A stretch of DNA of 64,000 nucleotides from positions 660,768-724,767 of the forward strand of contig CP055307.1 of NCBI GenBank assembly GCA_013374835.1, written 5' to 3'. Below the pieces are notes generated by a model that saw only the letters and a list, made by a program, of their open reading frames with translations, was not told the origin of the DNA and searched no databases. This document shows, piece by piece, positions 1 to 64,000 of this stretch. Positions within the stretch are counted from its first letter, which is position 1; every line of letters starts with the position of its first letter. The DNA comes from Candidatus Woesebacteria bacterium (lineage in GTDB: Bacteria; Patescibacteriota; Microgenomatia; UBA8517). Position numbers and translations under genes: made by a program.

Positions 1-300
1 CCCGGTCCGTATAGAATAGGTGCAACCTTTTTGAATTCGTTTTTGATTGGAATATCTTTTATCGCTATTTATATTTCGGCACAAACACAGCTACAGGTAT
101 CTACCCCCAACAATTTTATGGGTCGTGTGTTTGGAAATAGTTGGTTTTTGACGACTGCGGCTACGGTAATACCGCTTATGTTTTCTGCAACGATTACGGA
201 TACACTTGGTGTACGAGCTTTATTTGCTTTTGTTGGTGGTATTTTATTTGTGGCAACCATTTTTTATGAAAAAATATTAAGTATAAAAATTGAAATATGA
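1..300 (+). CDS. C-terminal fragment of a polytopic membrane transporter (MFS-like); ORF is open to the window edge
   Basis: Frame stays open from nt 1 (PGPYRIGATFLNSFLIGISFIAIYIS...); hydrophobic helices consistent with a transporter C-terminus; stop at 298-300. Confidence 0.4.
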   Translation, partial: PGPYRIGATFLNSFLIGISFIAIYISAQTQLQVSTPNNFMGRVFGNSWFLTTAATVIPLMFSATITDTLGVRALFAFVGGILFVATIFYEKILSIKIEI

Positions 301-1649
301 GCAGATTTATACCTGTAATAGGACTTGAAGTGCACATAGAGCTTGCAACCAAATCAAAAATGTTTTGTGGGTGCAGTGCTGATCATTTTGCCAAAGAACC
401 TAATACCCAAGTTTGTCCTGTATGTTTGGGGTTACCGGGTGCTTTGCCTTATGCAAATTTTAGTGCTATTGAACAGACTGTGATGTTTGGGCTTTCCATG
501 AATTGTAAGATTAATCGTTTTTCAAAGTTTGACAGAAAGCATTATTTTTATCCAGATTTACCAAAAGGGTACCAAATAAGCCAATATGATTTTCCGTTTT
601 GTGTAAAGGGAAAATTCCAAATTCCAAATTCTAAAAACCAAATAAGAATTAGGAGGATTCATTTGGAGGAGGATACAGCTAAATTGGTTCACCAATTTGG
701 AGATTCTAAAGAAAAAGGAATAAGTCTTGTAGATTTCAATAGAAGCGGCGTACCTTTGGTAGAAATGGTAACAGAGCCTGAATTTAGCGATGTTGATAGC
801 GTTATTTCGTTTCTTCAAGAGATACAGCTTTTGGTTAGATATCTGGGTATCTCAAGTGCAGATATGGAAAAAGGGTCAATGCGGCTTGAAGCCAATATTT
901 CACTAGCTAAGGCGCAGAAATCAAAATTACAATCAGAAGATTTACCAAACTACAAGGTAGAGTTAAAAAACATCAATTCTTTCCGGTTTTTAAGAAAAGC
1001 ACTCAATGCAGAAATTAAGCGCCAAAAAAGGATATTGAGAAAAGGTGGAAAGGTAACACAAGAGACAAGAGGTTACGACGAGTATAAAAATATAACTTTT
1101 TCGCAGAGGATTAAAGAGGAAGCAATGGATTACAGATATTTCCCAGAGCCTGATATACCGCCTATAAGGTTTAGTAAAACTCAAATTGAAGATATAAAAT
1201 CTAAAATACCGGAGCTTCCTGCTGCAAAGAGAAAAAGACTTGAAGAAAAATATGGAATTTCAAAAGAATACATTGAAATTCTGGTTCAAGATAAACGCAG
1301 ATGTGATTACTTTGAAAAATCTTGCGAAATATCGGGCAACAAAGAGCTTAGTGCGAAATCTATTGCAGGAGCTTTGATTAATCAAAATCTTGACAGGAAG
1401 TTTGAATCACCTTATGAGTTTATAAGGTATTTGAAAAAAATTAGTAAAAAGTATTATTCTAGTCTCAAAGAAATTGAGGATGCAATTCAAAAGGTTTTAT
1501 CGGATAATTCCAAAGCGGTAAAGGATTATCATGAAGGAAATTCAAATGTTATTGGATTTTTAATCGGACAAGTTCAAAAAATGCTTAAGGGCAGAGGAGA
1601 GCCAAAACTAATTAGAGAAAGTCTTATTAAAGCTCTTCAGAAGGATTAA
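297..1649 (+). CDS. gatB: Asp-tRNA(Asn)/Glu-tRNA(Gln) amidotransferase subunit B
   Basis: N-terminus VIGLEVHIEL...TKSKMFCGCS and HYFYPDLPKGYQISQ are GatB signatures; C-terminal GatB/YqeY-like tail; 450 aa. Confidence 0.85.
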   Translation: MSRFIPVIGLEVHIELATKSKMFCGCSADHFAKEPNTQVCPVCLGLPGALPYANFSAIEQTVMFGLSMNCKINRFSKFDRKHYFYPDLPKGYQISQYDFPFCVKGKFQIPNSKNQIRIRRIHLEEDTAKLVHQFGDSKEKGISLVDFNRSGVPLVEMVTEPEFSDVDSVISFLQEIQLLVRYLGISSADMEKGSMRLEANISLAKAQKSKLQSEDLPNYKVELKNINSFRFLRKALNAEIKRQKRILRKGGKVTQETRGYDEYKNITFSQRIKEEAMDYRYFPEPDIPPIRFSKTQIEDIKSKIPELPAAKRKRLEEKYGISKEYIEILVQDKRRCDYFEKSCEISGNKELSAKSIAGALINQNLDRKFESPYEFIRYLKKISKKYYSSLKEIEDAIQKVLSDNSKAVKDYHEGNSNVIGFLIGQVQKMLKGRGEPKLIRESLIKALQKD

Positions 1650-1667
1650 GAATCTGATAAAATAGAT

Positions 1668-4600
1668 TTGATGGATCGAGGAAAGTTTGTACATCTTCAT
1701 GTTCATACCGAATATAGCCTTCTTGACGGACTTTCCAAAATCAAAGAGCTTATTGCGCACATAAAGGAGCAAGGAATGGATTCGGTTGCTATTACCGATC
1801 ATGGAGTAATGTATGGTGCAATTGAGTTTTATAAAGCAGCGATTAACGAGGGAATTAAGCCAATAATAGGTATGGAGGGTTATATATCAAATATAGACCA
1901 CAAGCTTCGTATTGAAAGGAGTAAGATGAAAAACTGGCATATTACGCTTCTTGCAAAAAATAACGATGGATATAAAAACCTTATGAAGCTTACTTCTATA
2001 GCACATCTTGAGGGCTTTTACTATAAACCAAGGTTTGATTTTGAAACTTTAGCTAAATACTCAAAAGGACTTATATGTTTATCTGGATGTGGTGCGAGTG
2101 AGTTGGCGGATAGCCTTCATACAAATGATTACAAAAAAGCTAAGCTAATAGTTGATAAATATGTTAATGTTTTTGGGGATGATTATTACCTTGAGATACA
2201 AAGACACGAGTATGCTAAATTCGCAAAAAAGGCAACTACTGCCGAAATTAAGAGAGATCTTTTGGAGCAGGCGGAGCTTGAGTCCTTGAGAAATGAAGGA
2301 ATTATTAAATTAAGCAGGGAATACGGTATTCCACTTGTGGCTTCTAATGATGCACACTATATTAATCGAGAGGATGCTTTTGCTCAAGATGCTTTAGTTT
2401 GCATAGCAACCGGAAAAAATATATCCGATGTAAAAAGGCTAAGGCTTGTTGATTCTCCGTCTTATCATCTTGCTAATTATGATGAAATGCAAAGGCTTTT
2501 TTACGACTTGCCGGGTAGTATTGAAAATACTGTAAAAATAGCGAAAAAGTGCGATGTTGAAATTTCAATCGGCAAGTTCTTTTTCCCCAAAGTTGAAGTG
2601 CCTACAGGAAAAAGTGCAAAAGACTATTTAAAAGAAGAGGCGTTAGCCGGTTTAAAAAAAAGGTATAAAAAAATTGAAAAGGTGCATATAGATAGACTAA
2701 CTTATGAACTCTCAATAATTGAGGAGAAAGGATATTCGCCATATTTCCTTATTTATTACGACATGGCCCGATGGGCAAGAGAAAGGCATGTACCGATAAA
2801 TGTTAGAGGTTCTGTTGCAGGATCGATTACTACATACGCGCTCGGAATAACAACAGTAGACCCTATTAGATTTAACCTTCCTTTTGAAAGATTTTTGAAT
2901 CCGTATCGTCCAAGTGCACCCGATATTGACCTTGATATTGCAGACGACATGAGAGATGAGATTTTGTCTTATTTAGTAAAAAAGTATGGCAAAGATAAAG
3001 TTGCCCAGATATGTACTTTCGGAAGAATGCTTGCAAGAGGCAGCGTTAGAGATACTGCCAGGGTTTTGGGTTATCCCTATGATACCGGTGACAAGATAGC
3101 AAAGCTTATTCCAATGGGATCCCAAGGTTTTCCAATGACAATCAAAAGGGCTCTAGAGGAAAATCCTGAGCTTTCAGACTTGTACAAATCGGATAATGAT
3201 GCTAAAAGAATAATTGATCTTGCTAGGCAGATTGAGGGCAACGCAAGACATATATCCGTACATGCCGCTGGTGTAGTAATTTCTCCAAAAAAGTTGACCG
3301 ATTTTGCACCCCTTCAGCTCGAGCCTTCTGGAGAAAATATTATTACACAGTATGAAATGCGGTCTTGTGAGGATATTGGTCTTGTAAAGCTTGATGTTTT
3401 GGGAATTAGGAACCTTTCTATTCTTCGGGAATCCGTGTTTCTTGTGAAGGAGACAACAGGAAAAATTGTTGATTTAACAAAAATACCTCTAAATGACAAA
3501 AAAACATTTGAGATGCTAGCTAGGGGGGAGACAATGGGTGTATTTCAGCTTTCCGGCAGCGGGATGACACGATATTTAGTCGAGCTTGAACCTGAAAAAA
3601 TTGAGGACATTATGATGATGATTGCTCTTTTTAGGCCTGGTCCTATGGAGAACATTGATGAATATATTGCCAGAAAAAAAGGGACCAAGCCCGTTACTTA
3701 TTATCACCCAAAGATGGAGAAATTTTTGGATAAATCGCTTGGAGTTCTTGTTTATCAAGACGATCTTTTATACACGGCGCTGGAGCTTGCTGGGTATAAC
3801 TGGGAAGAGGTAGATAAGTTTAGAAAAGCCGTAGGGAAGAAGATTCCCGAGGAAATGGCCAAACAACACGTGAGGTTTGTTAAAGGTTGTATGGAAAACT
3901 CAGGTATGACTAAAAAAGAAGCAGAGGGGCTTTGGGATTTGTTTGAGCCCTTTCAGGGATACGGGTTTAACAAAGCTCATTCTGCGAGTTATGGTATTTT
4001 AGCTTATCAAACCGCCTATATGAAAGCTAATTATCCTGTAGAATATATGACTGCGCTTTTGACTGCGGAGTCTAACGATAAAGATAAAATATCCTCTGCT
4101 ATTAACGAGTGCAGAAGAATGGGAATAAGAGTGCTCCCACCCGATATTAATGAAAGCCAAGTAGGTTTTATTATAGTTAATGACGCAAAATCTCTTAATG
4201 GAAAAGCAATAAGATTTGGACTTTCGGCTATTAAGAATGTGGGTGAGGCCGCTATAAACTCAATACTTGAAGCGAGAAAAGAGGGTAATTTTACTAGTTT
4301 TTCGGATTTTTTGCGTAGAGTGGACGGCAGAAAGGTGAATAAAAGGGTGCTCGAGAGTCTAATAAAAGTTGGTGCAATGAAAGAGTTTGGGAATCGTGCA
4401 AGTTTGTTGTCATCCATTGATGATTTGAGAGCAAAGATTAAAAGCAATTCAAAAGATAGCCGCCAGCAGGATCTGTTTTCTGTGGGAGAATTGAACGATG
4501 ACAATCCTTTGGAATCTATGGCGCAGTCAATTACTAACATTCCAGAATTTTCAGAGGAGGAGTTAAAAGGACTTGAAAAGCAGCTTTTAGGATTTTCGCT

Positions 4601-5177
4601 TTCTGCAAAGCCACTGAACGAACTTATAGATAAACTTTTACCTTATAGATCTCATAGAATTGATGAAATGAATGATTTGGAATTAATCGGCAAGAACGAC
4701 AATGGAATTGTTAGGATTGCCTGTGTTGTTTCGGAGATAAGAGTAGTGACTACAAGACGAACAGGCGCAAAAATGGCGTTTGTTAAGGTTACGGACGAAA
4801 CAGGCTCAATGGAAGCTGTTGTTTTCCCAAAAATATTTAAAGAAACTGAAAATGTTTGGTTTGAACTTAACGCTGTATTGATTACCGGAAAAATAGATGT
4901 CCGCGACGATGGAACTTTTATTTTAGTTAATAAAGTTGATACAAATGAAACTATAAAATCCAAAAAGGGTAGCGTTAATATAACTATACCAAACAGTGCT
5001 ACCAAAGAGATTCTGCTTGCTCTTAAAAATGTATTTAAGGAAAATCCCGGGAACAATAAAGTAAGCCTATATTTTGAAAAAAACGGAAAAACCTATGATT
5101 TGCCTTACGAAATTGAGTGGAATATTGAAATTTCTAAAAAAATTTCCCAAATACTTAATACAAATAAACTTCCATGA
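1668..5177 (+). CDS. dnaE: DNA polymerase III alpha subunit
   Basis: PHP domain HLHVHTEYSLLDG at N-terminus; 1169 aa; polymerase core motifs; OB-fold C-terminus; TGA stop. Confidence 0.9.
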   Translation: MMDRGKFVHLHVHTEYSLLDGLSKIKELIAHIKEQGMDSVAITDHGVMYGAIEFYKAAINEGIKPIIGMEGYISNIDHKLRIERSKMKNWHITLLAKNNDGYKNLMKLTSIAHLEGFYYKPRFDFETLAKYSKGLICLSGCGASELADSLHTNDYKKAKLIVDKYVNVFGDDYYLEIQRHEYAKFAKKATTAEIKRDLLEQAELESLRNEGIIKLSREYGIPLVASNDAHYINREDAFAQDALVCIATGKNISDVKRLRLVDSPSYHLANYDEMQRLFYDLPGSIENTVKIAKKCDVEISIGKFFFPKVEVPTGKSAKDYLKEEALAGLKKRYKKIEKVHIDRLTYELSIIEEKGYSPYFLIYYDMARWARERHVPINVRGSVAGSITTYALGITTVDPIRFNLPFERFLNPYRPSAPDIDLDIADDMRDEILSYLVKKYGKDKVAQICTFGRMLARGSVRDTARVLGYPYDTGDKIAKLIPMGSQGFPMTIKRALEENPELSDLYKSDNDAKRIIDLARQIEGNARHISVHAAGVVISPKKLTDFAPLQLEPSGENIITQYEMRSCEDIGLVKLDVLGIRNLSILRESVFLVKETTGKIVDLTKIPLNDKKTFEMLARGETMGVFQLSGSGMTRYLVELEPEKIEDIMMMIALFRPGPMENIDEYIARKKGTKPVTYYHPKMEKFLDKSLGVLVYQDDLLYTALELAGYNWEEVDKFRKAVGKKIPEEMAKQHVRFVKGCMENSGMTKKEAEGLWDLFEPFQGYGFNKAHSASYGILAYQTAYMKANYPVEYMTALLTAESNDKDKISSAINECRRMGIRVLPPDINESQVGFIIVNDAKSLNGKAIRFGLSAIKNVGEAAINSILEARKEGNFTSFSDFLRRVDGRKVNKRVLESLIKVGAMKEFGNRASLLSSIDDLRAKIKSNSKDSRQQDLFSVGELNDDNPLESMAQSITNIPEFSEEELKGLEKQLLGFSLSAKPLNELIDKLLPYRSHRIDEMNDLELIGKNDNGIVRIACVVSEIRVVTTRRTGAKMAFVKVTDETGSMEAVVFPKIFKETENVWFELNAVLITGKIDVRDDGTFILVNKVDTNETIKSKKGSVNITIPNSATKEILLALKNVFKENPGNNKVSLYFEKNGKTYDLPYEIEWNIEISKKISQILNTNKLP

Positions 5178-5244
5178 GCTTACGCTTACACAATAAAAGT
5201 GAGGCTTGAACAGATAGATACTTTTAGTTTAAAATATCAGAATT

Positions 5245-5595
5245 ATGGCATTAACTGTGAAACACAAAGATACAACTTTTGGGGTCGGAGATGTGGTCCT
5301 TGTACACAAGAGACTTGAAGAGGAAGGCAAAAAAATCCGTACGCAAATATTTGAAGGAGTAGTGATAGCTATTAAAAATAGAGGCAACGGAAAAAGTTTT
5401 ACCGTTCGAAGAATTGGGGCTCAAAATATCGGCATAGAGCAGATTTTTCCATTAGAGTCCACCCTTATTGAAAAAATAGAAGTGAAACAGCATGGCTTAA
5501 AGGGTGTTCGGCGTGCAAAACTTTACTATATTAGAGATAAAAGCAAAAAAGAAATAGACAGGATTTACTCAAGAGCATCGCGAAAATCTTCATAA
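5245..5595 (+). CDS. rplS: 50S ribosomal protein L19
   Basis: GDVVLVHKRLEEEGKKIRTQIFEGVVIAIKNRGNGKSFTVRRI...RRAKLYYIRD matches the L19 family pattern; 116 aa. Confidence 0.85.
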   Translation: MALTVKHKDTTFGVGDVVLVHKRLEEEGKKIRTQIFEGVVIAIKNRGNGKSFTVRRIGAQNIGIEQIFPLESTLIEKIEVKQHGLKGVRRAKLYYIRDKSKKEIDRIYSRASRKSS

Positions 5596-5606
5596 TTTAA
5601 ATTAAC

Positions 5607-5615
5607 TGTTATAAT
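5607..5615 (+). promoter_or_regulatory. extended -10 element TGTTATAAT upstream of ruvC
   Basis: Perfect TGnTATAAT 11 nt before the ruvC ATG; implies a very short or leaderless 5' UTR. Confidence 0.3.
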
Positions 5616-5625
5616 TTATAAAGCA

Positions 5626-6132
5626 ATGATAGTATTGGGAATTGATCCTGGCACGGCTACTACCGGCTACGGACTTATTAAAATTAATGGTAACAGACAA
5701 ATGGAGCTTATTAGGTATGGGCTTGTTGAGACAAAAAAAATTGAATCTGCGGCGTCGAGATTGGAAATAATACATAACGAATTAAGTAAAATTTTGTCTT
5801 TGCATAAACCGAATATTATCGCTATTGAAAAACTTTTTTTTGCAAATAATGCTAAAACTGCTATTCGAGTAGGACAAGCTCAAGGAGTTATGCTTTTATC
5901 TGCGGCTAATCATAAAATTCCTGTTTATGAGTATTCACCCATGACAATAAAAAAGGTAATTACGGGCGATGGGCATGCCAGTAAACTGATTGTACAAAAA
6001 TACGTGAGAAAGATGCTTGGCTCCAGGGTAAGAAAGAAAAAAGGCGACAAAACGCATTTTGACAATGCGGCTGATGCATTGGCTGTTGCCATATGTCATG
6101 TTTACAAAGTTGATTTATTGGAATCGAGGTGA
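5626..6132 (+). CDS. ruvC: Holliday junction resolvase RuvC
   Basis: MIVLGIDPGTATTGYGLI start and C-terminal DNAADALAVAICH catalytic-Asp motif; 168 aa; TGA stop at 6130-6132. Confidence 0.85.
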   Translation: MIVLGIDPGTATTGYGLIKINGNRQMELIRYGLVETKKIESAASRLEIIHNELSKILSLHKPNIIAIEKLFFANNAKTAIRVGQAQGVMLLSAANHKIPVYEYSPMTIKKVITGDGHASKLIVQKYVRKMLGSRVRKKKGDKTHFDNAADALAVAICHVYKVDLLESR

Positions 6133-6138
6133 TGTAAG

Positions 6139-6387
6139 ATTAATAGAAAAGCGGGCAAAGTCACTCATTATTACGACAAAATAGGAGTTGCCGTACTTGA
6201 GCTTGCTTCCGATATAAGAGTCGGTGACAAGGTAAAATTCGTAAGAGGGGGAGAGGATCTTTTTGAACAAGAGATAGTGTCTATACAAATAGAGCACGAA
6301 AAGGTAGAATCTGCAAAGAAGGGCGACATTGTCGGTATAAAAGTAGATGAACCGGTTAAGGAAGAAGCCGAGGCAATCTTTGTCTAA
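6139..6387 (+). CDS. small beta-barrel protein resembling EF-Tu domain 2 / translation-factor-like domain; no canonical start codon; in frame with ruvC directly after its TGA
   Basis: In-frame translation after the ruvC TGA: CKINRKAGKVTHYYDKIGVAVLELASDIRVGDKVKFVRGGEDLFEQEIVSIQIEHEKVESAKKGDIVGIKVDEPV... (84 codons, stop TAA at 6385-6387); no in-frame ATG/GTG/TTG before the motif, only ATT at 6139 and ATA codons. Confidence 0.3.
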   Translation: MNRKAGKVTHYYDKIGVAVLELASDIRVGDKVKFVRGGEDLFEQEIVSIQIEHEKVESAKKGDIVGIKVDEPVKEEAEAIFV

Positions 6388-6772
6388 AAAAGTTGAATGG
6401 GCGGAAGCTAACGATATTGATCGGCGTGTAGATTTTTTGATAAAAAGCGCAAGAATTGATTGGATTGATGGGAGTCATGTAATGTGTTTTCGATCTATAA
6501 ACACAAATACACGAGCGGTTGCTAGAATTTATGGTCTTTCCAAAATCTGGCAGATAGCATTAGATCTTAAACCTTACTACATAATTGAAGTCATAAGCGA
6601 AAAGTTTGATAAATTAAATCAAAAAGAAAAGGATAGAACGCTACTTCACGAGCTTGCACATATTCCAAAAAATTTTTCGGGAGCACTTCTTCCTCATAGA
6701 AGACAGGGCCATGGAAATTTTTACAATAGACTTCGAGATTTGATTTTAGTGCATGAAAATAAAGGAAGATGA
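6347..6772 (+). CDS. putative HExxH metal-dependent hydrolase (SprT/DUF45-like)
   Basis: 141 aa with LLHELAHIPKNF motif followed by conserved His/Gly-rich tail; 5' end overlaps the preceding small ORF by ~40 nt, so the true start may be the internal Met. Confidence 0.4.
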   Translation: MNRLRKKPRQSLSKKVEWAEANDIDRRVDFLIKSARIDWIDGSHVMCFRSINTNTRAVARIYGLSKIWQIALDLKPYYIIEVISEKFDKLNQKEKDRTLLHELAHIPKNFSGALLPHRRQGHGNFYNRLRDLILVHENKGR

Positions 6773-7434
6773 AGGTTACTGTTTTGTACGGTGAAAATAT
6801 TGAGGCATCCCGCAAAAGGTTTTTTGAGATAATTGATACAATTAGAAAGCGTGGATGGGAAATTGTAAGACTTTCAGGAAGCGAAGATCTGGGAAATTCG
6901 ATTGCGAGTATTAGTTTGTTTGAATCTGAAAGACTTTTTGTTCTTGAAGATATCCAAAAAACAAAGAGGGAAGATTTAATCTGGCTTGCCGCTAGAAAGA
7001 TAGATGCGAACCTTCTTATTTGGAATAAAGGTTCCGTGCCGGTTGAAATTCGAAAAATTTTACCTCGAAATACTAGGTTTGAGGAGTACAAAATACCAAA
7101 AAAAATATTTCAGTTTCTTGATTCATTTTATCCTGGCAACCATAAGCAAGCGCTTAATTTATTTCATCAAGTTATTAAAAATGAAACTCCAGAGTTTGTA
7201 GTTGCCATGCTTTCAAGGCAATTGAGAGACATTTATTTGGCAAAAAACGATTTTAGCCTGCTTGCTTATCCAAAGTGGAAAAATCAAAAGCTGAGGATGT
7301 TATCGGAAAGATTTAGCATTAAAAAACTTATTAAAATAATAAATTTATTAAGTCAGGCTGATTTTGACTCGAAAACAGGTAAGACCGATTTGGTGCTTTC
7401 TATTGACCTTATTATTGTAGAAGAACTAGAATGA
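6769..7434 (+). CDS. holA: DNA polymerase III delta subunit-like
   Basis: 221 aa; N-terminal TVLYGEN...SLFESERLFVLEDI pattern typical of HolA; start overlaps previous stop; located next to replication and repair genes. Confidence 0.5.
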   Translation: MKVTVLYGENIEASRKRFFEIIDTIRKRGWEIVRLSGSEDLGNSIASISLFESERLFVLEDIQKTKREDLIWLAARKIDANLLIWNKGSVPVEIRKILPRNTRFEEYKIPKKIFQFLDSFYPGNHKQALNLFHQVIKNETPEFVVAMLSRQLRDIYLAKNDFSLLAYPKWKNQKLRMLSERFSIKKLIKIINLLSQADFDSKTGKTDLVLSIDLIIVEELE

Positions 7435-7438
7435 GTAA

Positions 7439-8791
7439 ATGCAGGTAGATCCGAGTATATTCAGAGGTTATGACATAAGGGGAATTTACCCGAGCAGCAT
7501 AAACGAAAAAGTAGCTTACGCTATTGGCCAAGCATATGTTGAATTGATAAAGCCCGAAGGCGAAATTCTGGTGGGCCGAGACGTAAGATTACATTCCAAC
7601 GACTTGGCGGAAAGTTTAATAAAAGGTATCACGGATAGCGGGGTTGATGTTTTGGATTCGGGTTTAATATCTACTGATATGCTTTATTTCGGTGTAGGAA
7701 ATTATAAAACGGCTGGAGGAATTCAAGTGACAGCATCTCACAATCCACCTGAGTGGCACGGATTTAAGATGGTTAAGGCGGACTCTGTTGCAATGACTTT
7801 TGAGTCAGGTATTGAGGATGTTAAAAAACTTGTAGAGAAGGGCTGCTTAAAAAAATCAGAGAAAGATGGAAATCGTCATAAATTAGAAATATGGGATGAG
7901 TATTCTAAATATATTCTTGGTTGGATAAAGCCTGAGATCATTAAACCTTTTAAGGTGGTTGTAAATGCTAATTTCGGGTTGGCTGGGCAAATTTTTAAAA
8001 GGATTGTAGATATTGGAAATTTACCTATTGAAATTGTCCCGTTGAATACCGAGCCTGATGGAACTTTTCCAAAGGGACGTCCCGATCCTTTTGTCCCTGA
8101 AAATAGAGTTGAATTTGTGAAATTGGTTAAAGATTCCAGTAGCGATTTTGGGATTGCTTGGGATGCTGACGCAGATAGGGTATTTTTTTGTGATGAAAAA
8201 GGCGCTTTTGTTGAACCTTACTATCTAAATACTGTTCTAATAAAGAGCATGTTAAAAAAATATCCGGGAGAAAAAGTTATATATGATCCTAGATACACAT
8301 GGGCATTAATTGATGCGATAAAAGAATCCGGAGGACAACCTGTTATTAGCAAAGTCGGCCACAGTTATATAAAAGAGAAAATGAGAGCCGAGAATGCTTT
8401 GTTTGCAGCAGAATCGAGCGGGCATACTTATTACAGAGATTATTGGTATGCAGATTGTGGCATGATACCAGCAATGCAAATAATGGAGTATCTTTCGGTA
8501 CACAATGAAAAGCTTTCCAATTTGGTTCGTGAGGTTATGAGTAAATATTATATTTCCGGTGAGATTAACAGTAAAGTGTCGGATGTAAAAGCGGTTTTAC
8601 AAAAAATAAAATCCAAGTATTCGGACGGAGAAATCTCAGAACTTGATGGCGTATCTGTTGAATACGATGACTTTAGATTTACCGTCAGGCCTTCAAATAC
8701 GGAACCTTTACTCAGATTGACACTTGAAGCAAAGTCCAAGGAGTTAATGGAACAAAAAAGAGATGAAGTTCTTGCTTTTATTAAAGGATAA
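7439..8791 (+). CDS. phosphomannomutase/phosphoglucomutase (alpha-D-phosphohexomutase family)
   Basis: FRGYDIRGIY N-terminus; active-site TASHNP; 450 aa four-domain layout. Confidence 0.8.
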   Translation: MQVDPSIFRGYDIRGIYPSSINEKVAYAIGQAYVELIKPEGEILVGRDVRLHSNDLAESLIKGITDSGVDVLDSGLISTDMLYFGVGNYKTAGGIQVTASHNPPEWHGFKMVKADSVAMTFESGIEDVKKLVEKGCLKKSEKDGNRHKLEIWDEYSKYILGWIKPEIIKPFKVVVNANFGLAGQIFKRIVDIGNLPIEIVPLNTEPDGTFPKGRPDPFVPENRVEFVKLVKDSSSDFGIAWDADADRVFFCDEKGAFVEPYYLNTVLIKSMLKKYPGEKVIYDPRYTWALIDAIKESGGQPVISKVGHSYIKEKMRAENALFAAESSGHTYYRDYWYADCGMIPAMQIMEYLSVHNEKLSNLVREVMSKYYISGEINSKVSDVKAVLQKIKSKYSDGEISELDGVSVEYDDFRFTVRPSNTEPLLRLTLEAKSKELMEQKRDEVLAFIKG

Positions 8792-9856
8792 ATGAATTTA
8801 GATCTACCCGAAAATTACGAAAAAAATAGTGAAACTTTTAATTCCATACGGATGCTTGCCGATCAAATCGAACAGGCATGGAATGAGACAGAACATTCCT
8901 CTATGCCTCAAAGCTGTACTCTGGCAAGACAAGTTATTGTTTGCGGAATGGGTGGGTCCTCTTTGGCGGGTAGATTTATTAAATATTTATTCAGACAAAG
9001 TTTACGTTCTCCGCTTGAAATATGCAGCGGATACTCTTTACCTAATTATGCGGGCCCGGGCTCGCTGGTGATTGTTTGTTCTTATTCAGGAAACACAGAG
9101 GAAACGCTATATGCTGCTTATGAAGCTCGTCAAAAAAATACCCAAATTTACGGTATTACCACCGGAGGTAAATTAAAGGAATTTTTGGAAAGATATAATT
9201 ATCCATCTTATATATTTGAGCCAAAATTTAATCCTTCGGGACAACCAAGATTTGGCATCGGATATATGATTGGTGCAACGCTTTCTATTCTTTCAAAATG
9301 TGAGTTTATATCATTTAGTGAGGAGATAATGTACGAAGCTATAAAAGTTGTAAGACGAAGCCTTAATGATTTTACTATTGATAAGGATGAGTATACGAAT
9401 CTTGCGAAGAAAACCGCTCGTGAACTTTATGGGAAAGCTATTTCAATAATTGCTAGCGAGCATTTGCTCGGCGCTTCATATATATTTAAAAACCAACTGA
9501 ACGAAACTGCTAAAACAATGTCTTATTTATACGAAATACCCGAGCTTAATCATCACTTAATGGAAGGACTTAAAAATCCCGCGCTAATTAAGGAGCATGT
9601 CAAGTTTTTTTTTGTTGAGTCCGAGTTATACAACGACCAAGTAAAAAGGCGCTATCCTATAACCAAAGAGGTTATTGATAAAAATGATATTGATTGGATC
9701 GTTTATAAACCTTTAACTGATACAAAAATTTTTCAAGCTTTTGAATTTATTTCATTTGCCTCTTTTGTTTCGGCTTATCTTTCTTTGCTTTATGGAGAAA
9801 ATCCGATTGAGATACCTTGGGTAGATTTTTTTAAATCGGCGCTTGAAAAACGATAA
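8792..9856 (+). CDS. bifunctional phosphoglucose/phosphomannose isomerase (SIS domain, archaeal-type PGI/PMI)
   Basis: Two SIS-domain signatures (VIVCGMGGSSLAG; LVIVCSYSGNTEET); 354 aa; adjacent to PMM/PGM. Confidence 0.65.
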   Translation: MNLDLPENYEKNSETFNSIRMLADQIEQAWNETEHSSMPQSCTLARQVIVCGMGGSSLAGRFIKYLFRQSLRSPLEICSGYSLPNYAGPGSLVIVCSYSGNTEETLYAAYEARQKNTQIYGITTGGKLKEFLERYNYPSYIFEPKFNPSGQPRFGIGYMIGATLSILSKCEFISFSEEIMYEAIKVVRRSLNDFTIDKDEYTNLAKKTARELYGKAISIIASEHLLGASYIFKNQLNETAKTMSYLYEIPELNHHLMEGLKNPALIKEHVKFFFVESELYNDQVKRRYPITKEVIDKNDIDWIVYKPLTDTKIFQAFEFISFASFVSAYLSLLYGENPIEIPWVDFFKSALEKR

Positions 9857-9878
9857 GCAACTTTATTATAGTTAAATA

Positions 9879-12155
9879 ATGGCAAAAAAAGCAGTAAATC
9901 CTTTGGTTATTTATCTTAATGATATTGATAAGGATGATCTTTCTTTGGTTGGGGGCAAGGGAGCGAATCTGGGAGAAATGACAAAAGCTGGGTTTCCTGT
10001 TCCTCATGGATTTGCCGTTACGGTAGCTTCTTATGATATGTTTCTTGATGAAAACGGAATCCGTGACGAAATTAACAAAATATTAAAAAAAATTGACAGA
10101 AATAATTCAGATGAGTTAACCAAAGCTTCAAAAAAAATTGAAAAAATAATTATGAAAGGGAAGCTTCCCTTAGATGTGGTTAAAGAATCGATAAAAGCTT
10201 ATAAAAAAATTTCCGGAAGATTTAAAAAAGGCCTTGTTGCTGTTCGGTCTTCCGCCACTGCCGAGGACCTTCCTGGGGCATCTTTTGCCGGACAGCAGGC
10301 TACGTTTCTTAATGTAAAAGGGGAATCTAATTTAATGGAGGCAATTAAGGGATGTTGGGCTTCCCTTTTTACGGCAAGGGCGATATTTTATCGAGAGGAA
10401 AATAGAATTGATCATGAGAAAGTAAAAATTTCCGTAATTGTTCAAAAGATGGTTCAATCCGATGTTTCCGGTGTAATGTTTTCAATAGATCCTGTTACGA
10501 ACGATAAGGATAGGGTGATAATAGAAGCTGTATGGGGTCTTGGTGAAATGATTGTTCAAGGATCAGTGGTACCTGACACATATTCTGTTCAAAAAGGAAC
10601 TTTTGACATCCTTTTTAAAGAAATTTCAGACCAGGCAATACAACTAGCACGAAAGGGGCAAAAAACCATTGAGATTGATGTTCCTAAAAAACAAAGGGAT
10701 ATACAAAAAATATCTGATGAAGATATTGTTAAATTAGCTAAATTGGCTACCAGACTCCAAGAGCTATATTATTTTCCACAGGATATTGAATGGGCAAAAG
10801 AGGGGAAAAATATATATATTGTGCAAACAAGGCCTGTTACGACAATTGAGGGGACTAGCAAAAAATTAAAGGAGGAAGGGCAGGGAATTAAAACTTTCGA
10901 GGTCCCTATTATAAAAGGCGCTGCTGCAAGCCCAGGTGTGGGTATTGGAAAAGTTAGAATTCTTAAATCCCCCAAGCAAATTGAAAGAGTAAAAGAGGGT
11001 GATGTGCTTGTTGCTCCAATGACAAGTCCTGATTACGTACCTGCTATGAAAAGAGCCGTTGCAATTGTTACCGACCAGGGAGGGCTTACATCCCATGCAG
11101 CGATAGTTTCCAGAGAGCTTGGCGTTCCTTGTGTTGTTGGCACAAAGGATGCTACCAATAAACTAAAGGAGAATACTATTGTAAAAGTTGATGGATTTAA
11201 GGGTAATGTTTATATAGGAAGTGTTGTTAGAAAAGAAGAGAAAAAAACTAAAATAAAAGAGAAAAAAGCAAGAATAAGAACTGCGACAAACTTATATATA
11301 AATTTAGCAGAACCGGAGCGCGCCTTAGAACTTTCGAAAGAGTACGTTGACGGCGTTGGATTGTTACGCGCAGAATTTATGATAGCAAATATAGGTATTC
11401 ATCCTAAGGAGGCAATAAAACAAAAAAAGCAAAAAGATTTTATTAATAAACTTTCAAGCGATATTTCTACTTTTTGTAGGAGTTTTAATCCAAGGCCTGT
11501 TGTTTATAGAACTACTGATTTTAAAACTAACGAATATAGATCTCTTCCTGGGGGGGAGAAATGGGAGCCCGAAGAGCCGAATCCAATGCTTGGTTTTAGA
11601 GGGGCATATAGGTATATTACAAATCCTGATGTATTTAATCTTGAAATTCAGGCAATTAAAAAAGTAAGAGAAAACTATAAAAATTTGTGGGTAATGATTC
11701 CTTTTGTCCGTTCGCCCGAGGAACTTGCGAGGGTTAGGAGACTTTTTGCCGCTGAAGGGCTTTTTGATAGCGCTACGTTTAAGTTTTGGATGATGGTAGA
11801 GTTACCGGTTAACGTGATCCGGCTTAAAAAATTCATTGATGTGGGAATTGACGGCATTTCAATTGGATCAAACGACTTAACAATGCTGCTCGTCGGCACA
11901 GATAGGGATAATTCAGAAGTTGCTGAGGCTTTTGACGAACAGTCGCCTGTGGTTAAATGGGCTTTGAGAAGAACAATTAAAATGTGCAATAAGTACGGAG
12001 TTACTTCTTCTATATGCGGACAGGCTCCTTCTACTTATGACGATTTAGTAAGAGATTTGGTCCGTTATGGTATTACAAGCATTTCTGTGAATCCAGATGC
12101 TATTTACAGGGTGCGTCAGGTAATATCTGATGCTGAAAAAGAGCTAATTAAGTGA
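9879..12155 (+). CDS. ppsA: phosphoenolpyruvate synthase (pyruvate, water dikinase)
   Basis: N-terminal LVGGKGANLGEM...GFPVPHGF ATP-grasp; central phospho-His domain GGLTSHAAIVSRELGVPCVVG; C-terminal PEP-utilising barrel; 758 aa fits PpsA better than PPDK. Confidence 0.75.
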   Translation: MAKKAVNPLVIYLNDIDKDDLSLVGGKGANLGEMTKAGFPVPHGFAVTVASYDMFLDENGIRDEINKILKKIDRNNSDELTKASKKIEKIIMKGKLPLDVVKESIKAYKKISGRFKKGLVAVRSSATAEDLPGASFAGQQATFLNVKGESNLMEAIKGCWASLFTARAIFYREENRIDHEKVKISVIVQKMVQSDVSGVMFSIDPVTNDKDRVIIEAVWGLGEMIVQGSVVPDTYSVQKGTFDILFKEISDQAIQLARKGQKTIEIDVPKKQRDIQKISDEDIVKLAKLATRLQELYYFPQDIEWAKEGKNIYIVQTRPVTTIEGTSKKLKEEGQGIKTFEVPIIKGAAASPGVGIGKVRILKSPKQIERVKEGDVLVAPMTSPDYVPAMKRAVAIVTDQGGLTSHAAIVSRELGVPCVVGTKDATNKLKENTIVKVDGFKGNVYIGSVVRKEEKKTKIKEKKARIRTATNLYINLAEPERALELSKEYVDGVGLLRAEFMIANIGIHPKEAIKQKKQKDFINKLSSDISTFCRSFNPRPVVYRTTDFKTNEYRSLPGGEKWEPEEPNPMLGFRGAYRYITNPDVFNLEIQAIKKVRENYKNLWVMIPFVRSPEELARVRRLFAAEGLFDSATFKFWMMVELPVNVIRLKKFIDVGIDGISIGSNDLTMLLVGTDRDNSEVAEAFDEQSPVVKWALRRTIKMCNKYGVTSSICGQAPSTYDDLVRDLVRYGITSISVNPDAIYRVRQVISDAEKELIK

Positions 12156-13456
12156 ATTTTTCGAAGATTATGTCTAAAATAAAGAGAATATGGTCATATG
12201 AGATTCTTGATTCAAGAGCCACTCCAACAATAGAGTGTGTCTGTTTGCTTGAAAGTGGGGTTTTGGGAGTTTATTCTGTGCCCTCAGGCGCTTCTACCGG
12301 CACACACGAGTCCTTAGAATTGAGAGACAAAGACGAAACAAGATATAGGGGAAAAGGAGTTTTGAAAGCTGTCCAGAATGTAAATGAGGTTATCGGCCCA
12401 AGTCTGGTACTTTCCGGGATTGATGCTACGAAACAATCCGAAATCGATGCCAAGCTTATTGAAATGGACGGTACCGAGAATAAGACCAGGCTTGGAGCAA
12501 ATAGTATTCTTTCTGTGTCAGGTGCTGTTTGCAAGGCAGCCGCGGCGGAACAAAAGATCGGGCTTTACGAATGGATTAACAAACTTGCTATTGAAAAAGG
12601 TATCAAAGCAAAAATGCACATTCCAACAGCTGTTTTTAATATGATTAACGGAGGTCTTCATGGTGCAGGAAATCTTGATTTTCAAGAATTTTTTCTTATA
12701 CCTGCAAGCACAAAAAGCTTTAGCGAGGGATTAAGAATAGGTGCTGAGATTTATATGGTAATAGGCCAGAATTTGGCACGGCGCGGAGCTATCCATTCTG
12801 TGGGCGATGAGGGTGGGTATGCACCAAACCTTTTTACAAATGCTGATGCTCTTGAAATAATGGTTGAAGCAATTGGACAAGCTAATTATCAAGTTGGGAG
12901 AGATGTATTTTTGGGTCTAGATGTTGCTTCAAATACTTTTTATTCGGACGGAGTTTATACAATAAGGGATAAATCCGCTCCTCTTAATGAAGATTCTCTT
13001 ATCAGTTATTACAAAGAACTTAATAATATCTATCATATGGCAATACTTGAGGATCCTTTATATGAAGATGCTTGGGAAGGATGGAAAAAGCTGAAATCAA
13101 TATTGGGAAGTCAGGTTTCTATTGTTGGAGACGATTTGCTGGTAACTAACATTAAAAGGCTTGAGAAAGCTATCCAAAATGATTCTTGTAATGCGGTTCT
13201 TGTGAAACCTAACCAGGTTGGTACTATCTCTGAAACTCTTGATGTTATCAAAAAGTCTTACGATGCAAATTGGAAAGTCATGGTGTCTCATAGATCGGGA
13301 GAGACCAACGACTCATTTATTGCCGACTTTGCCGTTGGCGTAGGGTCCCATTATGTAAAATTCGGAGCGCCAGCGCGTGGTGAGCGGATTTCAAAATATA
13401 ATAGGCTAGCTGCTATTGAAAAAGAACTTTTATATAAGAATGAATCCTCTAAATAA
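12152..13456 (+). CDS. eno: enolase
   Basis: SRATPTIE...SGASTGTHE and GDDLLVTN, SHRSGETNDSFIADFAVG motifs; 434 aa. Confidence 0.9.
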   Translation: MNFSKIMSKIKRIWSYEILDSRATPTIECVCLLESGVLGVYSVPSGASTGTHESLELRDKDETRYRGKGVLKAVQNVNEVIGPSLVLSGIDATKQSEIDAKLIEMDGTENKTRLGANSILSVSGAVCKAAAAEQKIGLYEWINKLAIEKGIKAKMHIPTAVFNMINGGLHGAGNLDFQEFFLIPASTKSFSEGLRIGAEIYMVIGQNLARRGAIHSVGDEGGYAPNLFTNADALEIMVEAIGQANYQVGRDVFLGLDVASNTFYSDGVYTIRDKSAPLNEDSLISYYKELNNIYHMAILEDPLYEDAWEGWKKLKSILGSQVSIVGDDLLVTNIKRLEKAIQNDSCNAVLVKPNQVGTISETLDVIKKSYDANWKVMVSHRSGETNDSFIADFAVGVGSHYVKFGAPARGERISKYNRLAAIEKELLYKNESSK

Positions 13457-15107
13457 AAATTTATGTATCCTAGTTTCACTTGATGGCTGGGGCATTGCTC
13501 CGCCCGGTCCGGGAAATGCAGTAAGTCTTGCTAAAACCATAAATATGAATAAGTTTTGGGCATCCTATCCCCATACTCAATTGGGAGCTTCGGGTGAATC
13601 CGTAGGTTTACCTAGGGGTGAGGATGGAAATTCAGAGACCGGACATATAAATATGGGTGCAGGAAAAATAGTTTATCAGTATTTGGCAAGAATAAACATG
13701 TCAATTGCGGATGGAACTTTTTTTACTAGCCCTGTTCTTTTGGGTGCTATTGAGCATGTAAAGAAGAACAACTCAAAGCTTCATTTTATGGGTCTTGTAG
13801 GATCAGGCGGCGTGCATTCAAACATAGAACACCTTTTTGCTTTAATTCATCTTGCTTCAAGCAAAAACGTTGAAAAAGTGTTTATACATGCTTTCACAGA
13901 CGGGCGTGACTCACCGCCTACATCTGGAATTTCTTATATTCAAAAGATAAAAGAGCATATTGAGAAAGAAAAGGTTGGTAAAATTGCCAGTGTTATGGGT
14001 AGATATTGGGCCATGGATAGAGACAGAAGGTGGGACAGAACAGCTAAGGCTTATTTTGCTTTGACTAAAGGAGAAGGAAGGCTAATTAAATCCATTGAAG
14101 ATGCAATAACCGAATCCTATTCAAGGGGGTTGACTGACGAATTTATAGAGCCTATGTTGATGGCAGATGATGAGAATAAACCTATCGGACTTATTGAAGA
14201 CGGCGATGCAGTAGTTTTTTTTAATTTCAGAATTGACAGACCAAGACAGCTTTCGAGAGCGTTTGTTGTACAAGATGAATTAAAAGACGGAGAATGGGGC
14301 TTTGATCCATACTCGGACCTTTATAGTGTTAAAAAAGATAATGGCAAGCCACATGAAGGATCGCCAATGTTTCAGCGTGGGAAAAAACTTGAAAATATTT
14401 ATTTTGTACTTATGACGGAATATGAAAAAATTTTGATTAAACATGGTGCCCGGGCAATTTTTTCACCTGAAACTATAAGCATGCCTTTGGGACGGGTGTT
14501 GTCCCTTAATGACGTAAGACAAATAAGAGTAGCCGAGTCTGAGAAAGAAAGATTTGTAACATACCATTTTAATGGAAGACGAGAAGATCCTTTTCCCGGT
14601 GAAGACCGTGTAATTATTCCGTCACCTAAAGTTCCCACATACGACCTTAAGCCCGAGATGAGTTCATACGAGATTACAGACGCTCTTTTATCGCGACTTT
14701 CAGATGGTGTGTATTCTTTTGCTTTTATTAATTATGCTGCGCCGGATATGGTGGGGCATACCGGGAATATCGATGCCGCAATAAAGGCCGTAAGTGCAGT
14801 TGATGAATGTGTCGGAAAATTGTGCAATTTTGCCTTAGGATACGGCGGAACGGTAATTTTAACGGCAGACCATGGGAATGTGGAAGAGATGATAGATTTG
14901 CAAACAGGAGAAGTAGATACCGAGCATAGTACTAATCCGGTACCTTTTATTGTAGTTTCCAAAGAATTTATGTCCAAGCCTTTTGTATTAACTTCGGGAA
15001 TTCTTGCCGATGTTGCTCCTAGTGTGCTTGGTGTTCTTGGTATCGATATTCCTTCAGAGATGACGGGAAGAGATCTATTAAAAGATATTAGAGATCCTCA
15101 TTTATAA
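13416..15107 (+). CDS. gpmI: 2,3-bisphosphoglycerate-independent phosphoglycerate mutase
   Basis: LDGWGIAPPG...HFMGLVGSGGVHS and C-terminal ADHGN phosphatase-like motifs; start ambiguous between 13416 and 13440 (MNPLNKN); overlaps eno 3' end. Confidence 0.85.
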   Translation: MKKNFYIRMNPLNKNLCILVSLDGWGIAPPGPGNAVSLAKTINMNKFWASYPHTQLGASGESVGLPRGEDGNSETGHINMGAGKIVYQYLARINMSIADGTFFTSPVLLGAIEHVKKNNSKLHFMGLVGSGGVHSNIEHLFALIHLASSKNVEKVFIHAFTDGRDSPPTSGISYIQKIKEHIEKEKVGKIASVMGRYWAMDRDRRWDRTAKAYFALTKGEGRLIKSIEDAITESYSRGLTDEFIEPMLMADDENKPIGLIEDGDAVVFFNFRIDRPRQLSRAFVVQDELKDGEWGFDPYSDLYSVKKDNGKPHEGSPMFQRGKKLENIYFVLMTEYEKILIKHGARAIFSPETISMPLGRVLSLNDVRQIRVAESEKERFVTYHFNGRREDPFPGEDRVIIPSPKVPTYDLKPEMSSYEITDALLSRLSDGVYSFAFINYAAPDMVGHTGNIDAAIKAVSAVDECVGKLCNFALGYGGTVILTADHGNVEEMIDLQTGEVDTEHSTNPVPFIVVSKEFMSKPFVLTSGILADVAPSVLGVLGIDIPSEMTGRDLLKDIRDPHL

Positions 15108-15108
15108 T

Positions 15109-15846
15109 TTATATTTTTTTCATTTTGTCCATAAATTTGGAGAAAATTTTTCCTTTATTGTGCTGGTAGTATTCCCAAAACGGTGGAACAAGAGAAAGAA
15201 TAACTATTATTGCTATTATAGGTATTAAATATTTATCTACATTGGGTATTACGTTTCCCAGAAAATACCCAATTGTAAGCATGCCAATGGTCCAGGATAT
15301 TCCCCCAAAAATGTTGTATGAAAGAAATTTTTTATAATCCATTTTGGCTATACCGGCTACTATAGGGGCGAATGTTCTTATAATAGGTATGAATCTGGCA
15401 ATAATAATGGTTTTACCTCCATGCTTCTCATAAAATTTGCTCGCATTTTCGAGATGTTTTTTATCAAGAAGAAGCGAGTCTTCTTCTGTGAAAATTTTTG
15501 GTCCTGCTTTTTTACCAAACCAGTAGCCGACTGAGTCGCCGAGAACTGCTGCTAACGGTAGGATCAAATAAAGTATCAATATGTTAAAGTAGTTTTGTGA
15601 GGCTAGAAGACCTGTGGTAACGAGAAGGCTGTCTCCCGGGAGAAAAAAACCGAAGAAAAGACCTGATTCCGCGAACACTATCGCTGTAATTCCCGGATAT
15701 CCCACGATTGCAATTAGATGCTTTAAGCCGTAATGCTCAAGAAGAAGCATACCGAAAACCCCAAGTATTAAAAGAGCAGAGCCGCTTAAAAGAAAAAGCA
15801 ATACTTTTTTTCTTGTTTTAAAAAAAATGGAGACTTTTGCTTTCAC
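15109..15846 (-). CDS. DedA/VTT-domain family membrane protein
   Basis: GYPGITAIVFAESGLFFGFFLPGDSLLVTTG core typical of DedA; 245 aa, multiple TM segments. Confidence 0.65.
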   Translation of the reverse strand: MKAKVSIFFKTRKKVLLFLLSGSALLILGVFGMLLLEHYGLKHLIAIVGYPGITAIVFAESGLFFGFFLPGDSLLVTTGLLASQNYFNILILYLILPLAAVLGDSVGYWFGKKAGPKIFTEEDSLLLDKKHLENASKFYEKHGGKTIIIARFIPIIRTFAPIVAGIAKMDYKKFLSYNIFGGISWTIGMLTIGYFLGNVIPNVDKYLIPIIAIIVILSLVPPFWEYYQHNKGKIFSKFMDKMKKI

Positions 15847-15887
15847 AAAGCTAATTGTATGATAATTATTTGATTTATTGCAAGAAA

Positions 15888-16553
15888 TTAATTGAGAACA
15901 TATCTACGGATTAGCCCGACGACCCTACCTTGTATGCGAACATTTTTAACAAAAATTGGTGACATTGTTGAATTGGCCGGCTCGAGCCTTACTCTTGTTG
16001 TTTCTTTGAAAAATCTTTTGAGGGTTGCCATTCCGTTGTCGAGTAGTGCTACTACTATTTCGCCGTTTTTTGCCTCGGATGTTTCTTCTACTATTACATA
16101 GTCTCCGTCTCTTATTTGTTCTTCAATCATCGATTCGCCTTTTACTTGGAGAACATAAACTCTTTTTTTGCCAGACACAAAAGATGGAGCAATCGGCAAG
16201 CTTGCATTCGGGTCTGTGTGCGGTTCTATTGGTGCTCCTGCAGCGATAAAGCCCAGAATCGGTACTTCGATTTCAGATTCTTTAGTAAAATCTATATTTG
16301 GGTTTGACAGTTCTATTGAGCGGACTCTACCGGAGCCTCTATTAATGAGCCCTTTTAATTCCAGAGTTTTAAGATGTTCATGCACCGTAGCGAGCGAAGA
16401 TACTCCTATCGCATCTGCTATTTGACGAAGCGTAGGCGCAAAACCATTTGCCTGAATAAATTGCTGGATAAATTCCAATATTTGTTTTTGTTTTTTGTAA
16501 ATTACAGGTGGCATGCTGTTTAAAGTTATACAAACAAAACCCGAAGATGTCAA
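15888..16553 (-). CDS. lexA: LexA repressor (S24 peptidase)
   Basis: N-terminal wHTH (LRQIADAIGVSSLATVHEHLKTLELKGLI); cleavage-site region AAG; Ser/Lys dyad region VKGESMIE...GEIVVALL...ATLKRF; start may be the internal Met at 16514. Confidence 0.8.
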   Translation of the reverse strand: MTSSGFVCITLNSMPPVIYKKQKQILEFIQQFIQANGFAPTLRQIADAIGVSSLATVHEHLKTLELKGLINRGSGRVRSIELSNPNIDFTKESEIEVPILGFIAAGAPIEPHTDPNASLPIAPSFVSGKKRVYVLQVKGESMIEEQIRDGDYVIVEETSEAKNGEIVVALLDNGMATLKRFFKETTRVRLEPANSTMSPIFVKNVRIQGRVVGLIRRYVLN

Positions 16554-16793
16554 GAGGGAAAAATGTATAAAGAAGAAGTGCTCTTAACAATCCGTCTAGA
16601 AGCACAGAAACTTATAATCTAACCAGTAGATATTTGTTATAATGAATTAACTTTGAAGGTGGTTAATGATTTAGAATTAAATTCTAATAATCAGAGATTT
16701 GACAGTTTTATTAATGATATTAACAATAAGAGATTTTGTGATTTATCAATTTGATACTTTCGCATTAACTTCGGGTGCTGTAGAATAATTCTT

Positions 16794-18779
16794 ATGCATA
16801 AATTTAAGCTTAGAACGAACTACAGGACCGTGCTTGATCAGAAAAGAGCAGTTAACATTCTTTGTCAAAACATTATTAACGGGGTACCTTATCAAGTCCT
16901 TTTGGGAGTAACCGGTTCTGGCAAAACTTTTAGCATTGCTAATGTAATAAATAAGCTTCAGATGCCTACGCTAATAATTTCACACAATAAAACTCTTGCG
17001 GCGCAGCTTTATCAAGAATTTCATGATTTCTTCCCCGAGAATGCGGTTTCTTATTTTGTGTCTTATTATGATTTTTATCAACCGGAAGCATATATTCCTC
17101 AAACGGATACTTATATAGAAAAGGATGCGGACATTAACGAATATATTGATAAATTAAGACTTGCTACAACTACAAACATACTTACAAGACCGGACACTAT
17201 TGTCGTTGCATCTGTATCAAGTATTTACAATATCGGCTCCCCCAAGGAATACGGTAGATTTGTTTTTGAGTTTGCAACAGATGTGGCAATTAACAGAGAC
17301 CAGGTAATTGATAGACTTATTGATCTTCAGTATGAACGCGCCGACTACGGATTTCATAGAGGCACTTTTCGCGTGAGAGGCGATTTTATTGAAGTATTTC
17401 CGGCTTACAGAGATGAGAGTATTTTAATAGAGCTTGGTGATAAAAAAATTAAAAACATAAGTGTTACCAATCCACTTACTGGAGAGATTGTAGAAAAGCT
17501 AAAGTATTTTATACTCTATCCTTCAAAACATTTTATTACCGATCCGAGGAGAAATAAGCAAATTTTTGATCAAATAAGAAGTGATTTAGAAAAGCAGGTA
17601 AAAATGTTTAAAAAGCAAGGAAAAATACTTGAGGCTCATAGGTTAAAGCAGAAAGTTTCTTATGACCTTGAGATGATAGAGGAAGTAGGATATGTAAAGG
17701 GGATTGAAAACTACTCAAGGTATTTTGACGGAAGAAAGCCTGGTGAGGCTCCGTTTTCACTGCTTGATTATTTTAAAGAGGCATATAAAAATCGGTTTTT
17801 GGTGGTTGTTGATGAAAGCCACATAACTTTTCCCCAAATTAGAGGAATGTACTCAGGCGATTTGTCGAGAAAGAAAACTCTTGTTGAATACGGATTTAGG
17901 CTTCCTGCTGCATATGACAATAGACCTTTGACTTTTGATGAGTTTATGCGCAGGGTTCCAAGATTTATAGCTACTAGCGCAACTCCATCGGATTGGGAGC
18001 TATCGATTTCTAAAAATTTTGTAGTCGAACAGCTTGTAAGGCCAACCGGTATACCTGATCCCGCGGTAGAAATTCATCCAACACAAAACCAGGTTTCTCA
18101 TGTGATTTCCGAAGTAAAAAAAAGAGTTAAAAAAAAACAGAAATCGTTAATTACAACTCTTACAAAAAGAACATCTGAGGATTTAGCCGAATTTATGAAA
18201 GAAAAAGGAATTAAGGTAGCCTATCTTCATTCGGACATAGACACACTGGAACGAACAGATATCTTAGAAAAATTGCGAAACGGAGAATATGACGCCCTTG
18301 TAGGGATAAATCTTTTGAGGGAAGGGCTTGATTTACCTGAGGTTTCTTTGGTTGCGATTCTTGATGCTGATCGAGAAGGATTCTTACGAAGTGATGTAAG
18401 CCTTATTCAAACAATGGGCAGGGCAGCGCGCCACGTCGAGGGAAAAGTAGTTTTGTATGCCGATCGCGTTACAGGATCTATGAAAAAGGCGCTTGATGAG
18501 GTTTCAAGAAGAAGAAAATATCAGATTAAATATAATAAAATTCACAACATAACTCCAAAATCTATAGTTAAGCCTGTAAGAGAGCGGTTGATAGATAAAG
18601 AAGAGCCAAAGACTTTGGGATACAAAGACTTTTTTAATACTGATTTAGATTCCTTAACACCCATGGATAGAAAAAAATTAATTAGTAACTTGAAAAGCGA
18701 GATGAAAATAGCTGCCAACAGCATGGATTTTGAGCTAGCCATCAAAATACGTGATAAGATACGAGAGCTTGAAAAATAA
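16794..18779 (+). CDS. uvrB: excinuclease ABC subunit B
   Basis: Walker A GVTGSGKTF; helicase motifs; C-terminal UVR domain; 661 aa. Confidence 0.9.
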   Translation: MHKFKLRTNYRTVLDQKRAVNILCQNIINGVPYQVLLGVTGSGKTFSIANVINKLQMPTLIISHNKTLAAQLYQEFHDFFPENAVSYFVSYYDFYQPEAYIPQTDTYIEKDADINEYIDKLRLATTTNILTRPDTIVVASVSSIYNIGSPKEYGRFVFEFATDVAINRDQVIDRLIDLQYERADYGFHRGTFRVRGDFIEVFPAYRDESILIELGDKKIKNISVTNPLTGEIVEKLKYFILYPSKHFITDPRRNKQIFDQIRSDLEKQVKMFKKQGKILEAHRLKQKVSYDLEMIEEVGYVKGIENYSRYFDGRKPGEAPFSLLDYFKEAYKNRFLVVVDESHITFPQIRGMYSGDLSRKKTLVEYGFRLPAAYDNRPLTFDEFMRRVPRFIATSATPSDWELSISKNFVVEQLVRPTGIPDPAVEIHPTQNQVSHVISEVKKRVKKKQKSLITTLTKRTSEDLAEFMKEKGIKVAYLHSDIDTLERTDILEKLRNGEYDALVGINLLREGLDLPEVSLVAILDADREGFLRSDVSLIQTMGRAARHVEGKVVLYADRVTGSMKKALDEVSRRRKYQIKYNKIHNITPKSIVKPVRERLIDKEEPKTLGYKDFFNTDLDSLTPMDRKKLISNLKSEMKIAANSMDFELAIKIRDKIRELEK

Positions 18780-19832
18780 ATGAAGGAAATTTTCTTAACA
18801 AGGCGTGGGTTTTTCAAATCTGCCGTGTTATTTATGGGGTGTGCTGCGGGTTTTTTGGATAACGATAAGAAAGTCGGTGCTCAAGAGGACAACGTAGTTA
18901 TTTCGCGGGAGCGCTTGAGAGATGAGTTTGGGATTACTATACTGGATTTACCGCGGGAACGGTATCCCAAAAATTACGTAGAACTAAATTTTGCGGAATC
19001 TGCCATTAACTCTGAATTTTTTTGTGTATTAAAGGAAGACAATATAAAATTAACAATTGTGTTGATTAATGATGAAAAAGTAAATATCCAAGCGCTTGAT
19101 AATACTCAATTACAAGCTCTTGCCGGCAATCAAGAAGTGCTTGAAATTATACAAGATCAAATTGATTTTGTAAGAAACGAAAATAGAATAACGATCGAAC
19201 AATTAAGATATAGTATGCAGACTGTTTATAATGAGGAGCTGTTGAGCTTAGAAGAACGAATGCAAAAGGGGTTTATATCACAGGATGAATTTAGCGTATT
19301 ATCCAGTGCTTTAAAGTATCAATATATGCCTTATCTGATTGAGAGTGAAGATATTACTGATGAAATGGTAGATGAATATAAAGGCGCCATACTTGGACTT
19401 ACTGCAACTGTTGAAATTTTCGAGGAAAATTCTACTGAATTATTAATTTTTTTAGCTGTAAGAAACCCAAAGAAAACAAAAACTTTTAAATCCGGAGATG
19501 TTGTTTTAAATGTTCCAACACCAAGAGCTGATATTAATATTCAGCCTCATCCTTATCAGTCTTATCCGAGTGCAGATAGTTTGGGGTACGTATATAACGG
19601 GGAAAATAAAAACGGAATAAAGATTAAAACATCGGGAATTTTACTCAGACATGAAATGGCACACGCAATGGGTATTGACCCCGAAGGCGAGGCAGATCGT
19701 TATGTGTTTTCTGAAATTGTCAAAGCACAGGAATTGTATCAAAACAATGACCCACGGGGTTATTGGATAATTTTTGAGACTCCAAAGGGAAAAACTTTTA
19801 CCGCAAGACCGTTAGAAAACTTACAATGCTAA
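18780..19832 (+). CDS. hypothetical secreted protein with twin-arginine-type signal and HExxH motif
   Basis: N-terminus LTRRGFFKSAVLFMGCAAG matches the Tat consensus; HEMAHAMGIDPEGE near the C-terminus; 350 aa; located between uvrB and uvrA. Confidence 0.4.
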   Translation: MKEIFLTRRGFFKSAVLFMGCAAGFLDNDKKVGAQEDNVVISRERLRDEFGITILDLPRERYPKNYVELNFAESAINSEFFCVLKEDNIKLTIVLINDEKVNIQALDNTQLQALAGNQEVLEIIQDQIDFVRNENRITIEQLRYSMQTVYNEELLSLEERMQKGFISQDEFSVLSSALKYQYMPYLIESEDITDEMVDEYKGAILGLTATVEIFEENSTELLIFLAVRNPKKTKTFKSGDVVLNVPTPRADINIQPHPYQSYPSADSLGYVYNGENKNGIKIKTSGILLRHEMAHAMGIDPEGEADRYVFSEIVKAQELYQNNDPRGYWIIFETPKGKTFTARPLENLQC

Positions 19833-22744
19833 AGGATTATATTAAAATTCGTGGTGCAAGACAGCACAACCTGAAAAATATCAATATTGATATTGCTAAA
19901 AATAAGCTTGTTTGCTTTACGGGCGTATCCGGAAGCGGAAAGAGCTCTTTGGCTTTTGATACTATCTATGCGGAAGGTCAAAGAAGATATGTTGAAAGCT
20001 TGTCCACTTATGCAAGACAGTTTTTGGGCATAATGAAAAAGCCTGATGTTGACCAGATTGTAGGCTTATCTCCTGCCATTTCAATAGATCAAAAAACAGT
20101 TTCCCATAATCCCCGATCAACTGTTGGTACGGTTACTGAGATATACGATTATTTGAGGCTTTTATTTGCAAGAATTGGGCATCCGCATTGTCCTATTTGT
20201 TCACGAGAGATAGCAAGCCAGAGCGTTGATCAAATTGTTAAAGGAGTTACCGAGATGGTCAAAAAAATATTGAATGAAGAAAAAAGAGCCGGGTTTTTTA
20301 TTCTTTCTCCGGTGGTGAAGGACAGAAAAGGTGAATTTTCCGCTTTGTTTGAAAATCTAAGAGCCAAGGGTTATAGAAAAGTAAGGATAGACGGTGTTAC
20401 TAAAGATTTGAACGACGACTTTGTTCTCATTAAAACAAATAAACACACGATTGATGTTGTTATAGACAGAATATCACTTTCTTCAAAAGATTTTGCTGAT
20501 AAAATTTTTTTAAAAAATTTTGTTTCTAGAATCTCGGATTCGGTGGAACAAGCTCTTGGGCTTTCGGATGGAATTGCCGTACTGTCGCATATAAAAGATA
20601 AAGGATTTGATCTAATGGAAACTCCTCGTGAATTTGAGGATCACATTTTTTCTGAAAGATTTGCGTGCCCTGTTTGTAACATTAGCCTACCAGAGATTGA
20701 GCCAAGGATTTTTTCGTTTAATTCACCTCACGGAGCGTGTCCAGAATGCGACGGTATAGGCAAGGTGCTTCGAGTTGATCCAAATCTGGTATTTGCTAAA
20801 AGCCTTAGTATAAAAGAAGGCGGGATTATACCTTTTGCTACTATATTTGAGCATAACACCTGGCTTTCAAGACTAATAATTACAGTTTGTGAGCAAAATG
20901 GAATAGACCCGGATAAGCCAATAAAAGAGTTAAGTGAAGCTCAGCTTGATATCCTTCTTTACGGAACCAAAGGACGTAAATACCGAGTTTACGGCATAAA
21001 TAGGCAAGGTAGACACACCCATATAACTGAGACTTTTAAGGGCGTTTCGGGCGAGCTTGAAAAACGTTATTTTGAGAGCTCTTCGGATTATATAAAAAGC
21101 AGTATTAAAAAATATATGATCGATATTATTTGCCCGACATGTAATGGAACACGGCTTAAAAAGGAAGTCTTGAGCGTAACTATTGATTCCAAATCTATAA
21201 ATAACATCACTGATATGACTGTTGAGAAAATGTATGAATGGATAGAAAACTTAAAAACAAGTAAAAATTTATCATTAAGAGAAAAACAGATAGGAAATAT
21301 AATATTTAACGAGATTTCCAACAGACTTAAATTCTTAATCGATGTAGGCCTTACTTATTTGACGCTTTCAAGAGAAGCTGACAGTTTATCAGGCGGCGAA
21401 TCACAAAGGATTAGGCTTGCATCACAAATAGGATCGGGCCTTTCGGGAGTTCTTTATGTTTTGGACGAACCAACAATAGGGCTTCATGCAAGGGATAATA
21501 AAAAACTTATAGACACTCTTAAAAGGCTAAGAGATTTGGGTAACAGTGTAATAATAGTTGAGCACGACAGAGATGTAATGATGAATTGTGACTTGATCGC
21601 TGATTTCGGTCCCGGTGCGGGGAAAAACGGAGGAAGTTTGGTGGCTTTTGGAAAACCAGATGAAATAATGAAAAACAATAAATCTCTGACAGGAAAGTAT
21701 TTGTCTTTAAAAAAGCGTATTTCTTTCCCTTCGACAGGACAAGCGCGCAATCAAGGTGAGTTGATCGTTAAAGGCGCAAGGCAATTTAATTTAAAAAATA
21801 TAGACGTTGCCTTTCCTCTTGGCAAATTAATATCCGTTACCGGAGTTTCAGGAAGCGGTAAATCAACTCTCGTTGTTGAAACTCTCTATCATGCACTTTC
21901 CAAAAAATTGAATCCATATCACAAGCACGGAAATACGCTTTATGATGATATTTACGGATCAGAAAAAGTTGACAAGGTTATATTAATCGACCAATCGCCA
22001 ATTGGAAGAACGCCCAGAAGCAATCCAGCAACTTACACAAAGGTTTTTGATTATATACGCGACGTCTATGCAAATACAAAAGAGGCAAAGGCAATGGGTT
22101 TTAAAAAGGGTAGATTTTCATTTAATATAAAAGGGGGCCGATGCGAAGCATGTGAGGGACAGGGAAAAGTAAAGATTGAAATGCAGTTTATGCCTGATAT
22201 ATGGGTTGACTGTGATGTCTGCCATGGTGCCAGATATAACCAACAAACTCTTGACATTTATTATAAGGGCAAGTCTATTGCAGATATTTTGTCAATGAGC
22301 GTTGATGAAGCTATTGAGTTTTTTCATGTATACCCAAGGATTACGAAAAAACTTGAAACTCTTATGTCAATAGGCTTGGACTACATGGAGCTTGGACAAA
22401 GTGCTACAACTTTGTCCGGTGGAGAGGCACAAAGAATAAAGCTAGCAAGCGAGTTGTCTAAAAAAGATACAGGTTCTACTGTTTATATATTGGACGAGCC
22501 TACCACCGGACTTCATTTCTCCGATTTGGAAAAACTTATGAAAGTCTTAAAACTTTTGGTACAAAAGGGAAATACAGTAATTGTTGTGGAACATAATCTT
22601 GATGTAATTAAAAATTCCGATTGGATTATTGACTTGGGTCCTGAAGGCGGAGAAGGTGGAGGTTATGTTGTAGCCGCGGGAACCCCCAACGAAGTAGCTA
22701 AAAACAAAATTTCCTATACTGCCAGATATTTACGAAATGAATAA
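19826..22744 (+). CDS. uvrA: excinuclease ABC subunit A
   Basis: Two ABC ATPase modules (GVSGSGKSSLAF; GVSGSGKSTLV), Zn-finger Cys clusters; 972 aa. Confidence 0.9.
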   Translation: MLKDYIKIRGARQHNLKNINIDIAKNKLVCFTGVSGSGKSSLAFDTIYAEGQRRYVESLSTYARQFLGIMKKPDVDQIVGLSPAISIDQKTVSHNPRSTVGTVTEIYDYLRLLFARIGHPHCPICSREIASQSVDQIVKGVTEMVKKILNEEKRAGFFILSPVVKDRKGEFSALFENLRAKGYRKVRIDGVTKDLNDDFVLIKTNKHTIDVVIDRISLSSKDFADKIFLKNFVSRISDSVEQALGLSDGIAVLSHIKDKGFDLMETPREFEDHIFSERFACPVCNISLPEIEPRIFSFNSPHGACPECDGIGKVLRVDPNLVFAKSLSIKEGGIIPFATIFEHNTWLSRLIITVCEQNGIDPDKPIKELSEAQLDILLYGTKGRKYRVYGINRQGRHTHITETFKGVSGELEKRYFESSSDYIKSSIKKYMIDIICPTCNGTRLKKEVLSVTIDSKSINNITDMTVEKMYEWIENLKTSKNLSLREKQIGNIIFNEISNRLKFLIDVGLTYLTLSREADSLSGGESQRIRLASQIGSGLSGVLYVLDEPTIGLHARDNKKLIDTLKRLRDLGNSVIIVEHDRDVMMNCDLIADFGPGAGKNGGSLVAFGKPDEIMKNNKSLTGKYLSLKKRISFPSTGQARNQGELIVKGARQFNLKNIDVAFPLGKLISVTGVSGSGKSTLVVETLYHALSKKLNPYHKHGNTLYDDIYGSEKVDKVILIDQSPIGRTPRSNPATYTKVFDYIRDVYANTKEAKAMGFKKGRFSFNIKGGRCEACEGQGKVKIEMQFMPDIWVDCDVCHGARYNQQTLDIYYKGKSIADILSMSVDEAIEFFHVYPRITKKLETLMSIGLDYMELGQSATTLSGGEAQRIKLASELSKKDTGSTVYILDEPTTGLHFSDLEKLMKVLKLLVQKGNTVIVVEHNLDVIKNSDWIIDLGPEGGEGGGYVVAAGTPNEVAKNKISYTARYLRNE

Positions 22745-24539
22745 ATTTATAAAGGCAATTTTAATAACAATTTTGTTTTTATTTTTTGCAAAAAATGATG
22801 CATATTCTTCGGAGAATTTTTTTGAAACTAGCTTTTCAGTATTTTATAAAGCAGATGAGGAAGGATTTTTGGAAGCAAGCTATGAAATCGAAACTAAAAA
22901 CTTAACTACTGAAAAGTACGCACAGAGCTACTTCCTTAAACTTACCGGAATAAAACCGGAAAACTTAAAAGCCTTTGAATCCAATAAAGAACTGAGTGTT
23001 GAAACCAGAAATGAATCAGACGGCTTTGGTATAAAGGTATATTTTGATCAAAATGCGGTGGGAAAGGGAAATGGGCATAAATTTAAAATAAGCTTTATTG
23101 AAAGAAGCGTAATTAGAAAAACAGGATCTGTTTGGGAAATTGTCCTTCCAAGGATTTCAACCGAGACGACGATTAATGATATAAAGACCGAGATTGTTGT
23201 TCCGAAAAGTTTTGGAGAGCTTGCTTATGTTTCCCCAGACCCGCATGAACAAATTCAAGGAAACGAAAGCTATTATTTTTATTTTTCAGGTGAAAATTTG
23301 ACTTCCGAAAGCATTAACTTAGCATTTGGCGATTTTCAAGTATTTAGCTTTTCTATTACTTACCATCTTGATAATCCCTTAAATTCTGTTTCAGATATAG
23401 AGCTCGCGATTCCTCCTGATACCAGTTTCCAAAAAGTTATTTATGAATCAATTGACCCTGTTCCCCTGGATATACACTCGGACGAAGATGGTAATTGGAT
23501 AGCCAAATATACTCTAGCCTCCCGCCAGAGATTGGATGTAAAAGCCACAGGATATATACAGCTTTTTTCAACTCCACGAAAATTGCGCGAGGAGAGCGAG
23601 GATTATTTAAAAAAAACAACAATGCCGGATCTATATTGGGAATCTGATGACGAGAAGATAAAGCTACTTGCAGACAAATTGCAGAATGCTTATGAAATAT
23701 ATAAATTTGTAAGCCGCGAATTTGAGTATAATTACGACAGGGTAAGGCCTGAAAGTAAAAGAAAAGGCGCTCTCAAGGCTATTTCTGAGGCACCAGATTC
23801 GATATGTACAGAATTTACGGATACTTTTATAGCTATTGCCAGAGCTGCCGGTATTCCCGCAAGGGAAATTAATGGATATGCTTATACGGAGAATACACAA
23901 CTACAACCATTGTCTCTTGTAGCCGATGTACTTCATTCATGGCCTGAGTATTGGGATAAGAACAAACAGATTTGGGTGCCGATTGACCCTACTTGGGAGA
24001 AAACTACTAATGGCGTTGATTATTTTAATAAATTTGACCTTCGCCACATCACCTTTGTGATTCACGGATTGGACTCCGAAAAGCCTTATCCGCCTGGTTC
24101 ATACAAACTTGGACCAAATCCCGAAAAGGACGTTTTTATTGCATTTTCCAACCTCCCCTCCGAGAGAAATCCAGAAATTTCTCTTTATTCCGATAAAATC
24201 GATCTTAAATCGTTAACAAAAGCTAAGTACAAAATAAAAATCATAAATACAGGCTACTCGGCGGCTTATAACAAAGAAATGAAAGTTTATTTTGACGGCG
24301 AAGAAAGGGATGTTGTGCATCTTAAACCTATTTTCCCATTTTCACAAGAAGAGTATTCGATATCTTTCTCAAGTGGACTTTTTGGGAGTAAAATGCCTAA
24401 AAAAATTACAGTAAGCGTCGATTCTACTCAGATAAATATAGATACCAACAAAAACATGGCCATGCTTCGAGGCGTTGTATCAATATTTTTGTTGCTTTTC
24501 ATCATAGTATTTGGTGTTTTTCTGAAATATCGCTTATGA
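22737..24539 (+). CDS. transglutaminase-like cysteine protease superfamily protein, signal peptide plus C-terminal TM anchor
   Basis: Cys (DSICTEFTDTFIAIARAAGIPAR), His (HSWPEYW), Asp core arrangement; N-terminal hydrophobic signal; C-terminal TM (VVSIFLLLFIIVFGVFL); 600 aa. Confidence 0.55.
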   Translation: MNKFIKAILITILFLFFAKNDAYSSENFFETSFSVFYKADEEGFLEASYEIETKNLTTEKYAQSYFLKLTGIKPENLKAFESNKELSVETRNESDGFGIKVYFDQNAVGKGNGHKFKISFIERSVIRKTGSVWEIVLPRISTETTINDIKTEIVVPKSFGELAYVSPDPHEQIQGNESYYFYFSGENLTSESINLAFGDFQVFSFSITYHLDNPLNSVSDIELAIPPDTSFQKVIYESIDPVPLDIHSDEDGNWIAKYTLASRQRLDVKATGYIQLFSTPRKLREESEDYLKKTTMPDLYWESDDEKIKLLADKLQNAYEIYKFVSREFEYNYDRVRPESKRKGALKAISEAPDSICTEFTDTFIAIARAAGIPAREINGYAYTENTQLQPLSLVADVLHSWPEYWDKNKQIWVPIDPTWEKTTNGVDYFNKFDLRHITFVIHGLDSEKPYPPGSYKLGPNPEKDVFIAFSNLPSERNPEISLYSDKIDLKSLTKAKYKIKIINTGYSAAYNKEMKVYFDGEERDVVHLKPIFPFSQEEYSISFSSGLFGSKMPKKITVSVDSTQINIDTNKNMAMLRGVVSIFLLLFIIVFGVFLKYRL

Positions 24540-25825
24540 AAAGACAGGATCTTCCAGATAAATTGCCGGAATCTCCGGGTGTATATATGTTTTTGCTTGA
24601 CAACGAAATTTTGTATATTGGTATGTCTAAAAATTTAAAAAGCAGGATAAATTCATATTTTTCAAAGACTTTGGTATTAAAAACAAAAAAAATGGTAGCC
24701 GAGTCAAACTCTATAAAAATCAAAAAAACGGGGTCTGATTTTGAGGCATTGATACTCGAGGCAAAACTGGTAAGAAAGTACATGCCAAAATACAATTCAG
24801 AACTTAAGGATGACAAAAGCCCGTTGTATATTGGCATAACAAAAGAGGAGTTCCCAAGGATAATTACGCTTAGACAAAGTGATCTCACCGTTCAAAATTT
24901 TTCTGCTATTTATGGGCCTTTTATTAATTCCGGATCGGTAAAAAAACTTCTTAGGATTATTAGGAAAATCATTCCATACAGCCAACACAAAATTACTAAT
25001 AAGCCGTGTATTTACAGTCAGATGGGGCTTTGTGATCCTTGTCCGTCGGTTGTTTCAAAGATGAAAGGCAAGGAACGTAATCTTTATAAATCTCTTTACT
25101 TGAAAAATATTTTACAGATAAAGCGTATTTTAAACGGAAACATATCTTTGCTTGAGCGGATATTGGTAAAAAAAATTAAAGATTTTTCTAAAAATGCAGA
25201 ATATGAAAAAGCTCAAAAAATATATAACTTTTATACATCGTTAGTTAATTTGACTGATAAATCCATGTATGCATCGCCTTTTTTAAGCAATCCTAATTTT
25301 AGTGAGGATATAAGAGCACTTGAGCTTAAAGAGCTGTCAAAACTTCTTTTTCCTTATTTCGGTAGTCTTAAGCTTAAAAGAATAGAGTGTTTTGATGTCG
25401 CCCATATTTCAGGAGCATATCCTACTGCTTCGATGGTTACTTTTGTGGATGGTGAACCTGAAAAGAGTTTTTATAGACATTTTAAAATTGAAAAAGAAAA
25501 GGGCGGTAAAGACACGGATTCGCTAAAAAGCGCAATTTTAAGAAGGAGGAAGCATTTTGATGATTGGGGCAAGGCAGATCTTACAATTGTTGATGGAGGA
25601 CGTGGCCAAGTTTCCGTTGCGATTGAGATACTGGGCGAATCTGTCCCTGTGATAGGAATTGCAAAAAAGCGCGAAAATATTGTCATAAAACATAATAATA
25701 AATTTGTATCGCTTGAAATTGGCAACTCTCATGCTTTAAGGCTTATTCAAAGAATTAGAGATGAATCGCATAGATTTGCAAGACGCTACCACCATAAGCT
25801 AATAAAAAAGGCGCTTGCCGTATAA
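24536..25825 (+). CDS. uvrC: excinuclease ABC subunit C homolog, short form (GIY-YIG plus RNase H-like endonuclease, no C-terminal HhH domain)
   Basis: N-terminal GIY-YIG (PGVYMFLLDNEILYIGMSKNLKSRINSYF); C-terminal IECFDVAHISGAYPTASMVTFVDGEPEKSFYRHFKI...DLTIVDGGRGQ matches the UvrC 3'-incision domain; only 429 aa. Confidence 0.7.
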   Translation: MKRQDLPDKLPESPGVYMFLLDNEILYIGMSKNLKSRINSYFSKTLVLKTKKMVAESNSIKIKKTGSDFEALILEAKLVRKYMPKYNSELKDDKSPLYIGITKEEFPRIITLRQSDLTVQNFSAIYGPFINSGSVKKLLRIIRKIIPYSQHKITNKPCIYSQMGLCDPCPSVVSKMKGKERNLYKSLYLKNILQIKRILNGNISLLERILVKKIKDFSKNAEYEKAQKIYNFYTSLVNLTDKSMYASPFLSNPNFSEDIRALELKELSKLLFPYFGSLKLKRIECFDVAHISGAYPTASMVTFVDGEPEKSFYRHFKIEKEKGGKDTDSLKSAILRRRKHFDDWGKADLTIVDGGRGQVSVAIEILGESVPVIGIAKKRENIVIKHNNKFVSLEIGNSHALRLIQRIRDESHRFARRYHHKLIKKALAV

Positions 25826-25846
25826 AAGTATGCTAAGATAAGTGTT

Positions 25847-26251
25847 ATGAGAAAACTTGCAAAAATATATTTTATTGAACTTTTTTCTTTATACATTATT
25901 AACCAATATGTAAGCGGTATGGTTTTTAATGACCAAACTATGGGAATTTTACTAACTTCACTTGCCCTTTCTATTGCGTCAATACTTATAAAGCCTGTTG
26001 TTAATATTTTAATTTTGCCATTGACTTTGGCTACACTCGGACTTTTTAGATTTTTGAGCCATGCAATTACTTTGTATATTGTAGATCTTGCGCTTGAGGA
26101 ATTCACAATATCCAATTTTTACTTTCCGGGTTTTAGCTCGACTTATTTTGAGCTTCCCCAAGTTTCCTTTAGTAGCTCTATTGCCGCATACGTAGCTTTT
26201 TCCATACTTCTTTCTTTAATTGGAGGCGTTGTTCATTGGATTACCAAGTAG
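25847..26251 (+). CDS. small 4-TM membrane protein (holin-family-4/YvlD-like fold guess)
   Basis: 134 aa, four hydrophobic helices; no catalytic motif. Confidence 0.3.
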   Translation: MRKLAKIYFIELFSLYIINQYVSGMVFNDQTMGILLTSLALSIASILIKPVVNILILPLTLATLGLFRFLSHAITLYIVDLALEEFTISNFYFPGFSSTYFELPQVSFSSSIAAYVAFSILLSLIGGVVHWITK

Positions 26252-26263
26252 TTTGAGTTATAA

Positions 26264-26482
26264 TTGGGTATGAATGAAATATTGCTTGTCGTACAAATTA
26301 TTGTTGCTGTATTTCTATCTTTTTTAATACTTATCCAAGTTAAAGGTACAGGCTTTGGCCGAGTTTGGGGGGGTATGTCAAATTCTTTTTCTCGAAGGGG
26401 ACTTGAGGGACTTGTGTTTAAGCTAACTTTCATAATAGCTTTTTTGTTTTTGCTAATATCTACAATCACCATTATTGTTTAA
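26264..26482 (+). CDS. secG: preprotein translocase subunit SecG
   Basis: 72 aa, two TM helices with LILIQVKGTGFG ... FSRRGLEG pattern typical of SecG. Confidence 0.6.
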   Translation: MGMNEILLVVQIIVAVFLSFLILIQVKGTGFGRVWGGMSNSFSRRGLEGLVFKLTFIIAFLFLLISTITIIV

Positions 26483-27807
26483 TGCGAAAACTTCGATATT
26501 GGATTAGGTTTATTACAACTTTTATATCAAGATTTAAAGGGCTTTTATTTCTTGGTTTAGTTTCGGGTTTGTTTATTTTTGTTGCTCTTCGAGTAATGAT
26601 ACCCTTGCTTTTCGGGGCAAATCCTACAAGAATCGGCATTACCGGCAGATATCATGTTGAAGAGCTTCCACAGTTTATTCTTGAATATTCAGGTGATGGT
26701 TTGACACGTGTTGATGATGGCGGAAATGTCAAACCGGCTTTGGCTGAAAAATGGGATACAAAGGACGGAGGGAAGACGTGGACTTTTTACCTTAAGAAAG
26801 GCGTTTACTGGCACGATGGTACGGAAGTTACTTCCGAAACAATAAATTACTCTTTTAACGATGTACAAATTGAAAGGACCGATTTGTACAGTATTGTTTT
26901 TAAGCTAAAAGAAAAATTTATTCCTTTTCCAAGTGTTGTTTCCAAGCCTGTATTCAAAAAGGGGCTTTTGGGAACAGGGGAGTGGAAAGTTAAAAAAATT
27001 TCTCTTGTAGGAGCGTACGTTGAAAAAATAATTTTTACAAAAAAGGACAGTAATGACTTGATCTTTAGGTTTTATCCAACTGAGGAGCACACAAAGCTTG
27101 CTTTTAAGCTTGGAGAGGTAGATAAGATTGTTGATATTATTGATCCTAAGCCTTTTGATGAATGGAATACGGCAGATGTCAGATCGGATGTAAATACAAA
27201 TAGACATGTTTCGATTTTTTTGAACAATGAAAGTTCTGTGTTTAAGGACAACAAAAATTTAAGACAGGCTCTTTATTATGCTATAGACAAAAACTCGCTA
27301 GGACCAATGCGTGCTATTGGCCCTATAAGCCCTAAGTCTTGGGCTTTTAATCCACAAGTAAAAACTTATGATTACGATGTTGAGCATGCTAAGGAGCTAC
27401 TTAAAGATATACCGGATGAGCTGCTTGAGAGCATTGATATTAAGCTTGTGACTACGCCGCTTCTTCTTGATGTTGCCGAAAAAGTCTCTTCGGACTGGCG
27501 AGTTATTGGAATAAATTCAAGTGTACTTGTTTCGTCTATACTCCCTAGTGAATATGACGCTTTTTTGGCAATATATGACATCCCAAAAGACCCAGATCAA
27601 TATCTGATTTGGCATTCCACGCAAATGGGAACCAATATAAGTAAATTTAACGATCCAAGAATTGATAAACTTTTAGAAGACGGTAGGCTTGTGATAGACC
27701 AAGAGGAAAGGAAAAAAATATATTGGGATTTTCAGAGGTTTTTGCTTGAGGATGCTCCTACTTTATTTTTATACCACCCAATGTCGTATTCAATAACCAG
27801 AAAATAG
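26482..27807 (+). CDS. extracellular solute-binding protein, family 5-like (peptide/nickel SBP fold), membrane-anchored
   Basis: N-terminal TM; YWHDGTEVTSE and overall SBP_bac_5-like pattern; 441 aa; no adjacent permease genes. Confidence 0.45.
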   Translation: MRKLRYWIRFITTFISRFKGLLFLGLVSGLFIFVALRVMIPLLFGANPTRIGITGRYHVEELPQFILEYSGDGLTRVDDGGNVKPALAEKWDTKDGGKTWTFYLKKGVYWHDGTEVTSETINYSFNDVQIERTDLYSIVFKLKEKFIPFPSVVSKPVFKKGLLGTGEWKVKKISLVGAYVEKIIFTKKDSNDLIFRFYPTEEHTKLAFKLGEVDKIVDIIDPKPFDEWNTADVRSDVNTNRHVSIFLNNESSVFKDNKNLRQALYYAIDKNSLGPMRAIGPISPKSWAFNPQVKTYDYDVEHAKELLKDIPDELLESIDIKLVTTPLLLDVAEKVSSDWRVIGINSSVLVSSILPSEYDAFLAIYDIPKDPDQYLIWHSTQMGTNISKFNDPRIDKLLEDGRLVIDQEERKKIYWDFQRFLLEDAPTLFLYHPMSYSITRK

Positions 27808-27821
27808 TGCTATAATATTTT

Positions 27822-28463
27822 TTGATGAAAAGAGCTCTTATAGTGATGGGGGTTTCTTTGAGTATTATTGCTTTTTTATCTGTTTACTTAATTGATCCAA
27901 TTAATAAAGGGCAATCTAAGAAAAGTAGTGTTCTTCCTTTATCCACAAATGCTCCGGTTACAAAACCTGAAATGATAATAGATCCTTCAAAAAGGTATAC
28001 AGCAAGGCTTGTAACTACTGAGGGAGATATTAAAATATCATTAGATACAAAAAATACTCCGATAACAAGTAATAATTTTATTTATCTTTCGAAAAAAGAT
28101 TTTTATGATAATACGATTTTTCACAGAGTAATTGAAGGTTTTATGATACAGGGAGGAGACCCTAATGGTGACGGCACTGGAGGCCCTGGATACAGATTTG
28201 ACGATGAGGATTTTGAGGGCGAATATTTAAGGGGAACAGTTGCCATGGCAAACAGCGGACCAAACACTAACGGAAGCCAGTTTTTTATTATGCATAAGGA
28301 TCGCACATTACCAAAAAACTACGTAATTTTCGGAAACGTTATTGAAGGAATTGACGTGGTAGACAAAATAGCTTCCCAAAAGGTAGAATCATCTCTTGAC
28401 GGAGAACTTTCAAGACCTGTTGATCCCGTGACTATTAAGGACGTTGTAATAGAAGAGAATTAA
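27822..28463 (+). CDS. ppiB: peptidyl-prolyl cis-trans isomerase, cyclophilin type, with N-terminal signal/anchor
   Basis: FHRVIEGFMIQGGDP...GTVAMANSGPNTNGSQFFI cyclophilin signature. Confidence 0.85.
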   Translation: MMKRALIVMGVSLSIIAFLSVYLIDPINKGQSKKSSVLPLSTNAPVTKPEMIIDPSKRYTARLVTTEGDIKISLDTKNTPITSNNFIYLSKKDFYDNTIFHRVIEGFMIQGGDPNGDGTGGPGYRFDDEDFEGEYLRGTVAMANSGPNTNGSQFFIMHKDRTLPKNYVIFGNVIEGIDVVDKIASQKVESSLDGELSRPVDPVTIKDVVIEEN

Positions 28464-30094
28464 TATAACACTTTTTCGTATTTTTCAAGCATTTTTTTAG
28501 TTGAGAATTTTTTAGAAAGCTCTATTGATTTTTTCATCATAGAAACCCAATCTTGTGAATAGCCATATTCTACTCGATTGTAAAACATTGGAATAATTTC
28601 TTCCTCTAGCTTCTGATAAATACTTTCGGAAATATTTTTATCGTCAAGAGTCCAACCTACACCTTCCCAGTCAACTTCGGCTGCCCACCCGTCTGGTACT
28701 GTAAGGTTAAGGACTCCGTTTGCGAGTGCTTTCATCCCGCTTGTACCGCAAGCCTCTTTACCAAGTTCTGGTGTGTTTAACCACAAATCGACTCCAGATA
28801 CCATATGGTAAGCTAGGGCTATGTCGTAATTAGGTATAAAAAGTGCATTACCGGATAAATAGTTGGTCATTATTTTCATTACGTCTTGGATGCACTTTTT
28901 ACCTATATCATCGCCGGGGTGCGCTTTACCAGCCATAAGAATTTGTACCGGCCTTTCAGTATTTTTTAATATTTTTTGAAGCCTTTCAATATTTTTGAAA
29001 ATTTTATCAATCTGCTTATAAGGGGTGATTCTTCTTGCCCATCCTATTACCAAAGAGTCCGGGCTATATGTAAATCCCGATCTTTTAGCAACTACTCTTG
29101 CAAGATCTGTTTTTGCGCTAAGATGCGCTTCCCAAAGTGCGTAATCAGTAATAGACGGATTTGCAAACTCGGATTTTTGCCAGCGTGGAATATATACTCC
29201 GTTTGTAATTACTTTCCAATCATAATCTGGCCAGAGTTTTTTGCATAGCTTTCCGTGTAATTTACTTACGGCAGATTGCTTCGAGCTCGTATTTAAAGCG
29301 TATTTTGTAATTGAAAAGCCGTTTTCTACTAATCCGGGCTCGATTAATTTTTGCGGATCTATCGGGATTTGGTTTTCAAAAGAGTAAGAAGATGCATAGG
29401 ATTTAACCATTTCTTCCGGGTAGATTAAATTTCCATCCGGAACAAGTGTGTGGTTTGTATAAACAATGCTTTCTTTCGCTTTTTCGAGCGCATCGGAAAA
29501 TTTCACTTTCATTGTTTCAATTATGTTTTTAGCAATTTCCCAATGTGCAAAAATTGGACGGCCTTCTTGAAAATGATAAATATCAGGCTTTATGTTTAGT
29601 TTATTAAGAACTTTGATTCCACCTAAACCTAGAATAAACTGCTGCTTGATTTGTGCATCATCGCCACAGCAGTATTCACAAGACATAACATCGCGCCAGG
29701 AGTCGGGATTTCCATTTAGATCAGATGTTAGAAGGTAAAGGACCGTATTGTCTCCGAGCCTTTGTTGATATGCAGCAATTTTTATTTCTTCACCAAAAAA
29801 TTTTATTGAAACTACAAGCCTTTTCCCCATTATTTCTACGGGCAAAACGAGCTTTGTGTTCTCGGCCTGAAAGGGGGAGCTATCTTCTATCTGCATTCCG
29901 TCAGGTGTAAACTTCTGCAAAAAATATTTTCCTTGGTAGAGCAAACCTACACCATATATTGACCTGCCTTGATCTGCGGCTTCAAGAAGTGTATCGCCGG
30001 CAAGAACTCCTAATCCGCCTGCGTAGGTAGGTAGGTTTGTGTCAATTCCAAATTCTGCACAAAAATATGCAATTTTCTTTTTAGCTTCGGGCAT
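28460..30094 (-). CDS. glgP: alpha-glucan phosphorylase (GT35, glycogen/maltodextrin phosphorylase family)
   Basis: N-terminus AYFCAEFGIDTNLPTYAGGLGVLAGD; PLP-site-region conservation; 544 aa. Confidence 0.8.
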   Translation of the reverse strand: MPEAKKKIAYFCAEFGIDTNLPTYAGGLGVLAGDTLLEAADQGRSIYGVGLLYQGKYFLQKFTPDGMQIEDSSPFQAENTKLVLPVEIMGKRLVVSIKFFGEEIKIAAYQQRLGDNTVLYLLTSDLNGNPDSWRDVMSCEYCCGDDAQIKQQFILGLGGIKVLNKLNIKPDIYHFQEGRPIFAHWEIAKNIIETMKVKFSDALEKAKESIVYTNHTLVPDGNLIYPEEMVKSYASSYSFENQIPIDPQKLIEPGLVENGFSITKYALNTSSKQSAVSKLHGKLCKKLWPDYDWKVITNGVYIPRWQKSEFANPSITDYALWEAHLSAKTDLARVVAKRSGFTYSPDSLVIGWARRITPYKQIDKIFKNIERLQKILKNTERPVQILMAGKAHPGDDIGKKCIQDVMKIMTNYLSGNALFIPNYDIALAYHMVSGVDLWLNTPELGKEACGTSGMKALANGVLNLTVPDGWAAEVDWEGVGWTLDDKNISESIYQKLEEEIIPMFYNRVEYGYSQDWVSMMKKSIELSKKFSTKKMLEKYEKVLY

Positions 30095-30113
30095 TACTCT
30101 ATTTATAACATTT

Positions 30114-31517
30114 TTAGAAGAACATGACTATTCTTTTTTTAGGGTCTATCTGACCATCATTTATTAATTTAGTAAGAACAACTGAAAGATCGGAAGATAC
30201 TATACCTTTTTCTTCATCTCTATAATAAAATATTTGTCCATTGGGTGTTCTTACCATAAAACCGGCAATTTCCTCTTCGTTTGTTATGGTGCTATGGTCA
30301 CCCGGGAATCTTTCTACAAAAAAAATTGCCGCATTTAAATCATTTATTTGATCAAATCTGTTTCCTGAGATGATCCTTTTTGATAGATATCCAGAATCAG
30401 CCATATGGCGGAGCAATCTATGGATTGTTACTTTTTCGGGTGGGATGCCTACATCAAAATTATCACCTCCATCCTGAAGTATGGATTTAATATTGCTTAA
30501 GTCATAATATACATCTGTGGGAAGGCCTAAATTAGCAAGAGTTTTTTGGATAAAAAATTTCGGGTTCTCGGCTCTTGATTTTTGGATTGCACTTTCTACA
30601 TTATTGCCCTTTAGTTTTTTACTTAGGTCACCGGCAAGGCTAATAAATTCTCCCTTAACTACCTTTTCCCTGATGTAGTCTGGGTACTTCACCCTGTAAT
30701 CTAAGAGAGCAGGTTTTCCGTCTTTAATTTCTTCCATCCTTACAACAAAAGATGTGTTTTCGTTTACTAAACCCGCTCCTTCTATTAGCTCTGTTGAGAT
30801 CTCACAAACCCATGGCAACTGGACTTGTTCTCCTGATTGGTCTTGGAAATTCTCAAAAAAATTTGTTGAATACCGAAGTCCAGAGAATGTGCGAAGATTC
30901 GCAATATCAAGAACTATTGCTTTTTGTCTTTTGCTCCAAGATTCCGCAAGATTGTCCCAAATGCTGATCTCATAGACTCTCCCATGATCTGACGAAGGTC
31001 CTGACCCTGAGTAATTTATTGGTGGCATTTTAGCAGCCAAAACGCCATCTATACTGTATTCATTTAGTATTTCTTCAAAGCGGCTTGTGAATTCACCACT
31101 TTTGATCCCGTTAGATAAAATCAAATTGTTTAATTTCGGGTCTTCATGCATGGCTTTTCCTAATATCAAGAGAGTTTTTTGGTTATATGCTTTTTGATCG
31201 CTTTTAGCTGCTAATAAGTAATTATCGATTAATGCTTGGTAGCTAATAGCCGAAACGCCATAGATAGTAGCCCAGCCTTCTGTAATTGAGGGTGTAGGAA
31301 CCAAACGATCCCTAAGATTTTGATTCTGCTCGTGAAGCATTTTTACAGGATGATTGTCTGATAATTCTTCCACACCTCTAATCCCAAGCAAGCCGTTTTG
31401 GCGATAGAAATTATAAACCGACCTACTATCTCTAATTTTTTCAACAGGTGGAATTAAAAAATTTGTGGCGGCGTATAACAATAATTGCCGTCTTGTAAGA
31501 AGAAATCTTTCTGACAT
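30114..31517 (-). CDS. hypothetical protein with Tat-like N-terminal motif, adjacent to glgP
   Basis: 467 aa; N-terminus LLTRRQLLLYAATNFL; no motif recognised. Confidence 0.35.
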   Translation of the reverse strand: MSERFLLTRRQLLLYAATNFLIPPVEKIRDSRSVYNFYRQNGLLGIRGVEELSDNHPVKMLHEQNQNLRDRLVPTPSITEGWATIYGVSAISYQALIDNYLLAAKSDQKAYNQKTLLILGKAMHEDPKLNNLILSNGIKSGEFTSRFEEILNEYSIDGVLAAKMPPINYSGSGPSSDHGRVYEISIWDNLAESWSKRQKAIVLDIANLRTFSGLRYSTNFFENFQDQSGEQVQLPWVCEISTELIEGAGLVNENTSFVVRMEEIKDGKPALLDYRVKYPDYIREKVVKGEFISLAGDLSKKLKGNNVESAIQKSRAENPKFFIQKTLANLGLPTDVYYDLSNIKSILQDGGDNFDVGIPPEKVTIHRLLRHMADSGYLSKRIISGNRFDQINDLNAAIFFVERFPGDHSTITNEEEIAGFMVRTPNGQIFYYRDEEKGIVSSDLSVVLTKLINDGQIDPKKRIVMFF

Positions 31518-31548
31518 AGCAAATTTTATAAAAAATGAAGTATATATG

Positions 31549-31767
31549 TTACCTTGTTACACGCTGGCCGTCAATTATACGCCCAGATAGCGGGGGAACT
31601 TTTTTATTACCTGAGAACCTTACAGGTCTGAGGGGATGTTTTTTTTCGTCAGGGTTCATGGCTCTTGCTATTGCAGTCCGTGGCCTTTCTTCTTCGCGAG
31701 AGCTATCTGCATTGATAATTTTTTCTAAAATTTCTGTTGCTTGTTCCCCTGTTGATTCTTCAGTCAT
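31549..31767 (-). CDS. small hypothetical protein (acidic N-terminus, basic C-terminus)
   Basis: 72-aa ORF immediately downstream of tgt on the same strand; weak support. Confidence 0.2.
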   Translation of the reverse strand: MTEESTGEQATEILEKIINADSSREEERPRTAIARAMNPDEKKHPLRPVRFSGNKKVPPLSGRIIDGQRVTR

Positions 31768-31769
31768 AA

Positions 31770-32951
31770 TTACATTTTACCATTTTTTTGTAAATTTTCC
31801 ATAAGCAGTGAGTAGAAGCGAAGGTTGTGGATAGTTGAAAGCCTCATTGCTGAAAGTTCGTTTGTTTTCCATAAGTGTCTAAAGTATGCTTTTGAATAAT
31901 TTTTACAAAGAGGGCAATCGCACGCTGTACTAACCGGTGAAAAATCATCTGAGTAAATTTTTTTATCAGGATTATAATATGAATAAAAATTTTTTTCTTT
32001 TATATTAATATCGTTTATATTTCTGGCATTAAATACATATAATCTTTTATGCCTTGCATCTCTTGTGGGCAGAACGCAATCAAAAATATGATAACCTATT
32101 GATGTGCAAAAAACTATATCTTCCGGCCTTCCTATGCCAAGTCCATATAGTAGATAGTTTTCAGGCGCTAGCTTTTTTATAGTTAACGCAATTTCCTTAT
32201 CAAAACTTCCGTTTTTGTCCAGCGGCCAGCCCCCGTAGCCAAAGCCGTCAAAACCTATTTCTGATAATTTTTTAGCGCAATACTCCCGAAGATCTTTAAA
32301 CTTCCCACCTTGTACAACGGCTATTAGGTAAGGTTTTTTAATAAGTTTTTTACGACTACAAATTCTTTCGAATTCTATTTTGCTTTTTTTTGCCCATAGA
32401 ATTGTTCTAATTACAGAATCTTCCGCCTCACTTTTTTTTGCATTTGGTGGTGTAAAATCATCCAATACTACGACTAAATCTGTACCCAAATCCATTTGGA
32501 TCCTTATTGATTCTTCGGGAGTAAGGCGAACCTCTTGCTTTTTAGACAATTGAAACACCACTCCGTCATCCGTCACTTTGGATAAGGAACCCCTAGACTT
32601 TATTAGACTCATAATCTGAAAACCGCCTGAGTCCGAGATAACAGCTTCCTGCCAATTCATGAATTTTTTAATACCACCAGCTTTATTTATTGTTTGGATA
32701 CCCGGATTGACTTTAAGATGAAGCGTGTTTACAAGCACGCCCTTTGTTTTTGTATTGGCAACATCTGACATATCCAAAGATTTTATTGAGGCTGCTGTTG
32801 CATCTGGGAAAAAAAGAGGGAGCTTGAACCTAAGTTTATCTTGTGTATTAAAATGGGTTGGGGGTGTCATTTGGCAATAAATTATACAACAGCTACGAAA
32901 ATTATATAAACATTTCTTAAAACCTATCATGCCCAGACGATTTATCTTCAT
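31770..32951 (-). CDS. tgt: queuine tRNA-ribosyltransferase
   Basis: TGT catalytic and Zn-site motifs (DSGGFQ; LDDF; CDCPLCKNYSKAYFRHL); true start probably the internal Met (MTPPTHFNTQ..., ~32872). Confidence 0.85.
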   Translation of the reverse strand: MKINRLGMIGFKKCLYNFRSCCIIYCQMTPPTHFNTQDKLRFKLPLFFPDATAASIKSLDMSDVANTKTKGVLVNTLHLKVNPGIQTINKAGGIKKFMNWQEAVISDSGGFQIMSLIKSRGSLSKVTDDGVVFQLSKKQEVRLTPEESIRIQMDLGTDLVVVLDDFTPPNAKKSEAEDSVIRTILWAKKSKIEFERICSRKKLIKKPYLIAVVQGGKFKDLREYCAKKLSEIGFDGFGYGGWPLDKNGSFDKEIALTIKKLAPENYLLYGLGIGRPEDIVFCTSIGYHIFDCVLPTRDARHKRLYVFNARNINDINIKEKNFYSYYNPDKKIYSDDFSPVSTACDCPLCKNYSKAYFRHLWKTNELSAMRLSTIHNLRFYSLLMENLQKNGKM

Positions 32952-33007
32952 ATGGACTAGCTTTAAAGAGCTAATTTGTGGTAGAATAGTGTACTGCTTC
33001 TAACAGT

Positions 33008-33511
33008 ATGAAAGATGTATCTAAATACCGAGTTGGTGATAAAATCGTTCATTTCGGGCGAATATACACGATATTTAAGATGTCTTTTGATAAATCATTA
33101 AACGAGCACATTCTTTATTACAAGCCATATTATAAAGGTAGGGGAGACGATACATTAATTTGCTCAATACCAACCAAAAATATCGCAAAAACAAATATTA
33201 GAAAGCCAATTAGCAGGAATAAAGCGAAAAAAATTTTCATAAACTTAAGCAAAAGGTGTGAATATCTAGACTCACTGGACTCTGATGTCGCAAAAAGCAT
33301 AATAGGACAAAACAAACCAAGAAAACTCGCTGAAACCCTTAAGCATATGTGGTATTCAAAAAATACCCAAGAAGTGGAGTTTTCAAGAACAAAAGAAAAG
33401 GTATTTGAGCTTTTGGTATCCAGGCTTTCAGAAGAGTTGGCGTTTAGCGCTGGGATTACTCCAGAGGAGGCAAGCAAAAAAATTATCACAAACCTTAAAA
33501 AGGCTTATTAA
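33008..33511 (+). CDS. CarD/CdnL-like RNA-polymerase-binding domain protein
   Basis: N-terminal YRVGDKIVHFGRIYTI...LICSIPTKNIAKTNIRKPISRNKAKKIF resembles the CarD_CdnL_TRCF Tudor-like domain; 167 aa. Confidence 0.4.
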   Translation: MKDVSKYRVGDKIVHFGRIYTIFKMSFDKSLNEHILYYKPYYKGRGDDTLICSIPTKNIAKTNIRKPISRNKAKKIFINLSKRCEYLDSLDSDVAKSIIGQNKPRKLAETLKHMWYSKNTQEVEFSRTKEKVFELLVSRLSEELAFSAGITPEEASKKIITNLKKAY

Positions 33512-33749
33512 AGAGCTCTTATTGTCAAGGAAATATGTTTATTTATTGTTTTATACTTAGTTTATGATGAGCGGTTATGGAAACTTAGGGCTGGGTGAGG
33601 GATTGACTCAATTGGGAGAAAGCGGTTTTTTGGTTCTTTTTGCTTGGTCGATATTTTGGAAGGGAGTAGTTCTATTTTAGAGATCATATATCTATTTTTA
33701 TTTGCGAAAATTAAACCCTCAAAAATTTTTTTCTTCAATCGAACTTAGG

Positions 33750-33758
33750 TGGTATAAT
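33750..33758 (+). promoter_or_regulatory. extended -10 (TGGTATAAT) for tRNA-His
   Basis: TGnTATAAT 10 nt upstream of the tRNA 5' end. Confidence 0.35.
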
Positions 33759-33768
33759 AATGCTACTT

Positions 33769-33846
<78 letters not shown>

Positions 33847-33865
33847 AATTTTTTCGATTTGTATC

Positions 33866-34882
33866 TTAGGCTAACAGTTCTTTGCCATAGGAGCCAAGCA
33901 TTGTATTTATTAAAAGCCTTCTTAAGACTTCATTGAACCTAACTTTATATATAGTTAAAATAGAGGATATCGCGCTATCCGAAGGTGATAAATAGCAATT
34001 TGCATTTGAATCTATAAAATAATATCTTCCCGAAGAATCAAGCCTAATATCAAACTTGCCATAGTCAGCCATTTGAACAACGTCAAAAGCTTTTTTAACA
34101 TATTCCCTTAAAACAGGATCTTCGAATTTTTGGTAATGAAATGTCAAGTCTTTATTAAGCCATTGATCCTCAAATGATAAGAAGCTGTATTTTTGGTCTT
34201 TTAATTCAGAAAAAACTTTTTCTGCCATATAAACTTTTTTGTTTAACCCTTCTAGAAGTATTGCATTTATTTCTCGGCCGACTATGAATTCCTGAACTAA
34301 AACTTGCTGTTTATACGTATAAATTAAGTACTTTATTCTTTCTCTTAGGTGTTTTTCGTTATCGGATACTGAATCTTTTGTAATTTCCACTCCGCCGTGA
34401 ATTTCATTTAGCTTTGCAATTAACGGGTATCTTAGTGTGGGGTCAAGATAATCCGTGTGGTTTGTAAAGATCTGGTATCTCGGAACGGGGATGCCGTTTT
34501 GTTCAAGGAGCTTAAACGTCAAAAATTTCTGGAATGTAAGTGACAAACCGATTATACCTGCGCCAGTGTAGGGGATTTCTAAAAGTTCAAGCACTCCGGG
34601 TATGGTTGATGAGAGATATTCATTTCCTTTTACAGAATCGACAAGGTTAAATACCATATCCGGCATCTCTTTTCTGAGATTTTGTGGCAGGCTTGAATTT
34701 CCCGGAAAAAGCTTAGGTCTAATATTAAAATTTTCGAGATATTTTGCAATTATGACTGCGCTTTCTTTTGCGTCTTTTTCCGTTATGTATTGGGCTTCGG
34801 TGGGGAAGTATTCACGCTTAACATCCGAGTAAATAATTCCTACTTTTTTAGGAATTCTTGAGATGTGATTATTCGTAGGCAT
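33866..34882 (-). CDS. ATP-grasp enzyme, D-alanine--D-alanine ligase family
   Basis: 338 aa; ATP-grasp core (PLIAKLNEIHGGVEITKD...VLVQEFIVGREI...FDIRLDSSGRYYFIDSNAN). Confidence 0.55.
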   Translation of the reverse strand: MPTNNHISRIPKKVGIIYSDVKREYFPTEAQYITEKDAKESAVIIAKYLENFNIRPKLFPGNSSLPQNLRKEMPDMVFNLVDSVKGNEYLSSTIPGVLELLEIPYTGAGIIGLSLTFQKFLTFKLLEQNGIPVPRYQIFTNHTDYLDPTLRYPLIAKLNEIHGGVEITKDSVSDNEKHLRERIKYLIYTYKQQVLVQEFIVGREINAILLEGLNKKVYMAEKVFSELKDQKYSFLSFEDQWLNKDLTFHYQKFEDPVLREYVKKAFDVVQMADYGKFDIRLDSSGRYYFIDSNANCYLSPSDSAISSILTIYKVRFNEVLRRLLINTMLGSYGKELLA

Positions 34883-35120
34883 TATTTTTCTTCTTTGGAG
34901 TCTTCCTTAGAGACGGTCTATTTACCAAGTCGTTTTCGTCTTTTTCTATTTCTTCGGCAATGCTAAAGGGTTTTTTGGAATCAATGTCTCCACCCACAGT
35001 TTCTTCAAGCAATTCTTCGGTATCGTCGTAGACATCGTGGTCTCCTTCGCTATATGAGTCACCATATACCTCATCTTCCTGTTTTTTAAGTATTTCATCT
35101 ATATCATCTCTTTTTACCAT
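34869..35120 (-). CDS. small highly acidic hypothetical protein
   Basis: 83 aa, D/E-rich, basic tail; overlaps next gene start by 14 nt. Confidence 0.3.
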   Translation of the reverse strand: MVKRDDIDEILKKQEDEVYGDSYSEGDHDVYDDTEELLEETVGGDIDSKKPFSIAEEIEKDENDLVNRPSLRKTPKKKNNAYE

Positions 35121-35185
35121 GGATACATTAAAACAATTATTGAAAAATAATGCAATGGGTTTTTGATCCTTAATTATAAATTCAA

Positions 35186-35779
35186 TTAATAATTTAAGGC
35201 TCGCTCACTCGCGAATTTAAGCCTATTTGGAAAACAGTTTTTGTTTCTTTCACGCGCTTTATCATTAAAAACATGCACCAAAAAGCGTTGGCTTGAGTCA
35301 CCCATGCATACATTAAACAAAATAACTCTGCTTCTCCAAGGAGCACTTCTAAGTGCTTTTGGGTTAACTTCAAAACCCATGGATTTCCGGTTTTGATCTA
35401 TTGACCCGTAGGGAAAATCTACTTCTAGGCTTGCTGTTATATCTGATATTTCAATTCTTGAATGATTTTCTCCCGGATTGCCTTTGACCTGTGGAAGAAG
35501 CACAAAATATCTTGGGATACTTATAATATGAGGATAGGGCTTTTCTGCATACGGCAAGATGATGTATGAGAAAGTATGGGGGAGAAAAGCTCTTACAATA
35601 CTGCCAAGGGTTTCTTGTAGCTTTTCTCTTTCCGAAAGGCCTTGATACCAATTCTTGTGTTCCTCATAGATTGATTGCACGATATAAGGCTCATTGTTTA
35701 GCATATCTGCTATTGAGCTTGCTTTGTAACTTCTTGCTTTATGGGCAGGAGCGGGTCCTATCTGGTCAAGCCGTTCCAT
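35186..35779 (-). CDS. hypothetical protein
   Basis: 197-aa ORF, no recognisable motif. Confidence 0.3.
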   Translation of the reverse strand: MERLDQIGPAPAHKARSYKASSIADMLNNEPYIVQSIYEEHKNWYQGLSEREKLQETLGSIVRAFLPHTFSYIILPYAEKPYPHIISIPRYFVLLPQVKGNPGENHSRIEISDITASLEVDFPYGSIDQNRKSMGFEVNPKALRSAPWRSRVILFNVCMGDSSQRFLVHVFNDKARERNKNCFPNRLKFASERALNY

Positions 35780-35837
35780 ACCAATTTTAAAATATATCTC
35801 CTAGATATTTATTGTTATATATTGGCTTTTGTTTAAT

Positions 35838-35912
35838 TGGAGCGGGTGATGGGAATTGAACCCACGATCTCTTCCTTGGCAAGGAAGCGTTGTACCACTC
35901 AACTACACCCGC
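35838..35912 (-). tRNA. tRNA-Gly (anticodon GCC), CCA encoded
   Basis: Reverse complement GCGGGTGTAGTTGAGTGGTACAACGCTTCCTTGCCAAGGAAGAGATCGTGGGTTCAATTCCCATCACCCGCTCCA folds as canonical cloverleaf. Confidence 0.85.
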
Positions 35913-35963
35913 AGACAATTATGATTATACCAAATTTGAAAAAATCTTGAGAATTGATTCACA

Positions 35964-36323
35964 ATGCATTATTTTATGGTTATTATGGAAAGAGAATGCG
36001 AATGGGTTAATGATGAAGATCTGATTAAAAAGGCAGCCGATCTTTCAATAAATAATGATATTAACTGGGCAGAATTTTGTGGGATATTTAATATTAATTT
36101 TGAAAGTCATTTAAATAATGAATACTTAACTTTAGAACTTTTTTTAAGAGACTGCCTGGGAGAGCCGCAAAAAGAAAATCGTTTAAAGTGTACGATTGAA
36201 TGGCAATTGGGAAGCGAGCATGTATTACATTTAGTTTGGAACCCAAAAGCAAAGGTAAGCGACGGAACACTGAGGGTGTTTAGAAAAAAAACGGTGGAAG
36301 GCAGGCAACCGACTCTTTTTTAA
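35964..36323 (+). CDS. hypothetical protein
   Basis: 119-aa ORF; no motif. Confidence 0.3.
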   Translation: MHYFMVIMERECEWVNDEDLIKKAADLSINNDINWAEFCGIFNINFESHLNNEYLTLELFLRDCLGEPQKENRLKCTIEWQLGSEHVLHLVWNPKAKVSDGTLRVFRKKTVEGRQPTLF

Positions 36324-36931
36324 AGATTATCAAGGCTGTGCCAGAGAGCTATTGAGCCATAGGTTCTAAAAGGAATCCATTTGGAAATAATTTTATTTAT
36401 TGTTTTTTCAGATAAATCTTTTGGCTTATATATATTTTTGATTGCTTTTTTTAAGCCTTGGTCGCCGAATGAAAAAACATTTTCTCTACCCAGATCAAAT
36501 ATAAGAAACATCTCAGCGCTCCAGCGGCCAATGCCTTTAACTTTTATAAGCTCGTTAATTATCTCCTCGTCTTTGAGGTCTTTAATGTTTTTTAGATTTA
36601 ATTCTTTATTGAGAAATTTTTGAGATAAATCAAAAAGATAGCTTGTTTTTTGTTGTGACACACCCACTTCACGAAATTTTTCTGTTTTGGTTTTTAAAAT
36701 TGAGTGAGGCGTAACTTTACCATTAAGAGCTTTTTCAAATCTGTAGTAGATTGTAGAAGCTGCTTTATTTGAAAGCTGCTGGTAAATTATTTTTTTGGTA
36801 AGGCTTATGAAATAGTCATGCTCAGATGCGTTTTTGTTAACTGATATCCAATCTAGAATTTTTACTTCGCTTAAATATTTATAGATTATTGGATCACTTT
36901 TTTGAAAATGATTTAGAATAGATTTTTTCAT
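36320..36931 (-). CDS. DNA-3-methyladenine glycosylase II-like (HhH-GPD superfamily, AlkA type)
   Basis: IKVKGIGRWSAEMFLIFDLGRENVFSFGDQGLKKAI is the AlkA HhH-GPD signature; 203 aa. Confidence 0.7.
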   Translation of the reverse strand: MKKSILNHFQKSDPIIYKYLSEVKILDWISVNKNASEHDYFISLTKKIIYQQLSNKAASTIYYRFEKALNGKVTPHSILKTKTEKFREVGVSQQKTSYLFDLSQKFLNKELNLKNIKDLKDEEIINELIKVKGIGRWSAEMFLIFDLGRENVFSFGDQGLKKAIKNIYKPKDLSEKTINKIISKWIPFRTYGSIALWHSLDNL

Positions 36932-36940
36932 GTATGAAAG

Positions 36941-37633
36941 TTAACCATAGAGGCTGACAAGCTTGTCTCTGGAAATAAATGCCTCTTTTGCCGGCTTGAA
37001 ATTTCCTTTAAAGGCTTGCCAAGCCTTATTTTCCTTATTTCTTTTTTCTACTATTTGTTTATTAAGATGTGTATAAAATGCCTGTTTTAAGGGATTTTTA
37101 ATATCAAAAACATTAAATCCAAGTTTTCGGGCCAATGACCTTACAAGATGCGAGTATCCATAAAAAAAGCTAATTTCTTCTAAAAATTCATTGTGTTTGC
37201 ATTCATAAGCTAATATTTTCAAATCAAGCAGTACTTCATTATATAAAGATCTTGAAGCCGCCACGAGATTAGCTTCCTCGCCTAACTGAGGTATGTTTCT
37301 TACTAAATCCAGTCTACCTCCCATCTGTCCAGGCGCTATAACTATTCCGTCAGAAAGAACTTTTTTAGATACACCTCTATAGCGTGCTCGACAGACGCTT
37401 AGGTGTGTACCTATATCTAGCTTGTTTTTTTCTTCTACAAATGTTTGTCCAAGACAGATACCGGCCCTTATCCATTCAAGTATTAGTGCTGTTTCTATTG
37501 AATCCGGTACGGATGTGTAAGAACTTGCAGCGACATAGCCGGAGGAGGCTAGAATTGATATAAGCATGTGCCATTCCAGTTCTTTAGCGTAGAGAGCTTT
37601 GTTAATTACTTCATCTCTATCAATTTCCTTCAT
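36941..37633 (-). CDS. hypothetical protein
   Basis: 230-aa ORF; no motif recognised. Confidence 0.3.
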   Translation of the reverse strand: MKEIDRDEVINKALYAKELEWHMLISILASSGYVAASSYTSVPDSIETALILEWIRAGICLGQTFVEEKNKLDIGTHLSVCRARYRGVSKKVLSDGIVIAPGQMGGRLDLVRNIPQLGEEANLVAASRSLYNEVLLDLKILAYECKHNEFLEEISFFYGYSHLVRSLARKLGFNVFDIKNPLKQAFYTHLNKQIVEKRNKENKAWQAFKGNFKPAKEAFISRDKLVSLYG

Positions 37634-37721
37634 ATTAAAAAAAGATTAAGCATAAAACTGCTTCTTCAAAAATAGTTGAATTATTAAAGAAACAATTCTA
37701 GTAGGTTACCAGATTGCTGTG

Positions 37722-37794
37722 TCGGGGATGCCAGATTCGAACTGGCGACCTCACGGTCCCAAACCGTGCACTCTACCGACTGAGCTAATCCCCG
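37722..37794 (-). tRNA. tRNA-Pro (anticodon TGG)
   Basis: Reverse complement CGGGGATTAGCTCAGTCGGTAGAGTGCACGGTTTGGGACCGTGAGGTCGCCAGTTCGAATCTGGCATCCCCGA; canonical arms; CCA not encoded. Confidence 0.85.
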
Positions 37795-37834
37795 TTAAAT
37801 TAAGTGTAATTTTGTGCGAGACATATTGCCAAAT

Positions 37835-37960
37835 TCGAACTTTGTTTAAGCGGAACGGCGGCTTGCCGCCATTCAAGCCGCCGTGCTATTTCTAGCTCGG
37901 CCTGACGGCCTCGCTATTTTTTCTGCGCACAATTTAGCTGGCTTCGCCAGCCTTTGCCCG
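37835..37960. repeat. cluster of GC-rich perfect hairpins in an AT-rich background (CGGCGGCTTG.N8.CAAGCCGCCG; GCTGGC-TTC-GCCAGC; GCCCGCTTCGTGGGC) between tRNA-Pro and the end of the minus-strand operon
   Basis: Direct inspection: 10-bp perfect stem at 37848-37875, 6-bp stem at 37941-37955, T-run after 37896-37909 stem; composition contrasts with flanks. Confidence 0.35.
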
Positions 37961-38545
37961 CTTCGTGGGCACTTCTTCCTCTCCAAGTTTTGATACTATA
38001 TCACATTTGTATGCATCCTCGTCCAAAATTGGATCCCAAAGATGATCTTTATCGGGAACAATATGAATGTGGAAATGGTCCGGCCTTACTGTTCCAGAAA
38101 CAGGATCAAACCGATCGGCTCTAAACCTCCAGAAATGAACTATCTTTTTAACATCAGAGCCATCTGACCTTTTTAATTTTGCATCAAGCATTTTTCTTTT
38201 GACATGAGACAAGACATCTAAAAGTTCTGCGTTTTCCTTATATGTTTGCTCGTCAAACTCCACAAAATGGCGTTTAGAAATTACCATTGTGTGCCACCAC
38301 CAATAGGGAGCAAGGTTGGCTATCCAAACCCAATGCTGAAACTCCTTCAATACAATCTGGTATTTATCCCAATGACAAAAGGTGCAAACATCCTTAGGGA
38401 TACCAGGAATGAAGACTTTATCATATTCCTCACGATTGAGAAGTCTCGTGGGCGGAGTTTCTATTTTTTCCAGTAATTTTGGATTGTTCTTTTGCATATC
38501 TGACCATATTTTAGCACGAAGTGCCAAGCTTCGCTTATATCTCAA
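37934..38545 (-). CDS. HIT-superfamily protein (GalT/Apa2-like branch)
   Basis: CTFCHW ... HFHIHIVP (HxHxHxx histidine triad); 203 aa. Confidence 0.45.
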   Translation of the reverse strand: MRYKRSLALRAKIWSDMQKNNPKLLEKIETPPTRLLNREEYDKVFIPGIPKDVCTFCHWDKYQIVLKEFQHWVWIANLAPYWWWHTMVISKRHFVEFDEQTYKENAELLDVLSHVKRKMLDAKLKRSDGSDVKKIVHFWRFRADRFDPVSGTVRPDHFHIHIVPDKDHLWDPILDEDAYKCDIVSKLGEEEVPTKRAKAGEAS

Positions 38546-39110
38546 CCTCTACTACTTGTAAATTATCCCATTTTAGTTTTCTTAAAACATCAAAAATCAG
38601 TTGAGGATATTTGGTCCAAGGAACATCCGCAACTCTTAGAAGGAAATGCCTAAAAAAGGTGCCGTGCCCAACAATAGCAATTTTTTGATGTTTCTTGGTT
38701 TTTTTCTCCTTGAGCAAAAATTGATACAACCTTTCAACTCTATCGGCAACTGAGGCAAAGGATTCTCCTCCCGCGGGCGTCCAATTTATGTCCATTTTGT
38801 CTTTTTTGTGTTTTACTTCCCAAAAATCTGTTGCAAACTTTCTTGGCTTACCAATGATTTCTTTTGGTGTTCCGTATTCTTTTATAAAATCAAGAACTTT
38901 ATAATTTCCTTTTCCAAAAACCAAATCTGCTGTTTCCCTAGCCCTTTGTAGAGGAGAACAAAAAACCACGTCTACTTCTCCTATCTTATTCTTAGCCTGT
39001 TCAACCTTATCTAAGGTCTCGGAGTCTATAACAATTGGAGTTACATGTCGTTGCGTCAATAAATCTTCAGCGTCCCTTGTTCTTGCATGCCTGATTAGAT
39101 AAACTTTCAT
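38535..39110 (-). CDS. histidine phosphatase family protein (phosphoglycerate mutase-like fold)
   Basis: LIRHARTR N-terminal RHG motif, SPLQRARETA, C-terminal GHG; 191 aa. Confidence 0.7.
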   Translation of the reverse strand: MKVYLIRHARTRDAEDLLTQRHVTPIVIDSETLDKVEQAKNKIGEVDVVFCSPLQRARETADLVFGKGNYKVLDFIKEYGTPKEIIGKPRKFATDFWEVKHKKDKMDINWTPAGGESFASVADRVERLYQFLLKEKKTKKHQKIAIVGHGTFFRHFLLRVADVPWTKYPQLIFDVLRKLKWDNLQVVEVEI

Positions 39111-39721
39111 TAGCCGCTTTGTCCTAATCTTGGCCTTCTGCCAGCGCTACCAAGATAGCTAAAATCTCGATAAAACCTTCTTAGGCTACCTCCTTCGTCT
39201 CTTATGCCAGGTCTTACATTTCTTAGTAATTCCGCCACTTCTGGCTTTTGAGAATATTCTACAATTTCATCCCAACTAACTGGAGTACTAATTATTGGGT
39301 ATTTAGGATCCACTCCATCTACAAAAATAACAGAGACAAGCTTTCCAAGATTCCGTGCAAGAGTACATCTGTGTAGACCGTCTACTATAGCAGGCACTCC
39401 ATCACTCATTTCAACAACAGGTGGTGCAACAATATATATCGAGTTAACATAAATCTGGTCAAGCATAAAGATATCAACACTATCAGTTGACAGTATTTCA
39501 TCTCGCATTGAAGCTACAAATTGGAGATTGTTTTTCAGGACATATTTAGCAGTAGGATATAAATCATTTGGATCAAATACTCTGATTGATATCTCTGCGT
39601 TTTCATATAGAGGAAATCCACCGTCCAAGGTTCTAGTATTACGGACCGCTTCTATTAATTGTAATTTGGGCTCGATTTCTAAATCAGTTGTAGCTTCGCT
39701 CATTCTTTCTACCGCAGTCAT
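39110..39721 (-). CDS. hypothetical protein with ParB/sulfiredoxin-like DGxHR motif
   Basis: AIVDGLHRCTLARNLG; 203 aa. Confidence 0.3.
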   Translation of the reverse strand: MTAVERMSEATTDLEIEPKLQLIEAVRNTRTLDGGFPLYENAEISIRVFDPNDLYPTAKYVLKNNLQFVASMRDEILSTDSVDIFMLDQIYVNSIYIVAPPVVEMSDGVPAIVDGLHRCTLARNLGKLVSVIFVDGVDPKYPIISTPVSWDEIVEYSQKPEVAELLRNVRPGIRDEGGSLRRFYRDFSYLGSAGRRPRLGQSG

Positions 39722-40071
39722 AGAAAATATTTAGATATATCTTTCCAATTTGTAAATCTCAAAGCTCTATCATCAATGTAGATTCCTGCAATTGGTTTCA
39801 CTGCAGTTATGTCATGATAATGCACCCCTCTTTGAAAGCCATTATCAGAAAGCCATTTACTTATCTTGTTTTTTTCGAGGTTTATATCATCGTTCACTTC
39901 TGGATTTAATCGTGTAGTGAGGATAATAACTTTATAATCTTTTGATACCAGCCTTTCTAGCTCTTCTTTAGCACCTTCCATTGGGGGATCATAAATCGTC
40001 CCATCTTGCCATCCTTTACTGTATTGGTGTATAACTCCATCAAAATCTATACAAATAACTTTTTGTTTCAT
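39718..40071 (-). CDS. small HAD-superfamily phosphatase (5'(3')-deoxyribonucleotidase-like)
   Basis: VICIDFDGVIH motif I (DxDGV); 117 aa. Confidence 0.55.
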   Translation of the reverse strand: MKQKVICIDFDGVIHQYSKGWQDGTIYDPPMEGAKEELERLVSKDYKVIILTTRLNPEVNDDINLEKNKISKWLSDNGFQRGVHYHDITAVKPIAGIYIDDRALRFTNWKDISKYFL

Positions 40072-40123
40072 CTTAACTGAAGTATATCAAAAACCTGCGA
40101 AAATTGGCAATTTACGATGCTTA

Positions 40124-40594
40124 TCACTGAAGTGATCCTTCGATTTTCTCTTTCAGTTCCTCTGGAGACATGCGGACATTTTGAATCCCTGCGATAAAAC
40201 CGGCAAAGCCGTTTATCGGTTGGTGATTTACTCGCGGTATTATTTGCCAATGAAGATGTTTCACAGATGATCCAGAGTCAGGGCCGATATTGAAGCCAAT
40301 ATTGAAAGATTTAGTGTCAAAGATTTTTGAGAGAATGGTTTTTGTCTGCTCAATTTTTTCTTGCAATTCCACCCACTCATTTTTATTCAATTCTGAAGTA
40401 TCTTCGACATGACGTTTTAGCACCAACATTACATTTCCATCAAGTATCGGATATTGATTAACAAAAACCATCCAATTTTCGCCCTCAAGTGATTCGATGT
40501 TTTGCTTTTTTACTACTTCATTATTACAAAAAGGGCACTTTTTGTTATGGTAACTGTGGTTGTATTTTGATCTATATGGATTGTGGACTTTCAT
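40124..40594 (-). CDS. HIT family protein (histidine triad nucleotide hydrolase/transferase)
   Basis: VKHLHWQIIPR histidine triad; CPFC zinc motif; start taken at MKVHNPYRSKY (40594); the longer ORF-track N-terminus runs through the GC-rich repeat and is rejected. Confidence 0.6.
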   Translation of the reverse strand: MKVHNPYRSKYNHSYHNKKCPFCNNEVVKKQNIESLEGENWMVFVNQYPILDGNVMLVLKRHVEDTSELNKNEWVELQEKIEQTKTILSKIFDTKSFNIGFNIGPDSGSSVKHLHWQIIPRVNHQPINGFAGFIAGIQNVRMSPEELKEKIEGSLQ

Positions 40595-40755
40595 AACAAC
40601 AATAATGTTTAAGGATATCATAATTTGGTATACTGAAAACATATTAAAAATTTTTGCGTTTTTATTTTTCGCCTTAACAGGCGTGTTCGAGCCGACTTTT
40701 TGCGAGGCCGAAAGCCGAGCTAGGAATAAGCAGAGCTTGTCTCTGCGAGATAGCG

Positions 40756-40781
40756 CGGCGATTGGGTGGGGGCAATCGCCG
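40756..40781. repeat. perfect 9-bp GC-rich hairpin (CGGCGATTG-GGTGGGGG-CAATCGCCG), part of the extended copy-A repeat region
   Basis: Direct inspection; the CGATTGGGTG...CAATCG motif recurs around copy C. Confidence 0.4.
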
Positions 40782-40840
40782 CACCTTTGAAATACGTTCG
40801 AATTTGAATATATACAGAGCACACAAAATGATCAGATGGA

Positions 40841-40913
40841 TATGCGCGAGCCGCGAATGGCCGCGCGGCGAGCGCATTATGCGGAGGAATCGGGCAAAAT
40901 TCAATTCGTTTAC
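40841..40913 (+). repeat. GC-rich imperfect-palindrome repeat, copy A (GCGCGAGCCGCG-N4-GCCGCGCGGCGAGCGC ... ATGCGG...AATCGGG.AAAATTCAATTCGTTTA)
   Basis: ~90% identical to copy C (47905-47990) in the same orientation; inverted relative to copy B. Confidence 0.75.
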
Positions 40914-40982
40914 ATATGAGTAAGAAAAAATAAAAACACAAAAATTTAATCAAAGCCAGTTACTTTGATTGATTAAACTGCC

Positions 40983-42524
40983 ATGAAATACATAGCCTAT
41001 TGCAGAAAATCAACAGATGAGAAGGAGAAACAAATTCTCTCCATTGATCAGCAAATCTATGAGTTAAAGCAGTTTGCGCAGAGAGAAAACTTGGAGATAG
41101 TTGAATTTTTGACAGAGGCGCAAACTGCCAAAGTTCCTGGACGGAAAGTATTTTCAAACTTTATTAGCCTAGTTGAAAAAGGTGTTGCACAAGGAATTAT
41201 TGCTTGGCACCCCGACAGACTTGCCAGGAACTCGATAGGTGGTGGAAAAATTATTTATCTTCTCGATGAAGGAAAACTTCAATCTCTAAAATTTCCCACT
41301 TTCTGGTTTGAAAATACTCCCCAGGGCAGATTTATGCTTAATATCGCTTTTGGCCAAGCTAAGTATTATGTTGATAATCTAAGTGAGAATGTAAAACGAG
41401 GTTTATACCACAAATTAAGACATGGTGGCTGGCCATCGCTTGCCCCTATCGGCTACTTAAATGACAGAAACTTGCGTTCTGTCATTGTTCACCCCAAAGA
41501 GGGAAAGTTGGTAAAACTTGCTTTTCTGAAATTCTCCTCCGGCGAATTTAGCAGTATGAAAGATATTCAAACTTTCTTTTTCAAAAACAAGTTGTTTAAA
41601 GCTGGCGAAAAACCCATGCACTACAATCAAATTCGTGCAATTCTCACAAACAGCTTTTATTATGGCCTCATGCTTTACCATGGCGAAACGTATGAGGGTA
41701 GTCACAAGCCTTTAATTAGCAAAAAGACTTTTGACAAAGCTCAAGAAATTTTGGAGAAAAAGTACAGCAAGAAACCCCACAAGCACGAATTTGATTTCAC
41801 TGGTTTTATTACGTGCAAAGAATGCGGTTCGTTTGTAACTGCCGAGACACACAAAAAGTTCTATCGAAAAACGAACCGCAATGCTACCTATATTTACTAC
41901 CGCTGTGTCAAGAAAAAGGGAATTTGTTCGCAAAAGTACCTTCGTGAAGAAAAAGTTGAAAAACAGCTCAGAGAAATTGTGGAGAGTGTTTCTTTAAATG
42001 AAAAATGGCAAGCCAAAATGCTTGAACTTTTGGCGAAAGATGAGATTAAAGAAAAGGAAACAATTAAAAGTGAGCTTCGCTCACTCACAGTTTCTCTGGA
42101 AGCTGTCGAGGAAAAACTAGACAAACTACTTGAAGGCTACTTAGAAGAAATAGTTGACACCGAAGATTATCAAGCTAAGAAAAAAGATTTTCTCGACAAA
42201 AAGAAAGTTTTGAAAGAGAAAATATCAGAAGTTAAGCAAAAAGGAAGTGCTTGGCTCGAACCGATGAGAGAATTCATCAATGAGGCCGCAGAAGCGGCCA
42301 AAATCGCGCGCAAAAAAAATAATTGCGATGAACTTTCAGTCATCGCAAAAAAAGTCGGCTCGAACTTCTATATGATGAATAAACGGATTTATTTTGAGCC
42401 CTGCGCACCGCATATTGCGCTCGCCGCGCGGCCTGTCGCGGCTCGCGCATACCCCACCGCTACCATTTTGTGCCGAGGGTGGGACTCGAACCCACACGTC
42501 CGATTATCGAACACAGGATTTTAA
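40983..42524 (+). CDS. large serine recombinase (resolvase catalytic domain, recombinase domain, Zn-ribbon, coiled-coil)
   Basis: N-terminal YCRKSTDEKEKQILSIDQQ (catalytic Ser), AWHPDRLARN, recombinase domain, CKECGSFVTAETHKKFYRK...YYRCVKKKGICS zinc ribbon, long coiled-coil; the ORF as drawn reads through repeat B and into tRNA-Leu, so the true C-terminus is probably upstream of ~42400. Confidence 0.8.
   Translation: MKYIAYCRKSTDEKEKQILSIDQQIYELKQFAQRENLEIVEFLTEAQTAKVPGRKVFSNFISLVEKGVAQGIIAWHPDRLARNSIGGGKIIYLLDEGKLQSLKFPTFWFENTPQGRFMLNIAFGQAKYYVDNLSENVKRGLYHKLRHGGWPSLAPIGYLNDRNLRSVIVHPKEGKLVKLAFLKFSSGEFSSMKDIQTFFFKNKLFKAGEKPMHYNQIRAILTNSFYYGLMLYHGETYEGSHKPLISKKTFDKAQEILEKKYSKKPHKHEFDFTGFITCKECGSFVTAETHKKFYRKTNRNATYIYYRCVKKKGICSQKYLREEKVEKQLREIVESVSLNEKWQAKMLELLAKDEIKEKETIKSELRSLTVSLEAVEEKLDKLLEGYLEEIVDTEDYQAKKKDFLDKKKVLKEKISEVKQKGSAWLEPMREFINEAAEAAKIARKKNNCDELSVIAKKVGSNFYMMNKRIYFEPCAPHIALAARPVAARAYPTATILCRGWDSNPHVRLSNTGF
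42385..42470 (-). repeat. GC-rich imperfect-palindrome repeat, copy B (inverted), directly abutting the 3' end of tRNA-Leu(TAA)
   Basis: Reverse complement of 42406-42450 matches copy C core with 2 mismatches over 45 nt. Confidence 0.75.
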
Positions 42525-42556
42525 GTCCTGAGCGTCTACCATTCCGCCACCTCGGC
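42471..42556 (-). tRNA. tRNA-Leu (anticodon TAA), long variable arm
   Basis: Reverse complement GCCGAGGTGGCGGAATGGTAGACGCTCAGGACTTAAAATCCTGTGTTCGATAATCGGACGTGTGGGTTCGAGTCCCACCCTCGGCA; class II cloverleaf. Confidence 0.85.
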
Positions 42557-42626
42557 TTTAATTATATAAGTGAGAGTAGGCTAATTTTACTATATTGTGC
42601 TAAAATTTGGAAACTAAGTCACAATT

Positions 42627-43541
42627 ATGTCCGAAAGATCGAAAAAACTACCAATGGGATGCCTACCCTTTTTTATACCTCCACTTCTTCTTTTGGGTAC
42701 ATCGGGCTGTAAAAATTTTGAAATAATTGACGTTTCATCCCCAAAAACCGAAAATCAAGGCGATAATGAATTGAATTTTCGGCTTGATCCGAAAATCTTA
42801 GATTTTGAAGAAAAAATTGCACAATCTCTTGCTATTAAAATTGAAACTTCAGAAGCTAAGCCGCCGGATGTTTTATACCAAGTAACACCTCTTAATAATA
42901 CTCCCGGGTGGTATGTTTGCACATTTAATATGCTTCGCGAAAACGATGACGGGCCTCAAAGAGTAGGGCTTCAGGTTGGAAAGATTGTATTATATGCCGA
43001 TAGAGATGTAATTGATTTTGTGGGACAATTTGTTGATTTACCCGATACAGGACACACAGGAGACAGCGAGTCTATACGTTTTTTTACAAAAGTAGGTGAG
43101 GACGGAAAAATAAGAATTTATCTTATTCAAATTTGGCAACACAATAATGGTTTTTGGACTAATTATTCACCAGACGAATTTGAATTAGATGATGGTGCTT
43201 TGGTTTTTTATGAAAGCGAGGGGAAGCATACGCTCTATTCAAGCCGTGAAGAATGCAATAGTGAGCATATAATCCGCCTTGCCGATGGGGTGTCTATCAC
43301 TCGCGATTACTGCCACGAGGCTTCCTCACGGATAAGTATCGACATAAACGGGCTTAATAATGTCGGAGAAAGAAATACTCCCCTAAACCCGTTTAAGACT
43401 AATCCGGAGCTTTCTGAAAGGTATCCTGATGAGTCGCCCTTTGGAATTAACGGACAAGATGGAAAGTTTTGCGGCGGAGCAGAAAATAATGGTAGATGCA
43501 AAGCGAGCATTAAGCTCTGGCCGCCTGACGGCGAACACTAG
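42627..43541 (+). CDS. hypothetical lipoprotein
   Basis: Lipobox LLGTSGC after a hydrophobic signal; 304 aa; C-terminus overlaps pyrG convergently by ~30 nt. Confidence 0.4.
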   Translation: MSERSKKLPMGCLPFFIPPLLLLGTSGCKNFEIIDVSSPKTENQGDNELNFRLDPKILDFEEKIAQSLAIKIETSEAKPPDVLYQVTPLNNTPGWYVCTFNMLRENDDGPQRVGLQVGKIVLYADRDVIDFVGQFVDLPDTGHTGDSESIRFFTKVGEDGKIRIYLIQIWQHNNGFWTNYSPDEFELDDGALVFYESEGKHTLYSSREECNSEHIIRLADGVSITRDYCHEASSRISIDINGLNNVGERNTPLNPFKTNPELSERYPDESPFGINGQDGKFCGGAENNGRCKASIKLWPPDGEH

Positions 43542-45222
43542 CTTTTATAAATTCAATAAATATCGGATGAGGAGATAGAGGCCTTGATAAATACTCGGGG
43601 TGGAATTGAGTTCCGATAAAAAACGGATGATTTTTGATCTCGATTGCTTCTACTAATTTATTATCAGGAGAGATTCCAGAAATCGTTAACCCTTCTTTTT
43701 CAAAGAGTTTTTTATATTTCATGTTAAATTCATATCTGTGTCTGTGTCGCTCATGGATTAATGGCTGATGATTAATGGCTAATGGCTGATTTTTCTGTAA
43801 CGGATTGGGGTGGTGCCAGGGGGAGGAAGCATCTGAATGCATATTATAAATATTTTTAAGCTTGGTGTCTTTAATCAAAACACAAGGCCATGCTCCGAGC
43901 CTAATTGTACCGCCGAACTGGTTTTTTTCAAGATATTTCTTTTGATCCGGCATAAGGTGTATTACGGGATGGGGTGTTTTAGGATCGATTTCAACCGAAT
44001 TTGCGCCTTTTAAGTTCAGAATGTTCCTTGCGTATTCTATCACCGCCATTTGCATCCCAAAGCATAGTCCTAAAAATGGAACGGCATTTTCTCTTGCGAA
44101 TTTAACCGCTTTGATTTTCCCTTCTGATCCACGGCTGCCCCAGCCTTGCGGAACGATTAACGAATCTGCCTGGGAAAGATATTTTTTAATTTCATCAGAG
44201 GACTTTTTTTCCAAACTTTCAGCGTTTATCCAGATTACCTCCGGCTTGACACCAACGCTTGTAGACGCATGCTTTATGGCTTCATTAACGCAAACATAGC
44301 TATCCTCAAGAACATAGTCGCCTGTATTTTGGTATTTTCCAACTATAGCTATTTTTATTTTACTTTTTGATTTTTCGGATTTTTTAATATAATCATTCCA
44401 GCTTTTAAGATCTTTTGACTTAAATTTAAGATCTAAACTATTTGCTATCATCGCACTTAGGTTTTGTTTTTCTAAATAAGGGGGAAGCTTATAAACACAA
44501 TCCAGATCGGGATTGGCAATAATGTGCTTTACTGGAACACCTGATGCAAGAAAAATTTTTTCTTTTCGCTTACTGTCTATTGCTTTTTCAGATCTTGCTA
44601 CTATGAAATCCGGCTGTATCCCTAGTGAGTTTAGAAGAGAAATTGATTGCTGTAGAGGCTTTGACTTCAGCTCCCCAATTGAAGGCGGAGTGGGGAGATA
44701 ACCTACTAAAATAAAGATGATGTCTTTTGGCTTTTTGAGTTTGATTCTTCTAGCCGCTTCGAAGAAAAGCAGTCCTTCATATTCCCCTACAGTGCCACCT
44801 AATTCAACTATTACCACCTCTGCTCGGTTTTTTCTTCCTGCTTCTTCCCATCTTTTGATGATTTCCGGGGGTATATGGTGGTAAGGTTCGACGCATTTTC
44901 CCTGATAATAAAGTGCTCTTTCTTTTTCAAGAACATCTTTGTATATTTGACCGTTAGTCATATAATTTGACCTGTTTAAATTTTTCCCCAGAAACCGTTC
45001 GTAGTGACCCAGATCCTGGTCTGTTTCAATGCCATCGTGCGTAACAAAGACTTCTCCATGCTCTATAGGGTTCATGGTGCCTGCGTCAATATTCAGATAC
45101 ATATCGCATTTAACCAGAGTTGTTTTGATACCTTTTGAAGAGAGCAGAAGACCGATTGAAGCACTTGTTATGCCTTTTCCTAGACCGGACAATACACCTC
45201 CTGCGACTATAATATATTTCAT
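43510..45222 (-). CDS. pyrG: CTP synthase
   Basis: N-terminal KYIIVAGGVLSGLGKGITSAS; glutamine amidotransferase GLCFGMQ and HPE motifs; 570 aa; contains a short in-frame decamer repeat (PLAINHQPLIHE). Confidence 0.9.
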   Translation of the reverse strand: MKYIIVAGGVLSGLGKGITSASIGLLLSSKGIKTTLVKCDMYLNIDAGTMNPIEHGEVFVTHDGIETDQDLGHYERFLGKNLNRSNYMTNGQIYKDVLEKERALYYQGKCVEPYHHIPPEIIKRWEEAGRKNRAEVVIVELGGTVGEYEGLLFFEAARRIKLKKPKDIIFILVGYLPTPPSIGELKSKPLQQSISLLNSLGIQPDFIVARSEKAIDSKRKEKIFLASGVPVKHIIANPDLDCVYKLPPYLEKQNLSAMIANSLDLKFKSKDLKSWNDYIKKSEKSKSKIKIAIVGKYQNTGDYVLEDSYVCVNEAIKHASTSVGVKPEVIWINAESLEKKSSDEIKKYLSQADSLIVPQGWGSRGSEGKIKAVKFARENAVPFLGLCFGMQMAVIEYARNILNLKGANSVEIDPKTPHPVIHLMPDQKKYLEKNQFGGTIRLGAWPCVLIKDTKLKNIYNMHSDASSPWHHPNPLQKNQPLAINHQPLIHERHRHRYEFNMKYKKLFEKEGLTISGISPDNKLVEAIEIKNHPFFIGTQFHPEYLSRPLSPHPIFIEFIKASVRRQAARA

Positions 45223-45265
45223 TAAGTTTAGCCCAGATCAGATTAACAAAAGAGGAGTATTGTTG

Positions 45266-45808
45266 TCAAAAGTTTTTTGATCTTTTGAATAAAAGCATAA
45301 AAAGACTGATCATTACAAAAGCCGTTGCTGCCATTAGAGGTATTGTAATGTAACCAAAATTCATTACGAATTTTTCTGCACATGAGATCGAAAAGCCGAC
45401 TGCTGAGCATGAAATATTCGGTACTAAACCTAATTGAAGCAAATAATGGTATATTGACAGCGGCGCACCAAGGAGCGAAAGAGTAAGAATATAATCCGTG
45501 ATTATCTTTTCGTTTTTCCAGAGGGCGACGGCAAGCAAAGGCACTTGGGGATACATCAGAATTCTTTGATACCAGCAGAGAATGCACGGCGTAAAACCTG
45601 CAATCTCGGAATAATACAGGCTCCCTGATGTTGCCATAAGAGCAACGATAAAGGAAAAGATATATGAATTTTTTGAAAAAAAGCTAAAGATAAAAGATCT
45701 TTTTTTAAACGGTAAAAAGATAAGAAGAAGCAAAAAAATAATAGTTAGTTGGCCTAAAATCGTAAGATAAGATAAAAATCGGCTTATGTGTGCAGGATCC
45801 ATATTCAA
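45266..45808 (-). CDS. disulfide bond formation protein B-like (DsbB/BdbC family)
   Basis: Two periplasmic Cys pairs (PCILCW; CSAVGFSISC) in a 4-TM protein of 180 aa. Confidence 0.5.
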   Translation of the reverse strand: MNMDPAHISRFLSYLTILGQLTIIFLLLLIFLPFKKRSFIFSFFSKNSYIFSFIVALMATSGSLYYSEIAGFTPCILCWYQRILMYPQVPLLAVALWKNEKIITDYILTLSLLGAPLSIYHYLLQLGLVPNISCSAVGFSISCAEKFVMNFGYITIPLMAATAFVMISLFMLLFKRSKNF

Positions 45809-46449
45809 TTGAGTTCTTTGTCGATTAGAATTCTAAAACCTTCTATATCTTTTGGATTCGGTACTATCCTACCATTTAGGGCAAAGGTTGGTGTTCCTCT
45901 GACACCTATTTCGAGGGAATTTTTTCTACTTTCTTCTACTTTCTCTATTAGTTGAGAATCTTCGTAGTCAGATAAAAACTTGTCTTTATCAATACCGATT
46001 TCTTCTGCGTATTGGGCAAAGAGATTTTTTGGGTCGCTTTCTGATGCCCATTCAGTTTGTTTTTCAAATAAAATGTCGTACATTTCCCAGAATTTATCCT
46101 GCCTCCCTGCGGCTTCTGCCGAAACAGCCGCGTTGAATGCATTTTTGTGTATATTTGTCAGCGGAAAGTGTCTTACTACAAACAAAATCCTATCTTGATA
46201 CTCGTCAAGAACAGACTTTACTATTGGATAGTATGATCTGCACGCTGGACATTGGAAATCAAGATATTCTATAAGAACTACACTTGAATCTCTTTTTCCT
46301 ATTGTCCAATCCTCCTCATATGTACCAAGAGAATTATCCGACAAATTTTCATTGCCGGTAGCAGGGCGTGAAAGCTTAAAAAGTGCAAACCCTAAAACAA
46401 AGATTGCAAGCAAAACGAATATTTTAACCAAAATATTGCTATTTTTCAT
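45805..46449 (-). CDS. DsbA/BdbD-like thiol-disulfide oxidoreductase, membrane-anchored
   Basis: Thioredoxin-fold CPAC active site (DFQCPACRSY); N-terminal TM; 214 aa; translationally coupled to the DsbB-like gene. Confidence 0.6.
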   Translation of the reverse strand: MKNSNILVKIFVLLAIFVLGFALFKLSRPATGNENLSDNSLGTYEEDWTIGKRDSSVVLIEYLDFQCPACRSYYPIVKSVLDEYQDRILFVVRHFPLTNIHKNAFNAAVSAEAAGRQDKFWEMYDILFEKQTEWASESDPKNLFAQYAEEIGIDKDKFLSDYEDSQLIEKVEESRKNSLEIGVRGTPTFALNGRIVPNPKDIEGFRILIDKELN

Positions 46450-46481
46450 TTTTTCCTCTTTTTTGATTATTTATATCTCAG

Positions 46482-46553
46482 TGCCCCCGGAGGGATTCGA
46501 ACCCCCACCCCATGGTCCGAAGCCACGTATTCTATCCGTTAAACTACGGAGGC
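46482..46553 (-). tRNA. tRNA-Arg (anticodon TCG inferred)
   Basis: Reverse complement GCCTCCGTAGTTTAACGGATAGAATACGTGGCTTCGGACCATGGGGTGGGGGTTCGAATCCCTCCGGGGGCA; anticodon loop CTTCGGA; the anticodon assignment depends on the loop register. Confidence 0.7.
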
Positions 46554-46602
46554 TTTAATTGTAATAATAAATAGTATAACAGATTTGTTGTAAAATAGGC
46601 TC

Positions 46603-47688
46603 ATGGCAAATCTACAAAAAGAGGATATTACCAAAATGCAAATCAAGCGTATCGAAAACGAAATTCGCGATACGCCAAAGCATAAAGCTACAGAGCATTA
46701 TGTAGGACGGCTTAGAGCAAAATTAGCAAAACTCAAAGAAAGAATAGAAGAGCAGGAATCTAAAAAGACAGGCGGAGGCGGCGGATATGCAATTCGAAAA
46801 CAAGGGGATGCAACCGTGATTTTAATCGGTCCGCCATCCACTGGCAAATCTACCCTTTTAAATAGATTGACAAATGCCCATTCAAAAGTTGCACCTTATT
46901 TATTTACAACGGTAAGCGTAATTCCGGGGATGATGCAATACAAAAATACAGATATACAAATACTTGATGTTCCGGGACTAATTGAAGGTGCAGATATAGG
47001 AAAGGGGAGAAGCAGGGAAGTGTTATCTGTTGTAAGAGGAGCGGATTTAATTATTATCATGTCTGACATTGATAGGGTTCAAGCGATTAAACATATTGCC
47101 AAAACACTTGAATCTAGTGGCATAAGGATCAATAAGAAAAAGCCGGAGGTAAAGATTGAGAAAAAAAATTCAGGCGGATTAATAATCCATTCAAATATTA
47201 AACAAGGAGTTGACAAAGAAACTATCAAAGAAATTGCCCGTGAAATGGGGATTAAAAATGCTGAGATAACGATTAAAGAGAGTCTTGATGTTGAAGAGCT
47301 GATTGATGCTTTTTCAAAAAACAGAGTCTATGTGCCGGCAATATTTGTAATTAATAAGATTGATGTCGGCAATTTTCAAAATCACGAAAAATTTATTTTG
47401 ATTAGCGCTGAAAAGGGTAGTGGAATTAAAAAGCTTAAAAAAGCGATATGGAGAAAGCTTGGGTTTGTAAGAGTTTATCTGGTGAATCCCGATGCCGAGC
47501 CTGATTTCAGCAACCCTATTGTTGTTAAGAGCGGATATTCATTAGCGGACGTTGCCAAAAAAATTGGGGGCGAATTTTTTGAAAATAAAAAAGGGGCAAA
47601 GATATGGGGAAATGGAGCTAAATTTCCCGGGCAGGAGGTTTCGCTTGGAAAAGAAGTTGTTGAGGGGATGATGATAAGGTTTTTTTGA
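46603..47688 (+). CDS. DRG-family (archaeal/eukaryotic-type Obg-like) GTP-binding protein with C-terminal TGS domain
   Basis: N-terminus QIKRIENEIRDTPKHKATEHYVGRLRAKLAKLKE matches the DRG N-terminal helix; G1 GPPSTGKST; G3 DVPGLIEGA; C-terminal TGS-like VRVYLVNPD; 361 aa. Confidence 0.7.
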   Translation: MANLQKEDITKMQIKRIENEIRDTPKHKATEHYVGRLRAKLAKLKERIEEQESKKTGGGGGYAIRKQGDATVILIGPPSTGKSTLLNRLTNAHSKVAPYLFTTVSVIPGMMQYKNTDIQILDVPGLIEGADIGKGRSREVLSVVRGADLIIIMSDIDRVQAIKHIAKTLESSGIRINKKKPEVKIEKKNSGGLIIHSNIKQGVDKETIKEIAREMGIKNAEITIKESLDVEELIDAFSKNRVYVPAIFVINKIDVGNFQNHEKFILISAEKGSGIKKLKKAIWRKLGFVRVYLVNPDAEPDFSNPIVVKSGYSLADVAKKIGGEFFENKKGAKIWGNGAKFPGQEVSLGKEVVEGMMIRFF

Positions 47689-47701
47689 TATAATATCATA
47701 T

Positions 47702-47787
47702 GCCCTCATGGCGGAATTGGCAGACGCGCAGCGTTCAGGACGCTGTTCCCGTTAATGGGAGTAGAGGTTCAACTCCTCTTGAGGGCA
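47702..47787 (+). tRNA. tRNA-Leu (anticodon CAG)
   Basis: GCCCTCATGGCGGAATTGGCAGACGCGCAGCGTTCAGGACGCTG...GGTTCAACTCCTCTTGAGGGCA, class II. Confidence 0.85.
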
Positions 47788-47815
47788 CTGATTTGATAAA
47801 ATATAATTAGTTTGA

Positions 47816-47897
47816 GCCGAGGTGTTGGAACTGGTAGACAAGCACGCTTGAGGTGCGTGTGGGGAAACCCGTGCAGGTTCAAGTCCTGTCCTCGGCA
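47816..47897 (+). tRNA. tRNA-Leu (anticodon GAG)
   Basis: GCCGAGGTGTTGGAACTGGTAGACAAGCACGCTTGAGGTGCGTG...GGTTCAAGTCCTGTCCTCGGCA, class II. Confidence 0.85.
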
Positions 47898-47904
47898 CAG
47901 AAAA

Positions 47905-47990
47905 GGAGCGATTGGGTGTGCGCGAGCCGCGACAGGCCGCGCGGCGAGCGCATCATGCGGTGCAATCGGGAAAAATTCAATTCGTTTATT
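47905..47990 (+). repeat. GC-rich imperfect-palindrome repeat, copy C, directly 3' of tRNA-Leu(GAG)
   Basis: GCGATTGGGTGTGCGCGAGCCGCGACAGGCCGCGCGGCGAGCGCATCATGCGGTGCAATCGGGAAAAATTCAATTCGTTTATT; matches copies A and B. Confidence 0.75.
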
Positions 47991-48094
47991 TTCCAATAAG
48001 TAGTTCGAGCTGGCCCTTATCCCAAGCCAGATTTGTTATTCAATAAAAGTTTTGATTCGGTTGTTTCGGATGTTTGTGATAAAATAGATGATAC

Positions 48095-48168
48095 GGTCGG
48101 TTAGCTCAGTTGGCTAGAGCATTCGGCTTACATCCGAAAGGTCATAGGTTCGAGTCCTATACCGACCA
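48095..48168 (+). tRNA. tRNA-Val (anticodon TAC)
   Basis: GGTCGGTTAGCTCAGTTGGCTAGAGCATTCGGCTTACATCCGAAAGGTCATAGGTTCGAGTCCTATACCGACCA. Confidence 0.85.
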
Positions 48169-48177
48169 CTCATACGC

Positions 48178-48250
48178 GCTGGGATAGCCAAGTTGGTCAC
48201 GGCGGGCGCCTGAAGAGCGTCAGATGTGTGTTCGATTCACACTCCCAGCA
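48178..48250 (+). tRNA. tRNA-Phe (anticodon GAA)
   Basis: GCTGGGATAGCCAAGTTGGTCACGGCGGGCGCCTGAAGAGCGTCAGATGTGTGTTCGATTCACACTCCCAGCA. Confidence 0.8.
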
Positions 48251-48267
48251 CAAATTTTAAAATGTTG

Positions 48268-48404
48268 AGAATGGCTTCTTAGCAAAAAGAACTCAAAAAA
48301 GTAAGTTTCAATAAAAAAAATTTGCTATAATTATTAAGTACTTGCGGGTATAGTTGAAAGGTCCAACGACTCCCTTCCAAGGAGTAAATCGGGGTTCGAT
48401 TCCC
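48268..48404 (+). repeat. 137-bp direct repeat, left copy: tRNA-Gly(TCC) upstream region with TGCTATAAT extended -10, plus tRNA 5' portion through the T-loop
   Basis: ~135/137 identical to 51848-51984 (offset exactly 3580 bp). Confidence 0.85.
48344..48404 (+). pseudogene. truncated tRNA-Gly(TCC): 5' end to T-loop only, 3' T-stem and acceptor strand replaced
   Basis: Identical to the intact tRNA-Gly at 51924-51984, then diverges (TCACTGGGTACCATGG) and cannot close the acceptor stem. Confidence 0.75.
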
Positions 48405-48420
48405 TCACTGGGTACCATGG

Positions 48421-48490
48421 CCCGTGCTCAGTGGCTAGAGTGCTTCGTTTATATCGAAGAAGTCGTAGGTTCAAATTTTATCACCTTCAC
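48421..48490 (+). pseudogene. tRNA-like fragment: canonical acceptor 5' strand, D-arm and anticodon arm (loop TTTATAT, anticodon TAT), but no pairing 3' acceptor strand
   Basis: GGCCCGTGCTCAGTGGCTAGAGTGCTTCGTTTATATCGAAG...; the 3' part does not pair with the 5' acceptor strand. Confidence 0.4.
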
Positions 48491-48764
48491 GAAGTAGAAT
48501 GATGTAACCTCTGCACAGAATCCCGTTGAACGGACGAATACACAATGCAGTTTGACTTTTAAAGTATCCTGTAATATACTTTTTTGTACTTATGAGAATT
48601 TCATATGACGACCTATATTTATTGTATGTTGGCTTTTTTGGGATTGTGGTTTTAGCCAATATCGCCGCGATCCTTCTGAATAGACTTGTGGTTTTGTATT
48701 TTAAATTATTTGATCTACTTCTTAGGTTACCCAAAATTACTATAGCTTTATTTAACTTTAACAA

Positions 48765-49400
48765 ATGAAACTAATTAAAAAATTAATTTCTTTATCCCTT
48801 GTTGGAGTAGTGCTAATTTTGTGCTTAATGATAAGCGTGGTTGTATATGCAAATAGCGCTGAAATTTTTTCTAAAAAGGATATAGTATTTGCTAATGCCT
48901 TGACTTCATACCCAGAGTTACCAATTGCAGAAAAACATCTTTTTGTTTTACCCAACAGCGATCCAAATTTATCTGGAAATTTGATTGGCGATTTTGGAAA
49001 ACCAATCTCGCTTAATATTCCCTCAATAAGAAGAAAACTTGAGATAGTACCTGCAATAGTTAGAGAGAACACTCTTCTGGTTAGACCAAATAATGGACAC
49101 TTTTTGGTTCGTTTTGATGAAAAAGCTGTAAAAGACTTTCTAATTTATTTAAATAAATCATGGAGAACATTGCCTTCTCCTGAGGATATAAAAAGGGATA
49201 CAAATTTATATATCGATACGAACAGAAAGTGGAGATATGTATTTAAAATAGAAGAAATTGTCAGCCTTACGGAAGACAGTATTTTTGTGATCCCCGACAA
49301 CAAAACTACAAATTTAATTTTAATAATTAATTATCCTCTTGATAGAAAATTTTTAATCGTTAGAGCGGGATATAGAACCGTTGTACCAATAGAAAAATAA
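48765..49400 (+). CDS. membrane-anchored hypothetical protein (first gene of cassette)
   Basis: 211 aa; N-terminal TM; no catalytic motif recognised. Confidence 0.4.
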   Translation: MKLIKKLISLSLVGVVLILCLMISVVVYANSAEIFSKKDIVFANALTSYPELPIAEKHLFVLPNSDPNLSGNLIGDFGKPISLNIPSIRRKLEIVPAIVRENTLLVRPNNGHFLVRFDEKAVKDFLIYLNKSWRTLPSPEDIKRDTNLYIDTNRKWRYVFKIEEIVSLTEDSIFVIPDNKTTNLILIINYPLDRKFLIVRAGYRTVVPIEK

Positions 49401-49404
49401 TAAA

Positions 49405-50622
49405 ATGGAGTGGTTTATTACACTGAGAAATATAGCATTTTTATTTGCTACATTAATGCTTATAAAGTATTTTGTATTTTTGGTGATTGCTCCTTTTTAT
49501 ACTGTTAAGGAAAAAATTAGGTTTGAACGTATCAAGAGAAGAATGTCAGTTCCGTATAAGCCGTTGGTCTCAATTGTTATTCCTGCGTGGAACGAAGAGA
49601 TTGGGATCAAAAAAAGCATTCTCTCACTTGTTACAAATACTTATAAGAAGATTGAAATAATCGTAATTAATGATGGCTCCACTGATAGGACCGAAGAAGC
49701 TGTTAAAAGTATTAAAGATAGAAGGTTAAGATACTTTAAAAAAGAAAATGGGGGCAAGGGGACTGCTCTTAACTTAGGGGTAAACAAAGCAAAGGGAGAA
49801 ATAATTGTTACAATGGATGCTGATTCTGCTTTTGATAAACAAGCTATAGAAAATCTGATTAAATATTTTAGGGATGACTCAATCATGGCTGTGGTTGGTA
49901 ATGTAAAAATAGCCGGAGGGAAAGGCCTAATTGCCTATATTCAAAAGTTAGAATATAAATTTGGATTCTATTTCAAGAGGGCTCATGCTGTAATGGGAGC
50001 CGAGTACATATTTGGTGGAGCTTGCAGTGCATTTCGGAGAGAAGTTTTTGAGAAATTAGGGGGATTTGATATAGACAATAAAACTGAAGACATAGAGATG
50101 TCGATGAGAATGCGATTCAATGGAATGAAGTGTACGTTTGCATCTGATGTTATCTGTTACACAGAAGGAGCTAGCAGTATTATGGGTCTAGCCAATCAAA
50201 GACTAAGGTGGAAAAAGGGAAGATTTGATACTTTTATAAAATACAGAAGACTATTTATGTCGCTTGACAGACGACATAATAAGTTTTTGAGTTGGTTTGT
50301 TCTTCCTTATGCATTACTATCTGAGCTACAACTTTTATTTGAGCCAATTGCCCTGACCTTGTTACTTGCATACAGTTTTATATCGGGAGACTATTTGTCT
50401 CTGGCTATTGGAAGTTTGTTTATTATGATAATTTATTTTGTTGAATCTTTTTGGGTTGATGGAATTAAACCTTGGTTTTGGTTAACTTTCTTTTTTACAT
50501 GGCCGCTTTTTTATTTTTTGGTATGGATTGAATATTTAGCTTTAATAAAAGGATTTTTTATGATATTAAGGGGGGACGATATAAAATGGCAAAGATGGAA
50601 TAGAGTAGGAGTATCAATATGA
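49405..50622 (+). CDS. processive family-2 glycosyltransferase (PgaC/IcaA/NodC/cellulose-synthase-like beta-glycan synthase)
   Basis: N-terminal TM; GT-A motifs VSIVIPAWNEE, DGSTDRT, TMDADS; QRLRWKKG (QxxRW processivity motif); C-terminal TM helices; 405 aa. Confidence 0.75.
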   Translation: MEWFITLRNIAFLFATLMLIKYFVFLVIAPFYTVKEKIRFERIKRRMSVPYKPLVSIVIPAWNEEIGIKKSILSLVTNTYKKIEIIVINDGSTDRTEEAVKSIKDRRLRYFKKENGGKGTALNLGVNKAKGEIIVTMDADSAFDKQAIENLIKYFRDDSIMAVVGNVKIAGGKGLIAYIQKLEYKFGFYFKRAHAVMGAEYIFGGACSAFRREVFEKLGGFDIDNKTEDIEMSMRMRFNGMKCTFASDVICYTEGASSIMGLANQRLRWKKGRFDTFIKYRRLFMSLDRRHNKFLSWFVLPYALLSELQLLFEPIALTLLLAYSFISGDYLSLAIGSLFIMIIYFVESFWVDGIKPWFWLTFFFTWPLFYFLVWIEYLALIKGFFMILRGDDIKWQRWNRVGVSI

Positions 50623-51821
50623 AAAAAATATCTATAATTATTATTACTATTGTTCTACTTTTGATGTGTCTGGCTACTGTTGATGTTACCTATAATGCAT
50701 TAACTGGGGATAGTTTATATCTTAAGTTAAAAAGCAGGATCGATGAGCCGAGGGAAATCGAAAGAATTGGCAATTTTATAATTGGAGATAAGTGTAGCAA
50801 TGAAAAGGCTATTGAATTTCCAAAAGACTTAGCTGAGCCGCATCTTAAGAAACTTAGTCAATATCAAGATATTTGTGGTTCAAAAGTAACAAACTCCATG
50901 ATGGTTTTTACTGACATGCCAAAGGACGCTATTATTGCTCGGGAAAATGCCAAGAAACTTGCAGAAACTTTAAAACAATTTAACAAGTATGGGATAAAAC
51001 CGACTGTGATTGTTGAACCTATTTCTGAATGGGGTTTAATTGATTTTCAAGAATTTGGAACAGGTTTTTATGATAACTGGATTTTCACCTATTTTAATGA
51101 ACTCAAAAGACAGGGGGTAACTGATGAGATGATGGGGACTTGGGTTCCATTTCCAGAAGCAAATTTACCTTATTGGAATCACGCAAATGCGCAACCTGCT
51201 GACTTTGCTGGAATTGTTAATAGATATCTAAAAATTTTAAAGCAGCAGTTTCCTGCTGCAGAAGGTAGCATACTACTTAACTCTGCTACCTATGAAACTG
51301 ACGACTTTGAATGGACAAACGGAGAATATGTAAGCCTGAGACAGTATGTTGTTGGACTTGATAAAAATTTAATAGATTCTGTTGGGCTTCAAGGATTTCC
51401 TTGGGTTTCCCCCAAAGAGGCTACAAGTAATGCTGTGTTTAACCCAAGCGAATTTTTGAACCACTCATTGATAGCTGAAGCAGCTGACATTCTTGGGGTT
51501 AAAGACATTTGGCTTAATACTGGAACCTTTGGGGCTAAATATACTATTGATCCAGAAAATACGGTATATATATCAGCTGATAAACGAAAGGATTTACTTA
51601 ATGGGATATTGTCGGAGGCATTTAATTTAAAAAACCTTGGATATAATGTAACTATCAATATTTTCGCTCAAGACAAGTCTCTTCTTCCTGAAGCAACAGA
51701 CTGGAGTTATTTGCCTAATAGTTTTTCAAGAGATGAGCAAGCCCAAGTTGTCTTTGTTGAATTCGCTTCAAAAGCAAATAACAACAAGATAGGCTTATCA
51801 TTGTTTGATAGACAAGAGTAG
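50619..51821 (+). CDS. secreted/membrane-anchored hypothetical protein, possible polysaccharide hydrolase/modifying partner of the GT2 synthase
   Basis: 400 aa; N-terminal signal/TM; translationally coupled (4-nt overlap) to the GT2 gene; no motif recognised with confidence. Confidence 0.35.
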   Translation: MKKISIIIITIVLLLMCLATVDVTYNALTGDSLYLKLKSRIDEPREIERIGNFIIGDKCSNEKAIEFPKDLAEPHLKKLSQYQDICGSKVTNSMMVFTDMPKDAIIARENAKKLAETLKQFNKYGIKPTVIVEPISEWGLIDFQEFGTGFYDNWIFTYFNELKRQGVTDEMMGTWVPFPEANLPYWNHANAQPADFAGIVNRYLKILKQQFPAAEGSILLNSATYETDDFEWTNGEYVSLRQYVVGLDKNLIDSVGLQGFPWVSPKEATSNAVFNPSEFLNHSLIAEAADILGVKDIWLNTGTFGAKYTIDPENTVYISADKRKDLLNGILSEAFNLKNLGYNVTINIFAQDKSLLPEATDWSYLPNSFSRDEQAQVVFVEFASKANNNKIGLSLFDRQE

Positions 51822-51847
51822 GTGTTTAAGAGCATGAGCTTCGTGTA

Positions 51848-51984
51848 AGAATGGCTTCTTAGCAAAAAGAACTCAAAAAAATAAGTTTCAATAAAGAAAA
51901 TTTGCTATAATTATTAAGTACTTGCGGGTATAGTTGAAAGGTCCAACGACTCCCTTCCAAGGAGTAAATCGGGGTTCGATTCCC
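51848..51984 (+). repeat. 137-bp direct repeat, right copy (leads into the intact tRNA-Gly)
   Basis: See left copy. Confidence 0.85.
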
Positions 51985-51993
51985 CGTACCCGC
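51924..51993 (+). tRNA. tRNA-Gly (anticodon TCC), intact
   Basis: GCGGGTATAGTTGAAAGGTCCAACGACTCCCTTCCAAGGAGTAAATCGGGGTTCGATTCCCCGTACCCGCT; all stems close. Confidence 0.85.
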
Positions 51994-52102
51994 TCCCAAA
52001 GTGGAAATCTATCTATAAATTGTTAGCCTAGCTAGATAGTATTGAAAAATCGCTCAAAGATAAATTTTCAAAAAATGGTGTTATGATGATAAAAAAGAGT
52101 TT

Positions 52103-54376
52103 TTGTGTTTGATGGGAAAAATAACCCTTAAAATTTTATTTGTTTCTCTCTTAATTTCCTCTTGGCTTTTTGCTGGATGGCCGAGAATTTGGCAAAAGCC
52201 ACCAATTCCACCGGCTATTCGTAAAGCTAAGGCAGCGCAGGTAACGATTGATAATTCGATACACACCACTTCTACAAGTCACCTCGATAGTTCACCATCT
52301 ACAGTGTTTATTTCAGAAACTAATGGTTATACTTTTTATCGCGATAGCGGAGGTCAATGTGTTTACAGCAAAACCACAAATGGCGGGACAAGCTGGGGAA
52401 CAGCAGTGACTGTTGATTCTCAGACTGACTGTTTGCAAATTGCTGTCTGGTATGATCGCTGGACACCGGGGGATAATACTGGAACGTTAATCCATTTTGT
52501 GACTTTTGATTCTGGTGATGATGATATTTGGTATGGCTATTTAGATATCTCAAACAATGACTCACTTGCAACTCCAATTAATATCACATCTGGATTAGGT
52601 TATTCGGGCACTCTAGCTGTTGGCACAAACCACACTACCATCACCAAAGGCACGGACGGCGTGCTCTATGCGGCTGTGTCGGATGCTAATGGTACGGGCA
52701 ATATAATGGCCCGTTGTAGCTCAACCTGCACCACAGCAACCAACTGGGCAGTGTCTCAACCAGCATCATGGACTGCTGGTAATGACTATTTAATCTTGGT
52801 ACCTATGCTCTCTGACAAAATAATGCTTCTCTGGTGGGATATTTCATTAGGATCAAATGATATTAAATATTCTATCTGGGATGGTTCTTCTTGGTCGACT
52901 TTTGCTGCCATTGATACAGCTTTAGATAATGCTATTTATGACGCATCATGGGGTGCTGCGATTGACCCATCAACTGGAGATGTGTATTTGGCTTACGCTG
53001 CAAACGCGACTACTTTAGGAACGGACGACAGTATTCGGGTAAAAAAATACACGAGTAGCTGGTCATCCTTGACCGATGTAGTAACCAATAGCGCCTGTGC
53101 CGGCGTTTCAAACTGCGGCATTACCGGAGTTAAAATAGCGATGGACACGACGAGCGGCGACTTGTATGTCCTTTATTCGGCACAGTCAACTCCTGGCACC
53201 GCCACAACTGCTAATGTCTATTTCAAAAAATCAACCGACGGCGGCTCAACCTGGAGTTCAGAATTGGGTCCGGTCTATTCCACAAACGACGATATTTACG
53301 GCGCGCGCTTGAGCTTGTCCGATTCCGCGGGCATCCAGAGAATTTACGCTACTTGGTACGCGGCAACACCGGACGATTTATTCGGCCGGCCGATTGCGCC
53401 CTTAACGTTCAACCAATCTGCGTATCGGTTTTTTAATAATTCAGACTCAACTGATGTTGGTACACCTTTGGCGGTACAGAACACAGAGGCAACTTTGGGC
53501 TCGACCAACGCGGCGTTTCGCTTGAGGATTCTCTTGCATGTCGGAGTTTCTGACTTGTTTACGAGTGAACAGAGTTTCAAACTCCAATTTGCTCAACAAT
53601 CGGGAACGTGCGACACCGGATTTTCCGGAGAGACCTACGCTGATGTTACGACCTCAACCGTGATTGCCTACAACGACAACGCCACGCCTGATGACGGCGA
53701 CAACTTGACTACGAACACCAACGACCCGACACACGACGTTGATACCATTGTCAATCAAACTTACGAAGAATTAAATAATTTTACCAACTCCGTGGCGGCT
53801 ATTAACTCGGGTCAGGACGGCAAATGGGATTTTTCTCTCAAAGACAATAACGCTCCAGCCGAAACCACTTATTGTTTGCGGGTGGTCAAATCCGACGGCA
53901 CGGTTCTGGATACTTACACCGTAATTCCGCAAGTTACCACCGCTAGTTCGGCAACAATTTCTGTTTCTGTTTCCGATGGAAACGTTGCTTATGGGATTAT
54001 TCCTAAGGACACCTCAAAAACTACTCTTGCTTCTGATATGCCACCTTCAGGGGATATGCAAACGGTTAGTTATGATACCAATGTAACGGTTAATATCAAC
54101 ATTAAGGGTAGCGACGCTTCGGGTGGGGGTTGTACTTGGGTATTGGCGGGTACCAATGGTAACGATCAATATGTTCATCAATTTTGCAACGCCACCGATA
54201 ATAATTGTTCAAGTCCGCCAACAAATTATACCGCTTTAACAAGCGGTTATCAGACATTAAAAAGCGGAGTTTCTGGTCAGGGAACAGTGGATTTCCATTT
54301 GCGAATAACTATGCCCACCGAATCAAGTTGTTATGGCGAACAATCAATTAATGTGACTATTCAAGCAGCTCAATAA
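52103..54376 (+). CDS. large secreted BNR/Asp-box repeat (sialidase-like beta-propeller) protein with a C-terminal WxL-like domain
   Basis: N-terminal signal/TM; multiple SxDxGxTW Asp-box motifs (TTNGGTSWG, STDGGSTWS); C-terminal ~150 aa homologous to ORF 55580-56125; 757 aa; middle third markedly GC-rich. Confidence 0.6.
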   Translation: MCLMGKITLKILFVSLLISSWLFAGWPRIWQKPPIPPAIRKAKAAQVTIDNSIHTTSTSHLDSSPSTVFISETNGYTFYRDSGGQCVYSKTTNGGTSWGTAVTVDSQTDCLQIAVWYDRWTPGDNTGTLIHFVTFDSGDDDIWYGYLDISNNDSLATPINITSGLGYSGTLAVGTNHTTITKGTDGVLYAAVSDANGTGNIMARCSSTCTTATNWAVSQPASWTAGNDYLILVPMLSDKIMLLWWDISLGSNDIKYSIWDGSSWSTFAAIDTALDNAIYDASWGAAIDPSTGDVYLAYAANATTLGTDDSIRVKKYTSSWSSLTDVVTNSACAGVSNCGITGVKIAMDTTSGDLYVLYSAQSTPGTATTANVYFKKSTDGGSTWSSELGPVYSTNDDIYGARLSLSDSAGIQRIYATWYAATPDDLFGRPIAPLTFNQSAYRFFNNSDSTDVGTPLAVQNTEATLGSTNAAFRLRILLHVGVSDLFTSEQSFKLQFAQQSGTCDTGFSGETYADVTTSTVIAYNDNATPDDGDNLTTNTNDPTHDVDTIVNQTYEELNNFTNSVAAINSGQDGKWDFSLKDNNAPAETTYCLRVVKSDGTVLDTYTVIPQVTTASSATISVSVSDGNVAYGIIPKDTSKTTLASDMPPSGDMQTVSYDTNVTVNINIKGSDASGGGCTWVLAGTNGNDQYVHQFCNATDNNCSSPPTNYTALTSGYQTLKSGVSGQGTVDFHLRITMPTESSCYGEQSINVTIQAAQ

Positions 54377-54389
54377 ATTTTTTATGACT

Positions 54390-55504
54390 TGACATGCACA
54401 GGATCAGATACATATTCGACATTGAGTAAGCATGGCAAGATCCACTGGGGTAAGCATGAAATCTGAGTTTGTAATGGGTAAAATCAAGAATTCCAAGGAG
54501 GTGATGAACTTGATTTCCCATCTGAGAAGATTTGATCAAAGTGAGGTGGCCCAGGAAAGACTAAGAATAATTAAGTATTATGCCAAACATGGAGAGGTTG
54601 CCACAAAAGAGGCCTTTGGAGTAGATCGCAAGCTTATCTTCACCTGGAAGAAAAGAGTACTAGAGAGAAAGAGTATCCAGGGGTTAGTTCCAGACTCCAC
54701 AGCTCCAAGGGGGGTAAGAAGGTCAGTAGTGGATCCTAAAATTGTTGATTATATTAAATCCCAAAGAGAGTTTGTCCCCAGAATGAGCAAGAAGAAGCTT
54801 AAACCCTTACTTGATGCATACTGCAGAGAAAATAATCTCCTAACAGTATCAGAGGCTACCATTGGGAGGATTATCTCAAGAAACAATCTATTTTATTACA
54901 AAACAGGCAGAGTATACCACAATCCAGCCTCTAAATGGGCTCAAAACAAGACTAAGAGCAAGAAGAACAGAATTAAATATGCACCCAAACCAGAAACTCT
55001 GGGATACATCCAAGCTGATACTGTGGAGAAAATCATTGATGGCATTAGGTGGTATATGTACCAGGCAATTGATGTGAAGGGAAAGTCTGCCCTTTCCCTG
55101 ACCTACAAACACTTAAATTCAGTTAACACTGTGGACTTCTTCAAGAAATTCCAAACACTTATTCCCTACAAAATCCACACAGTCCAGACTGACAATGGTA
55201 AAGAGTTTCTCAAACAATTCAGGGTTTACCTAGAAAAACAAAACATCAAACACATTTTTATATACCCCAGAATGTCCAAGATCCAGGGGGTGGTAGAGCG
55301 CTTCAACAGGACCATCCAGGAAGATTTTATTGACCCCAACCTCCACCTTATCTACAACCAGAAAGCTTACAATCAACGTCTTGCAAAGTACCTGATATAC
55401 TACAACTGCCAGAGAGTACATGAATCCCTAGGTAATATGACACCAACAGACTATCTCATCCAGGAAGGAGGTATGTCGAATATGTTACGATCCTGTACAT
55501 GACA
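54390..55504 (+). mobile_element. insertion sequence (~1.1 kb) with single DDE transposase and 32-33-bp imperfect terminal inverted repeats; IS481/IS30-like
   Basis: IRL TGACATGCACAGGATCAGATACATATTCGACAT (54390-54422) vs reverse complement of IRR TGTCATGTACAGGATCGTAACATATTCGACAT (55473-55504), ~28/33 matches; possible 4-bp ATGA flanking duplication. Confidence 0.75.
54432..55502 (+). CDS. DDE transposase (rve/integrase-core with N-terminal HTH)
   Basis: D (YIQADTVEK), D (VQTDNGKEF), E (ERFNRTIQEDF) triad; C-terminal YNCQRVHESLGNMTP; 356 aa. Confidence 0.8.
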   Translation: MARSTGVSMKSEFVMGKIKNSKEVMNLISHLRRFDQSEVAQERLRIIKYYAKHGEVATKEAFGVDRKLIFTWKKRVLERKSIQGLVPDSTAPRGVRRSVVDPKIVDYIKSQREFVPRMSKKKLKPLLDAYCRENNLLTVSEATIGRIISRNNLFYYKTGRVYHNPASKWAQNKTKSKKNRIKYAPKPETLGYIQADTVEKIIDGIRWYMYQAIDVKGKSALSLTYKHLNSVNTVDFFKKFQTLIPYKIHTVQTDNGKEFLKQFRVYLEKQNIKHIFIYPRMSKIQGVVERFNRTIQEDFIDPNLHLIYNQKAYNQRLAKYLIYYNCQRVHESLGNMTPTDYLIQEGGMSNMLRSCT

Positions 55505-55579
55505 ATGAAAAAAATATTTTAGTAAAGTTAAAAATAGCTAATATGAATAAAAATATGGATACCAAGGAAGCAAAATATT

Positions 55580-56125
55580 TTGAGAGGGGGTGAAGATGTG
55601 TTTAAAAGAATTTTAATATCTTTTGCTTTGATGATTCTTTTGGGTGGTAATTTTTGGTTTGAAGTAATGGCAGCTGACACCGGCGATGTGACGGCAACGG
55701 TAACAGTACAAAATGTAGCAATTACAGTTTCCGACGGTGCCATTGCCTATGGCACTTTAGCTGCTGGAGGAACCAGAAGTACATTACCAAGCGAGGCTAA
55801 TGACATGCAAGTTGCCACCAATACCGGTAATGTTCAAGAGGATTTTAACATTAAAGGATATAACGTTTCTTCTGGCTGTAGTTGGACACTTGGCGCAACC
55901 CAAGACTCTGAACAGTATTTTCATAAATTTTGTAATGATACGGCCAATGATTGTTCAACACCACCAACTAATTATAATGCCTTAACTACAAATTACCAAA
56001 CTCTAAGTTCAGCTGTACCGACTAGTGGTGCTAGAGATTTTCAATTACAGATTGGTGTTCCATCTTCAACTTCTTGTACATCTGAAGCAACCATAACAGT
56101 TACAGTTCAAGCTGTTGCTAGTTAA
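55580..56125 (+). CDS. secreted protein consisting of a WxL-like beta-sandwich domain (paralog of the BNR protein C-terminus)
   Basis: Signal peptide; ~40% identity to 54000-54376 translation (VSDG.IAYG ... NIKG...GCSWTL ... DQY.H.FCN.T.N.CS.PPTNY.ALT..YQTL); 181 aa. Confidence 0.5.
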   Translation: MRGGEDVFKRILISFALMILLGGNFWFEVMAADTGDVTATVTVQNVAITVSDGAIAYGTLAAGGTRSTLPSEANDMQVATNTGNVQEDFNIKGYNVSSGCSWTLGATQDSEQYFHKFCNDTANDCSTPPTNYNALTTNYQTLSSAVPTSGARDFQLQIGVPSSTSCTSEATITVTVQAVAS

Positions 56126-56165
56126 GATTATTGCCAAGATTTTATATGAGTGATAGAGTTTTATT

Positions 56166-56780
56166 ATGAGAAAGACTTTATTTTTTGTGATTTTTTTAAC
56201 TTTTTTCGTTTTTCCACTTCCGGTTTTTTCCAATCTTGGAGTAGGTGTTGCTACCGGAAAAATTGTGGTTGAAGACAAACTCAGACCAGGGATGATTTAT
56301 AATCTTCCTCCGTTGACAGTATTAAACACAGGCGACGAGGAAGCAGAATATGAGGCGGGTGTGGCTTATCACGAGAAGCAATCAGAACTTCAGCCGAATG
56401 AAAAATGGTTTGATTTTTCTCCAAAAAAATTCTTTCTTAAACCAGGTGAAAGTCAGAAAGTAGAAATCAAATTAAATTTACCAGTTAGAGCTGAACCCGG
56501 CGATTATTTCGCTTATTTGGAGGGTAAACCATTGAAAAAATCAGAATCAGGTAAATCAACAATAGGAATAGCTGCAGCGGCTAAGCTTTACTTTACTGTT
56601 TTACCGGCTAACCCAATTTTGGGAGCTTATTATAAAGCAGTGTCTCTTTGGAAAATTAACCAGCCCTGGTCCGCACGTTTTGCGATAATTATCGGAGTAG
56701 CTATTCTTTATTCCTTACTAAATAGATTCTTAGGATTTCAAATCAGCTTTGGCAAAAAAAAAGAAAAAAAGAATGAATGA
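56166..56780 (+). CDS. cell-surface protein with N-terminal signal peptide, Ig/PapD-like middle and C-terminal TM anchor with basic tail (CscA/DUF916-like architecture)
   Basis: 204 aa; signal; C-terminal TM IIIGVAILYSLL followed by KKKEKKNE. Confidence 0.35.
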   Translation: MRKTLFFVIFLTFFVFPLPVFSNLGVGVATGKIVVEDKLRPGMIYNLPPLTVLNTGDEEAEYEAGVAYHEKQSELQPNEKWFDFSPKKFFLKPGESQKVEIKLNLPVRAEPGDYFAYLEGKPLKKSESGKSTIGIAAAAKLYFTVLPANPILGAYYKAVSLWKINQPWSARFAIIIGVAILYSLLNRFLGFQISFGKKKEKKNE

Positions 56781-57409
56781 AATGGGTAGGATCATTTTTT
56801 TTTATACTTATTCTCGCCTTGCTTTTTAAAGGTTTTACCTTTGTTCAGGGGATTTCTTTTCAAGATTTAGAGGCAACCATTAAAATTAGTGTTTGTGGCG
56901 ACGGAAAAATTGAAGGCGATGAGAATTGCGAGGGAGATAATTTAAATAACCAAACTTGTGAAAGTTTAGGCTATGGTTCTGGTACCTTAACTTGCGATAT
57001 TGCCTGCAGTTTTGATACTTACGGCTGCTTACCCGCTCCAACAACTACTCCTACACCATTTTCTTCTACCCATCAAACTATTCCCCAATCTGACACAACC
57101 ACGTCTAGTTTAATTTCAAGTCTGGCACCAACACCCTTTTTTTATTCTACTCCGAAACGAACCGTCTCCCTTCCGCAGGCAATAATTCCTTTTGACACTA
57201 ATTGTGATAATATAATTGAAATAAGTGAACTTTTTGAAAGCGTCAGAGATTGGGTTGATAGCTGGATAATTAAAACGAGTAAATCAATTATTCGAAGAGA
57301 AACCAGCAAAAAAACAAGATGTGGTTTAATTCAAGATTGTGATTTAAACCGTGATAATGAGTGTAATATAGTCGATTTTTCAATACTTATGTATTACGTA
57401 AAGATATAA
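56777..57409 (+). CDS. secreted Cys-rich protein with Thr/Pro-rich linker and two dockerin-like Ca-binding-type repeats
   Basis: Signal peptide; CGDGKIEGDENCEGD; T/P/S linker; DTNCDNIIEISELFESVRDWV and DCDLNRDNECNIVDFSILMYYV resemble dockerin repeats; 210 aa. Confidence 0.35.
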   Translation: MKWVGSFFFILILALLFKGFTFVQGISFQDLEATIKISVCGDGKIEGDENCEGDNLNNQTCESLGYGSGTLTCDIACSFDTYGCLPAPTTTPTPFSSTHQTIPQSDTTTSSLISSLAPTPFFYSTPKRTVSLPQAIIPFDTNCDNIIEISELFESVRDWVDSWIIKTSKSIIRRETSKKTRCGLIQDCDLNRDNECNIVDFSILMYYVKI

Positions 57410-57410
57410 A

Positions 57411-58403
57411 ATGAAAAAACTCGCTATTTTCACTTTTCTTCTAAAGATTATTGGCTTTATTATTGCCTCTTGGTTTTTGGTTCATATCTTGTCTATTTTT
57501 GGAGTCTTTTTGGCATTAGCTTACCCTCTTTGGTATCTTTTTGGATTTAAGAGAATTCCTTGTTTATGGTGTCAAATTAAAAAGGCGCAATTTTGTACTT
57601 TTTCTCATAGTATTTTCGATTCTGGCTTGATTTTGGTTTTTACTTTGTTTTCTCTTGGCTTAGTTTTTGCTGAAGCAAAAATTATTTTCAAAATGGGTTT
57701 TCCACCAACAGCTAAAACAGTTTCTTTTGTTATTCCCACTAAGGGTCAATACCGATTAGGTGAAATCTTTCCAATGAAGATCGAAATATCTGGGGTTAAA
57801 ACCCCTATTAATGCCGTTCAAGCTGATTTGGGTTTTGACTCTAAAAAAATTCAGATTGTTGACATATCAACCAATGAATCGTTTGCAAATATATTTATTC
57901 AGAAAGAAATCAATAATGAAGTTGGTTATGCCCGATTGACCGGTGGTTTGCCAAATCCTGGTTTTTTTTCAGAACATGGAGTTTTTGGTTCTGTTTTTTT
58001 TAAGGGCATAACACCAGGAATTGTACAAATTAAGTTTCTGCCCTCTTCAATGGTTTTAGCAAATGACGGTCGAGGCAGTAATGTATTAAAGGATTTGGCA
58101 TCTGCTTCTTATTTGATTTTACCTGAAAAATTGTCTCAAGAGGAAGAAGAGATTCAAAAAAGTATTATTTTGAAACCAAATGTTTTGGGGGAAAGTAACG
58201 AAAACACTAAAATGAAGTTTTATGAAGAGAAAGGAGTTTTAGGAACGCAGGTTGTAAAAGACATCGAAAAAGTGAAAAAATTTGACTTAGGTAAAAAAAT
58301 ATTAGAAATTTTGGAAAAAATTGATCGGTTTATTTTATCTTTGTGGGCAAGGTTAACTGGATTAACGTCATCTTTTTTTACTTCGCGTTTCTACCGGGCA
58401 TAA
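57411..58403 (+). CDS. membrane protein with cohesin-like extracellular domain
   Basis: Three N-terminal TM helices, then VSFVIPTKGQYRLGEIFPMKIEISGVKTPINAVQADLGFDSKKIQIVDIS...GVFGSVFFKGITPGIVQIKF, a cohesin-like pattern; 330 aa. Confidence 0.35.
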   Translation: MKKLAIFTFLLKIIGFIIASWFLVHILSIFGVFLALAYPLWYLFGFKRIPCLWCQIKKAQFCTFSHSIFDSGLILVFTLFSLGLVFAEAKIIFKMGFPPTAKTVSFVIPTKGQYRLGEIFPMKIEISGVKTPINAVQADLGFDSKKIQIVDISTNESFANIFIQKEINNEVGYARLTGGLPNPGFFSEHGVFGSVFFKGITPGIVQIKFLPSSMVLANDGRGSNVLKDLASASYLILPEKLSQEEEEIQKSIILKPNVLGESNENTKMKFYEEKGVLGTQVVKDIEKVKKFDLGKKILEILEKIDRFILSLWARLTGLTSSFFTSRFYRA

Positions 58404-58516
58404 CTACAACAAACGGCGAACAAGAAGTTTTTTTAGTTTTTATCGCAAATATATAACAATTTTAAATAATTTTTGATAAAATAAGGTTTAGCAGTTTTTT
58501 CAGATATACTCAAAAT

Positions 58517-58591
58517 GCCCCGTTAGTTCAACGGATAGAACAAATCCCTTCTAAGGATTAGATGGGGGTTCGATTCCCTCACGGGGCACCA
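58517..58591 (+). tRNA. tRNA-Arg (anticodon TCT), CCA encoded
   Basis: GCCCCGTTAGTTCAACGGATAGAACAAATCCCTTCTAAGGATTAGATGGGGGTTCGATTCCCTCACGGGGCACCA. Confidence 0.85.
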
Positions 58592-58667
58592 GGGCCCGTA
58601 GCTCAGTGGCCAGAGCAGTCGGCTCTTAACCGAATGGTCGGAGGTTCGAATCCTCCCGGGCTCACCA
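58592..58667 (+). tRNA. tRNA-Lys (anticodon CTT), CCA encoded; starts directly after the CCA of tRNA-Arg
   Basis: GGGCCCGTAGCTCAGTGGCCAGAGCAGTCGGCTCTTAACCGAATGGTCGGAGGTTCGAATCCTCCCGGGCTCACCA. Confidence 0.8.
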
Positions 58668-58979
58668 TTTGGGAAATCGCGAAATCGTTGGATGCGGTGC
58701 CCCGACCCGCCGCGTTTCCGAAAAAGTCGGCTTGAACATTCCGCTGAAAGCGTAACAAAGAAAAACGCAAAAATTTTAAAGAACTTTTATTAAATTCAAA
58801 TGGCCACCCCGGTCGTACTCAAACCCTTTCAGATCTGCCCAAGGTGGCCATTAAAAAATCCGAAAGATAATTAGAGTACAGTTTTAATATACAAATTTTT
58901 CAAAGAAAAAAACAATAATTACTCTTCTCAAAAACTTTTGAAAAAAATATAATACACTTAAAATTATTGAAAAACATAT

Positions 58980-59294
58980 ATGAATACGCAACAAAAACAA
59001 TTGCTTAACTTTGTCCGCAAACTCAATCTGGATGTCCTTATGTTTGAGGAGTTGGAAGACCAAGATAGTCCACTAGTGAGTTTTATTAACTCATTTACTC
59101 TTAATTACATTGTTTCAGGACTTAATCAGTCAGAAAGACAAAAGTTTGTTGACTTGCTTGAACACGAGGCTGATGACGACAATGTATGGCAGTTTGTGAG
59201 AAAACACATTAAAAACTTTGATGAGAATTACGAAAAAGAGTTGGAAGGTAAATTAAAAGAAATAAAAATTCAGGCACTAAATAACAAGAAGTAA
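58980..59294 (+). CDS. hypothetical protein (islet-borne)
   Basis: 104-aa ORF; no motif. Confidence 0.3.
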   Translation: MNTQQKQLLNFVRKLNLDVLMFEELEDQDSPLVSFINSFTLNYIVSGLNQSERQKFVDLLEHEADDDNVWQFVRKHIKNFDENYEKELEGKLKEIKIQALNNKK

Positions 59295-59307
59295 CAACGA
59301 AAACATT

Positions 59308-62160
59308 ATGATAGACAATAACGAACAACTAGGTTTCTCTGAACAAGAAGTATTAAAAGAAAAGGCTTTAAAACTTTCTTCAAAATATACAGAGGTCATT
59401 AAGCGGATAACCGATACATCGGTTTACAAAGACGAAAATACTGGGCATTTCAGATTAACAACCGATGGTAGGCAAAATGCACACGAAATCTTTGATGACT
59501 TTTTTAAGCAGGCAGGTGGAAATCACCAACTTCTAAGACTAGCGGTGGACAGTGCTTATAAAACAGTTAAGTCTGATATTCAACAAAGCAGAGAAGAAGA
59601 AAAGCTTGATGAGCGTGGGTGGGCGTTATTAAGAACCGTACAAAGCATACAAGGAGTGAATACTTGGCAGGAAGCAAATGAAGTTTACTCAAGGATGGTT
59701 GGTCAAGCCGCCAAAGAGCAGGGCCTTTCCGCCGCTCGGCTATATCAAAAAGCAAAGGAAATAAGAGAACGACTTGAATCTGAGGGTATATCGGTTGATG
59801 AATATTTAAGAAAAGATAAAGAAAAATTTGATAATGTTCTCATAACCGAAACTGAAAAACTTGATAACGAAACAGTAACACTGCTAGGCAAAGCAAGAAA
59901 AAAGTTAGAGGAATTTAAACAAAAAGTTAGCGGTTGGCTTCCCAAAAAGCAGAAAGACAGACAACCCCAGATAGAAACCCGTGATATTACTCCAGAGGAA
60001 GAAGTTCCAGCTTTGCTTAGAAAAAAAATGACTCGCAGGCAATTCTTGAAATTTGCGGGGGCAACGGGAGCAGTAATTGTGCTGGAGCCTATCATTAGGG
60101 TGGGATTAGACCCTGAATTTCAAGCGGGACTTAGAGCTGCTTCTACCCGCCCTGAAATGCCAGGTAGTGGAGAGAGACACGAGGTTTCCTTGTCAACTTT
60201 ACTTGAAGTTTACAGAAAACATTTTAAGGGAAGGGAACATTTGCTCCCAGAAAGGGTTTGGGTAAGGACAGAAGGAGAAGGTGCAGATGAAAAACTAAGA
60301 GGGACAGGCACGCATCTTGGCATTCTTGCCAACCAATATTACGAGTCTGAAAAAAGAGGGGGGGAAGATTTTGACACCTACTACAAACGCTTCGTAGACA
60401 GCTTTCACGATTTGTCAGATACTGCTGGGCTTGACTTCATCACCCTAGTAACCAGTTTGCAAATTAGTGCTGAAAATATTGCTGGTTATGAAGAGCCCAA
60501 AGGCCCATCGAATATTGATGTTAATGTATCTCGTATTCAAGAAGTGGGAATAACTGCTGCACGAGCACTGGGACTAGAGTCTGCTATGGTTGAATCATTA
60601 GGTATAGGTGGACTTGCGTCTCAAATTAGAAACGAAGCTGAAAGGAGGGGTATTACAACGCCTCTGGAGGGTGCTATACCTAAGGAAGGCATAAGGCATT
60701 ACGATTTAATAAGATTAAGAGAACAGCCAACCACGGGTTTAATGGACTTCGAGCCAGGTGGTCGTGCAGAGGCTTTTATTTCGTTCCAAAACAATCCTTT
60801 AAGCGAAATGCTACGAAGAGAATATCCTCAAGTTTGCGAAAAATACGATAGAGCACACGAAAGGCGTGAGGAAGTTTCAGCAATAAGGGGAGAAATGGAG
60901 TCAGCTGCAAACGACTTTATTGAAAGACACGAAGACACTCTTAGACCATTTGCGGAAGGAAATGAAGAGGCTCTTAATGCAATCGGAATTTCACCCAATA
61001 TGGATTTGTGGCAACTAATAAACTATACAGATGTTTGGTATAAGGTCTCTGAAATACCAACTAACCCTGAATTTGCCTACCAACGAACAGTTGAATATAT
61101 AAAAAAAGAAGCGACTAAAGACCCACGAGCTTTCTATAAAAGATTATTTTCTCAGCAAATTAGAAATCCAAGATTTCTAAACTATTTAATGGATCACTCA
61201 ATCTCAAACAACGACCAAGAAGAAGGCTCGGCTGTATCCAATATCCAAAACCTTGTAACAGAATACGAGCAGAAGGCAAAGAATTTAAGGATTGCCCATC
61301 TTAATATTTTAGAAGCAGAAGGAAGGTTTGAATACGACAGCAGATTTCAACAAGCAACAAGTGTTTTAGTAACCAAAAAACTCTCTGATACAGCGGGAAA
61401 GTTTAACCCAAACAGCAGAGACAGCCTTGGCTGGCATATCTATAAAACTTGTGCAGCCAGAGAAATAGCCCCTATCCCCTTTTTGGTAGACGAACAGCCA
61501 TTCGCTTGCGACATAACAATTGACCCACCTTATGCACCAGAGGCAACCATAGAATCATTAGATACTTTTGCAAGGATGTTACAAGAAGCTGGGATACTTG
61601 AAACAGCTCCAGACAGAAATATAAATGCGTTCTATAGCACTATGGAGAAAATGTTCTGGCGAGATGGGGGTGTGTGGTTTGGAGCAGAACCCACAGAAGA
61701 AGAACAAACAAAATGGAAAAAAATATTAAACCACTTTAATGAAAAGTTGGCTAACCGTTTATTTTATGACTTTGCAGGACTACTTCACGATGAGCAAAAA
61801 ATGAGTGAGTTAAATAAAATAATGATGAACAAAGGACTTATTTCCGAACCCGCCAATAAAGACCCTTATAATTTTTTCACCCAGTTTGTTTATTTAGCAT
61901 TAAATAGTAGACATATGCGCCGAAATATTTCAGATGCTGATTGGAATGAAGCAGAGAGGTATTTTCAAGATAATATAATGCCCATGGTCATTACCAGAGA
62001 AGAAGTTTCACCTGGGGTTTTTAGGGAAAAATGGAACATAGGCTCTGCTGACTATCCTCCAATATTCCGTTCACAAGCAGTAATGTATAATTTCCTTATT
62101 GACCAAAACCCAGAATCACCATCATCAACACCATCAAGTGAGGTGCTAGGACACCATTAG
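59308..62160 (+). CDS. large hypothetical protein (ORFan) with internal Tat-like motif and TM helix
   Basis: 950 aa; residues ~243-265 MTRRQFLKFAGATGAVIVLEP resemble a Tat signal but are internal; no catalytic motif; GC content visibly above local background. Confidence 0.45.
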   Translation: MIDNNEQLGFSEQEVLKEKALKLSSKYTEVIKRITDTSVYKDENTGHFRLTTDGRQNAHEIFDDFFKQAGGNHQLLRLAVDSAYKTVKSDIQQSREEEKLDERGWALLRTVQSIQGVNTWQEANEVYSRMVGQAAKEQGLSAARLYQKAKEIRERLESEGISVDEYLRKDKEKFDNVLITETEKLDNETVTLLGKARKKLEEFKQKVSGWLPKKQKDRQPQIETRDITPEEEVPALLRKKMTRRQFLKFAGATGAVIVLEPIIRVGLDPEFQAGLRAASTRPEMPGSGERHEVSLSTLLEVYRKHFKGREHLLPERVWVRTEGEGADEKLRGTGTHLGILANQYYESEKRGGEDFDTYYKRFVDSFHDLSDTAGLDFITLVTSLQISAENIAGYEEPKGPSNIDVNVSRIQEVGITAARALGLESAMVESLGIGGLASQIRNEAERRGITTPLEGAIPKEGIRHYDLIRLREQPTTGLMDFEPGGRAEAFISFQNNPLSEMLRREYPQVCEKYDRAHERREEVSAIRGEMESAANDFIERHEDTLRPFAEGNEEALNAIGISPNMDLWQLINYTDVWYKVSEIPTNPEFAYQRTVEYIKKEATKDPRAFYKRLFSQQIRNPRFLNYLMDHSISNNDQEEGSAVSNIQNLVTEYEQKAKNLRIAHLNILEAEGRFEYDSRFQQATSVLVTKKLSDTAGKFNPNSRDSLGWHIYKTCAAREIAPIPFLVDEQPFACDITIDPPYAPEATIESLDTFARMLQEAGILETAPDRNINAFYSTMEKMFWRDGGVWFGAEPTEEEQTKWKKILNHFNEKLANRLFYDFAGLLHDEQKMSELNKIMMNKGLISEPANKDPYNFFTQFVYLALNSRHMRRNISDADWNEAERYFQDNIMPMVITREEVSPGVFREKWNIGSADYPPIFRSQAVMYNFLIDQNPESPSSTPSSEVLGHH

Positions 62161-62195
62161 GTTGAATTAACAGAAATTAAAATATAATCATAAAT

Positions 62196-62381
62196 ATGAA
62201 TAAGGACAAAAAAACAAAAGTAGACAAAACAGCTCTGACTACTGCTATGACCAAAATGAATATTTTTAGAGGAATAGAAGAAATCAAAAAAGTTTCCCGT
62301 TCAACATTAAGACTAGACAATAAAGATATAATTTATACTTTTATTGATATGGAGGGGGTAAATTTTAAGTTGAAAGAATAG
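62196..62381 (+). CDS. small hypothetical protein
   Basis: 61-aa ORF; weak. Confidence 0.2.
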   Translation: MNKDKKTKVDKTALTTAMTKMNIFRGIEEIKKVSRSTLRLDNKDIIYTFIDMEGVNFKLKE

Positions 62382-62467
62382 TTAGACATAGAATTTGAAC
62401 CCGAAAGAGTTAAACTGAAAATCACAAAACAGAGTTTTGTGGCTACAACAAAAATACCAAAGGAAAG

Positions 62468-62680
62468 ATGGGCTATATTCAATATGATAAGCCGTTGTAT
62501 TCTGCTAGATATGTTGACCCCAAGGAAAAGCCTTTCGTGGGCGAGGTCAGCATATTTGGTGATAATGTAGCATTTATCAACTTTTCGTCAAAACAAAAAA
62601 TGTATGCCGTTGTCATTGAAGACGCTTCTTTTGCCCAAACAATGAAGTCTTTTTATCTTCACTATGTTTGGAAATTGTAA
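62468..62680 (+). CDS. small hypothetical protein
   Basis: 70-aa ORF; weak. Confidence 0.2.
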   Translation: MGYIQYDKPLYSARYVDPKEKPFVGEVSIFGDNVAFINFSSKQKMYAVVIEDASFAQTMKSFYLHYVWKL

Positions 62681-62941
62681 AAAAAATAAGAGCTACAACT
62701 AGACACTCCCTATGGAGATCTTACTGCGAAACTGATAAAATATCTAGAAATATTCGCTCGTGAGAGCAGTACAGAAATTGAGGATTGGGAGTTTCAGTGT
62801 CCACGCACGGGCGGGTGGGGCAAGGACATTATAAAATCCTTTCCTTGCTCGAGCGAAGCAGAGAAAAAATGCGTTCGAATTTTTCCAAAAACGTGCACCG
62901 TGTTTAATGTGGTGATAGGTGCGTTCAACTTACCACCACAT

Positions 62942-63013
62942 GGGCCCATAGCTTAATAGTAGAACAACACCCTCTTAATGTGATGGTCGGAGGTTCGAAT
63001 CCTCCCGGGCTCA
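62942..63013 (+). pseudogene. tRNA-Lys-like degenerate copy: divergent 5' half (weak D and anticodon stems, acceptor mismatch) but 3' half identical to tRNA-Lys; right boundary of islet
   Basis: GGGCCCATAGCTTAATAGTAGAACAACACCCTCTTAATGTG + ATGGTCGGAGGTTCGAATCCTCCCGGGCTCAC; the 32-nt stretch 62983-63014 is identical to 58634-58665. Confidence 0.6.
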
Positions 63014-63077
63014 CAGCGGCGAGCAATGTTGCTTTTTTGATCTGTTTATGTCATTCTTTAGAGTGTAGGTTTAACTT

Positions 63078-63701
63078 ATGAAGTCTGAACCGCTGAGTAA
63101 AAGCATTATATTTGTAATTACTTTTTTTGCCCTTACACCAATTGCTCTTATTACGAGTTTATTTGCGCTTCTTTCAGTTTCTGACAAAGACAATTCCGAG
63201 GCAAATGTCTTGTCGTACGAAACACAAAACTTAATTAAAGTACCCCAAAATGGAGTACAGGTTTATGCATCGCTTCCGGATAATTCACCTGTTATTTATG
63301 CGATCCCTCAAACCGTAGATGCAAGAGGTGAATTGATAAGGCAGTATCTTATGCGGTATAATTCCCCGCTTATTCCTTATGCAAATTATTTGGTGGAGAT
63401 CTCTGATAAATACGGGCTTGATTTTAGACTTTTGACTGCTATTGCTCAGCAAGAATCTAATCTTTGCAAAAAGATACCCGCCGAAAGTTATAACTGCTGG
63501 GGCTGGGGGATTCATAGCGAAGGAACTCTTCGTTTTGAGTCTTTTGAACACGCTATTGAAACAGTCGCCCGGGGCATTAAAAGCGAATATATAGACAAGG
63601 GATTAATTAGCGTTGAGGAGATTATGTCCAAATGGATACCCCATTCACCCGAAGGCTCCTGGGCAAAGGGCGTTGCTGCTTTTATGGAGGAAATGGAATA
63701 G
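63078..63701 (+). CDS. membrane-anchored protein with SLT/glucosaminidase-like motif (possible peptidoglycan hydrolase)
   Basis: N-terminal TM; LLTAIAQQESNLC resembles the lytic transglycosylase / FlgJ-type ...AQ.ES... motif; 207 aa. Confidence 0.35.
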   Translation: MKSEPLSKSIIFVITFFALTPIALITSLFALLSVSDKDNSEANVLSYETQNLIKVPQNGVQVYASLPDNSPVIYAIPQTVDARGELIRQYLMRYNSPLIPYANYLVEISDKYGLDFRLLTAIAQQESNLCKKIPAESYNCWGWGIHSEGTLRFESFEHAIETVARGIKSEYIDKGLISVEEIMSKWIPHSPEGSWAKGVAAFMEEME

Positions 63702-63717
63702 AAAGAGATTTTTTGTT

Positions 63718-64000
63718 ATGTCTGCACATTATGACAAATTTGATTATCCTGCGTATTGGAAAGGACGCGATTATGAGCATGAGAGCGAGGTCGTTGCCAT
63801 TAGAGAATTTTTAAACAAGATTGAAAAAATTGAAAGGATTCTTGATCTTGGGTGTGGATTTGGTAGGCTTACCCCTTATTACTTTTACAGAGCAAAAAAA
63901 GTTTATCTTATAGATCCTTCATCTTCCCTCCTTAAAAAAGCTAAGAGCTTGTTAAAAAGCGAAAAAAAACGCATAAAGTTTGTCCAATCCAAGCTTGAAA
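63718..64000 (+). CDS. class I SAM-dependent methyltransferase (5' partial, runs off window)
   Basis: ATG at 63718; translation MSAHYDKFDYPAYWKGRDYEHE...ILDLGCGFGRL (motif I GxGxG); no stop before 64000. Confidence 0.55.
   Translation, partial: MSAHYDKFDYPAYWKGRDYEHESEVVAIREFLNKIEKIERILDLGCGFGRLTPYYFYRAKKVYLIDPSSSLLKKAKSLLKSEKKRIKFVQSKLE

Follow-up and report, generated by a model that had tools for sequence, protein, structure and literature searches.

Tn4451 and Tn5397 are transposon-like elements moved by large serine recombinases (TnpX and TndX) via a circular intermediate. At each of their junctions a half-site of the element is paired with one of the target, which is why the ends resemble inverted repeats. 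In the yeast 2-micron plasmid (Flp/FRT) and in chloroplast-type inverted repeats, two long near-identical repeats divide two unique arcs, and both orientations occur. Hin/Gin/Cin segments and shufflons have inverted repeats around a segment able to carry the recombinase gene, and inversion exchanges an ORF 3′ end. Phage-type large serine integrases (A118/LI Int, phiC31, Bxb1, and SPbeta SprA) combine resolvase catalytic, recombinase, and zinc ribbon plus coiled coil domains. The published positions of the zinc-ribbon motif for A118-type integrases are 11-19 in attB and 16-24 in attP (PMC3783163). Tycheposons are integrase-bearing cargo elements at tRNA 3′ ends, a minority of which use a large serine recombinase, with partial-tRNA repeats, element arrays, and degraded remnants near tRNAs (Hackl et al., bioRxiv 10.1101/2020.12.28.424599).

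The window (the whole stretch of 64,000 nucleotides analysed, from a Candidatus Woesebacteria bacterium) probably contains a ~4.66 kb integrated mobile element driven by a large serine recombinase (LSR), which spans 37813-42469 exactly at the 3′ end of tRNA-Leu(taa) and has putative attP, attL, and attR sites. A sequence-only reading of this DNA had proposed an LSR element tied to tRNA 3′ ends, and the same architecture indeed recurs in related loci (L numbers below). The family to which it belongs is very common among Patescibacteria (CPR) genomes, and a literature search found no description of this family.

The element shares its domains and a putative attP/attB/attL/attR logic with the phage-type integrases. 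Unlike them, it targets the 3′ ends of many different tRNA genes, uses a pseudo-tRNA as its apparent P arm with the motif on just one arm per site, retains a second, inverted, intact attP-like copy, and has a site that overlaps the 3′ end of the recombinase ORF. No phage genes and no directionality factor were identified in the elements examined. It resembles tycheposons in setting and remnants but differs in that its partial tRNA does not copy the target but is a diverged mimic that contains a 5-bp insertion, its recombinase is always of the serine type, its hosts are Patescibacteria, and its size is only 3-5 kb with a 2 x 200-nt inverted duplication. Like the 2-micron plasmid, it has one arc encoding the recombinase and repeats kept identical within an element, although the recombinase is not of the tyrosine type and the element is integrated at a tRNA gene. 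Hin/Gin/Cin segments and shufflons instead rely either on small serine invertases, together with an enhancer and Fis, or on the tyrosine recombinase Rci; they act on 26-bp hix or 19-bp sfx sites and are not mobile among tRNA genes. Tn4451 and Tn5397, which span 6-20 kb, are resistance or conjugative elements whose targets are GA dinucleotides; they lack tRNA targeting, a pseudo-tRNA, and a duplicated attP.

Repeats and Recombinase Gene

The features of the element and of the neighboring tRNA-Leu(gag) are as follows.

37813..37914, minus strand: distal pseudo-tRNA block PSI_d and hairpin H_d, putative attR (P arm joined to host trailer; motif map and sequences), with a GCACA end (37813-37817), T-loop-like 9-mer (37832-37840), GC hairpin (37855-37884), and H_d (37895-37914)
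37915..37931, minus strand: L′, a recombinase-derived stretch beside H_d that resembles codons ...KIARRKNN (sequence comparison)
37934..40603, minus strand: cargo arc of five ORFs, HIT, His_Phos_1, ParB-CE, HAD_SAK_2 (weak), and HIT/DcpS-like (ORF list, Pfam)
40648..40701, plus strand: left block of a 22-mer (40648-40669), small hairpin (40670-40683), and rc(R′) GTTCGAGCCGACTTTTT (40685-40701), found by repeat search and kept in all related loci
40702..40821, plus strand: hairpin H_p and proximal pseudo-tRNA block PSI_p, putative P arm of an intact attP-like site, with a GC hairpin (40755-40782), T-loop-like 9-mer GTTCGAATT (40796-40804), and GCA (40819-40821)
40822..40912, plus strand: copy A (TIR_A), comprising spacer, 12-8-12 GC hairpin core (40842-40877), and tail; putative P′ arm and beyond
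40983..42524, plus strand: large serine recombinase ORF, 513 aa (Pfam Resolvase, Recombinase, Zn_ribbon_recom)
42324-42347: hairpin H_rec, terminator-like on the tRNA-sense strand, opposite to the recombinase (terminator scan)
42380..42469, minus strand: copy B (TIR_B) joined to the tRNA, core 42415-42450, putative attL (sequence comparison)
42470..42556, minus strand: tRNA-Leu(taa), the docking target, whose T-arm and acceptor end form the putative B arm
47816-47898, plus strand: tRNA-Leu(gag), abutted by copy C
47899..48030, plus strand: copy C, a solo TIR (47899-47988, core 47918-47953) with a downstream remnant

The core GCGCGAGCCGCG-NNN-GGCCGCGCGGCGAGCGC matches exactly three times in the window, at 40844-40875 (+), 42417-42448 (-), and 47920-47951 (+), and has no match in 100 dinucleotide-preserving shuffles, so that no copy would be expected by chance. 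All three copies lie where the sequence-only reading placed them, but the unit is longer than it proposed: it is ~91 nt, starts just past the tRNA discriminator, and ends in CGTTTA. Local GC reaches 51-68%, compared with 37% in the window as a whole, in line with the claim of GC-rich repeats in GC-poor surroundings. Compared segment by segment, the cores of B and C are identical (32/32) and A departs at two loop bases; the tails match at 33/37 (A-C), 28/39 (A-B), and 25/37 (B-C), and the spacers at ~15-17/23 for every pair. Past the tail, the next 32 nt of B and C are alike (22/33); the B version of these 32 nt codes for recombinase. The tail of A duplicates the last recombinase codons. The left-block 22-mer has an inverted partner at 40926-40947, and rc(R′) exactly matches, in reverse complement, the recombinase codons AKKVGSN (42349-42365).

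Copies A and B are drifted here (84% over 65 nt). In relatives, the recombinase-flanking repeats are 93-100% identical; in 11/14 distinct module-table rows they are 87-147 nt long and 94-100% identical, and they vary from one element to another. A and B are not built as reciprocal chimeras from C-like half-sites; relatives simply have identical copies.

As the sequence-only reading had it, A and B are inverted around the recombinase gene, and the frame runs across B into the tRNA. PDB relatives of the recombinase are SPbeta SprA/YokA (9dxh) and the A118 integrase (4kis). Homolog C-termini indicate that its conserved part stops near codon 475 (NKRIYFEP). Since the final codons of the gene overlap copy B, the ORF then continues through this copy and into tRNA-Leu(taa) on its antisense strand. 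Among ~98 complete homolog C-termini, 71 enter the antisense T-arm of a tRNA and 11 enter PSI (...RTYF). More than 6,423 homologs were found at E<=1e-10, named Parcubacteria, Woesebacteria, Gottesmanbacteria, and similar.

Split Sites and Proposed Integration

Module order is alike in every related locus fetched, and the pseudo-tRNA block beside A accompanies the recombinase in every genome compared; it is not host DNA. Neither ARAGORN nor Rfam calls a tRNA in PSI_p. Six independent relatives (L004, L038, L053, L059, L060, and L061) have a split-site pattern. The left ~100 nt of the A-site (56 nt in L053) are repeated inverted, 0.6-3.3 kb off and at 96-100% identity, in a distal copy that adjoins host DNA, while the right ~100 nt are repeated inverted at the recombinase 3′ end, beside the tRNA. 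The two half repeats meet at the (pseudo)tRNA 3′ end, with an overlap of just 5-9 nt at GCACA in 4/6 and 16-23 nt in L004 and L059.

Because the ~200-nt PSI+A is split elsewhere into two repeats, PSI+A appears to be an attP-like site, B an attL, and the second PSI an attR. The earlier assignment of A and B as attL and attR would survive for B, an attL-type junction; PSI_p with copy A instead resembles an intact, inverted attP-type site.

A complete element carries a ~200-nt module twice, in inverted orientation. Each copy consists of hairpin H, PSI, spacer, GC hairpin, and tail, and the pair divides the recombinase arc from the cargo arc. PSI and spacer would form the attP-type site, and integration would cut one module copy at the PSI/spacer junction. 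The crossover probably falls at the 3′ end of the tRNA rather than within the GC palindrome, and its partner would be the last bases of the tRNA gene, putatively C72-A73. The products would be attL, in which the tRNA is joined to spacer, GC hairpin, and tail (copy B), and attR at 37.8 kb, in which PSI_d is joined to the host trailer. The second module copy (PSI_p and copy A) would be left intact directly upstream of the recombinase.

In most lineages, the 9-mer GTTCRAnTY is 21 nt away from the junction in tRNAs and 26 nt away in PSI. With C72-A73 as the center, it occupies positions 11-19 (tRNA) and 16-24 (PSI); here G53-C61 of tRNA-Leu(taa) falls at positions 19-11, and the PSI_p 9-mer at 24-16 counting from G40819. 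A motif position 5 bp farther from the center in the P arm than in the B arm is likewise described for A118-family sites (PMC3783163). The 5-bp offset is not universal (4 bp in L053, larger in L060), which counts against the model. No inverted copy of the 9-mer is present in the P′ arm (spacer) or the B′ arms (tRNA trailers), an asymmetry that would be unusual in an LSR site.

All four site types are seen, namely attB (empty sites), attP-like (A-sites), attL (B-sites), and attR (PSI_d joined to host DNA). It counts against the model that no excised circle or PSI_d-TIR_B junction was seen among the loci examined. The model does not account for the GC hairpin, for hairpin H and its recombinase-derived flanks, or for how the module copies are kept identical. 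The GC hairpin core may block transcription between the tRNA and the recombinase gene that converges on it, or may serve as a secondary site.

Distal End and Cargo

PSI_d and tRNA-Leu(taa) are in direct orientation, and 18 nt separate PSI_d from tRNA-Pro(tgg) (37721-37794). H_d with the L′ T-run is terminator-like on the plus strand. Distal and proximal PSI are 96-100% identical in L004, L038, L059, L060, and L061; in this window they are ~70% alike by eye, and blastn does not detect the similarity. Because the window copies have drifted, the attR call rests on motifs, orientation, and comparisons with L027, L010, and L050. In L027, an orthologous island without the recombinase lies between the same two tRNAs and is closed by the orthologous PSI_d block. 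Two observations count against the model: the closest syntenic relative, L002, has a tRNA-Leu(tag)-TIR-recombinase relic in place of PSI_d at its left boundary, and the PSI_d-to-tRNA-Pro spacer has no demonstrable homology to the L010 or L050 spacers. The cargo arc is syntenic in L002, and other elements carry different cargo. An attR-type junction at 37813-37914 would make this a ~4.66 kb element with five cargo genes, not the recombinase-only element first proposed.

Empty Sites, Target tRNAs, and Copy C

Copies B and C abut tRNA-Leu 3′ ends, as claimed, but the element is not specific to tRNA-Leu. Its targets are Leu (taa, gag, tag, cag, caa), Glu, Met, Trp, and Lys tRNAs, the last represented by a relic. 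Recombinase-free sites exist, and the single repeat predicted there is absent: in L010 and L050, tRNA-Pro comes directly after tRNA-Leu(taa), at 27 and 71 nt respectively, and the tRNA-Leu(gag)-Val spacer of syntenic L002 lacks copy C. Complete elements occupy tRNA-Leu(gag) in L007 and L010.

Copy C had been taken for an unoccupied attB. It comprises a full element end plus decayed recombinase codons (SSNYLLENKRIEF...), a 3′ remnant that runs to ~48014 and is followed by a hairpin and T-rich tail (48010-48040). A tRNA-TIR junction followed by a partial recombinase 3′ end also occurs in L006 and in the third copy in L002. Judged by its sequence, copy C is not an empty attB but a decayed scar, of putative attL type, left by an older element at tRNA-Leu(gag) once its recombinase gene had been deleted.

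Orientation of the Recombinase Arc

Both orientations of the recombinase arc exist. In L065 the order is recombinase, TIR, PSI_p(rc), left block(rc), cargo, and L′-H-PSI_d, then host DNA. L001 and L007 are 99.3% identical up to the junction, where one enters PSI and the other tRNA-Leu(gag), and tRNA-TIR junctions with an A-type flank occur in L024 and L027. The arc could flip between A and B, after which the ORF would read into PSI; either the recombinase or homologous recombination may drive this.

Such flipping is also expected of a pure inversion switch, in which the recombinase uses A and B as its own crossover sites, crossover falls in the GC palindrome loop, and the cassette flips in place without being mobile, swapping the recombinase C-terminal tail and the tRNA trailer. 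This explanation is unlikely, although A and B form an inverted and usually identical pair, the arms of the 12-8-12 palindrome co-vary across lineages, many contigs end at these repeats, and a deletion at tRNA-Lys that joined hairpin H to a TIR core suggests breaks within hairpin loops. It leaves unexplained the distal PSI copies without spacer or core, the sharp meeting of two repeats at the tRNA end, the repeat-free empty sites, the occupation of ~nine different tRNAs, and the solo relics. A fixed central crossover would also not hold the flanks identical.

Other Readings of the Repeat

The repeat could instead be a native tRNA 3′-trailer RNA or terminator family, transcribed with the tRNA, with the recombinase merely adjacent or targeting it. 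The unit begins exactly at the mature tRNA 3′ end, its internal mismatches on the tRNA-sense strand are tandem G-A, H_rec with a T-run follows ~150 nt downstream and is terminator-like on that strand, and relics retain exactly the tRNA, the repeat, and an H_rec-type hairpin. This is improbable, since the repeat is missing from orthologous tRNA trailers of relatives, is found after the pseudo-tRNA upstream of the recombinase as well, invariably accompanies a recombinase gene or remnant, has no Rfam match for repeat or element, and folds no better than GC-matched shuffles (z = -0.1 to -1.5). The repeat of a docked element may still be transcribed as a tRNA trailer.

A minimal recombinase-only element, with A and B as attL and attR and C as an unoccupied paralogous attB, would explain why A and B enclose just the recombinase gene and why B and C abut tRNA-Leu genes. 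It is very improbable given the recombinase-derived codons past the repeat in C, the real empty sites without a repeat, and an A flank that is the conserved pseudo-tRNA block, with its left half having its own distal partner.

A generic dispersed repeat (REP/MITE) unrelated to the recombinase, which a multi-copy GC-rich imperfect palindrome might suggest, is refuted at present sampling and has a negligible probability, as just three copies occur in 64 kb, all at (pseudo)tRNA ends, and the exact core is found in only 5 of ~185,000 species genomes, at 1-2 copies/contig and always adjoining a recombinase gene or its 3′ remnant. Metagenome matches outside low-GC CPR contigs were rejected as chance in DNA of 65-75% GC.

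Relic at tRNA-Lys

The window also holds one further relic.

58668..58879, minus strand: relic at the 3′ end of tRNA-Lys(ctt), derived from a second, different element (covariance-model match of 55 bits; compared with L061 element 1)

It contains an 87-nt pseudoknot RNA (58795-58879), the 22-mer, a small hairpin, and the K′ motif. At 58668-58693, a type-2 TIR spacer in reverse complement is joined to the left half of H.

The repeats and the recombinase

The three GC-rich repeats, copies A, B and C, are confirmed. The core GCGCGAGCCGCG-NNN-GGCCGCGCGGCGAGCGC occurs three times in the window, at 40844-40875 (+), 42417-42448 (-) and 47920-47951 (+), and not once in 100 shuffles. The sequence-only reading had located all three correctly and put their size at about 70-90 bp; the unit is in fact longer: it starts with the base that follows the tRNA discriminator and extends to CGTTTA, about 91 nt in all. 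Copies A and B are very probably the ends of a conserved recombinase cassette, with copy C a relic. The features concerned are as follows.

Features of the window
37813-37914, minus strand: PSI_d, the distal copy of a conserved pseudo-tRNA block (PSI)
37934-40603, minus strand: five cargo ORFs (HIT, His_Phos_1, ParB-CE, weak HAD_SAK_2, HIT/DcpS-like)
40822-40912, plus strand: copy A
40983-42524, plus strand: large serine recombinase (LSR) gene, 513-aa ORF with Resolvase, Recombinase and Zn_ribbon_recom domains
42380-42469, minus strand: copy B
42470-42556, minus strand: tRNA-Leu(taa), called by ARAGORN and Rfam
47816-47898, plus strand: tRNA-Leu(gag), called by ARAGORN and Rfam
47899-47988, plus strand: copy C
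58668-58879, minus strand: relic of a second element (87-nt RNA, T-rich box, small hairpin, half of hairpin H)

The PF00239 resolvase catalytic domain of the recombinase spans residues 4-149 (Pfam, E=9.5e-20) and has its nucleophilic serine, Ser10, within AYCRKSTDE. A PF07508 recombinase domain (residues 171-259) and a PF13408 zinc ribbon (residues 272-328) are also present, and residues 197-417 align with the A118 integrase C-terminal domain (4kis/6dnw). The nearest solved structures are SPbeta SprA/YokA (9dxh) and A118 integrase. Repeats of about 95 nt and a 513-aa protein with LSR domains are unlike a small serine invertase of the Hin/Gin type, which has about 190 aa, 26-bp sites and an enhancer.

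As the sequence-only reading had observed, the recombinase ORF runs through copy B into the antisense strand of the tRNA. The peptide NKRI(E/Y)F.P.APH.ALAARP.AARA.P, common to copies A, B and C when translated antisense to the tRNA, is the C-terminal tail of a very large recombinase family, with more than 6,423 matches at E<=1e-10 whose source names are all Patescibacteria groups. Among about 98 homologs with complete tails, 71 continue into the antisense of a tRNA T-arm (...CRGxDSNPH), 11 end in '...LYxKIRTYF' and 16 in other sequence. The RTYF-type tail is the minus-strand reading of copy A, and its RTYF peptide is the antisense reading of the T-loop-like motif GTTCGAAT in the conserved block upstream of A; the tail is therefore conserved at the DNA level, not the protein level.

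A prophage origin is rejected, since no locus fetched carries phage genes and the family is nearly absent from viral contigs, where its only two matches are truncated fragments of non-CPR origin (CPR, Patescibacteria).

The long homologs of about 865-890 aa, such as P0041, are fusions in which a disrupted recombinase reads through into the next recombinase. Different family members also form arrays and nested copies, as in the related loci L059 (recombinases at 5001-6650 and 9119-10675), L066 (2821-5454 and 8217 onward) and L061 (536-2092 and 3944-5491). One junction in L059 links the 3' repeat of element 1 to a second copy of the pseudo-tRNA block of element 2. Several low-GC contigs with a Patescibacteria-type element (L005, L006, L008, L009) bear the public record title 'uncultured Gammaproteobacteria bacterium', probably in error.

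A conserved module at tRNA genes

The recombinase and its repeats belong to a module whose order is identical in every related locus fetched.

Order of the module
Part 1, upstream: T-rich box of about 22 nt, small hairpin, and a 17-nt reverse complement of the recombinase codons AKKVGSN
Part 2: hairpin H
Part 3: PSI, with a long GC hairpin, the motif GTTCGAAT and the end ...GCACA
Part 4: copy A, recombinase gene, copy B, then the tRNA

The docked tRNAs vary and include Leu(taa, gag, tag, cag), Glu(ctc), Met(cat) and Trp(cca), with element relics at tRNA-Leu(caa) and tRNA-Lys(ctt). The integrase gene lies at the tRNA-proximal end, and the unit begins at the base after the discriminator. The module table has 14 distinct rows; in 11 of them the recombinase is flanked by copies of 87-147 nt with 94-100% identity, alike within an element and differing between elements. 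The window is an outlier among the loci: A and B are 93% identical over 44 nt in the module table, or 84% over 65 nt in the repeat comparison.

This distribution bears on what the repeats are. A generic dispersed repeat of the REP/MITE kind is rejected, as collection scans gave no large number of copies at unrelated intergenic sites; about half of the metagenome matches to the repeat are chance matches in high-GC DNA. The alternative of a structured-RNA family found no support either. Across the window and six related loci, only tRNAs reach gathering scores in Rfam 15, a permissive Rfam search over the L052 module gave chance-level matches only, and the folds of A, B and C, each taken as a single sequence, do not improve on those of shuffles.

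Split sites and proposed integration

Each locus was searched for further copies of the ~200-nt region that precedes its recombinase. In six loci (L004, L038, L053, L059, L060 and L061), its left 100 nt or so (H and PSI) recurs inverted 0.6-3.3 kb leftward at 96-100% identity, the recurring part being only 56 nt in L053. Its right 100 nt or so recurs inverted at the recombinase 3' end in the same six loci. The two repeats overlap by 5-9 nt in four of the six, at GCACA, which is the (pseudo)tRNA 3' end, and by 16-23 nt in L004 and L059. The distal PSI copies adjoin unrelated DNA and have neither spacer nor GC core.

Such a pattern is expected if one of two inverted PSI|spacer sites has been cut by integration into a tRNA. 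The free element would carry the PSI|spacer site twice, in inverted orientation, and integration into the tRNA 3' end would cut one copy. The products would be attL, in which the tRNA is joined to spacer, core and tail (copy B), and attR, in which PSI_d is joined to the host. The proximal block, PSI_p, together with copy A upstream of the recombinase, would remain an intact site. Every junction has GCA/CA where the (pseudo)tRNA ends, which is compatible with an identical 2-bp crossover. None of the loci fetched is a circle-junction contig. On this evidence, the model of an integrated element is favored, with some reserve. The sequence-only reading had named the right class of element, an integrase element; its att-site assignments and its view of copy C were wrong.

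In another model, attP lay within the GC hairpin near the 3' end of the recombinase gene and the protein truly ended in '...IRTYF'. This model was dropped because IRTYF is the antisense of GTTCGAAT in the pseudo-tRNA and because the distal PSI copies lack spacer and core.

The proposed element in the window

PSI_d is in direct orientation with tRNA-Leu(taa) and lies 18 nt from tRNA-Pro(tgg). If it is the far end, as the integration model would have it, the element spans 37813-42469. A pseudo-tRNA block in direct orientation ends the island in both the window and L027, and it is an element-borne mimic, not a copy of the target tRNA. The L027 island lies between the same two tRNAs, begins with a tRNA|repeat junction, is ended by the PSI block about 105 nt before tRNA-Pro, and has lost its recombinase.

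Empty sites were sought in relatives and found. Downstream of tRNA-Leu(taa), tRNA-Pro comes after 27 nt in L010 and after 71 nt in L050, with no repeat in between; both genomes carry the same element family at other tRNAs. The relatives with empty sites (L010, L050 and, at tRNA-Leu(gag), L002) are distant, with recombinases 66-71% identical.

The five cargo ORFs, two HIT proteins, a histidine phosphatase, ParB-CE and the weak HAD_SAK_2 match (RNA-repair 'Swiss army knife'), look like a set for nucleotide or RNA-end processing. The cargo arc is syntenic in L002. The cargo ORF beside PSI_d was tested as a recombinase fragment and is not one.

Copy C keeps the full repeat, and beyond it 22/33 positions agree with the recombinase codons that come next, in frame (SSNYLLENKRIEF). 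It had been proposed as an unoccupied attB; true empty sites carry no repeat, and C holds both a repeat and recombinase-derived codons. Copy C is instead an insertion scar, because the tRNA-Leu(gag)-to-Val spacer of the syntenic L002 is without repeat, complete recombinases sit at tRNA-Leu(gag) in L007 and L010, and the codons are retained. Nor are A and B reciprocal chimeras of C half-sites: C has the loop of B, the tail type of A and the post-tail sequence of B, a mixture that fits the scar of a second element better than a recombination partner. Longer scars of this kind exist in L006 and in L002, where the scar is a third copy.

The relic at 58668-58879 is what remains of another element, now without a recombinase. 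Its 87-nt RNA, T-rich box, small hairpin and half of H run into a repeat of a different type, in reverse complement, which abuts the 3' end of tRNA-Lys(ctt).

Two orientations of the recombinase arc

The segment that the inverted repeats enclose is found in either orientation. L065 runs from recombinase to repeat, PSI_p (reverse complement), left block (reverse complement), cargo, and then L'-H-PSI_d joined to the host (L' is a short recombinase-derived stretch), which is the state predicted for an inverted arc. L001 and L007 share 99.3% identity as far as the junction, after which L001 has PSI and L007 has tRNA-Leu(gag). Junctions of tRNA and repeat with an A-type flank occur in L024 and L027, many contigs end at these repeats, and the 11 RTYF-type ORFs among the ~98 homologs enter PSI. 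The flip could be the work of the recombinase itself or of homologous recombination between the ~95-nt repeats. It is fairly probable that the element is an LSR-driven, tRNA-targeting integrative element with an unusual duplicated attP that bears a pseudo-tRNA, and with a flipping recombinase arc.

Proposed half-site geometry

The T-loop 9-mer GTTCRAnTC occupies different positions in tRNAs and in PSI. In real tRNAs, its first base, G53, is 21 nt from the discriminator. In PSI, it is 26 nt from the equivalent A in both window copies and in L001, L002, L004, L027, L038, L043, L052, L059, L061 and L065; the offset between PSI and tRNA is 4 bp in L053 and larger in L060. With C72-A73, the putative crossover dinucleotide, as the centre, GTTCRAnTY falls at 11-19 in the tRNA arm versus 16-24 in PSI. 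In A118-type serine integrases, the zinc-ribbon motif is placed exactly so in attB versus attP half-sites (Rutherford et al. 2013, PMC3783163). The match to the published motif positions holds for one arm. The other arms, the P' spacer and the B' tRNA trailers, contain no matching 9-mer, and no inverted copy was seen by eye in the P' arm; these motif-less arms are a weakness of the integration model.

Hairpins and an associated RNA

The GC hairpin of the repeats, the feature that had prompted the sequence-only reading, lies at +21 to +57 from the inferred crossover. Its arms of 10-13 bp vary between lineages yet remain complementary, and its loop of about 8 nt is usually G-rich on the tRNA-sense strand. 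A similar GC hairpin lies on the opposite side, within PSI. In L052, the hairpins at 4836-4869 and 6435-6466 have similar arms and 8-nt loops that are approximately reverse complements relative to their flanks (CCCCTGCC versus GGGGCGGG), so the asymmetric loop is flipped in one of the two.

H_rec, the equivalent of hairpin H within the recombinase coding region (42324-42347, minus strand, with a T-run to ~42313), is terminator-like on the tRNA-sense strand and lies about 150 nt downstream of tRNA-Leu(taa). Its equivalent is kept in the relics in L006 and L002 and in copy C; at copy C, a terminator scan called no terminator. The hairpin suggests that a transcription unit for a tRNA trailer lies antisense within the recombinase gene. 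As H_rec is terminator-like and retained in relics, a docked element may, speculatively, provide the tRNA with both a trailer and a terminator that are new to it, and may protect the convergent recombinase gene.

Directly upstream of the element's left block is a candidate RNA of about 87 nt with two nested stems, a 14-bp pseudoknot and its own -10-like box. Its covariation is strong, with 91% of cells paired and 19 of 29 pairs changed on both sides, a value that none of 500 shuffles reaches. A conserved U-G pair fixes its strand. Rfam has no match to it.

Occurrences of the ~87-nt RNA
Window 58795-58879, minus strand: sole survivor in the window, next to the deleted element at tRNA-Lys
L001 2631-2715
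L006 319-410
L038 3750-3840
L043 453-543
L044 527-611
L052 4540-4630
L053 4590-4674
L059 4553-4637 and 8979-9068
L060 3626-3711
L061 57-147 and 3490-3575
L066 2407-2496

Comparison and significance

The nearest described systems are tycheposons, tRNA-targeting islands of which a few use large serine recombinases, and classical serine integrases. A full-text literature search returned nothing relevant on serine recombinases in CPR, Patescibacteria or Parcubacteria. A broader proposal is tentative: in a CPR-wide LSR class, the universally conserved T-arm and acceptor end of nearly any tRNA gene would serve as the attB B arm, and a pseudo-tRNA carried by the element would supply the P arm. With a spare inverted attP kept in the element, the arc would flip, and an intact chromosomal attP would recombine with other tRNA genes, driving tRNA-cluster rearrangements and cargo capture. 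The 87-nt pseudoknot RNA and the GC-palindrome 'clamps' would be parts of the machinery.

Knowledge of mobile elements in the CPR is sparse. The recombinase genes bear no annotation beyond 'recombinase family protein', and their annotated C-termini are often spurious, extending into tRNA genes. If the integration model is right, probably no other integrative element of the Candidate Phyla Radiation is as common, and the element would explain synteny breaks and scars at CPR tRNA clusters. It would also be a natural serine integrase with a tRNA T-arm as an attB arm; since the T-arm motif is conserved in all domains of life, such an enzyme bears on efforts to find integrases that have native landing sites. 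Its duplicated inverted attP, pseudo-tRNA arm and associated structured RNA would make an unusual design, and the att-site assignments are concrete enough for direct in vitro testing.

Other remnants at tRNA genes

In L041 (9186-9560), a solo tRNA-Leu(tag)|repeat ends right after CGTTTATTCT; the sequence that follows, read by eye only, is a transposase (rve-type) gene, and such a joining would be another route to scars of this type. In L002, the spacers after Leu(cag) and Leu(gag) (1990-2082 and 1823-1906) hold direct partial duplications of tRNA 3' ends, e.g. GAGTCTCCCCGAGTGCAC, which on their sequence resemble the classical scar of a different tRNA-integrating element.

A pseudo-tRNA-like block at and around 62873-62881 (+) in the window (CGTTCGAATTTTTCCAAAAACGTGCACC), of the type of L061 element 1, lies about 60 nt upstream of a tRNA at 62942-63013 that Rfam calls and ARAGORN misses. 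Weak Rfam tRNA matches (33.5 and 31.3 bits, one partial) follow tRNA-Phe at 48344-48413 and 48426-48481 (+). In the syntenic locus of L002, Gly, Arg and Lys tRNAs follow directly, and in the window Arg(tct) and Lys(ctt) are 10 kb away at 58.5 kb, which points to decayed tRNAs and to a large insertion or rearrangement within the window's tRNA cluster.

Follow-up and report, generated by a model that had tools for sequence, protein, structure and literature searches.

A predicted envelope-polysaccharide operon bracketed by a duplicated tRNA-Gly promoter and 5' tRNA segment within a tRNA array of Candidatus Woesebacteria

Patescibacteria possess very small genomes, and the routes by which they gain genes are little known. 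The locus considered here, part of a 64,000-nt stretch of a Candidatus Woesebacteria genome (the window; all features below are on its forward strand), raises the question of how a four-gene operon, predicted to function in envelope polysaccharide metabolism, came to be placed inside an array of tRNA genes, in a 3.6-kb block bracketed by a direct repeat.

The repeat is 137 nt long (48268-48404 and 51848-51984), its copies being identical at 135 positions and spaced by 3580 nt, and sequence comparison thus confirms the approximate identity and the distance between the two tRNA-Gly starts given in the preliminary description. The mismatches, left versus right, are G/A at 48301/51881 and A/G at 48316/51896. 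The longest exact repeat within 46-54 kb measures 88 nt, versus 12-15 nt in shuffled sequences, and the promoter half of the repeat occurs twice in the window, versus zero expected occurrences. The left copy consists of a 76-nt promoter region, with an extended -10 element TGCTATAAT, followed by the first 61 nt of tRNA-Gly(TCC), starting at 48344, and the right copy likewise carries the promoter and the 5' 61 nt of tRNA-Gly. The atypical nature of the duplication, which comprises the promoter and the 5' portion of a tRNA gene, had been recognized from the outset, as had the different fates of the two copies. The right one continues into the sole intact tRNA-Gly(TCC) found in the window (51924-51996), which is called by ARAGORN, scores 65.7 bits with Rfam and folds into a cloverleaf (z -2.96). 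The left one is truncated, is not called by ARAGORN, scores 33.5 bits with Rfam, has a broken acceptor stem and folds no better than shuffled sequences. The end of identity, originally placed in the T loop, is actually in the T stem, after three bases of its 3' strand.

What follows the point of divergence on the left is also tRNA-derived. The last 14 nt of the left repeat copy (48391-48404), GGGGTTCGATTCCC, are common to tRNA-Gly(TCC) and tRNA-Arg(TCT), two genes that are 85% alike over 40 nt in alignment; this sequence matches the window three times, versus zero expected matches, the other copies being at 51971-51984 and 58565-58578, and is confined to tRNA-Gly, tRNA-Arg and the left copy. 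Immediately downstream (48405-48417) is a diverged tRNA-Arg(TCT)-like 3' end, TCACTGGGTACCA versus the native TCACGGGGCACCA, recognized by alignment and by a self-blast match of this tail region, 87% identical over 71 nt, to 58545-58615. The left copy is a dead chimera, of the Gly promoter and 5' 61 nt joined, within the 14 nt, to a tRNA-Arg(TCT)-like 3' end, a feature absent from the preliminary description. The next 72 positions (48418-48489), previously taken for the 5' half of another tRNA, are instead a nearly full-length decayed relic, retaining the D, anticodon and T arms but missing the acceptor stem; the tail and the relic together can be aligned with the native Arg(TCT)-Lys(CTT) pair of the window, the relic occupying the place of tRNA-Lys(CTT). 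It is without an ARAGORN call, its Rfam match (31.3 bits) is a local one over model positions 10-63, and its fold z is -0.07. The anticodon stem is intact (CTTCG/CGAAG, loop TTTATAT); the acceptor ends are unpaired, positions 8/9 are short by one nucleotide, and the T stem includes three G-U pairs. The suggestion of a noteworthy tRNA-Ile(UAU) does not hold for this pseudogene, as both the paired 7-bp acceptor stem and the standard positions 8-9 are missing, nor can it be assigned to one particular isoacceptor, with Val(TAC), Lys(CTT), Thr and Arg tRNAs scoring equally. Pseudo-tRNA remnants of this kind can be misread as unusual decoders.

The comparison with related genomes proposed in the preliminary description was carried out, and it bears out an insertion into a tRNA array. 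Upstream of the block, native tRNA-Val(TAC) (48095-48169; Rfam 73.3 bits) and tRNA-Phe(GAA) (48178-48251; Rfam 62.7 bits), both called by ARAGORN, follow each other in the same order as in a sister species, represented by L086 and L095 (from two samples, at approximately 90-94% nucleotide identity to the window). The array, as had been overlooked originally, resumes 6.5 kb downstream of tRNA-Gly with the native tRNA-Arg(TCT) and tRNA-Lys(CTT) pair (58517-58667; ARAGORN), 98.7% identical to the sister species. In the latter, the Val-Phe-Gly-Arg-Lys array is unbroken, with 5 nt between Gly and Arg and 0 nt between Arg and Lys. Since this array is uninterrupted, the arrangement in the window is most probably the derived one, as far as these sequences go, with Val-Phe-Gly(TCC)-Arg(TCT)-Lys(CTT) as the likely ancestral order, even if the empty site could in principle also result from precise loss of a once present block via the repeats. 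The repeat has its homolog in the tRNA-Gly promoter and gene of the sister species, and with L086 as an outgroup, its two differences resolve into one private G-to-A change per copy. The duplication is young: the copies differ at 2 of 137 positions, the corresponding segment of L086 departs from that of the window by 7-9%, and divergence is far greater in the relic than in the repeat. The flanks do not polarize which copy is native, only about 45 nt 5' of tRNA-Gly being alignable to the Phe-Gly spacer of the sister species. A metagenome scan with the Arg-like tail, two of whose positions were allowed to vary, produced 46 loci, mostly unrelated tRNA arrays, along with the plain array in L095 and L121; none of the 46 carries the operon or qualifies as a donor. 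Viral contigs, scanned with the chimeric joint and with the 5' half of tRNA-Gly, yielded zero matches, and a donor with the chimeric Arg tail, the relic and the operon in this arrangement was found neither there nor in the metagenomes. No relative was found in a scan of genome contigs with the flanking GTPase.

The operon block does not stand alone. Block B, 6.5 kb in size (51997-58516), occupies the position of the 5-nt Gly-Arg spacer of the sister species and encodes a BNR-like protein of 757 aa (an exact-sequence look-up found nothing on record), an IS481-like transposase (54432-55502) and secreted proteins. Block C, a 4.3-kb insertion (58666-63014), is bracketed by the 3' part of tRNA-Lys (58623-58665 and 62972-63014), with a second tRNA-Lys-like copy at 62942-63013. 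After its divergence from the sister species, this lineage has thus gained three blocks of its own in the array, and a fourth at a nearby tRNA pair. Within the scanned 37.9-63.7 kb, the only recombinases found belong to blocks other than that of the operon, namely the IS481-like transposase and a serine recombinase. The latter (40983-42524) was rejected as the agent, because its GC-rich repeats are not present in the operon block and because serine recombinases are not known to leave long duplications.

As to the cargo, originally counted as three genes, it includes a fourth, located first. Just 5' of it is a promoter-like TTGACT-17-TATACT (48552-48580; a consensus match only). The first gene (48592-48768), recognized from the ORF list and synteny, encodes a conserved small membrane protein of 58 aa, with counterparts of 61-64 aa in L005, L007 and L008 and a blastn match to L005. 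It is followed by a 211-aa protein with an N-terminal membrane anchor and of no known family (48765-49400), syntenic in L005-L008, and by a GT2 membrane glycosyltransferase of the processive-synthase type (49405-50622; Pfam Glycos_transf_2, 4e-38), which matches BcsA over residues 25-367. Its assignment as the PgaC/IcaA poly-beta-1,6-GlcNAc synthase was rejected, the NCBIfam PgaC_IcaA score being 180 bits, under the equivalog cut-off of 422. The last gene (50619-51821) encodes a membrane-anchored protein of 400 aa without a family match in Pfam or NCBIfam, whose AlphaFold2 model (pLDDT 85.7) is a predicted (beta/alpha)8 barrel resembling clan GH-A, Foldseek matches being GH1, GH53, PslG and GH26 at TM 0.4-0.5. 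A membrane GT2 synthase-like enzyme beside a GH-A-like fold, with PslG among the structural matches, is reminiscent of the Pga, Bcs and Psl exopolysaccharide operons; unlike in these, the GT2 falls below the PgaC cut-off, counterparts of PgaB/PgaD or BcsB are missing, and two of the partner proteins are outside known families. The operon was recognized at 77 GTDB loci, none of which has a bracketing repeat of at least 35 nt and most of which are not beside tRNA genes; the operon itself is therefore not tRNA-targeting, and the notion of a mobile element of that kind was discarded. It is a chromosomal module widespread in Patescibacteria and rarely adjoins tRNAs. The nearest homolog (L005, 70%) likewise sits between tRNA genes. 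Homologs of ORF3 lying between 70% and 100% identity were absent from 5.8 billion proteins, a collection including contigs of the sister species, from which no close operon ortholog is on record. The GC content of the block is the lowest among 60 sliding 3.4-kb chunks, and its composition deviates only mildly (tetranucleotide correlation 0.945 versus a median of 0.967); the block may be of foreign origin.

The junctions between cassette and repeat recur in Logan assemblies of other sequencing runs (L001, L004). In L004, a strict unitig leads from the repeat exit to the repeat entry, with two SNPs in the cargo. In L001, the sequence forms a cycle of 3580+30 nt with identical ends, left-copy alleles are found in the right copy, and the SNP phase is opposite to that of the window. 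Such a cycle fits a circle and, equally, simplification of the assembly graph.

Taking these observations together, we consider it probable that the block was inserted into the tRNA array by integrase-independent recombination via tRNA sequence, with tRNA-Gly kept by the duplicated promoter and 5' part. A DNA segment of 3.44 kb would have entered the array, its left edge formed by the tRNA-Arg(TCT)-like 3' end and the relic, its remainder by the operon. Recombination within the 14-nt sequence common to the Gly(TCC) and Arg(TCT) genes would have created the dead chimera at the left joint, and the 137 nt of resident sequence would have come to stand on both sides, so that a complete, promoter-driven tRNA-Gly would be kept at the right. 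Insertion of a circle with the 137-nt segment by a single crossover (Campbell-type) would produce this topology, and a duplication-insertion by template switching would have an identical outcome. Long, near-identical direct repeats of resident sequence flanking an insert are a feature of Campbell-type insertions and of repeat-flanked amplifiable units; as in these, the insert plus one repeat makes a cycle in the assembly graph, and precise loss is expected, recombination between the repeats presumably removing the block and restoring the plain array. Unlike in a usual Campbell-type event, the circle would need to combine promoter-tRNA sequence of the resident with the tail of a foreign tRNA. 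We counted against this mechanism that the presence, in the incoming DNA, of 137 nt at 99% identity to the resident sequence is left unaccounted for, as well as the absence of a donor from the scans, the unpolarized repeat copies and the mild compositional deviation. Of the two mechanisms proposed in the preliminary description, capture by homologous recombination fits better and an atypical sublocation of an integrase fits worse, neither being proven.

An integrase provided in trans deserves consideration, as the T arm is a classical place of crossover in tRNA genes: the 14-mer would be the crossover core of a tyrosine integrase, and the block an integrase-less, cis-mobilizable islet. Block C, 6.7 kb downstream, with its classical tRNA-Lys 3'-end duplication, indicates that tRNA-targeting elements have been active at this locus, and a regenerated target plus a displaced fragment is how tDNA islands mapped by Islander are characterized (PMC4383910). 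As in such islands (PMC4383910; PMC9897764, for tRNA gene fragments left by integration), the insert is in a tRNA gene, a direct repeat of tRNA sequence surrounds it, one copy works and the other is a fragment, and close relatives (L086, L095) have an empty site. Unlike in them, the repeat is made of the promoter and the 5' two-thirds rather than the 3' part, the intact gene is distal, on the "wrong" side relative to canonical islands, and two different tRNAs are combined in the dead copy; the left 3' end, being Arg-like, does not restore tRNA-Gly. As originally described, the block contains no integrase, its four ORFs being of other kinds, and the ORFs tested between 37.9 and 63.7 kb did not include a tyrosine integrase. 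The repeat, moreover, reaches 123 nt 5' of the core, through the promoter, at 99% identity to resident sequence, for which an attP core is insufficient. We regard action in trans as unlikely.

Comparably unlikely, in our estimate, is an old segmental duplication of Gly-Arg-Lys flanking the operon, its left copy having decayed first by slippage, which deleted the stretch between the T arms of Gly and Arg, and then by mutation of Lys, with gene conversion keeping the promoter and the Gly 5' part identical. The left border does have the native Gly-Arg-Lys order with a zero Arg-Lys spacer, slippage would be favored by direct 14-nt repeats about 80 nt apart, and the left-copy alleles in the right copy of L001 could reflect conversion. 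However, the relic has an anticodon stem of its own, perfectly paired and unlike the one in Lys(CTT), which would not arise by random decay, the sister species is without the duplication and without a close ortholog of the operon, and several events plus sustained conversion would be required. Least probable, and very unlikely in our estimate, is an assembly artefact, in which the assembler would have built into the chromosome a free 3580-bp circle, or a collapsed repeat, that has the 137 nt in common with it. The graph topology is the same for an integrated copy as for a circle alongside a plain array, and the L001 cycle, with its exact length, identical ends and opposite SNP phase, agrees with such an artefact; against it, two SNPs separate the copies in the window assembly, L004, from another run, ends at the repeat entry, as predicted by two in-edges, and persistence of a 3.6-kb circle without a replication gene is improbable. 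Whichever topology holds, the chimeric Gly/Arg joint is real.

In conclusion, the block is an unusual kind of genomic island, and we have found no description of this arrangement in Patescibacteria in the literature. Its border, a duplicated promoter and 5' tRNA segment with a chimera of two tRNAs, departs from the textbook 3'-fragment signature, and island finders relying only on 3' fragments and an integrase would overlook such a block. More speculatively, and with considerable doubt, Patescibacteria may acquire foreign operons integrase-free via the T arms of tRNA genes, incoming DNA edged by tRNA-like sequence recombining there with a resident tRNA, the T arm being conserved, and the duplicated resident promoter and 5' part keeping the essential tRNA alive; the 137-nt repeats would then make the polysaccharide operon a reversible on/off cassette at the population level, and tRNA arrays would be the main platform for gene gain in these very small genomes. 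An acquired operon with a predicted envelope-polysaccharide function could matter for host attachment.

The tRNA-Gly promoter and 5' sequence present at 48268-48404 and again at 51848-51984 form a real direct repeat, as the preliminary description had claimed, with 135 of 137 positions identical and a spacing of 3580 nt. Its length is far above chance expectation, since the longest exact repeat spans 88 nt, versus at most 15 nt in shuffled sequences, and its promoter half occurs exactly twice in the 64 kb. On the right, the repeat runs on into a tRNA-Gly(TCC) that is intact (51924-51996). The left copy receives no tRNA call from ARAGORN; Rfam gives it 33.5 bits with the acceptor stem broken, and its folding does not surpass that of shuffled sequences. 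A second tRNA-like stretch lies 3' of it (Rfam, 31.3 bits, model positions 10-63).

The cassette between these copies is a real, lineage-specific insertion with unusual border anatomy. The uninterrupted tRNA array whose presence in relatives had been proposed as a check is found on two sister-species contigs. In L086, a 332-kb JGI contig reached through members of a GTPase cluster and approximately 90-94% identical to the window, the Val, Phe, Gly(TCC), Arg(TCT) and Lys(CTT) genes are contiguous and are followed by the counterpart of 62972-64000; L095, from a different sample, has the same arrangement. Compared to these, the window array is longer by three blocks, namely the cassette, 6.5 kb within the 5-nt Gly-Arg spacer, and 4.3 kb with the tRNA-Lys 3' part at both ends. 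With L086 as the outgroup, each repeat copy shows one private G-to-A change, while the same segment is 7-9% different in the sister species; the duplication is thus young. Of the assemblies from other sequencing runs, L004 (SRR6825879) is a strict unitig that begins at the exit from the repeat and ends at the entry into it; two positions in the cargo distinguish it from the window, so this structure is present in a second strain. L001 (SRR7008310) is a 3580+30-nt cycle whose right copy bears the left-copy alleles, a pattern compatible with a circle, gene conversion or graph simplification.

The cargo is an operon of four genes. It opens with a 58-aa ORF, and the next product, 211 aa long, belongs to no known family. 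These are followed by a GT2 synthase-like enzyme (Pfam, 4e-38; BcsA match over residues 25-367; PgaC_IcaA score of 180 bits, under the 422 cut-off) and a 400-aa protein with a predicted (beta/alpha)8 barrel (pLDDT 85.7) that resembles clan GH-A hydrolases, PslG among them. No other 3.4-kb chunk of the window is as low in GC as the block. Flanking proteins assign the window to Patescibacteria, a group in which the module occurs widely and its genomic surroundings vary; the majority of 77 GTDB operon loci do not adjoin tRNAs, and bracketing repeats of at least 35 nt are found at none of them. No homolog of ORF3, one of the operon proteins, is on record with identity between 70% and 100%, and the nearest operon (L005, 70%) is likewise placed between tRNA genes. 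In Saccharimonadales, a distant, N-terminally shorter ORF3 paralog (35-41% identity) is encoded near tRNA-Gly(TCC), at a distance of a few hundred nt, at eight loci (L050, L059, L061, L062, L065, L069, L071, L083); in most of them this tRNA is the first gene of an opposite-strand Gly(TCC)-Arg(TCT)-His array.

Additional variation is seen at nearby tRNAs. One example is a 4.66-kb segment (37802-42465) between tRNA-Pro(TGG) and tRNA-Leu(TAA), where the sister species has a gap of 26 nt; among its genes are one for a large serine recombinase (40983-42524) and others for HIT, histidine-phosphatase and ParB-CE proteins. Three copies of a GC-rich repeat, GCGAGCCGCGACAGGCCGCGCGGCGAGCGC, are present (0 expected), at 40846-40875 (+), 42417-42446 (-) and 47922-47951 (+). 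Two copies flank the recombinase gene in inverted orientation, and two, mutually alignable over ~100 nt, begin directly at the 3' ends of tRNA-Leu(TAA) and tRNA-Leu(GAG); the repeat is absent from the corresponding sister-species places and has no Rfam match. The tRNA-Leu(GAG)-tRNA-Val interval is 156 nt in the window (47905-48060) versus 2.2 kb with four ORFs in L086 (11654-13884), and L095 has yet another arrangement. In the 6.5-kb block (51997-58516) lie genes for a BNR-like protein of 757 aa, for an IS481-like transposase that scores 151 bits where the cut-off is 224, and for cohesin-like or secreted proteins, with a possible CTCAA-like short target duplication. The 4.3-kb block, encoding a 104-aa ORF and a 950-aa TAT-signal protein, is bracketed by a 43-nt tRNA-Lys(CTT) 3' repeat (58623-58665 and 62972-63014, final 32 nt identical), a classical island signature; the second tRNA-Lys-like copy (62942-63013) reaches 46.5 bits with Rfam but gets no ARAGORN call. 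Directly 3' of tRNA-Lys(CTT), CCATTTGGGAAATCGCG... (58666-58700) resembles positions 1-52 of L005 (77% over 52 nt), the stretch beyond the tRNA 3' end located 5' of the 70%-related operon, and the 9-mer ATGCGGTGC is also present in the GC-rich repeats.

As to the left border of the cassette, self-comparison matches 48371-48440 to the point where tRNA-Arg(TCT) (58517-58591) and tRNA-Lys(CTT) (58592-58667) of the window itself adjoin. The tail 3' of the left repeat, TCACTGGGTACCA, is a diverged tRNA-Arg 3' end, its native counterpart being TCACGGGGCACCA, and the Gly/Arg joint falls within a 14-mer, GGGGTTCGATTCCC, common to tRNA-Gly(TCC) and tRNA-Arg(TCT) and occurring only three times in the window. 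The Arg-like tail abuts a decayed tRNA-like relic (48418-48489) with zero spacer, as in the native Arg-Lys pair. The TAT 'anticodon' of this relic, earlier raised as a possible sign of a tRNA-Ile(UAU), is no evidence of such a tRNA, as the relic is without acceptor pairing, misses 1 nt at positions 8/9 and scores about equally against its best matches, which are Val(TAC), Thr, Arg and Lys tRNAs. Its divergence greatly exceeds that between the repeat copies, and its anticodon stem, which is paired, is not the one of Lys(CTT); therefore the relic was already foreign or old when the repeat formed.

The order at the site is a resident 5' part, the joint, the insert, a second copy of this 5' part and the resident 3' part. 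This topology requires either a Campbell-type insertion, in which the incoming molecule would have brought the 137 nt itself, or a duplication of the 137 nt in the course of insertion, through template switching. The cassette block contains no recombinase genes. An integrase acting at a core is not favoured as the cause, because it leaves the 137-nt, promoter-containing repeat unexplained, and on this ground we favour, with moderate confidence, integrase-independent recombination via tRNA sequence. The cassette belongs to the theme of tRNA-associated islands, in a variant form.

Follow-up and report, generated by a model that had tools for sequence, protein, structure and literature searches.

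Patescibacteria (the CPR) are ultra-small and mostly episymbiotic bacteria, and how they attach to their hosts and build their envelopes is little understood. Can such a cell make and export a polysaccharide with a single synthase and two membrane-anchored partners? The question is raised by three genes, here called A, B and C, that lie co-directionally and tightly packed at 48765-51821 on the + strand of a 64,000-nucleotide stretch of the genome of Candidatus Woesebacteria bacterium (assembly GCA_013374835.1, contig CP055307.1, positions 660,768 to 724,767), hereafter the window. A first-pass annotation had read them as a membrane protein, a processive family 2 glycosyltransferase (GT2) and a secreted partner, together forming a candidate module for the synthesis and export of a poly-beta-glycan. 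From homology, predicted structures and gene order, we infer that A-B-C is, with fair probability, a synthase-dependent exopolysaccharide system of a minimal, monoderm kind found only in Patescibacteria, whose polymer would probably be based on GlcNAc. Self-contained, only three genes long and present in several CPR classes, the module is a concrete and testable candidate for producing a polymer of adhesion or of the matrix.

A conserved three-gene cassette

Gene A (48765..49400, + strand; 211 aa) encodes an N-terminal transmembrane (TM) helix followed by a predicted extracytoplasmic beta-barrel of the sortase fold that lacks the catalytic triad. Gene B (49405..50622, + strand; 405 aa) encodes a membrane GT2 of the processive-synthase type resembling PgaC/IcaA, and gene C (50619..51821, + strand; 400 aa) encodes an N-terminal membrane anchor and a predicted extracytoplasmic (beta/alpha)8 barrel like those of clan GH-A. 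A check of the open reading frames upheld all three genes as first annotated, along with their close packing: the stop of A and the start of B are 4 nt apart, and the 4 nt ATGA are shared by B and C. Upstream of A lies a weak promoter-like site, TTGACT-17-TATACT (48552..48580, + strand), with 10 of 12 matches; the count of such sites in the region is not above that of shuffled sequence.

The same order of overlapping or abutting genes was found in 33 of 80 related loci, one in each of 33 independent genomes, from Saccharibacteria, Shapirobacteria, Moraniibacteriota, Dojkabacteria/WS6 and Gracilibacteria. Because this order is shared by so many independent genomes, the arrangement is far beyond chance, and the earlier treatment of the three genes as one unit is borne out. 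No other neighbor is conserved around A-B-C across these 33 loci. The cassette is an old module restricted to Patescibacteria and not an import from outside.

Relatives of the cassette provide a broader genomic context. Paralogues of C adjoin a CE4 deacetylase with a CBM4_9 domain in 28 loci, a PgaC-like GT2 in 32 loci and a genuine sortase in 15 loci, and a MurA-like gene also clusters with C' and a GT2 in paralogous loci. Among the 33 loci with the cassette itself (type-1 loci), a CE4 gene stands upstream of A-B-C in three: it adjoins the cassette in L006 and L010, and a single gene intervenes in L028. All GT2s adjoining C-family genes score best against PgaC_IcaA, and the two CE4 proteins scanned, one a type-1 and one a type-2 neighbor, match HfsH best, followed by IcaB, PgaB, NodB and PgdA. 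This association of the C family with CE4 deacetylases and PgaC-like GT2s points to an N-acetylated polymer. Some C paralogues stand beside GH16 genes, which would also fit a degradative role, and several loci contain C with no neighboring GT2. Within the 64-kb window, neither a CE4 deacetylase nor a sortase was found. Searches of the literature for the cassette, for Cys-less sortases and for PNAG-like systems in the CPR returned nothing relevant.

Gene B encodes a processive-type glycosyltransferase

B matches the Pfam models PF00535 (Glycos_transf_2; 4.2e-38, residues 56-219), PF13641 (4.9e-28) and Glyco_transf_21 (3e-14), the first of which settles the family check that had been proposed for it. 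Its motifs comprise NDGS at 88-91, DADS at 138-141, TED at 226-228 and QRLRW at 265-269, all at least 95% conserved among 34 orthologues; the DxD and QRLRW motifs noticed at first reading are therefore not only present but also general to the family. Hydropathy analysis places one TM segment at 10-28 and a hydrophobic block of three to four TM segments at the C terminus (294-388), and these segments are likewise conserved among the 34 orthologues. Escherichia coli BcsA aligns to residues 25-367 of B, through the TM region. The best NCBIfam match is TIGR03937 (PgaC_IcaA), whose 180.4 bits are about twice the next best score, though far under the trusted cut-off of 422.3 bits; indeed, B falls below every NCBIfam equivalog cut-off. 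In the PDB, the sequence closest to B is a membrane GT2 from Pyrobaculum (6yv7) rather than a polymer synthase of bacteria. The protein ends at residue 405, and Pfam finds no PilZ domain in it.

By sequence, B is a GT2 with motifs and topology of the processive type, as had been proposed, and PgaC/IcaA is its best named relative. That it acts processively, and on which sugar, can be suggested from these resemblances: the most likely donor would be UDP-GlcNAc, and the product would then resemble PNAG or chitin. Genes for a phosphohexomutase and a PGI/PMI are also present in the window, so that donors other than UDP-GlcNAc are possible.

Gene C encodes a GH-A-like barrel of a family of its own

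Hydropathy analysis of C reveals one N-terminal hydrophobic segment (4-22), and the helix spanning residues 3-29 is predicted to be retained as a membrane anchor. The earlier view of C as a secreted, polymer-hydrolyzing partner thus stands in part: its fold is that of a glycoside hydrolase (GH) and fits hydrolysis of a polymer, but the protein is predicted to remain anchored in the membrane rather than to be cleaved and secreted. The predicted structure is a (beta/alpha)8 barrel that superimposes on members of clan GH-A, with GH26 nearest and PslG also among the matches of the fold search. Sequence comparison, the check that had been proposed for C, placed it in no described GH family. None of 53 C-family members matches any GH Pfam model, even at E values up to 10; NCBIfam has no match to C; and a profile search of the PDB returned nothing relevant, only a spurious match to Grainyhead. 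A profile search among 1.84 billion representatives delineated a sharply bounded family of 279 matches at E values up to 0.001, and among the best 150 of these 279, all scoring at least 224 bits, no distant bridge leads to a known GH family. In terms of sequence, C is a Patescibacterial family undescribed in the databases searched.

Where might the active site lie in such a barrel? Three glutamates are invariant (strands counted by DSSP): Glu133 at the end of strand 2, Glu180 after strand 3 and Glu358 after strand 7. The strand counted as beta-4 ends in Asn221-Ser222 and not in Asn-Glu, so that the canonical layout of clan GH-A is not evident; shifting the register by one unit puts Glu180 on beta-4, but then places Asn300 at the nucleophile position. 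For the catalytic pair, Glu180 and Glu358 are the strongest candidates. The WVPFPEAN segment resembles the acid/base motif of GH1 and GH26, but the resemblance has no statistical support: hhalign of the C family against E. coli BglA (GH1) placed the segment on WMTFNEIN at a probability of only 0.3%, and a PDB search using this region by itself returned nothing relevant. In sum, C combines a GH-A-like predicted fold, conserved acidic and aromatic residues and linkage to a GT2 gene, a combination that suggests a putative hydrolase.

Gene A encodes a degenerate sortase

The 211-aa protein had been described as having a single N-terminal TM segment and no recognizable motif. The first half of this description is accurate, as hydropathy analysis finds one hydrophobic segment at 8-26; the second is not, as a sortase fold can be recognized in the remainder. 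The structure, predicted from a 7-sequence alignment, displays a sortase beta-barrel as the ectodomain behind the N-terminal membrane anchor. The Pfam Sortase model (PF04203) does not match A, and Pfam and NCBIfam together yielded only a sub-threshold hint of a class D sortase (E 0.048), later supported by the result of the fold search. As a word-indexed homologue search retrieved first 2 and later 7 proteins, the A family was recovered instead from the neighbors of C. In a profile-profile comparison, this family aligned over 120 columns with the sortase cluster of the related loci (hhalign probability 98.1%, E 9.4e-14), a cluster that itself matches Pfam Sortase at 5.6e-14.

All three positions of the catalytic triad have been replaced. 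The His column holds R, D, N, T, K or S; the Cys column holds Glu in 18 of 34 sequences and Gln in 8 of 34, with V and others in the remainder and Asn (N189) in the protein of the window; and the Arg column is a gap or a hydrophobic residue. The sole Cys of the window's protein sits in its TM helix. A is therefore homologous to sortases but has lost the triad's His, Cys and Arg, and it may serve as a non-catalytic partner of the synthase. A 221-aa protein encoded upstream of some GT2-C' pairs was considered as a diverged A and rejected (hhalign probability 0.1%); its NPA motifs are typical of aquaporin/MIP channels.

A model for the cassette and its relation to known systems

The cassette varies a known type of biofilm or adhesion machinery, in which B probably makes and exports a sugar polymer. 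B would reside in the cytoplasmic membrane, use a nucleotide sugar at the cytoplasmic side to build a beta-linked glycan polymer and thread this outward through a channel formed by its own TM helices. C, tethered outside the same membrane, would cut, trim or release the nascent chain; in other systems, nascent chains are processed by BcsZ, PslG, CcsZ, PssZ and the C-terminal domain of PgaB. A, lacking catalytic activity, would most likely assist the synthase from outside the membrane by guiding or holding the chain or by linking the machine to the wall, and may in this respect be a functional analogue of BcsB, PgaD or IcaD. The cassette also contributes two protein families without a database description, a GH-A-like barrel, which might one day be listed as a CAZy family in its own right, and a sortase derivative devoid of its triad; if the latter turns out to function as part of a polysaccharide synthase, the sortase fold would have been put to a new purpose.

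A close parallel is provided by the PNAG systems, PgaABCD of E. coli and IcaADBC of Staphylococcus. B is closest to the PgaC/IcaA synthase, with which it shares the motif set and TM layout, and in these systems, too, the synthase is joined by a small protein in the membrane and by an enzyme that processes the glycan outside the cytoplasm. Relatives of the cassette have CE4 deacetylases of the IcaB, PgaB and HfsH type beside them, but none occurs in this cassette or in the window, and the 180 bits of B against a cut-off of 422 set it well apart from true equivalogs. The partners differ as well. PgaD and IcaD are small polytopic proteins, whereas A is single-pass, carries a sortase-fold ectodomain and is unrelated to them; C is a clan GH-A barrel, not a GH153 enzyme. 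The cassette lacks an outer-membrane porin, as expected for a monoderm.

A similar logic, that of a processive GT2 joined by a single-pass partner with an extracytoplasmic domain and by a glycanase, is shared with the cellulose-type systems BcsA-BcsB-BcsZ, PssC/D/Z of Listeria and CcsA/B/Z of clostridia. Unlike these, the cassette has neither a PilZ domain on B nor BcsB-like domains on A, and A and C match neither BcsB nor GH8. C belongs by sequence to neither GH8 nor GH5, the family of the clostridial CcsZ, which is likewise of clan GH-A. Among other GH-A enzymes, PslG of Pseudomonas aeruginosa (GH39) is about 13-15% identical to C, which lacks the GH39 sequence signature and the C-terminal beta-sandwich domain; Psl itself is not made by a GT2 synthase. 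Identity to GH26 enzymes (Lic26A, a beta-1,3-xylanase and beta-mannanases) is 10-13%, and no Pfam GH26 match occurs in the 53 members. With the sortases of PF04203 (classes A, D and E), A shares fold and homology but not the catalytic residues. Its conserved place is at the head of a glycan-synthase operon, and we found no report of such a setting in the literature.

Alternative readings

Each of the three proteins admits a different interpretation. B might be no polymer synthase at all but a membrane GT2 that glycosylates a lipid, producing a diacylglycerol glycolipid or loading a sugar onto undecaprenyl phosphate, in which case the cassette would build or remodel a glycolipid or a lipid-linked wall precursor. 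The match to Glyco_transf_21, the Pyrobaculum enzyme 6yv7 as the best PDB match and the shortfall from every NCBIfam equivalog cut-off would all agree with such an activity, which we nonetheless consider quite improbable: the full set of D, DxD, TED and QxxRW is conserved together with the C-terminal TM bundle, the alignment with BcsA extends across most of the protein, and an obligatory extracytoplasmic partner resembling an endo-glycanase makes little sense for a product bearing one sugar on a lipid. C, in turn, might chiefly scavenge or attack polysaccharides of the host or the environment, a habit well suited to an episymbiont, its linkage with B reflecting shared regulation and not the processing of what B makes. 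Against this, C overlaps or abuts the GT2 gene in 33 genomes in which nothing else is conserved, it is predicted to be tethered rather than released, and, to our knowledge, all synthase-dependent systems that have been studied well come with a hydrolase or lyase of their own (BcsZ, PslG, PelA, PgaB, AlgL). We therefore deem a mainly degradative C improbable, even though GH26-type and other GH-A folds are typical of degradative enzymes, some paralogues neighbor a GH16 glycanase and a CE4 protein with CBM4_9, and C stands without an adjoining GT2 at several loci.

The polymer could be a wall-attached glycopolymer, with A not inert but a scaffold that still has affinity for a wall peptide, for lipid II or for a sorting signal and so tethers the polymer or the machine, possibly covalently, to peptidoglycan or a surface protein. 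A is membrane-anchored and truly homologous to sortases, the predominance of Glu and Gln at its Cys column amounts to a non-random replacement, and the genuine sortase, the MurA-like gene and the CE4 that cluster with C' and the GT2 in related loci imply a cell-envelope setting. Yet His, Cys and Arg are all lost, the Asn of the window's protein indicates that Glu at the Cys column is not universal, the cassette encodes no substrate with a sorting signal, and literature searches found no precedent; on balance, such a wall-attached glycopolymer with a binding A seems unlikely. A synthase-dependent exopolysaccharide system remains our preferred reading of the cassette.

A tRNA-Gly repeat unit around the cassette

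The first-pass annotation had further suggested that the module was acquired as an islet. In this genome, the cassette is indeed bracketed by direct repeats of 137 nt, the left copy at 48268..48404 and the right copy at 51848..51984 (both + strand), which differ at two positions, 34 and 49. Each consists of 76 nt of the sequence upstream of tRNA-Gly, including a TGcTATAAT-like element, and the first 61 nt of tRNA-Gly(UCC). The right copy runs into an intact tRNA-Gly(UCC) (51924..51996, + strand; called by ARAGORN, Rfam 65.7 bits), whose first 61 nt and upstream region form the repeat. At the left, the 5' 61 nt of tRNA-Gly run, by way of a junction in the T-arm, into another tRNA's 3' end, giving a chimeric pseudo-tRNA (48344..48413, + strand; Rfam tRNA 33.5 bits) with an unpairable acceptor stem that ARAGORN does not call. 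The contig of the closest relative, L083, opens with a comparable foreign tRNA 3' end.

This 3.58-kb repeat-bounded unit points to a recent recombinational insertion and suggests a simple route by which the module could be moved or amplified within small genomes. An outside origin is another matter: the G+C content of the cassette (0.35) resembles that of most of the window (0.34-0.40) and gives no compositional signal of an islet, and the module is, as described above, old and confined to Patescibacteria. In the 33 other genomes, no direct repeats of at least 16 nt flank the cassette, and tRNAs lie close to it in three loci only; the repeat structure is thus specific to this genome. Between the repeats there are A, B and C only, and no integrase or recombinase. 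Outside them, the nearest are a large serine recombinase (40983-42524) and an IS481 transposase (54432-55502).

A Logan contig, L081 (SRR7008310), is 3,610 nt long, that is, 3,580 + 30; it begins and ends with the same 30 nt, and the copy of the repeat within it has the alleles of the left copy. This circular 3,580-bp path could be a circle or a tandem array, or an effect of assembly-graph simplification; L082 is a plain 3,503-nt unitig. A bolder account would have a dead sortase as an obligatory synthase subunit or wall tether, C as the founder of a new family in clan GH-A whose catalytic layout departs from the canonical one, and the integrase-less tRNA-Gly-repeat unit as able to circularize or amplify; we rate it as speculative and unlikely. 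Just downstream of the chimeric pseudo-tRNA lies a second degenerate tRNA-like element (48426..48481, + strand), which scores 31.3 bits against positions 10-63 of the Rfam tRNA model, a partial match, and is likewise not called by ARAGORN.

The A-B-C cassette

Three plus-strand ORFs lie exactly where the first-pass annotation had placed a candidate module for synthesis and export of a poly-beta-glycan: gene A (48765-49400, 211 aa), gene B (49405-50622, 405 aa) and gene C (50619-51821, 400 aa). The tight coupling that it described is also present, as a spacing of 4 nt between the stop of A and the start of B and a 4-nt overlap, ATGA, shared by B and C. The best-supported reading of this cassette, which we favor with reasonable though far from full confidence, is a minimal synthase-dependent exopolysaccharide system of a single-membrane cell. 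Here B would polymerize and translocate the glycan, C would be tethered outside and cleave or trim it, and A would act as a non-catalytic extracytoplasmic partner. Domain types, motifs, topology, folds, triad loss and gene linkage are shown; processivity, the sugar, the activity of C and the role of A are inferred. By hydropathy, A and C each carry a single N-terminal hydrophobic segment.

B matches Glycos_transf_2 in Pfam (4e-38) and bears NDGS (88-91), DADS (138-141), TED (226-228) and QRLRW (265-269), the DxD and QRLRW motifs having been recognized already. The N- and C-terminal membrane arrangement proposed earlier is likewise recovered by hydropathy, with a TM segment at 10-28, then a Lys/Arg-rich stretch, and at 294-388 a hydrophobic block corresponding to three or four TM segments. 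These motifs and TM features are at least 95% conserved among 34 orthologues, and residues 25-367 align with E. coli BcsA, through the QxxRW region and into the membrane part. No PilZ or other extra domain was found in B with Pfam. Among NCBIfam models, that for the PgaC/IcaA PNAG synthases scores highest, at 180 bits; the next family, the XrtG-associated GT2, reaches 94 bits, about half of that score, and the NodC and CelA models about one third. However, 180 bits is far below the PgaC/IcaA equivalog cut-off of 422. Because the PgaC/IcaA model scores best but under its cut-off, B is classed from its sequence as a processive-type GT2 nearest the PNAG synthases, not as a demonstrable PgaC. Topology and homology together suggest a glycan channel in B.

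A sortase descendant and a predicted GH-A-like barrel

A word-indexed search returned almost no homologues of A, but a phmmer scan of the genes beside C homologues placed one directly upstream of the GT2 in 33 loci. This family evolves fast (17-54% identity) and conserves its TM helix, a WRT motif (133-135), Arg107, Tyr128 and a DTxxxWRY motif. Paralogous loci hold a 195-240-aa protein that matches Pfam Sortase (5.6e-14) and bears the canonical LIYGH, LTIQTC and NRQ motifs; the A family aligns with this sortase cluster over 120 columns (hhalign Prob 98.1%, E 9e-14). The single N-terminal TM segment ascribed to A stands, while the view that A has no recognizable motif gives way to sortase homology. 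In the merged alignment, the sortase His column is occupied in A by R, D, N, T, K or S, the Cys column by Glu (18/34), Gln (8/34) or other residues, with Asn189 in the protein of the window, and the Arg column by a gap or a hydrophobic residue. Since homology to sortases is joined to replacement of all three catalytic columns, A is a membrane-anchored sortase descendant that has lost the catalytic triad.

The partner role foreseen for C, that of a polymer-acting protein, agrees with a predicted clan GH-A-like barrel, but C matches no described GH family. Pfam, NCBIfam and PDB sequence matches are absent for C and for all 53 aligned homologues. A word-indexed search found 402 homologues, the named ones all "hypothetical protein" of Patescibacteria (Moranbacteria, Saccharimonadia and others), and an exhaustive profile search among 1.84 billion proteins yielded 279 cluster representatives at E ≤0.001. 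The best 150 of these 279 all score at least 224 bits, so no remote bridging matches to other families are visible among them; the family looks compact and restricted to Patescibacteria.

The AlphaFold2 model of C, built with 53 sequences, is confident (pLDDT 89.6, pTM 0.82) and shows an eight-stranded beta/alpha barrel connected by a poorly ordered linker to a long N-terminal helix (3-29). Across both paralogous clades (316 members), conservation is at least 94% for Glu133, Glu180 and Glu358, for Asn182, Gln258, Asn300 and Arg323, and for a set of Trp and Tyr residues at or just past the C-terminal strand ends; the whole has the typical appearance of a carbohydrate-active site. By DSSP count, Glu358 comes after strand 7, the position of the clan GH-A nucleophile, Glu180 after strand 3, and strand 4 ends in Asn221-Ser222, not Asn-Glu. 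The WVPFPEAN segment around Glu180 resembles the acid/base motif of GH1 (WMTFNEIN in E. coli BglA) and GH26. Moving the register by one beta/alpha unit would make Glu180 the acid/base but put Asn300 (LNTG) in the nucleophile site; the only alignments in favor of such a move carry no statistical weight (hhalign Prob 0.3%), and a PDB search with this region gave no relevant match. C is accordingly assigned to a new family of clan GH-A-like barrels, in which Glu180 and Glu358 are the likeliest candidates for catalysis. In the cassette-type clade Cys59 and Cys86 never vary, as would suit an extracytoplasmic disulfide.

Genomic settings and the likely product

Two C-family peptide patterns, run against one genome per GTDB species, identified 86 confirmed loci, and 80 were retained. 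Type 1 comprises 33 of these 80 loci, with the order A-B-C and overlapping or abutting genes, in genomes labeled Saccharibacteria/Saccharimonadia, Shapirobacteria, Moraniibacteriota, Dojkabacteria/WS6, Gracilibacteria and unclassified Patescibacteria; a few short contigs with labels from outside the candidate phyla radiation (CPR, Patescibacteria) are probably mis-binned. Clustering of all neighboring ORFs revealed no other conserved neighbor, and the cassette is a self-contained module in variable surroundings. The other 47 loci (type 2) contain C′, a paralogue of C. A PgaC-like GT2 accompanies C′ in 32 loci, a large CE4 polysaccharide deacetylase carrying CBM4_9 in 28 and a genuine sortase in 15; MurA-like genes are frequent neighbors and GH16 genes occasional ones. 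CE4 is found close to A-B-C as well, immediately upstream in two loci (L006 and L010) and separated by one gene in a third (L028). Two CE4 proteins, one per arrangement, matched HfsH best, then IcaB, PgaB, NodB and PgdA. The C family is therefore tied to GT2 synthases, sortase-fold proteins and N-deacetylases in two gene arrangements, the main reason for proposing an N-acetylhexosamine polymer. The 64-kb window itself has no CE4 and no true sortase; since it encodes a phosphohexomutase and a PGI/PMI, other donor sugars may be used.

There are three rival readings. That the product is wall-anchored, with A still binding or coupling it, seems unlikely, though it ranks slightly ahead of the other two. 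A little less likely still is that C chiefly degrades foreign glycans, and least likely, by a narrow margin, that B is a lipid-directed GT2. Functionally the cassette is like Pga/Ica, Bcs, Pss and Ccs and the PslG-type operon hydrolase, and its general logic is already familiar, but it is a member of none. Unlike Pga/Ica, it lacks CE4 and PgaD/IcaD; unlike Bcs, it lacks BcsB, PilZ and a GH8 component; C is by sequence outside GH26 and the other described families, and A differs from sortases in the defining triad. Literature searches turned up neither this cassette nor sortases lacking Cys, nor any glycan synthase with a sortase-fold partner. The degenerate sortase partner and the undescribed GH-A-like family set the cassette apart, as do its conservation across several Patescibacterial classes and, here, its repeat-bounded form.

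A repeat-bounded unit

The cassette has a G+C content of 0.35, like most of the window. It is old and native to Patescibacteria, and therefore not a foreign import; what remains of the "acquired islet" suggested at first pass is a local bracketing by repeats. Two copies of a 137-nt direct repeat, located by repeat search at 48268-48404 and 51848-51984 and differing at 2 positions, bracket A, B and C exactly. The first 61 nt of tRNA-Gly(UCC) and 76 nt from upstream of it make up the repeat. Its right copy runs into the intact tRNA-Gly(UCC) (51924-51996); in its left copy the T-arm is the point of fusion to the 3′ end of another tRNA, producing a pseudo-tRNA. This chimera is a degenerate tRNA-like element at 48344-48413 (Rfam 33.5 bits), followed by another at 48426-48481 (31.3 bits); ARAGORN calls neither. 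Both elements lie between a tRNA-Leu/Leu/Val/Phe cluster and gene A. On the contig of the closest relative (70% identical proteins), a tRNA 3′ end precedes the cassette and a tRNA 5′ end follows it.

Two metagenomic Logan contigs contain the cassette. L082 (SRR6825879) is a plain unitig of the length that the repeats predict (30 + 3,443 + 30 = 3,503 nt). L081 (SRR7008310; 3,610 nt = 3,580 + 30) starts and ends with the same 30 nt, and its repeat copy, which follows the end of gene C, shows the alleles of the left copy. The resulting closed path of 3,580 bp suggests that the cassette is circular or tandemly arrayed in one sample; graph simplification could also have produced it. No recombinase is encoded between the repeats, and an IS481 transposase lies ~2.6 kb downstream of the cassette. 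Flanking repeats are found in 0 of 33 other genomes, and the repeat-bounded unit is read as a recent, possibly reversible recombination event in this lineage, not a general property of the cassette. A large serine recombinase (40983-42524; Resolvase, Recombinase and Zn_ribbon_recom domains) is encoded ~6 kb upstream, its 3′ end overlapping an opposite-strand tRNA-Leu(UAA) (42470-42556).

Further observations

Type 2 loci of Saccharimonadales (L039-L080; e.g., L054 5698-11189 and L043 5953-13225) have C′ convergent with a 700-900-aa CE4 (CBM4_9), then a genuine sortase and a PgaC-like GT2, frequently with a MurA-like gene; in L051, L059, L065 and L080, GH16 is directly upstream of C′. In a third arrangement (L046, L048 and L077; e.g., L046 3684-6984), a 221-aa aquaporin/MIP-like gene with NPA motifs precedes a PgaC-like GT2 (234 bits to TIGR03937) and C′. 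Downstream, L046 and L077 encode a GT2-GT4 fusion protein, as does L066, where the aquaporin-like gene is absent. In the Gracilibacteria locus L060 (6001-7174), translation table 11 splits the C orthologue into ORFs of 156 and 205 aa, probably reflecting UGA read as glycine (code 25) rather than a pseudogene.

In the window, the phosphohexomutase (PMM/PGM, or archaeal-type GlmM-like) adjoins the bifunctional PGI/PMI at 7439-9856, a pair relevant to the nucleotide sugars available to this reduced genome. At 45266-46449 on the minus strand, outside the conserved cassette, a DsbB-like gene adjoins a DsbA-like thioredoxin gene, which would suit the invariant Cys pair of C; sortases and DsbA-like proteins, the latter paired with VKOR, are common in CPR genomes (PMC6744442). 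The 52103-58403 region, directly downstream of the cassette, contains a 757-aa exported protein with a weak BNR/sialidase-like propeller match. Over its C-terminal ~137 residues it shares 46% identity (E 4e-38) with a 181-aa exported protein (55580-56125). The IS481-family transposase (54432-55502) separates the two genes. Next come ORFs of 204, 210 and 330 aa, of which the 330-aa one weakly matches cohesin; the IS may have split a cluster for an adhesin or a surface structure.
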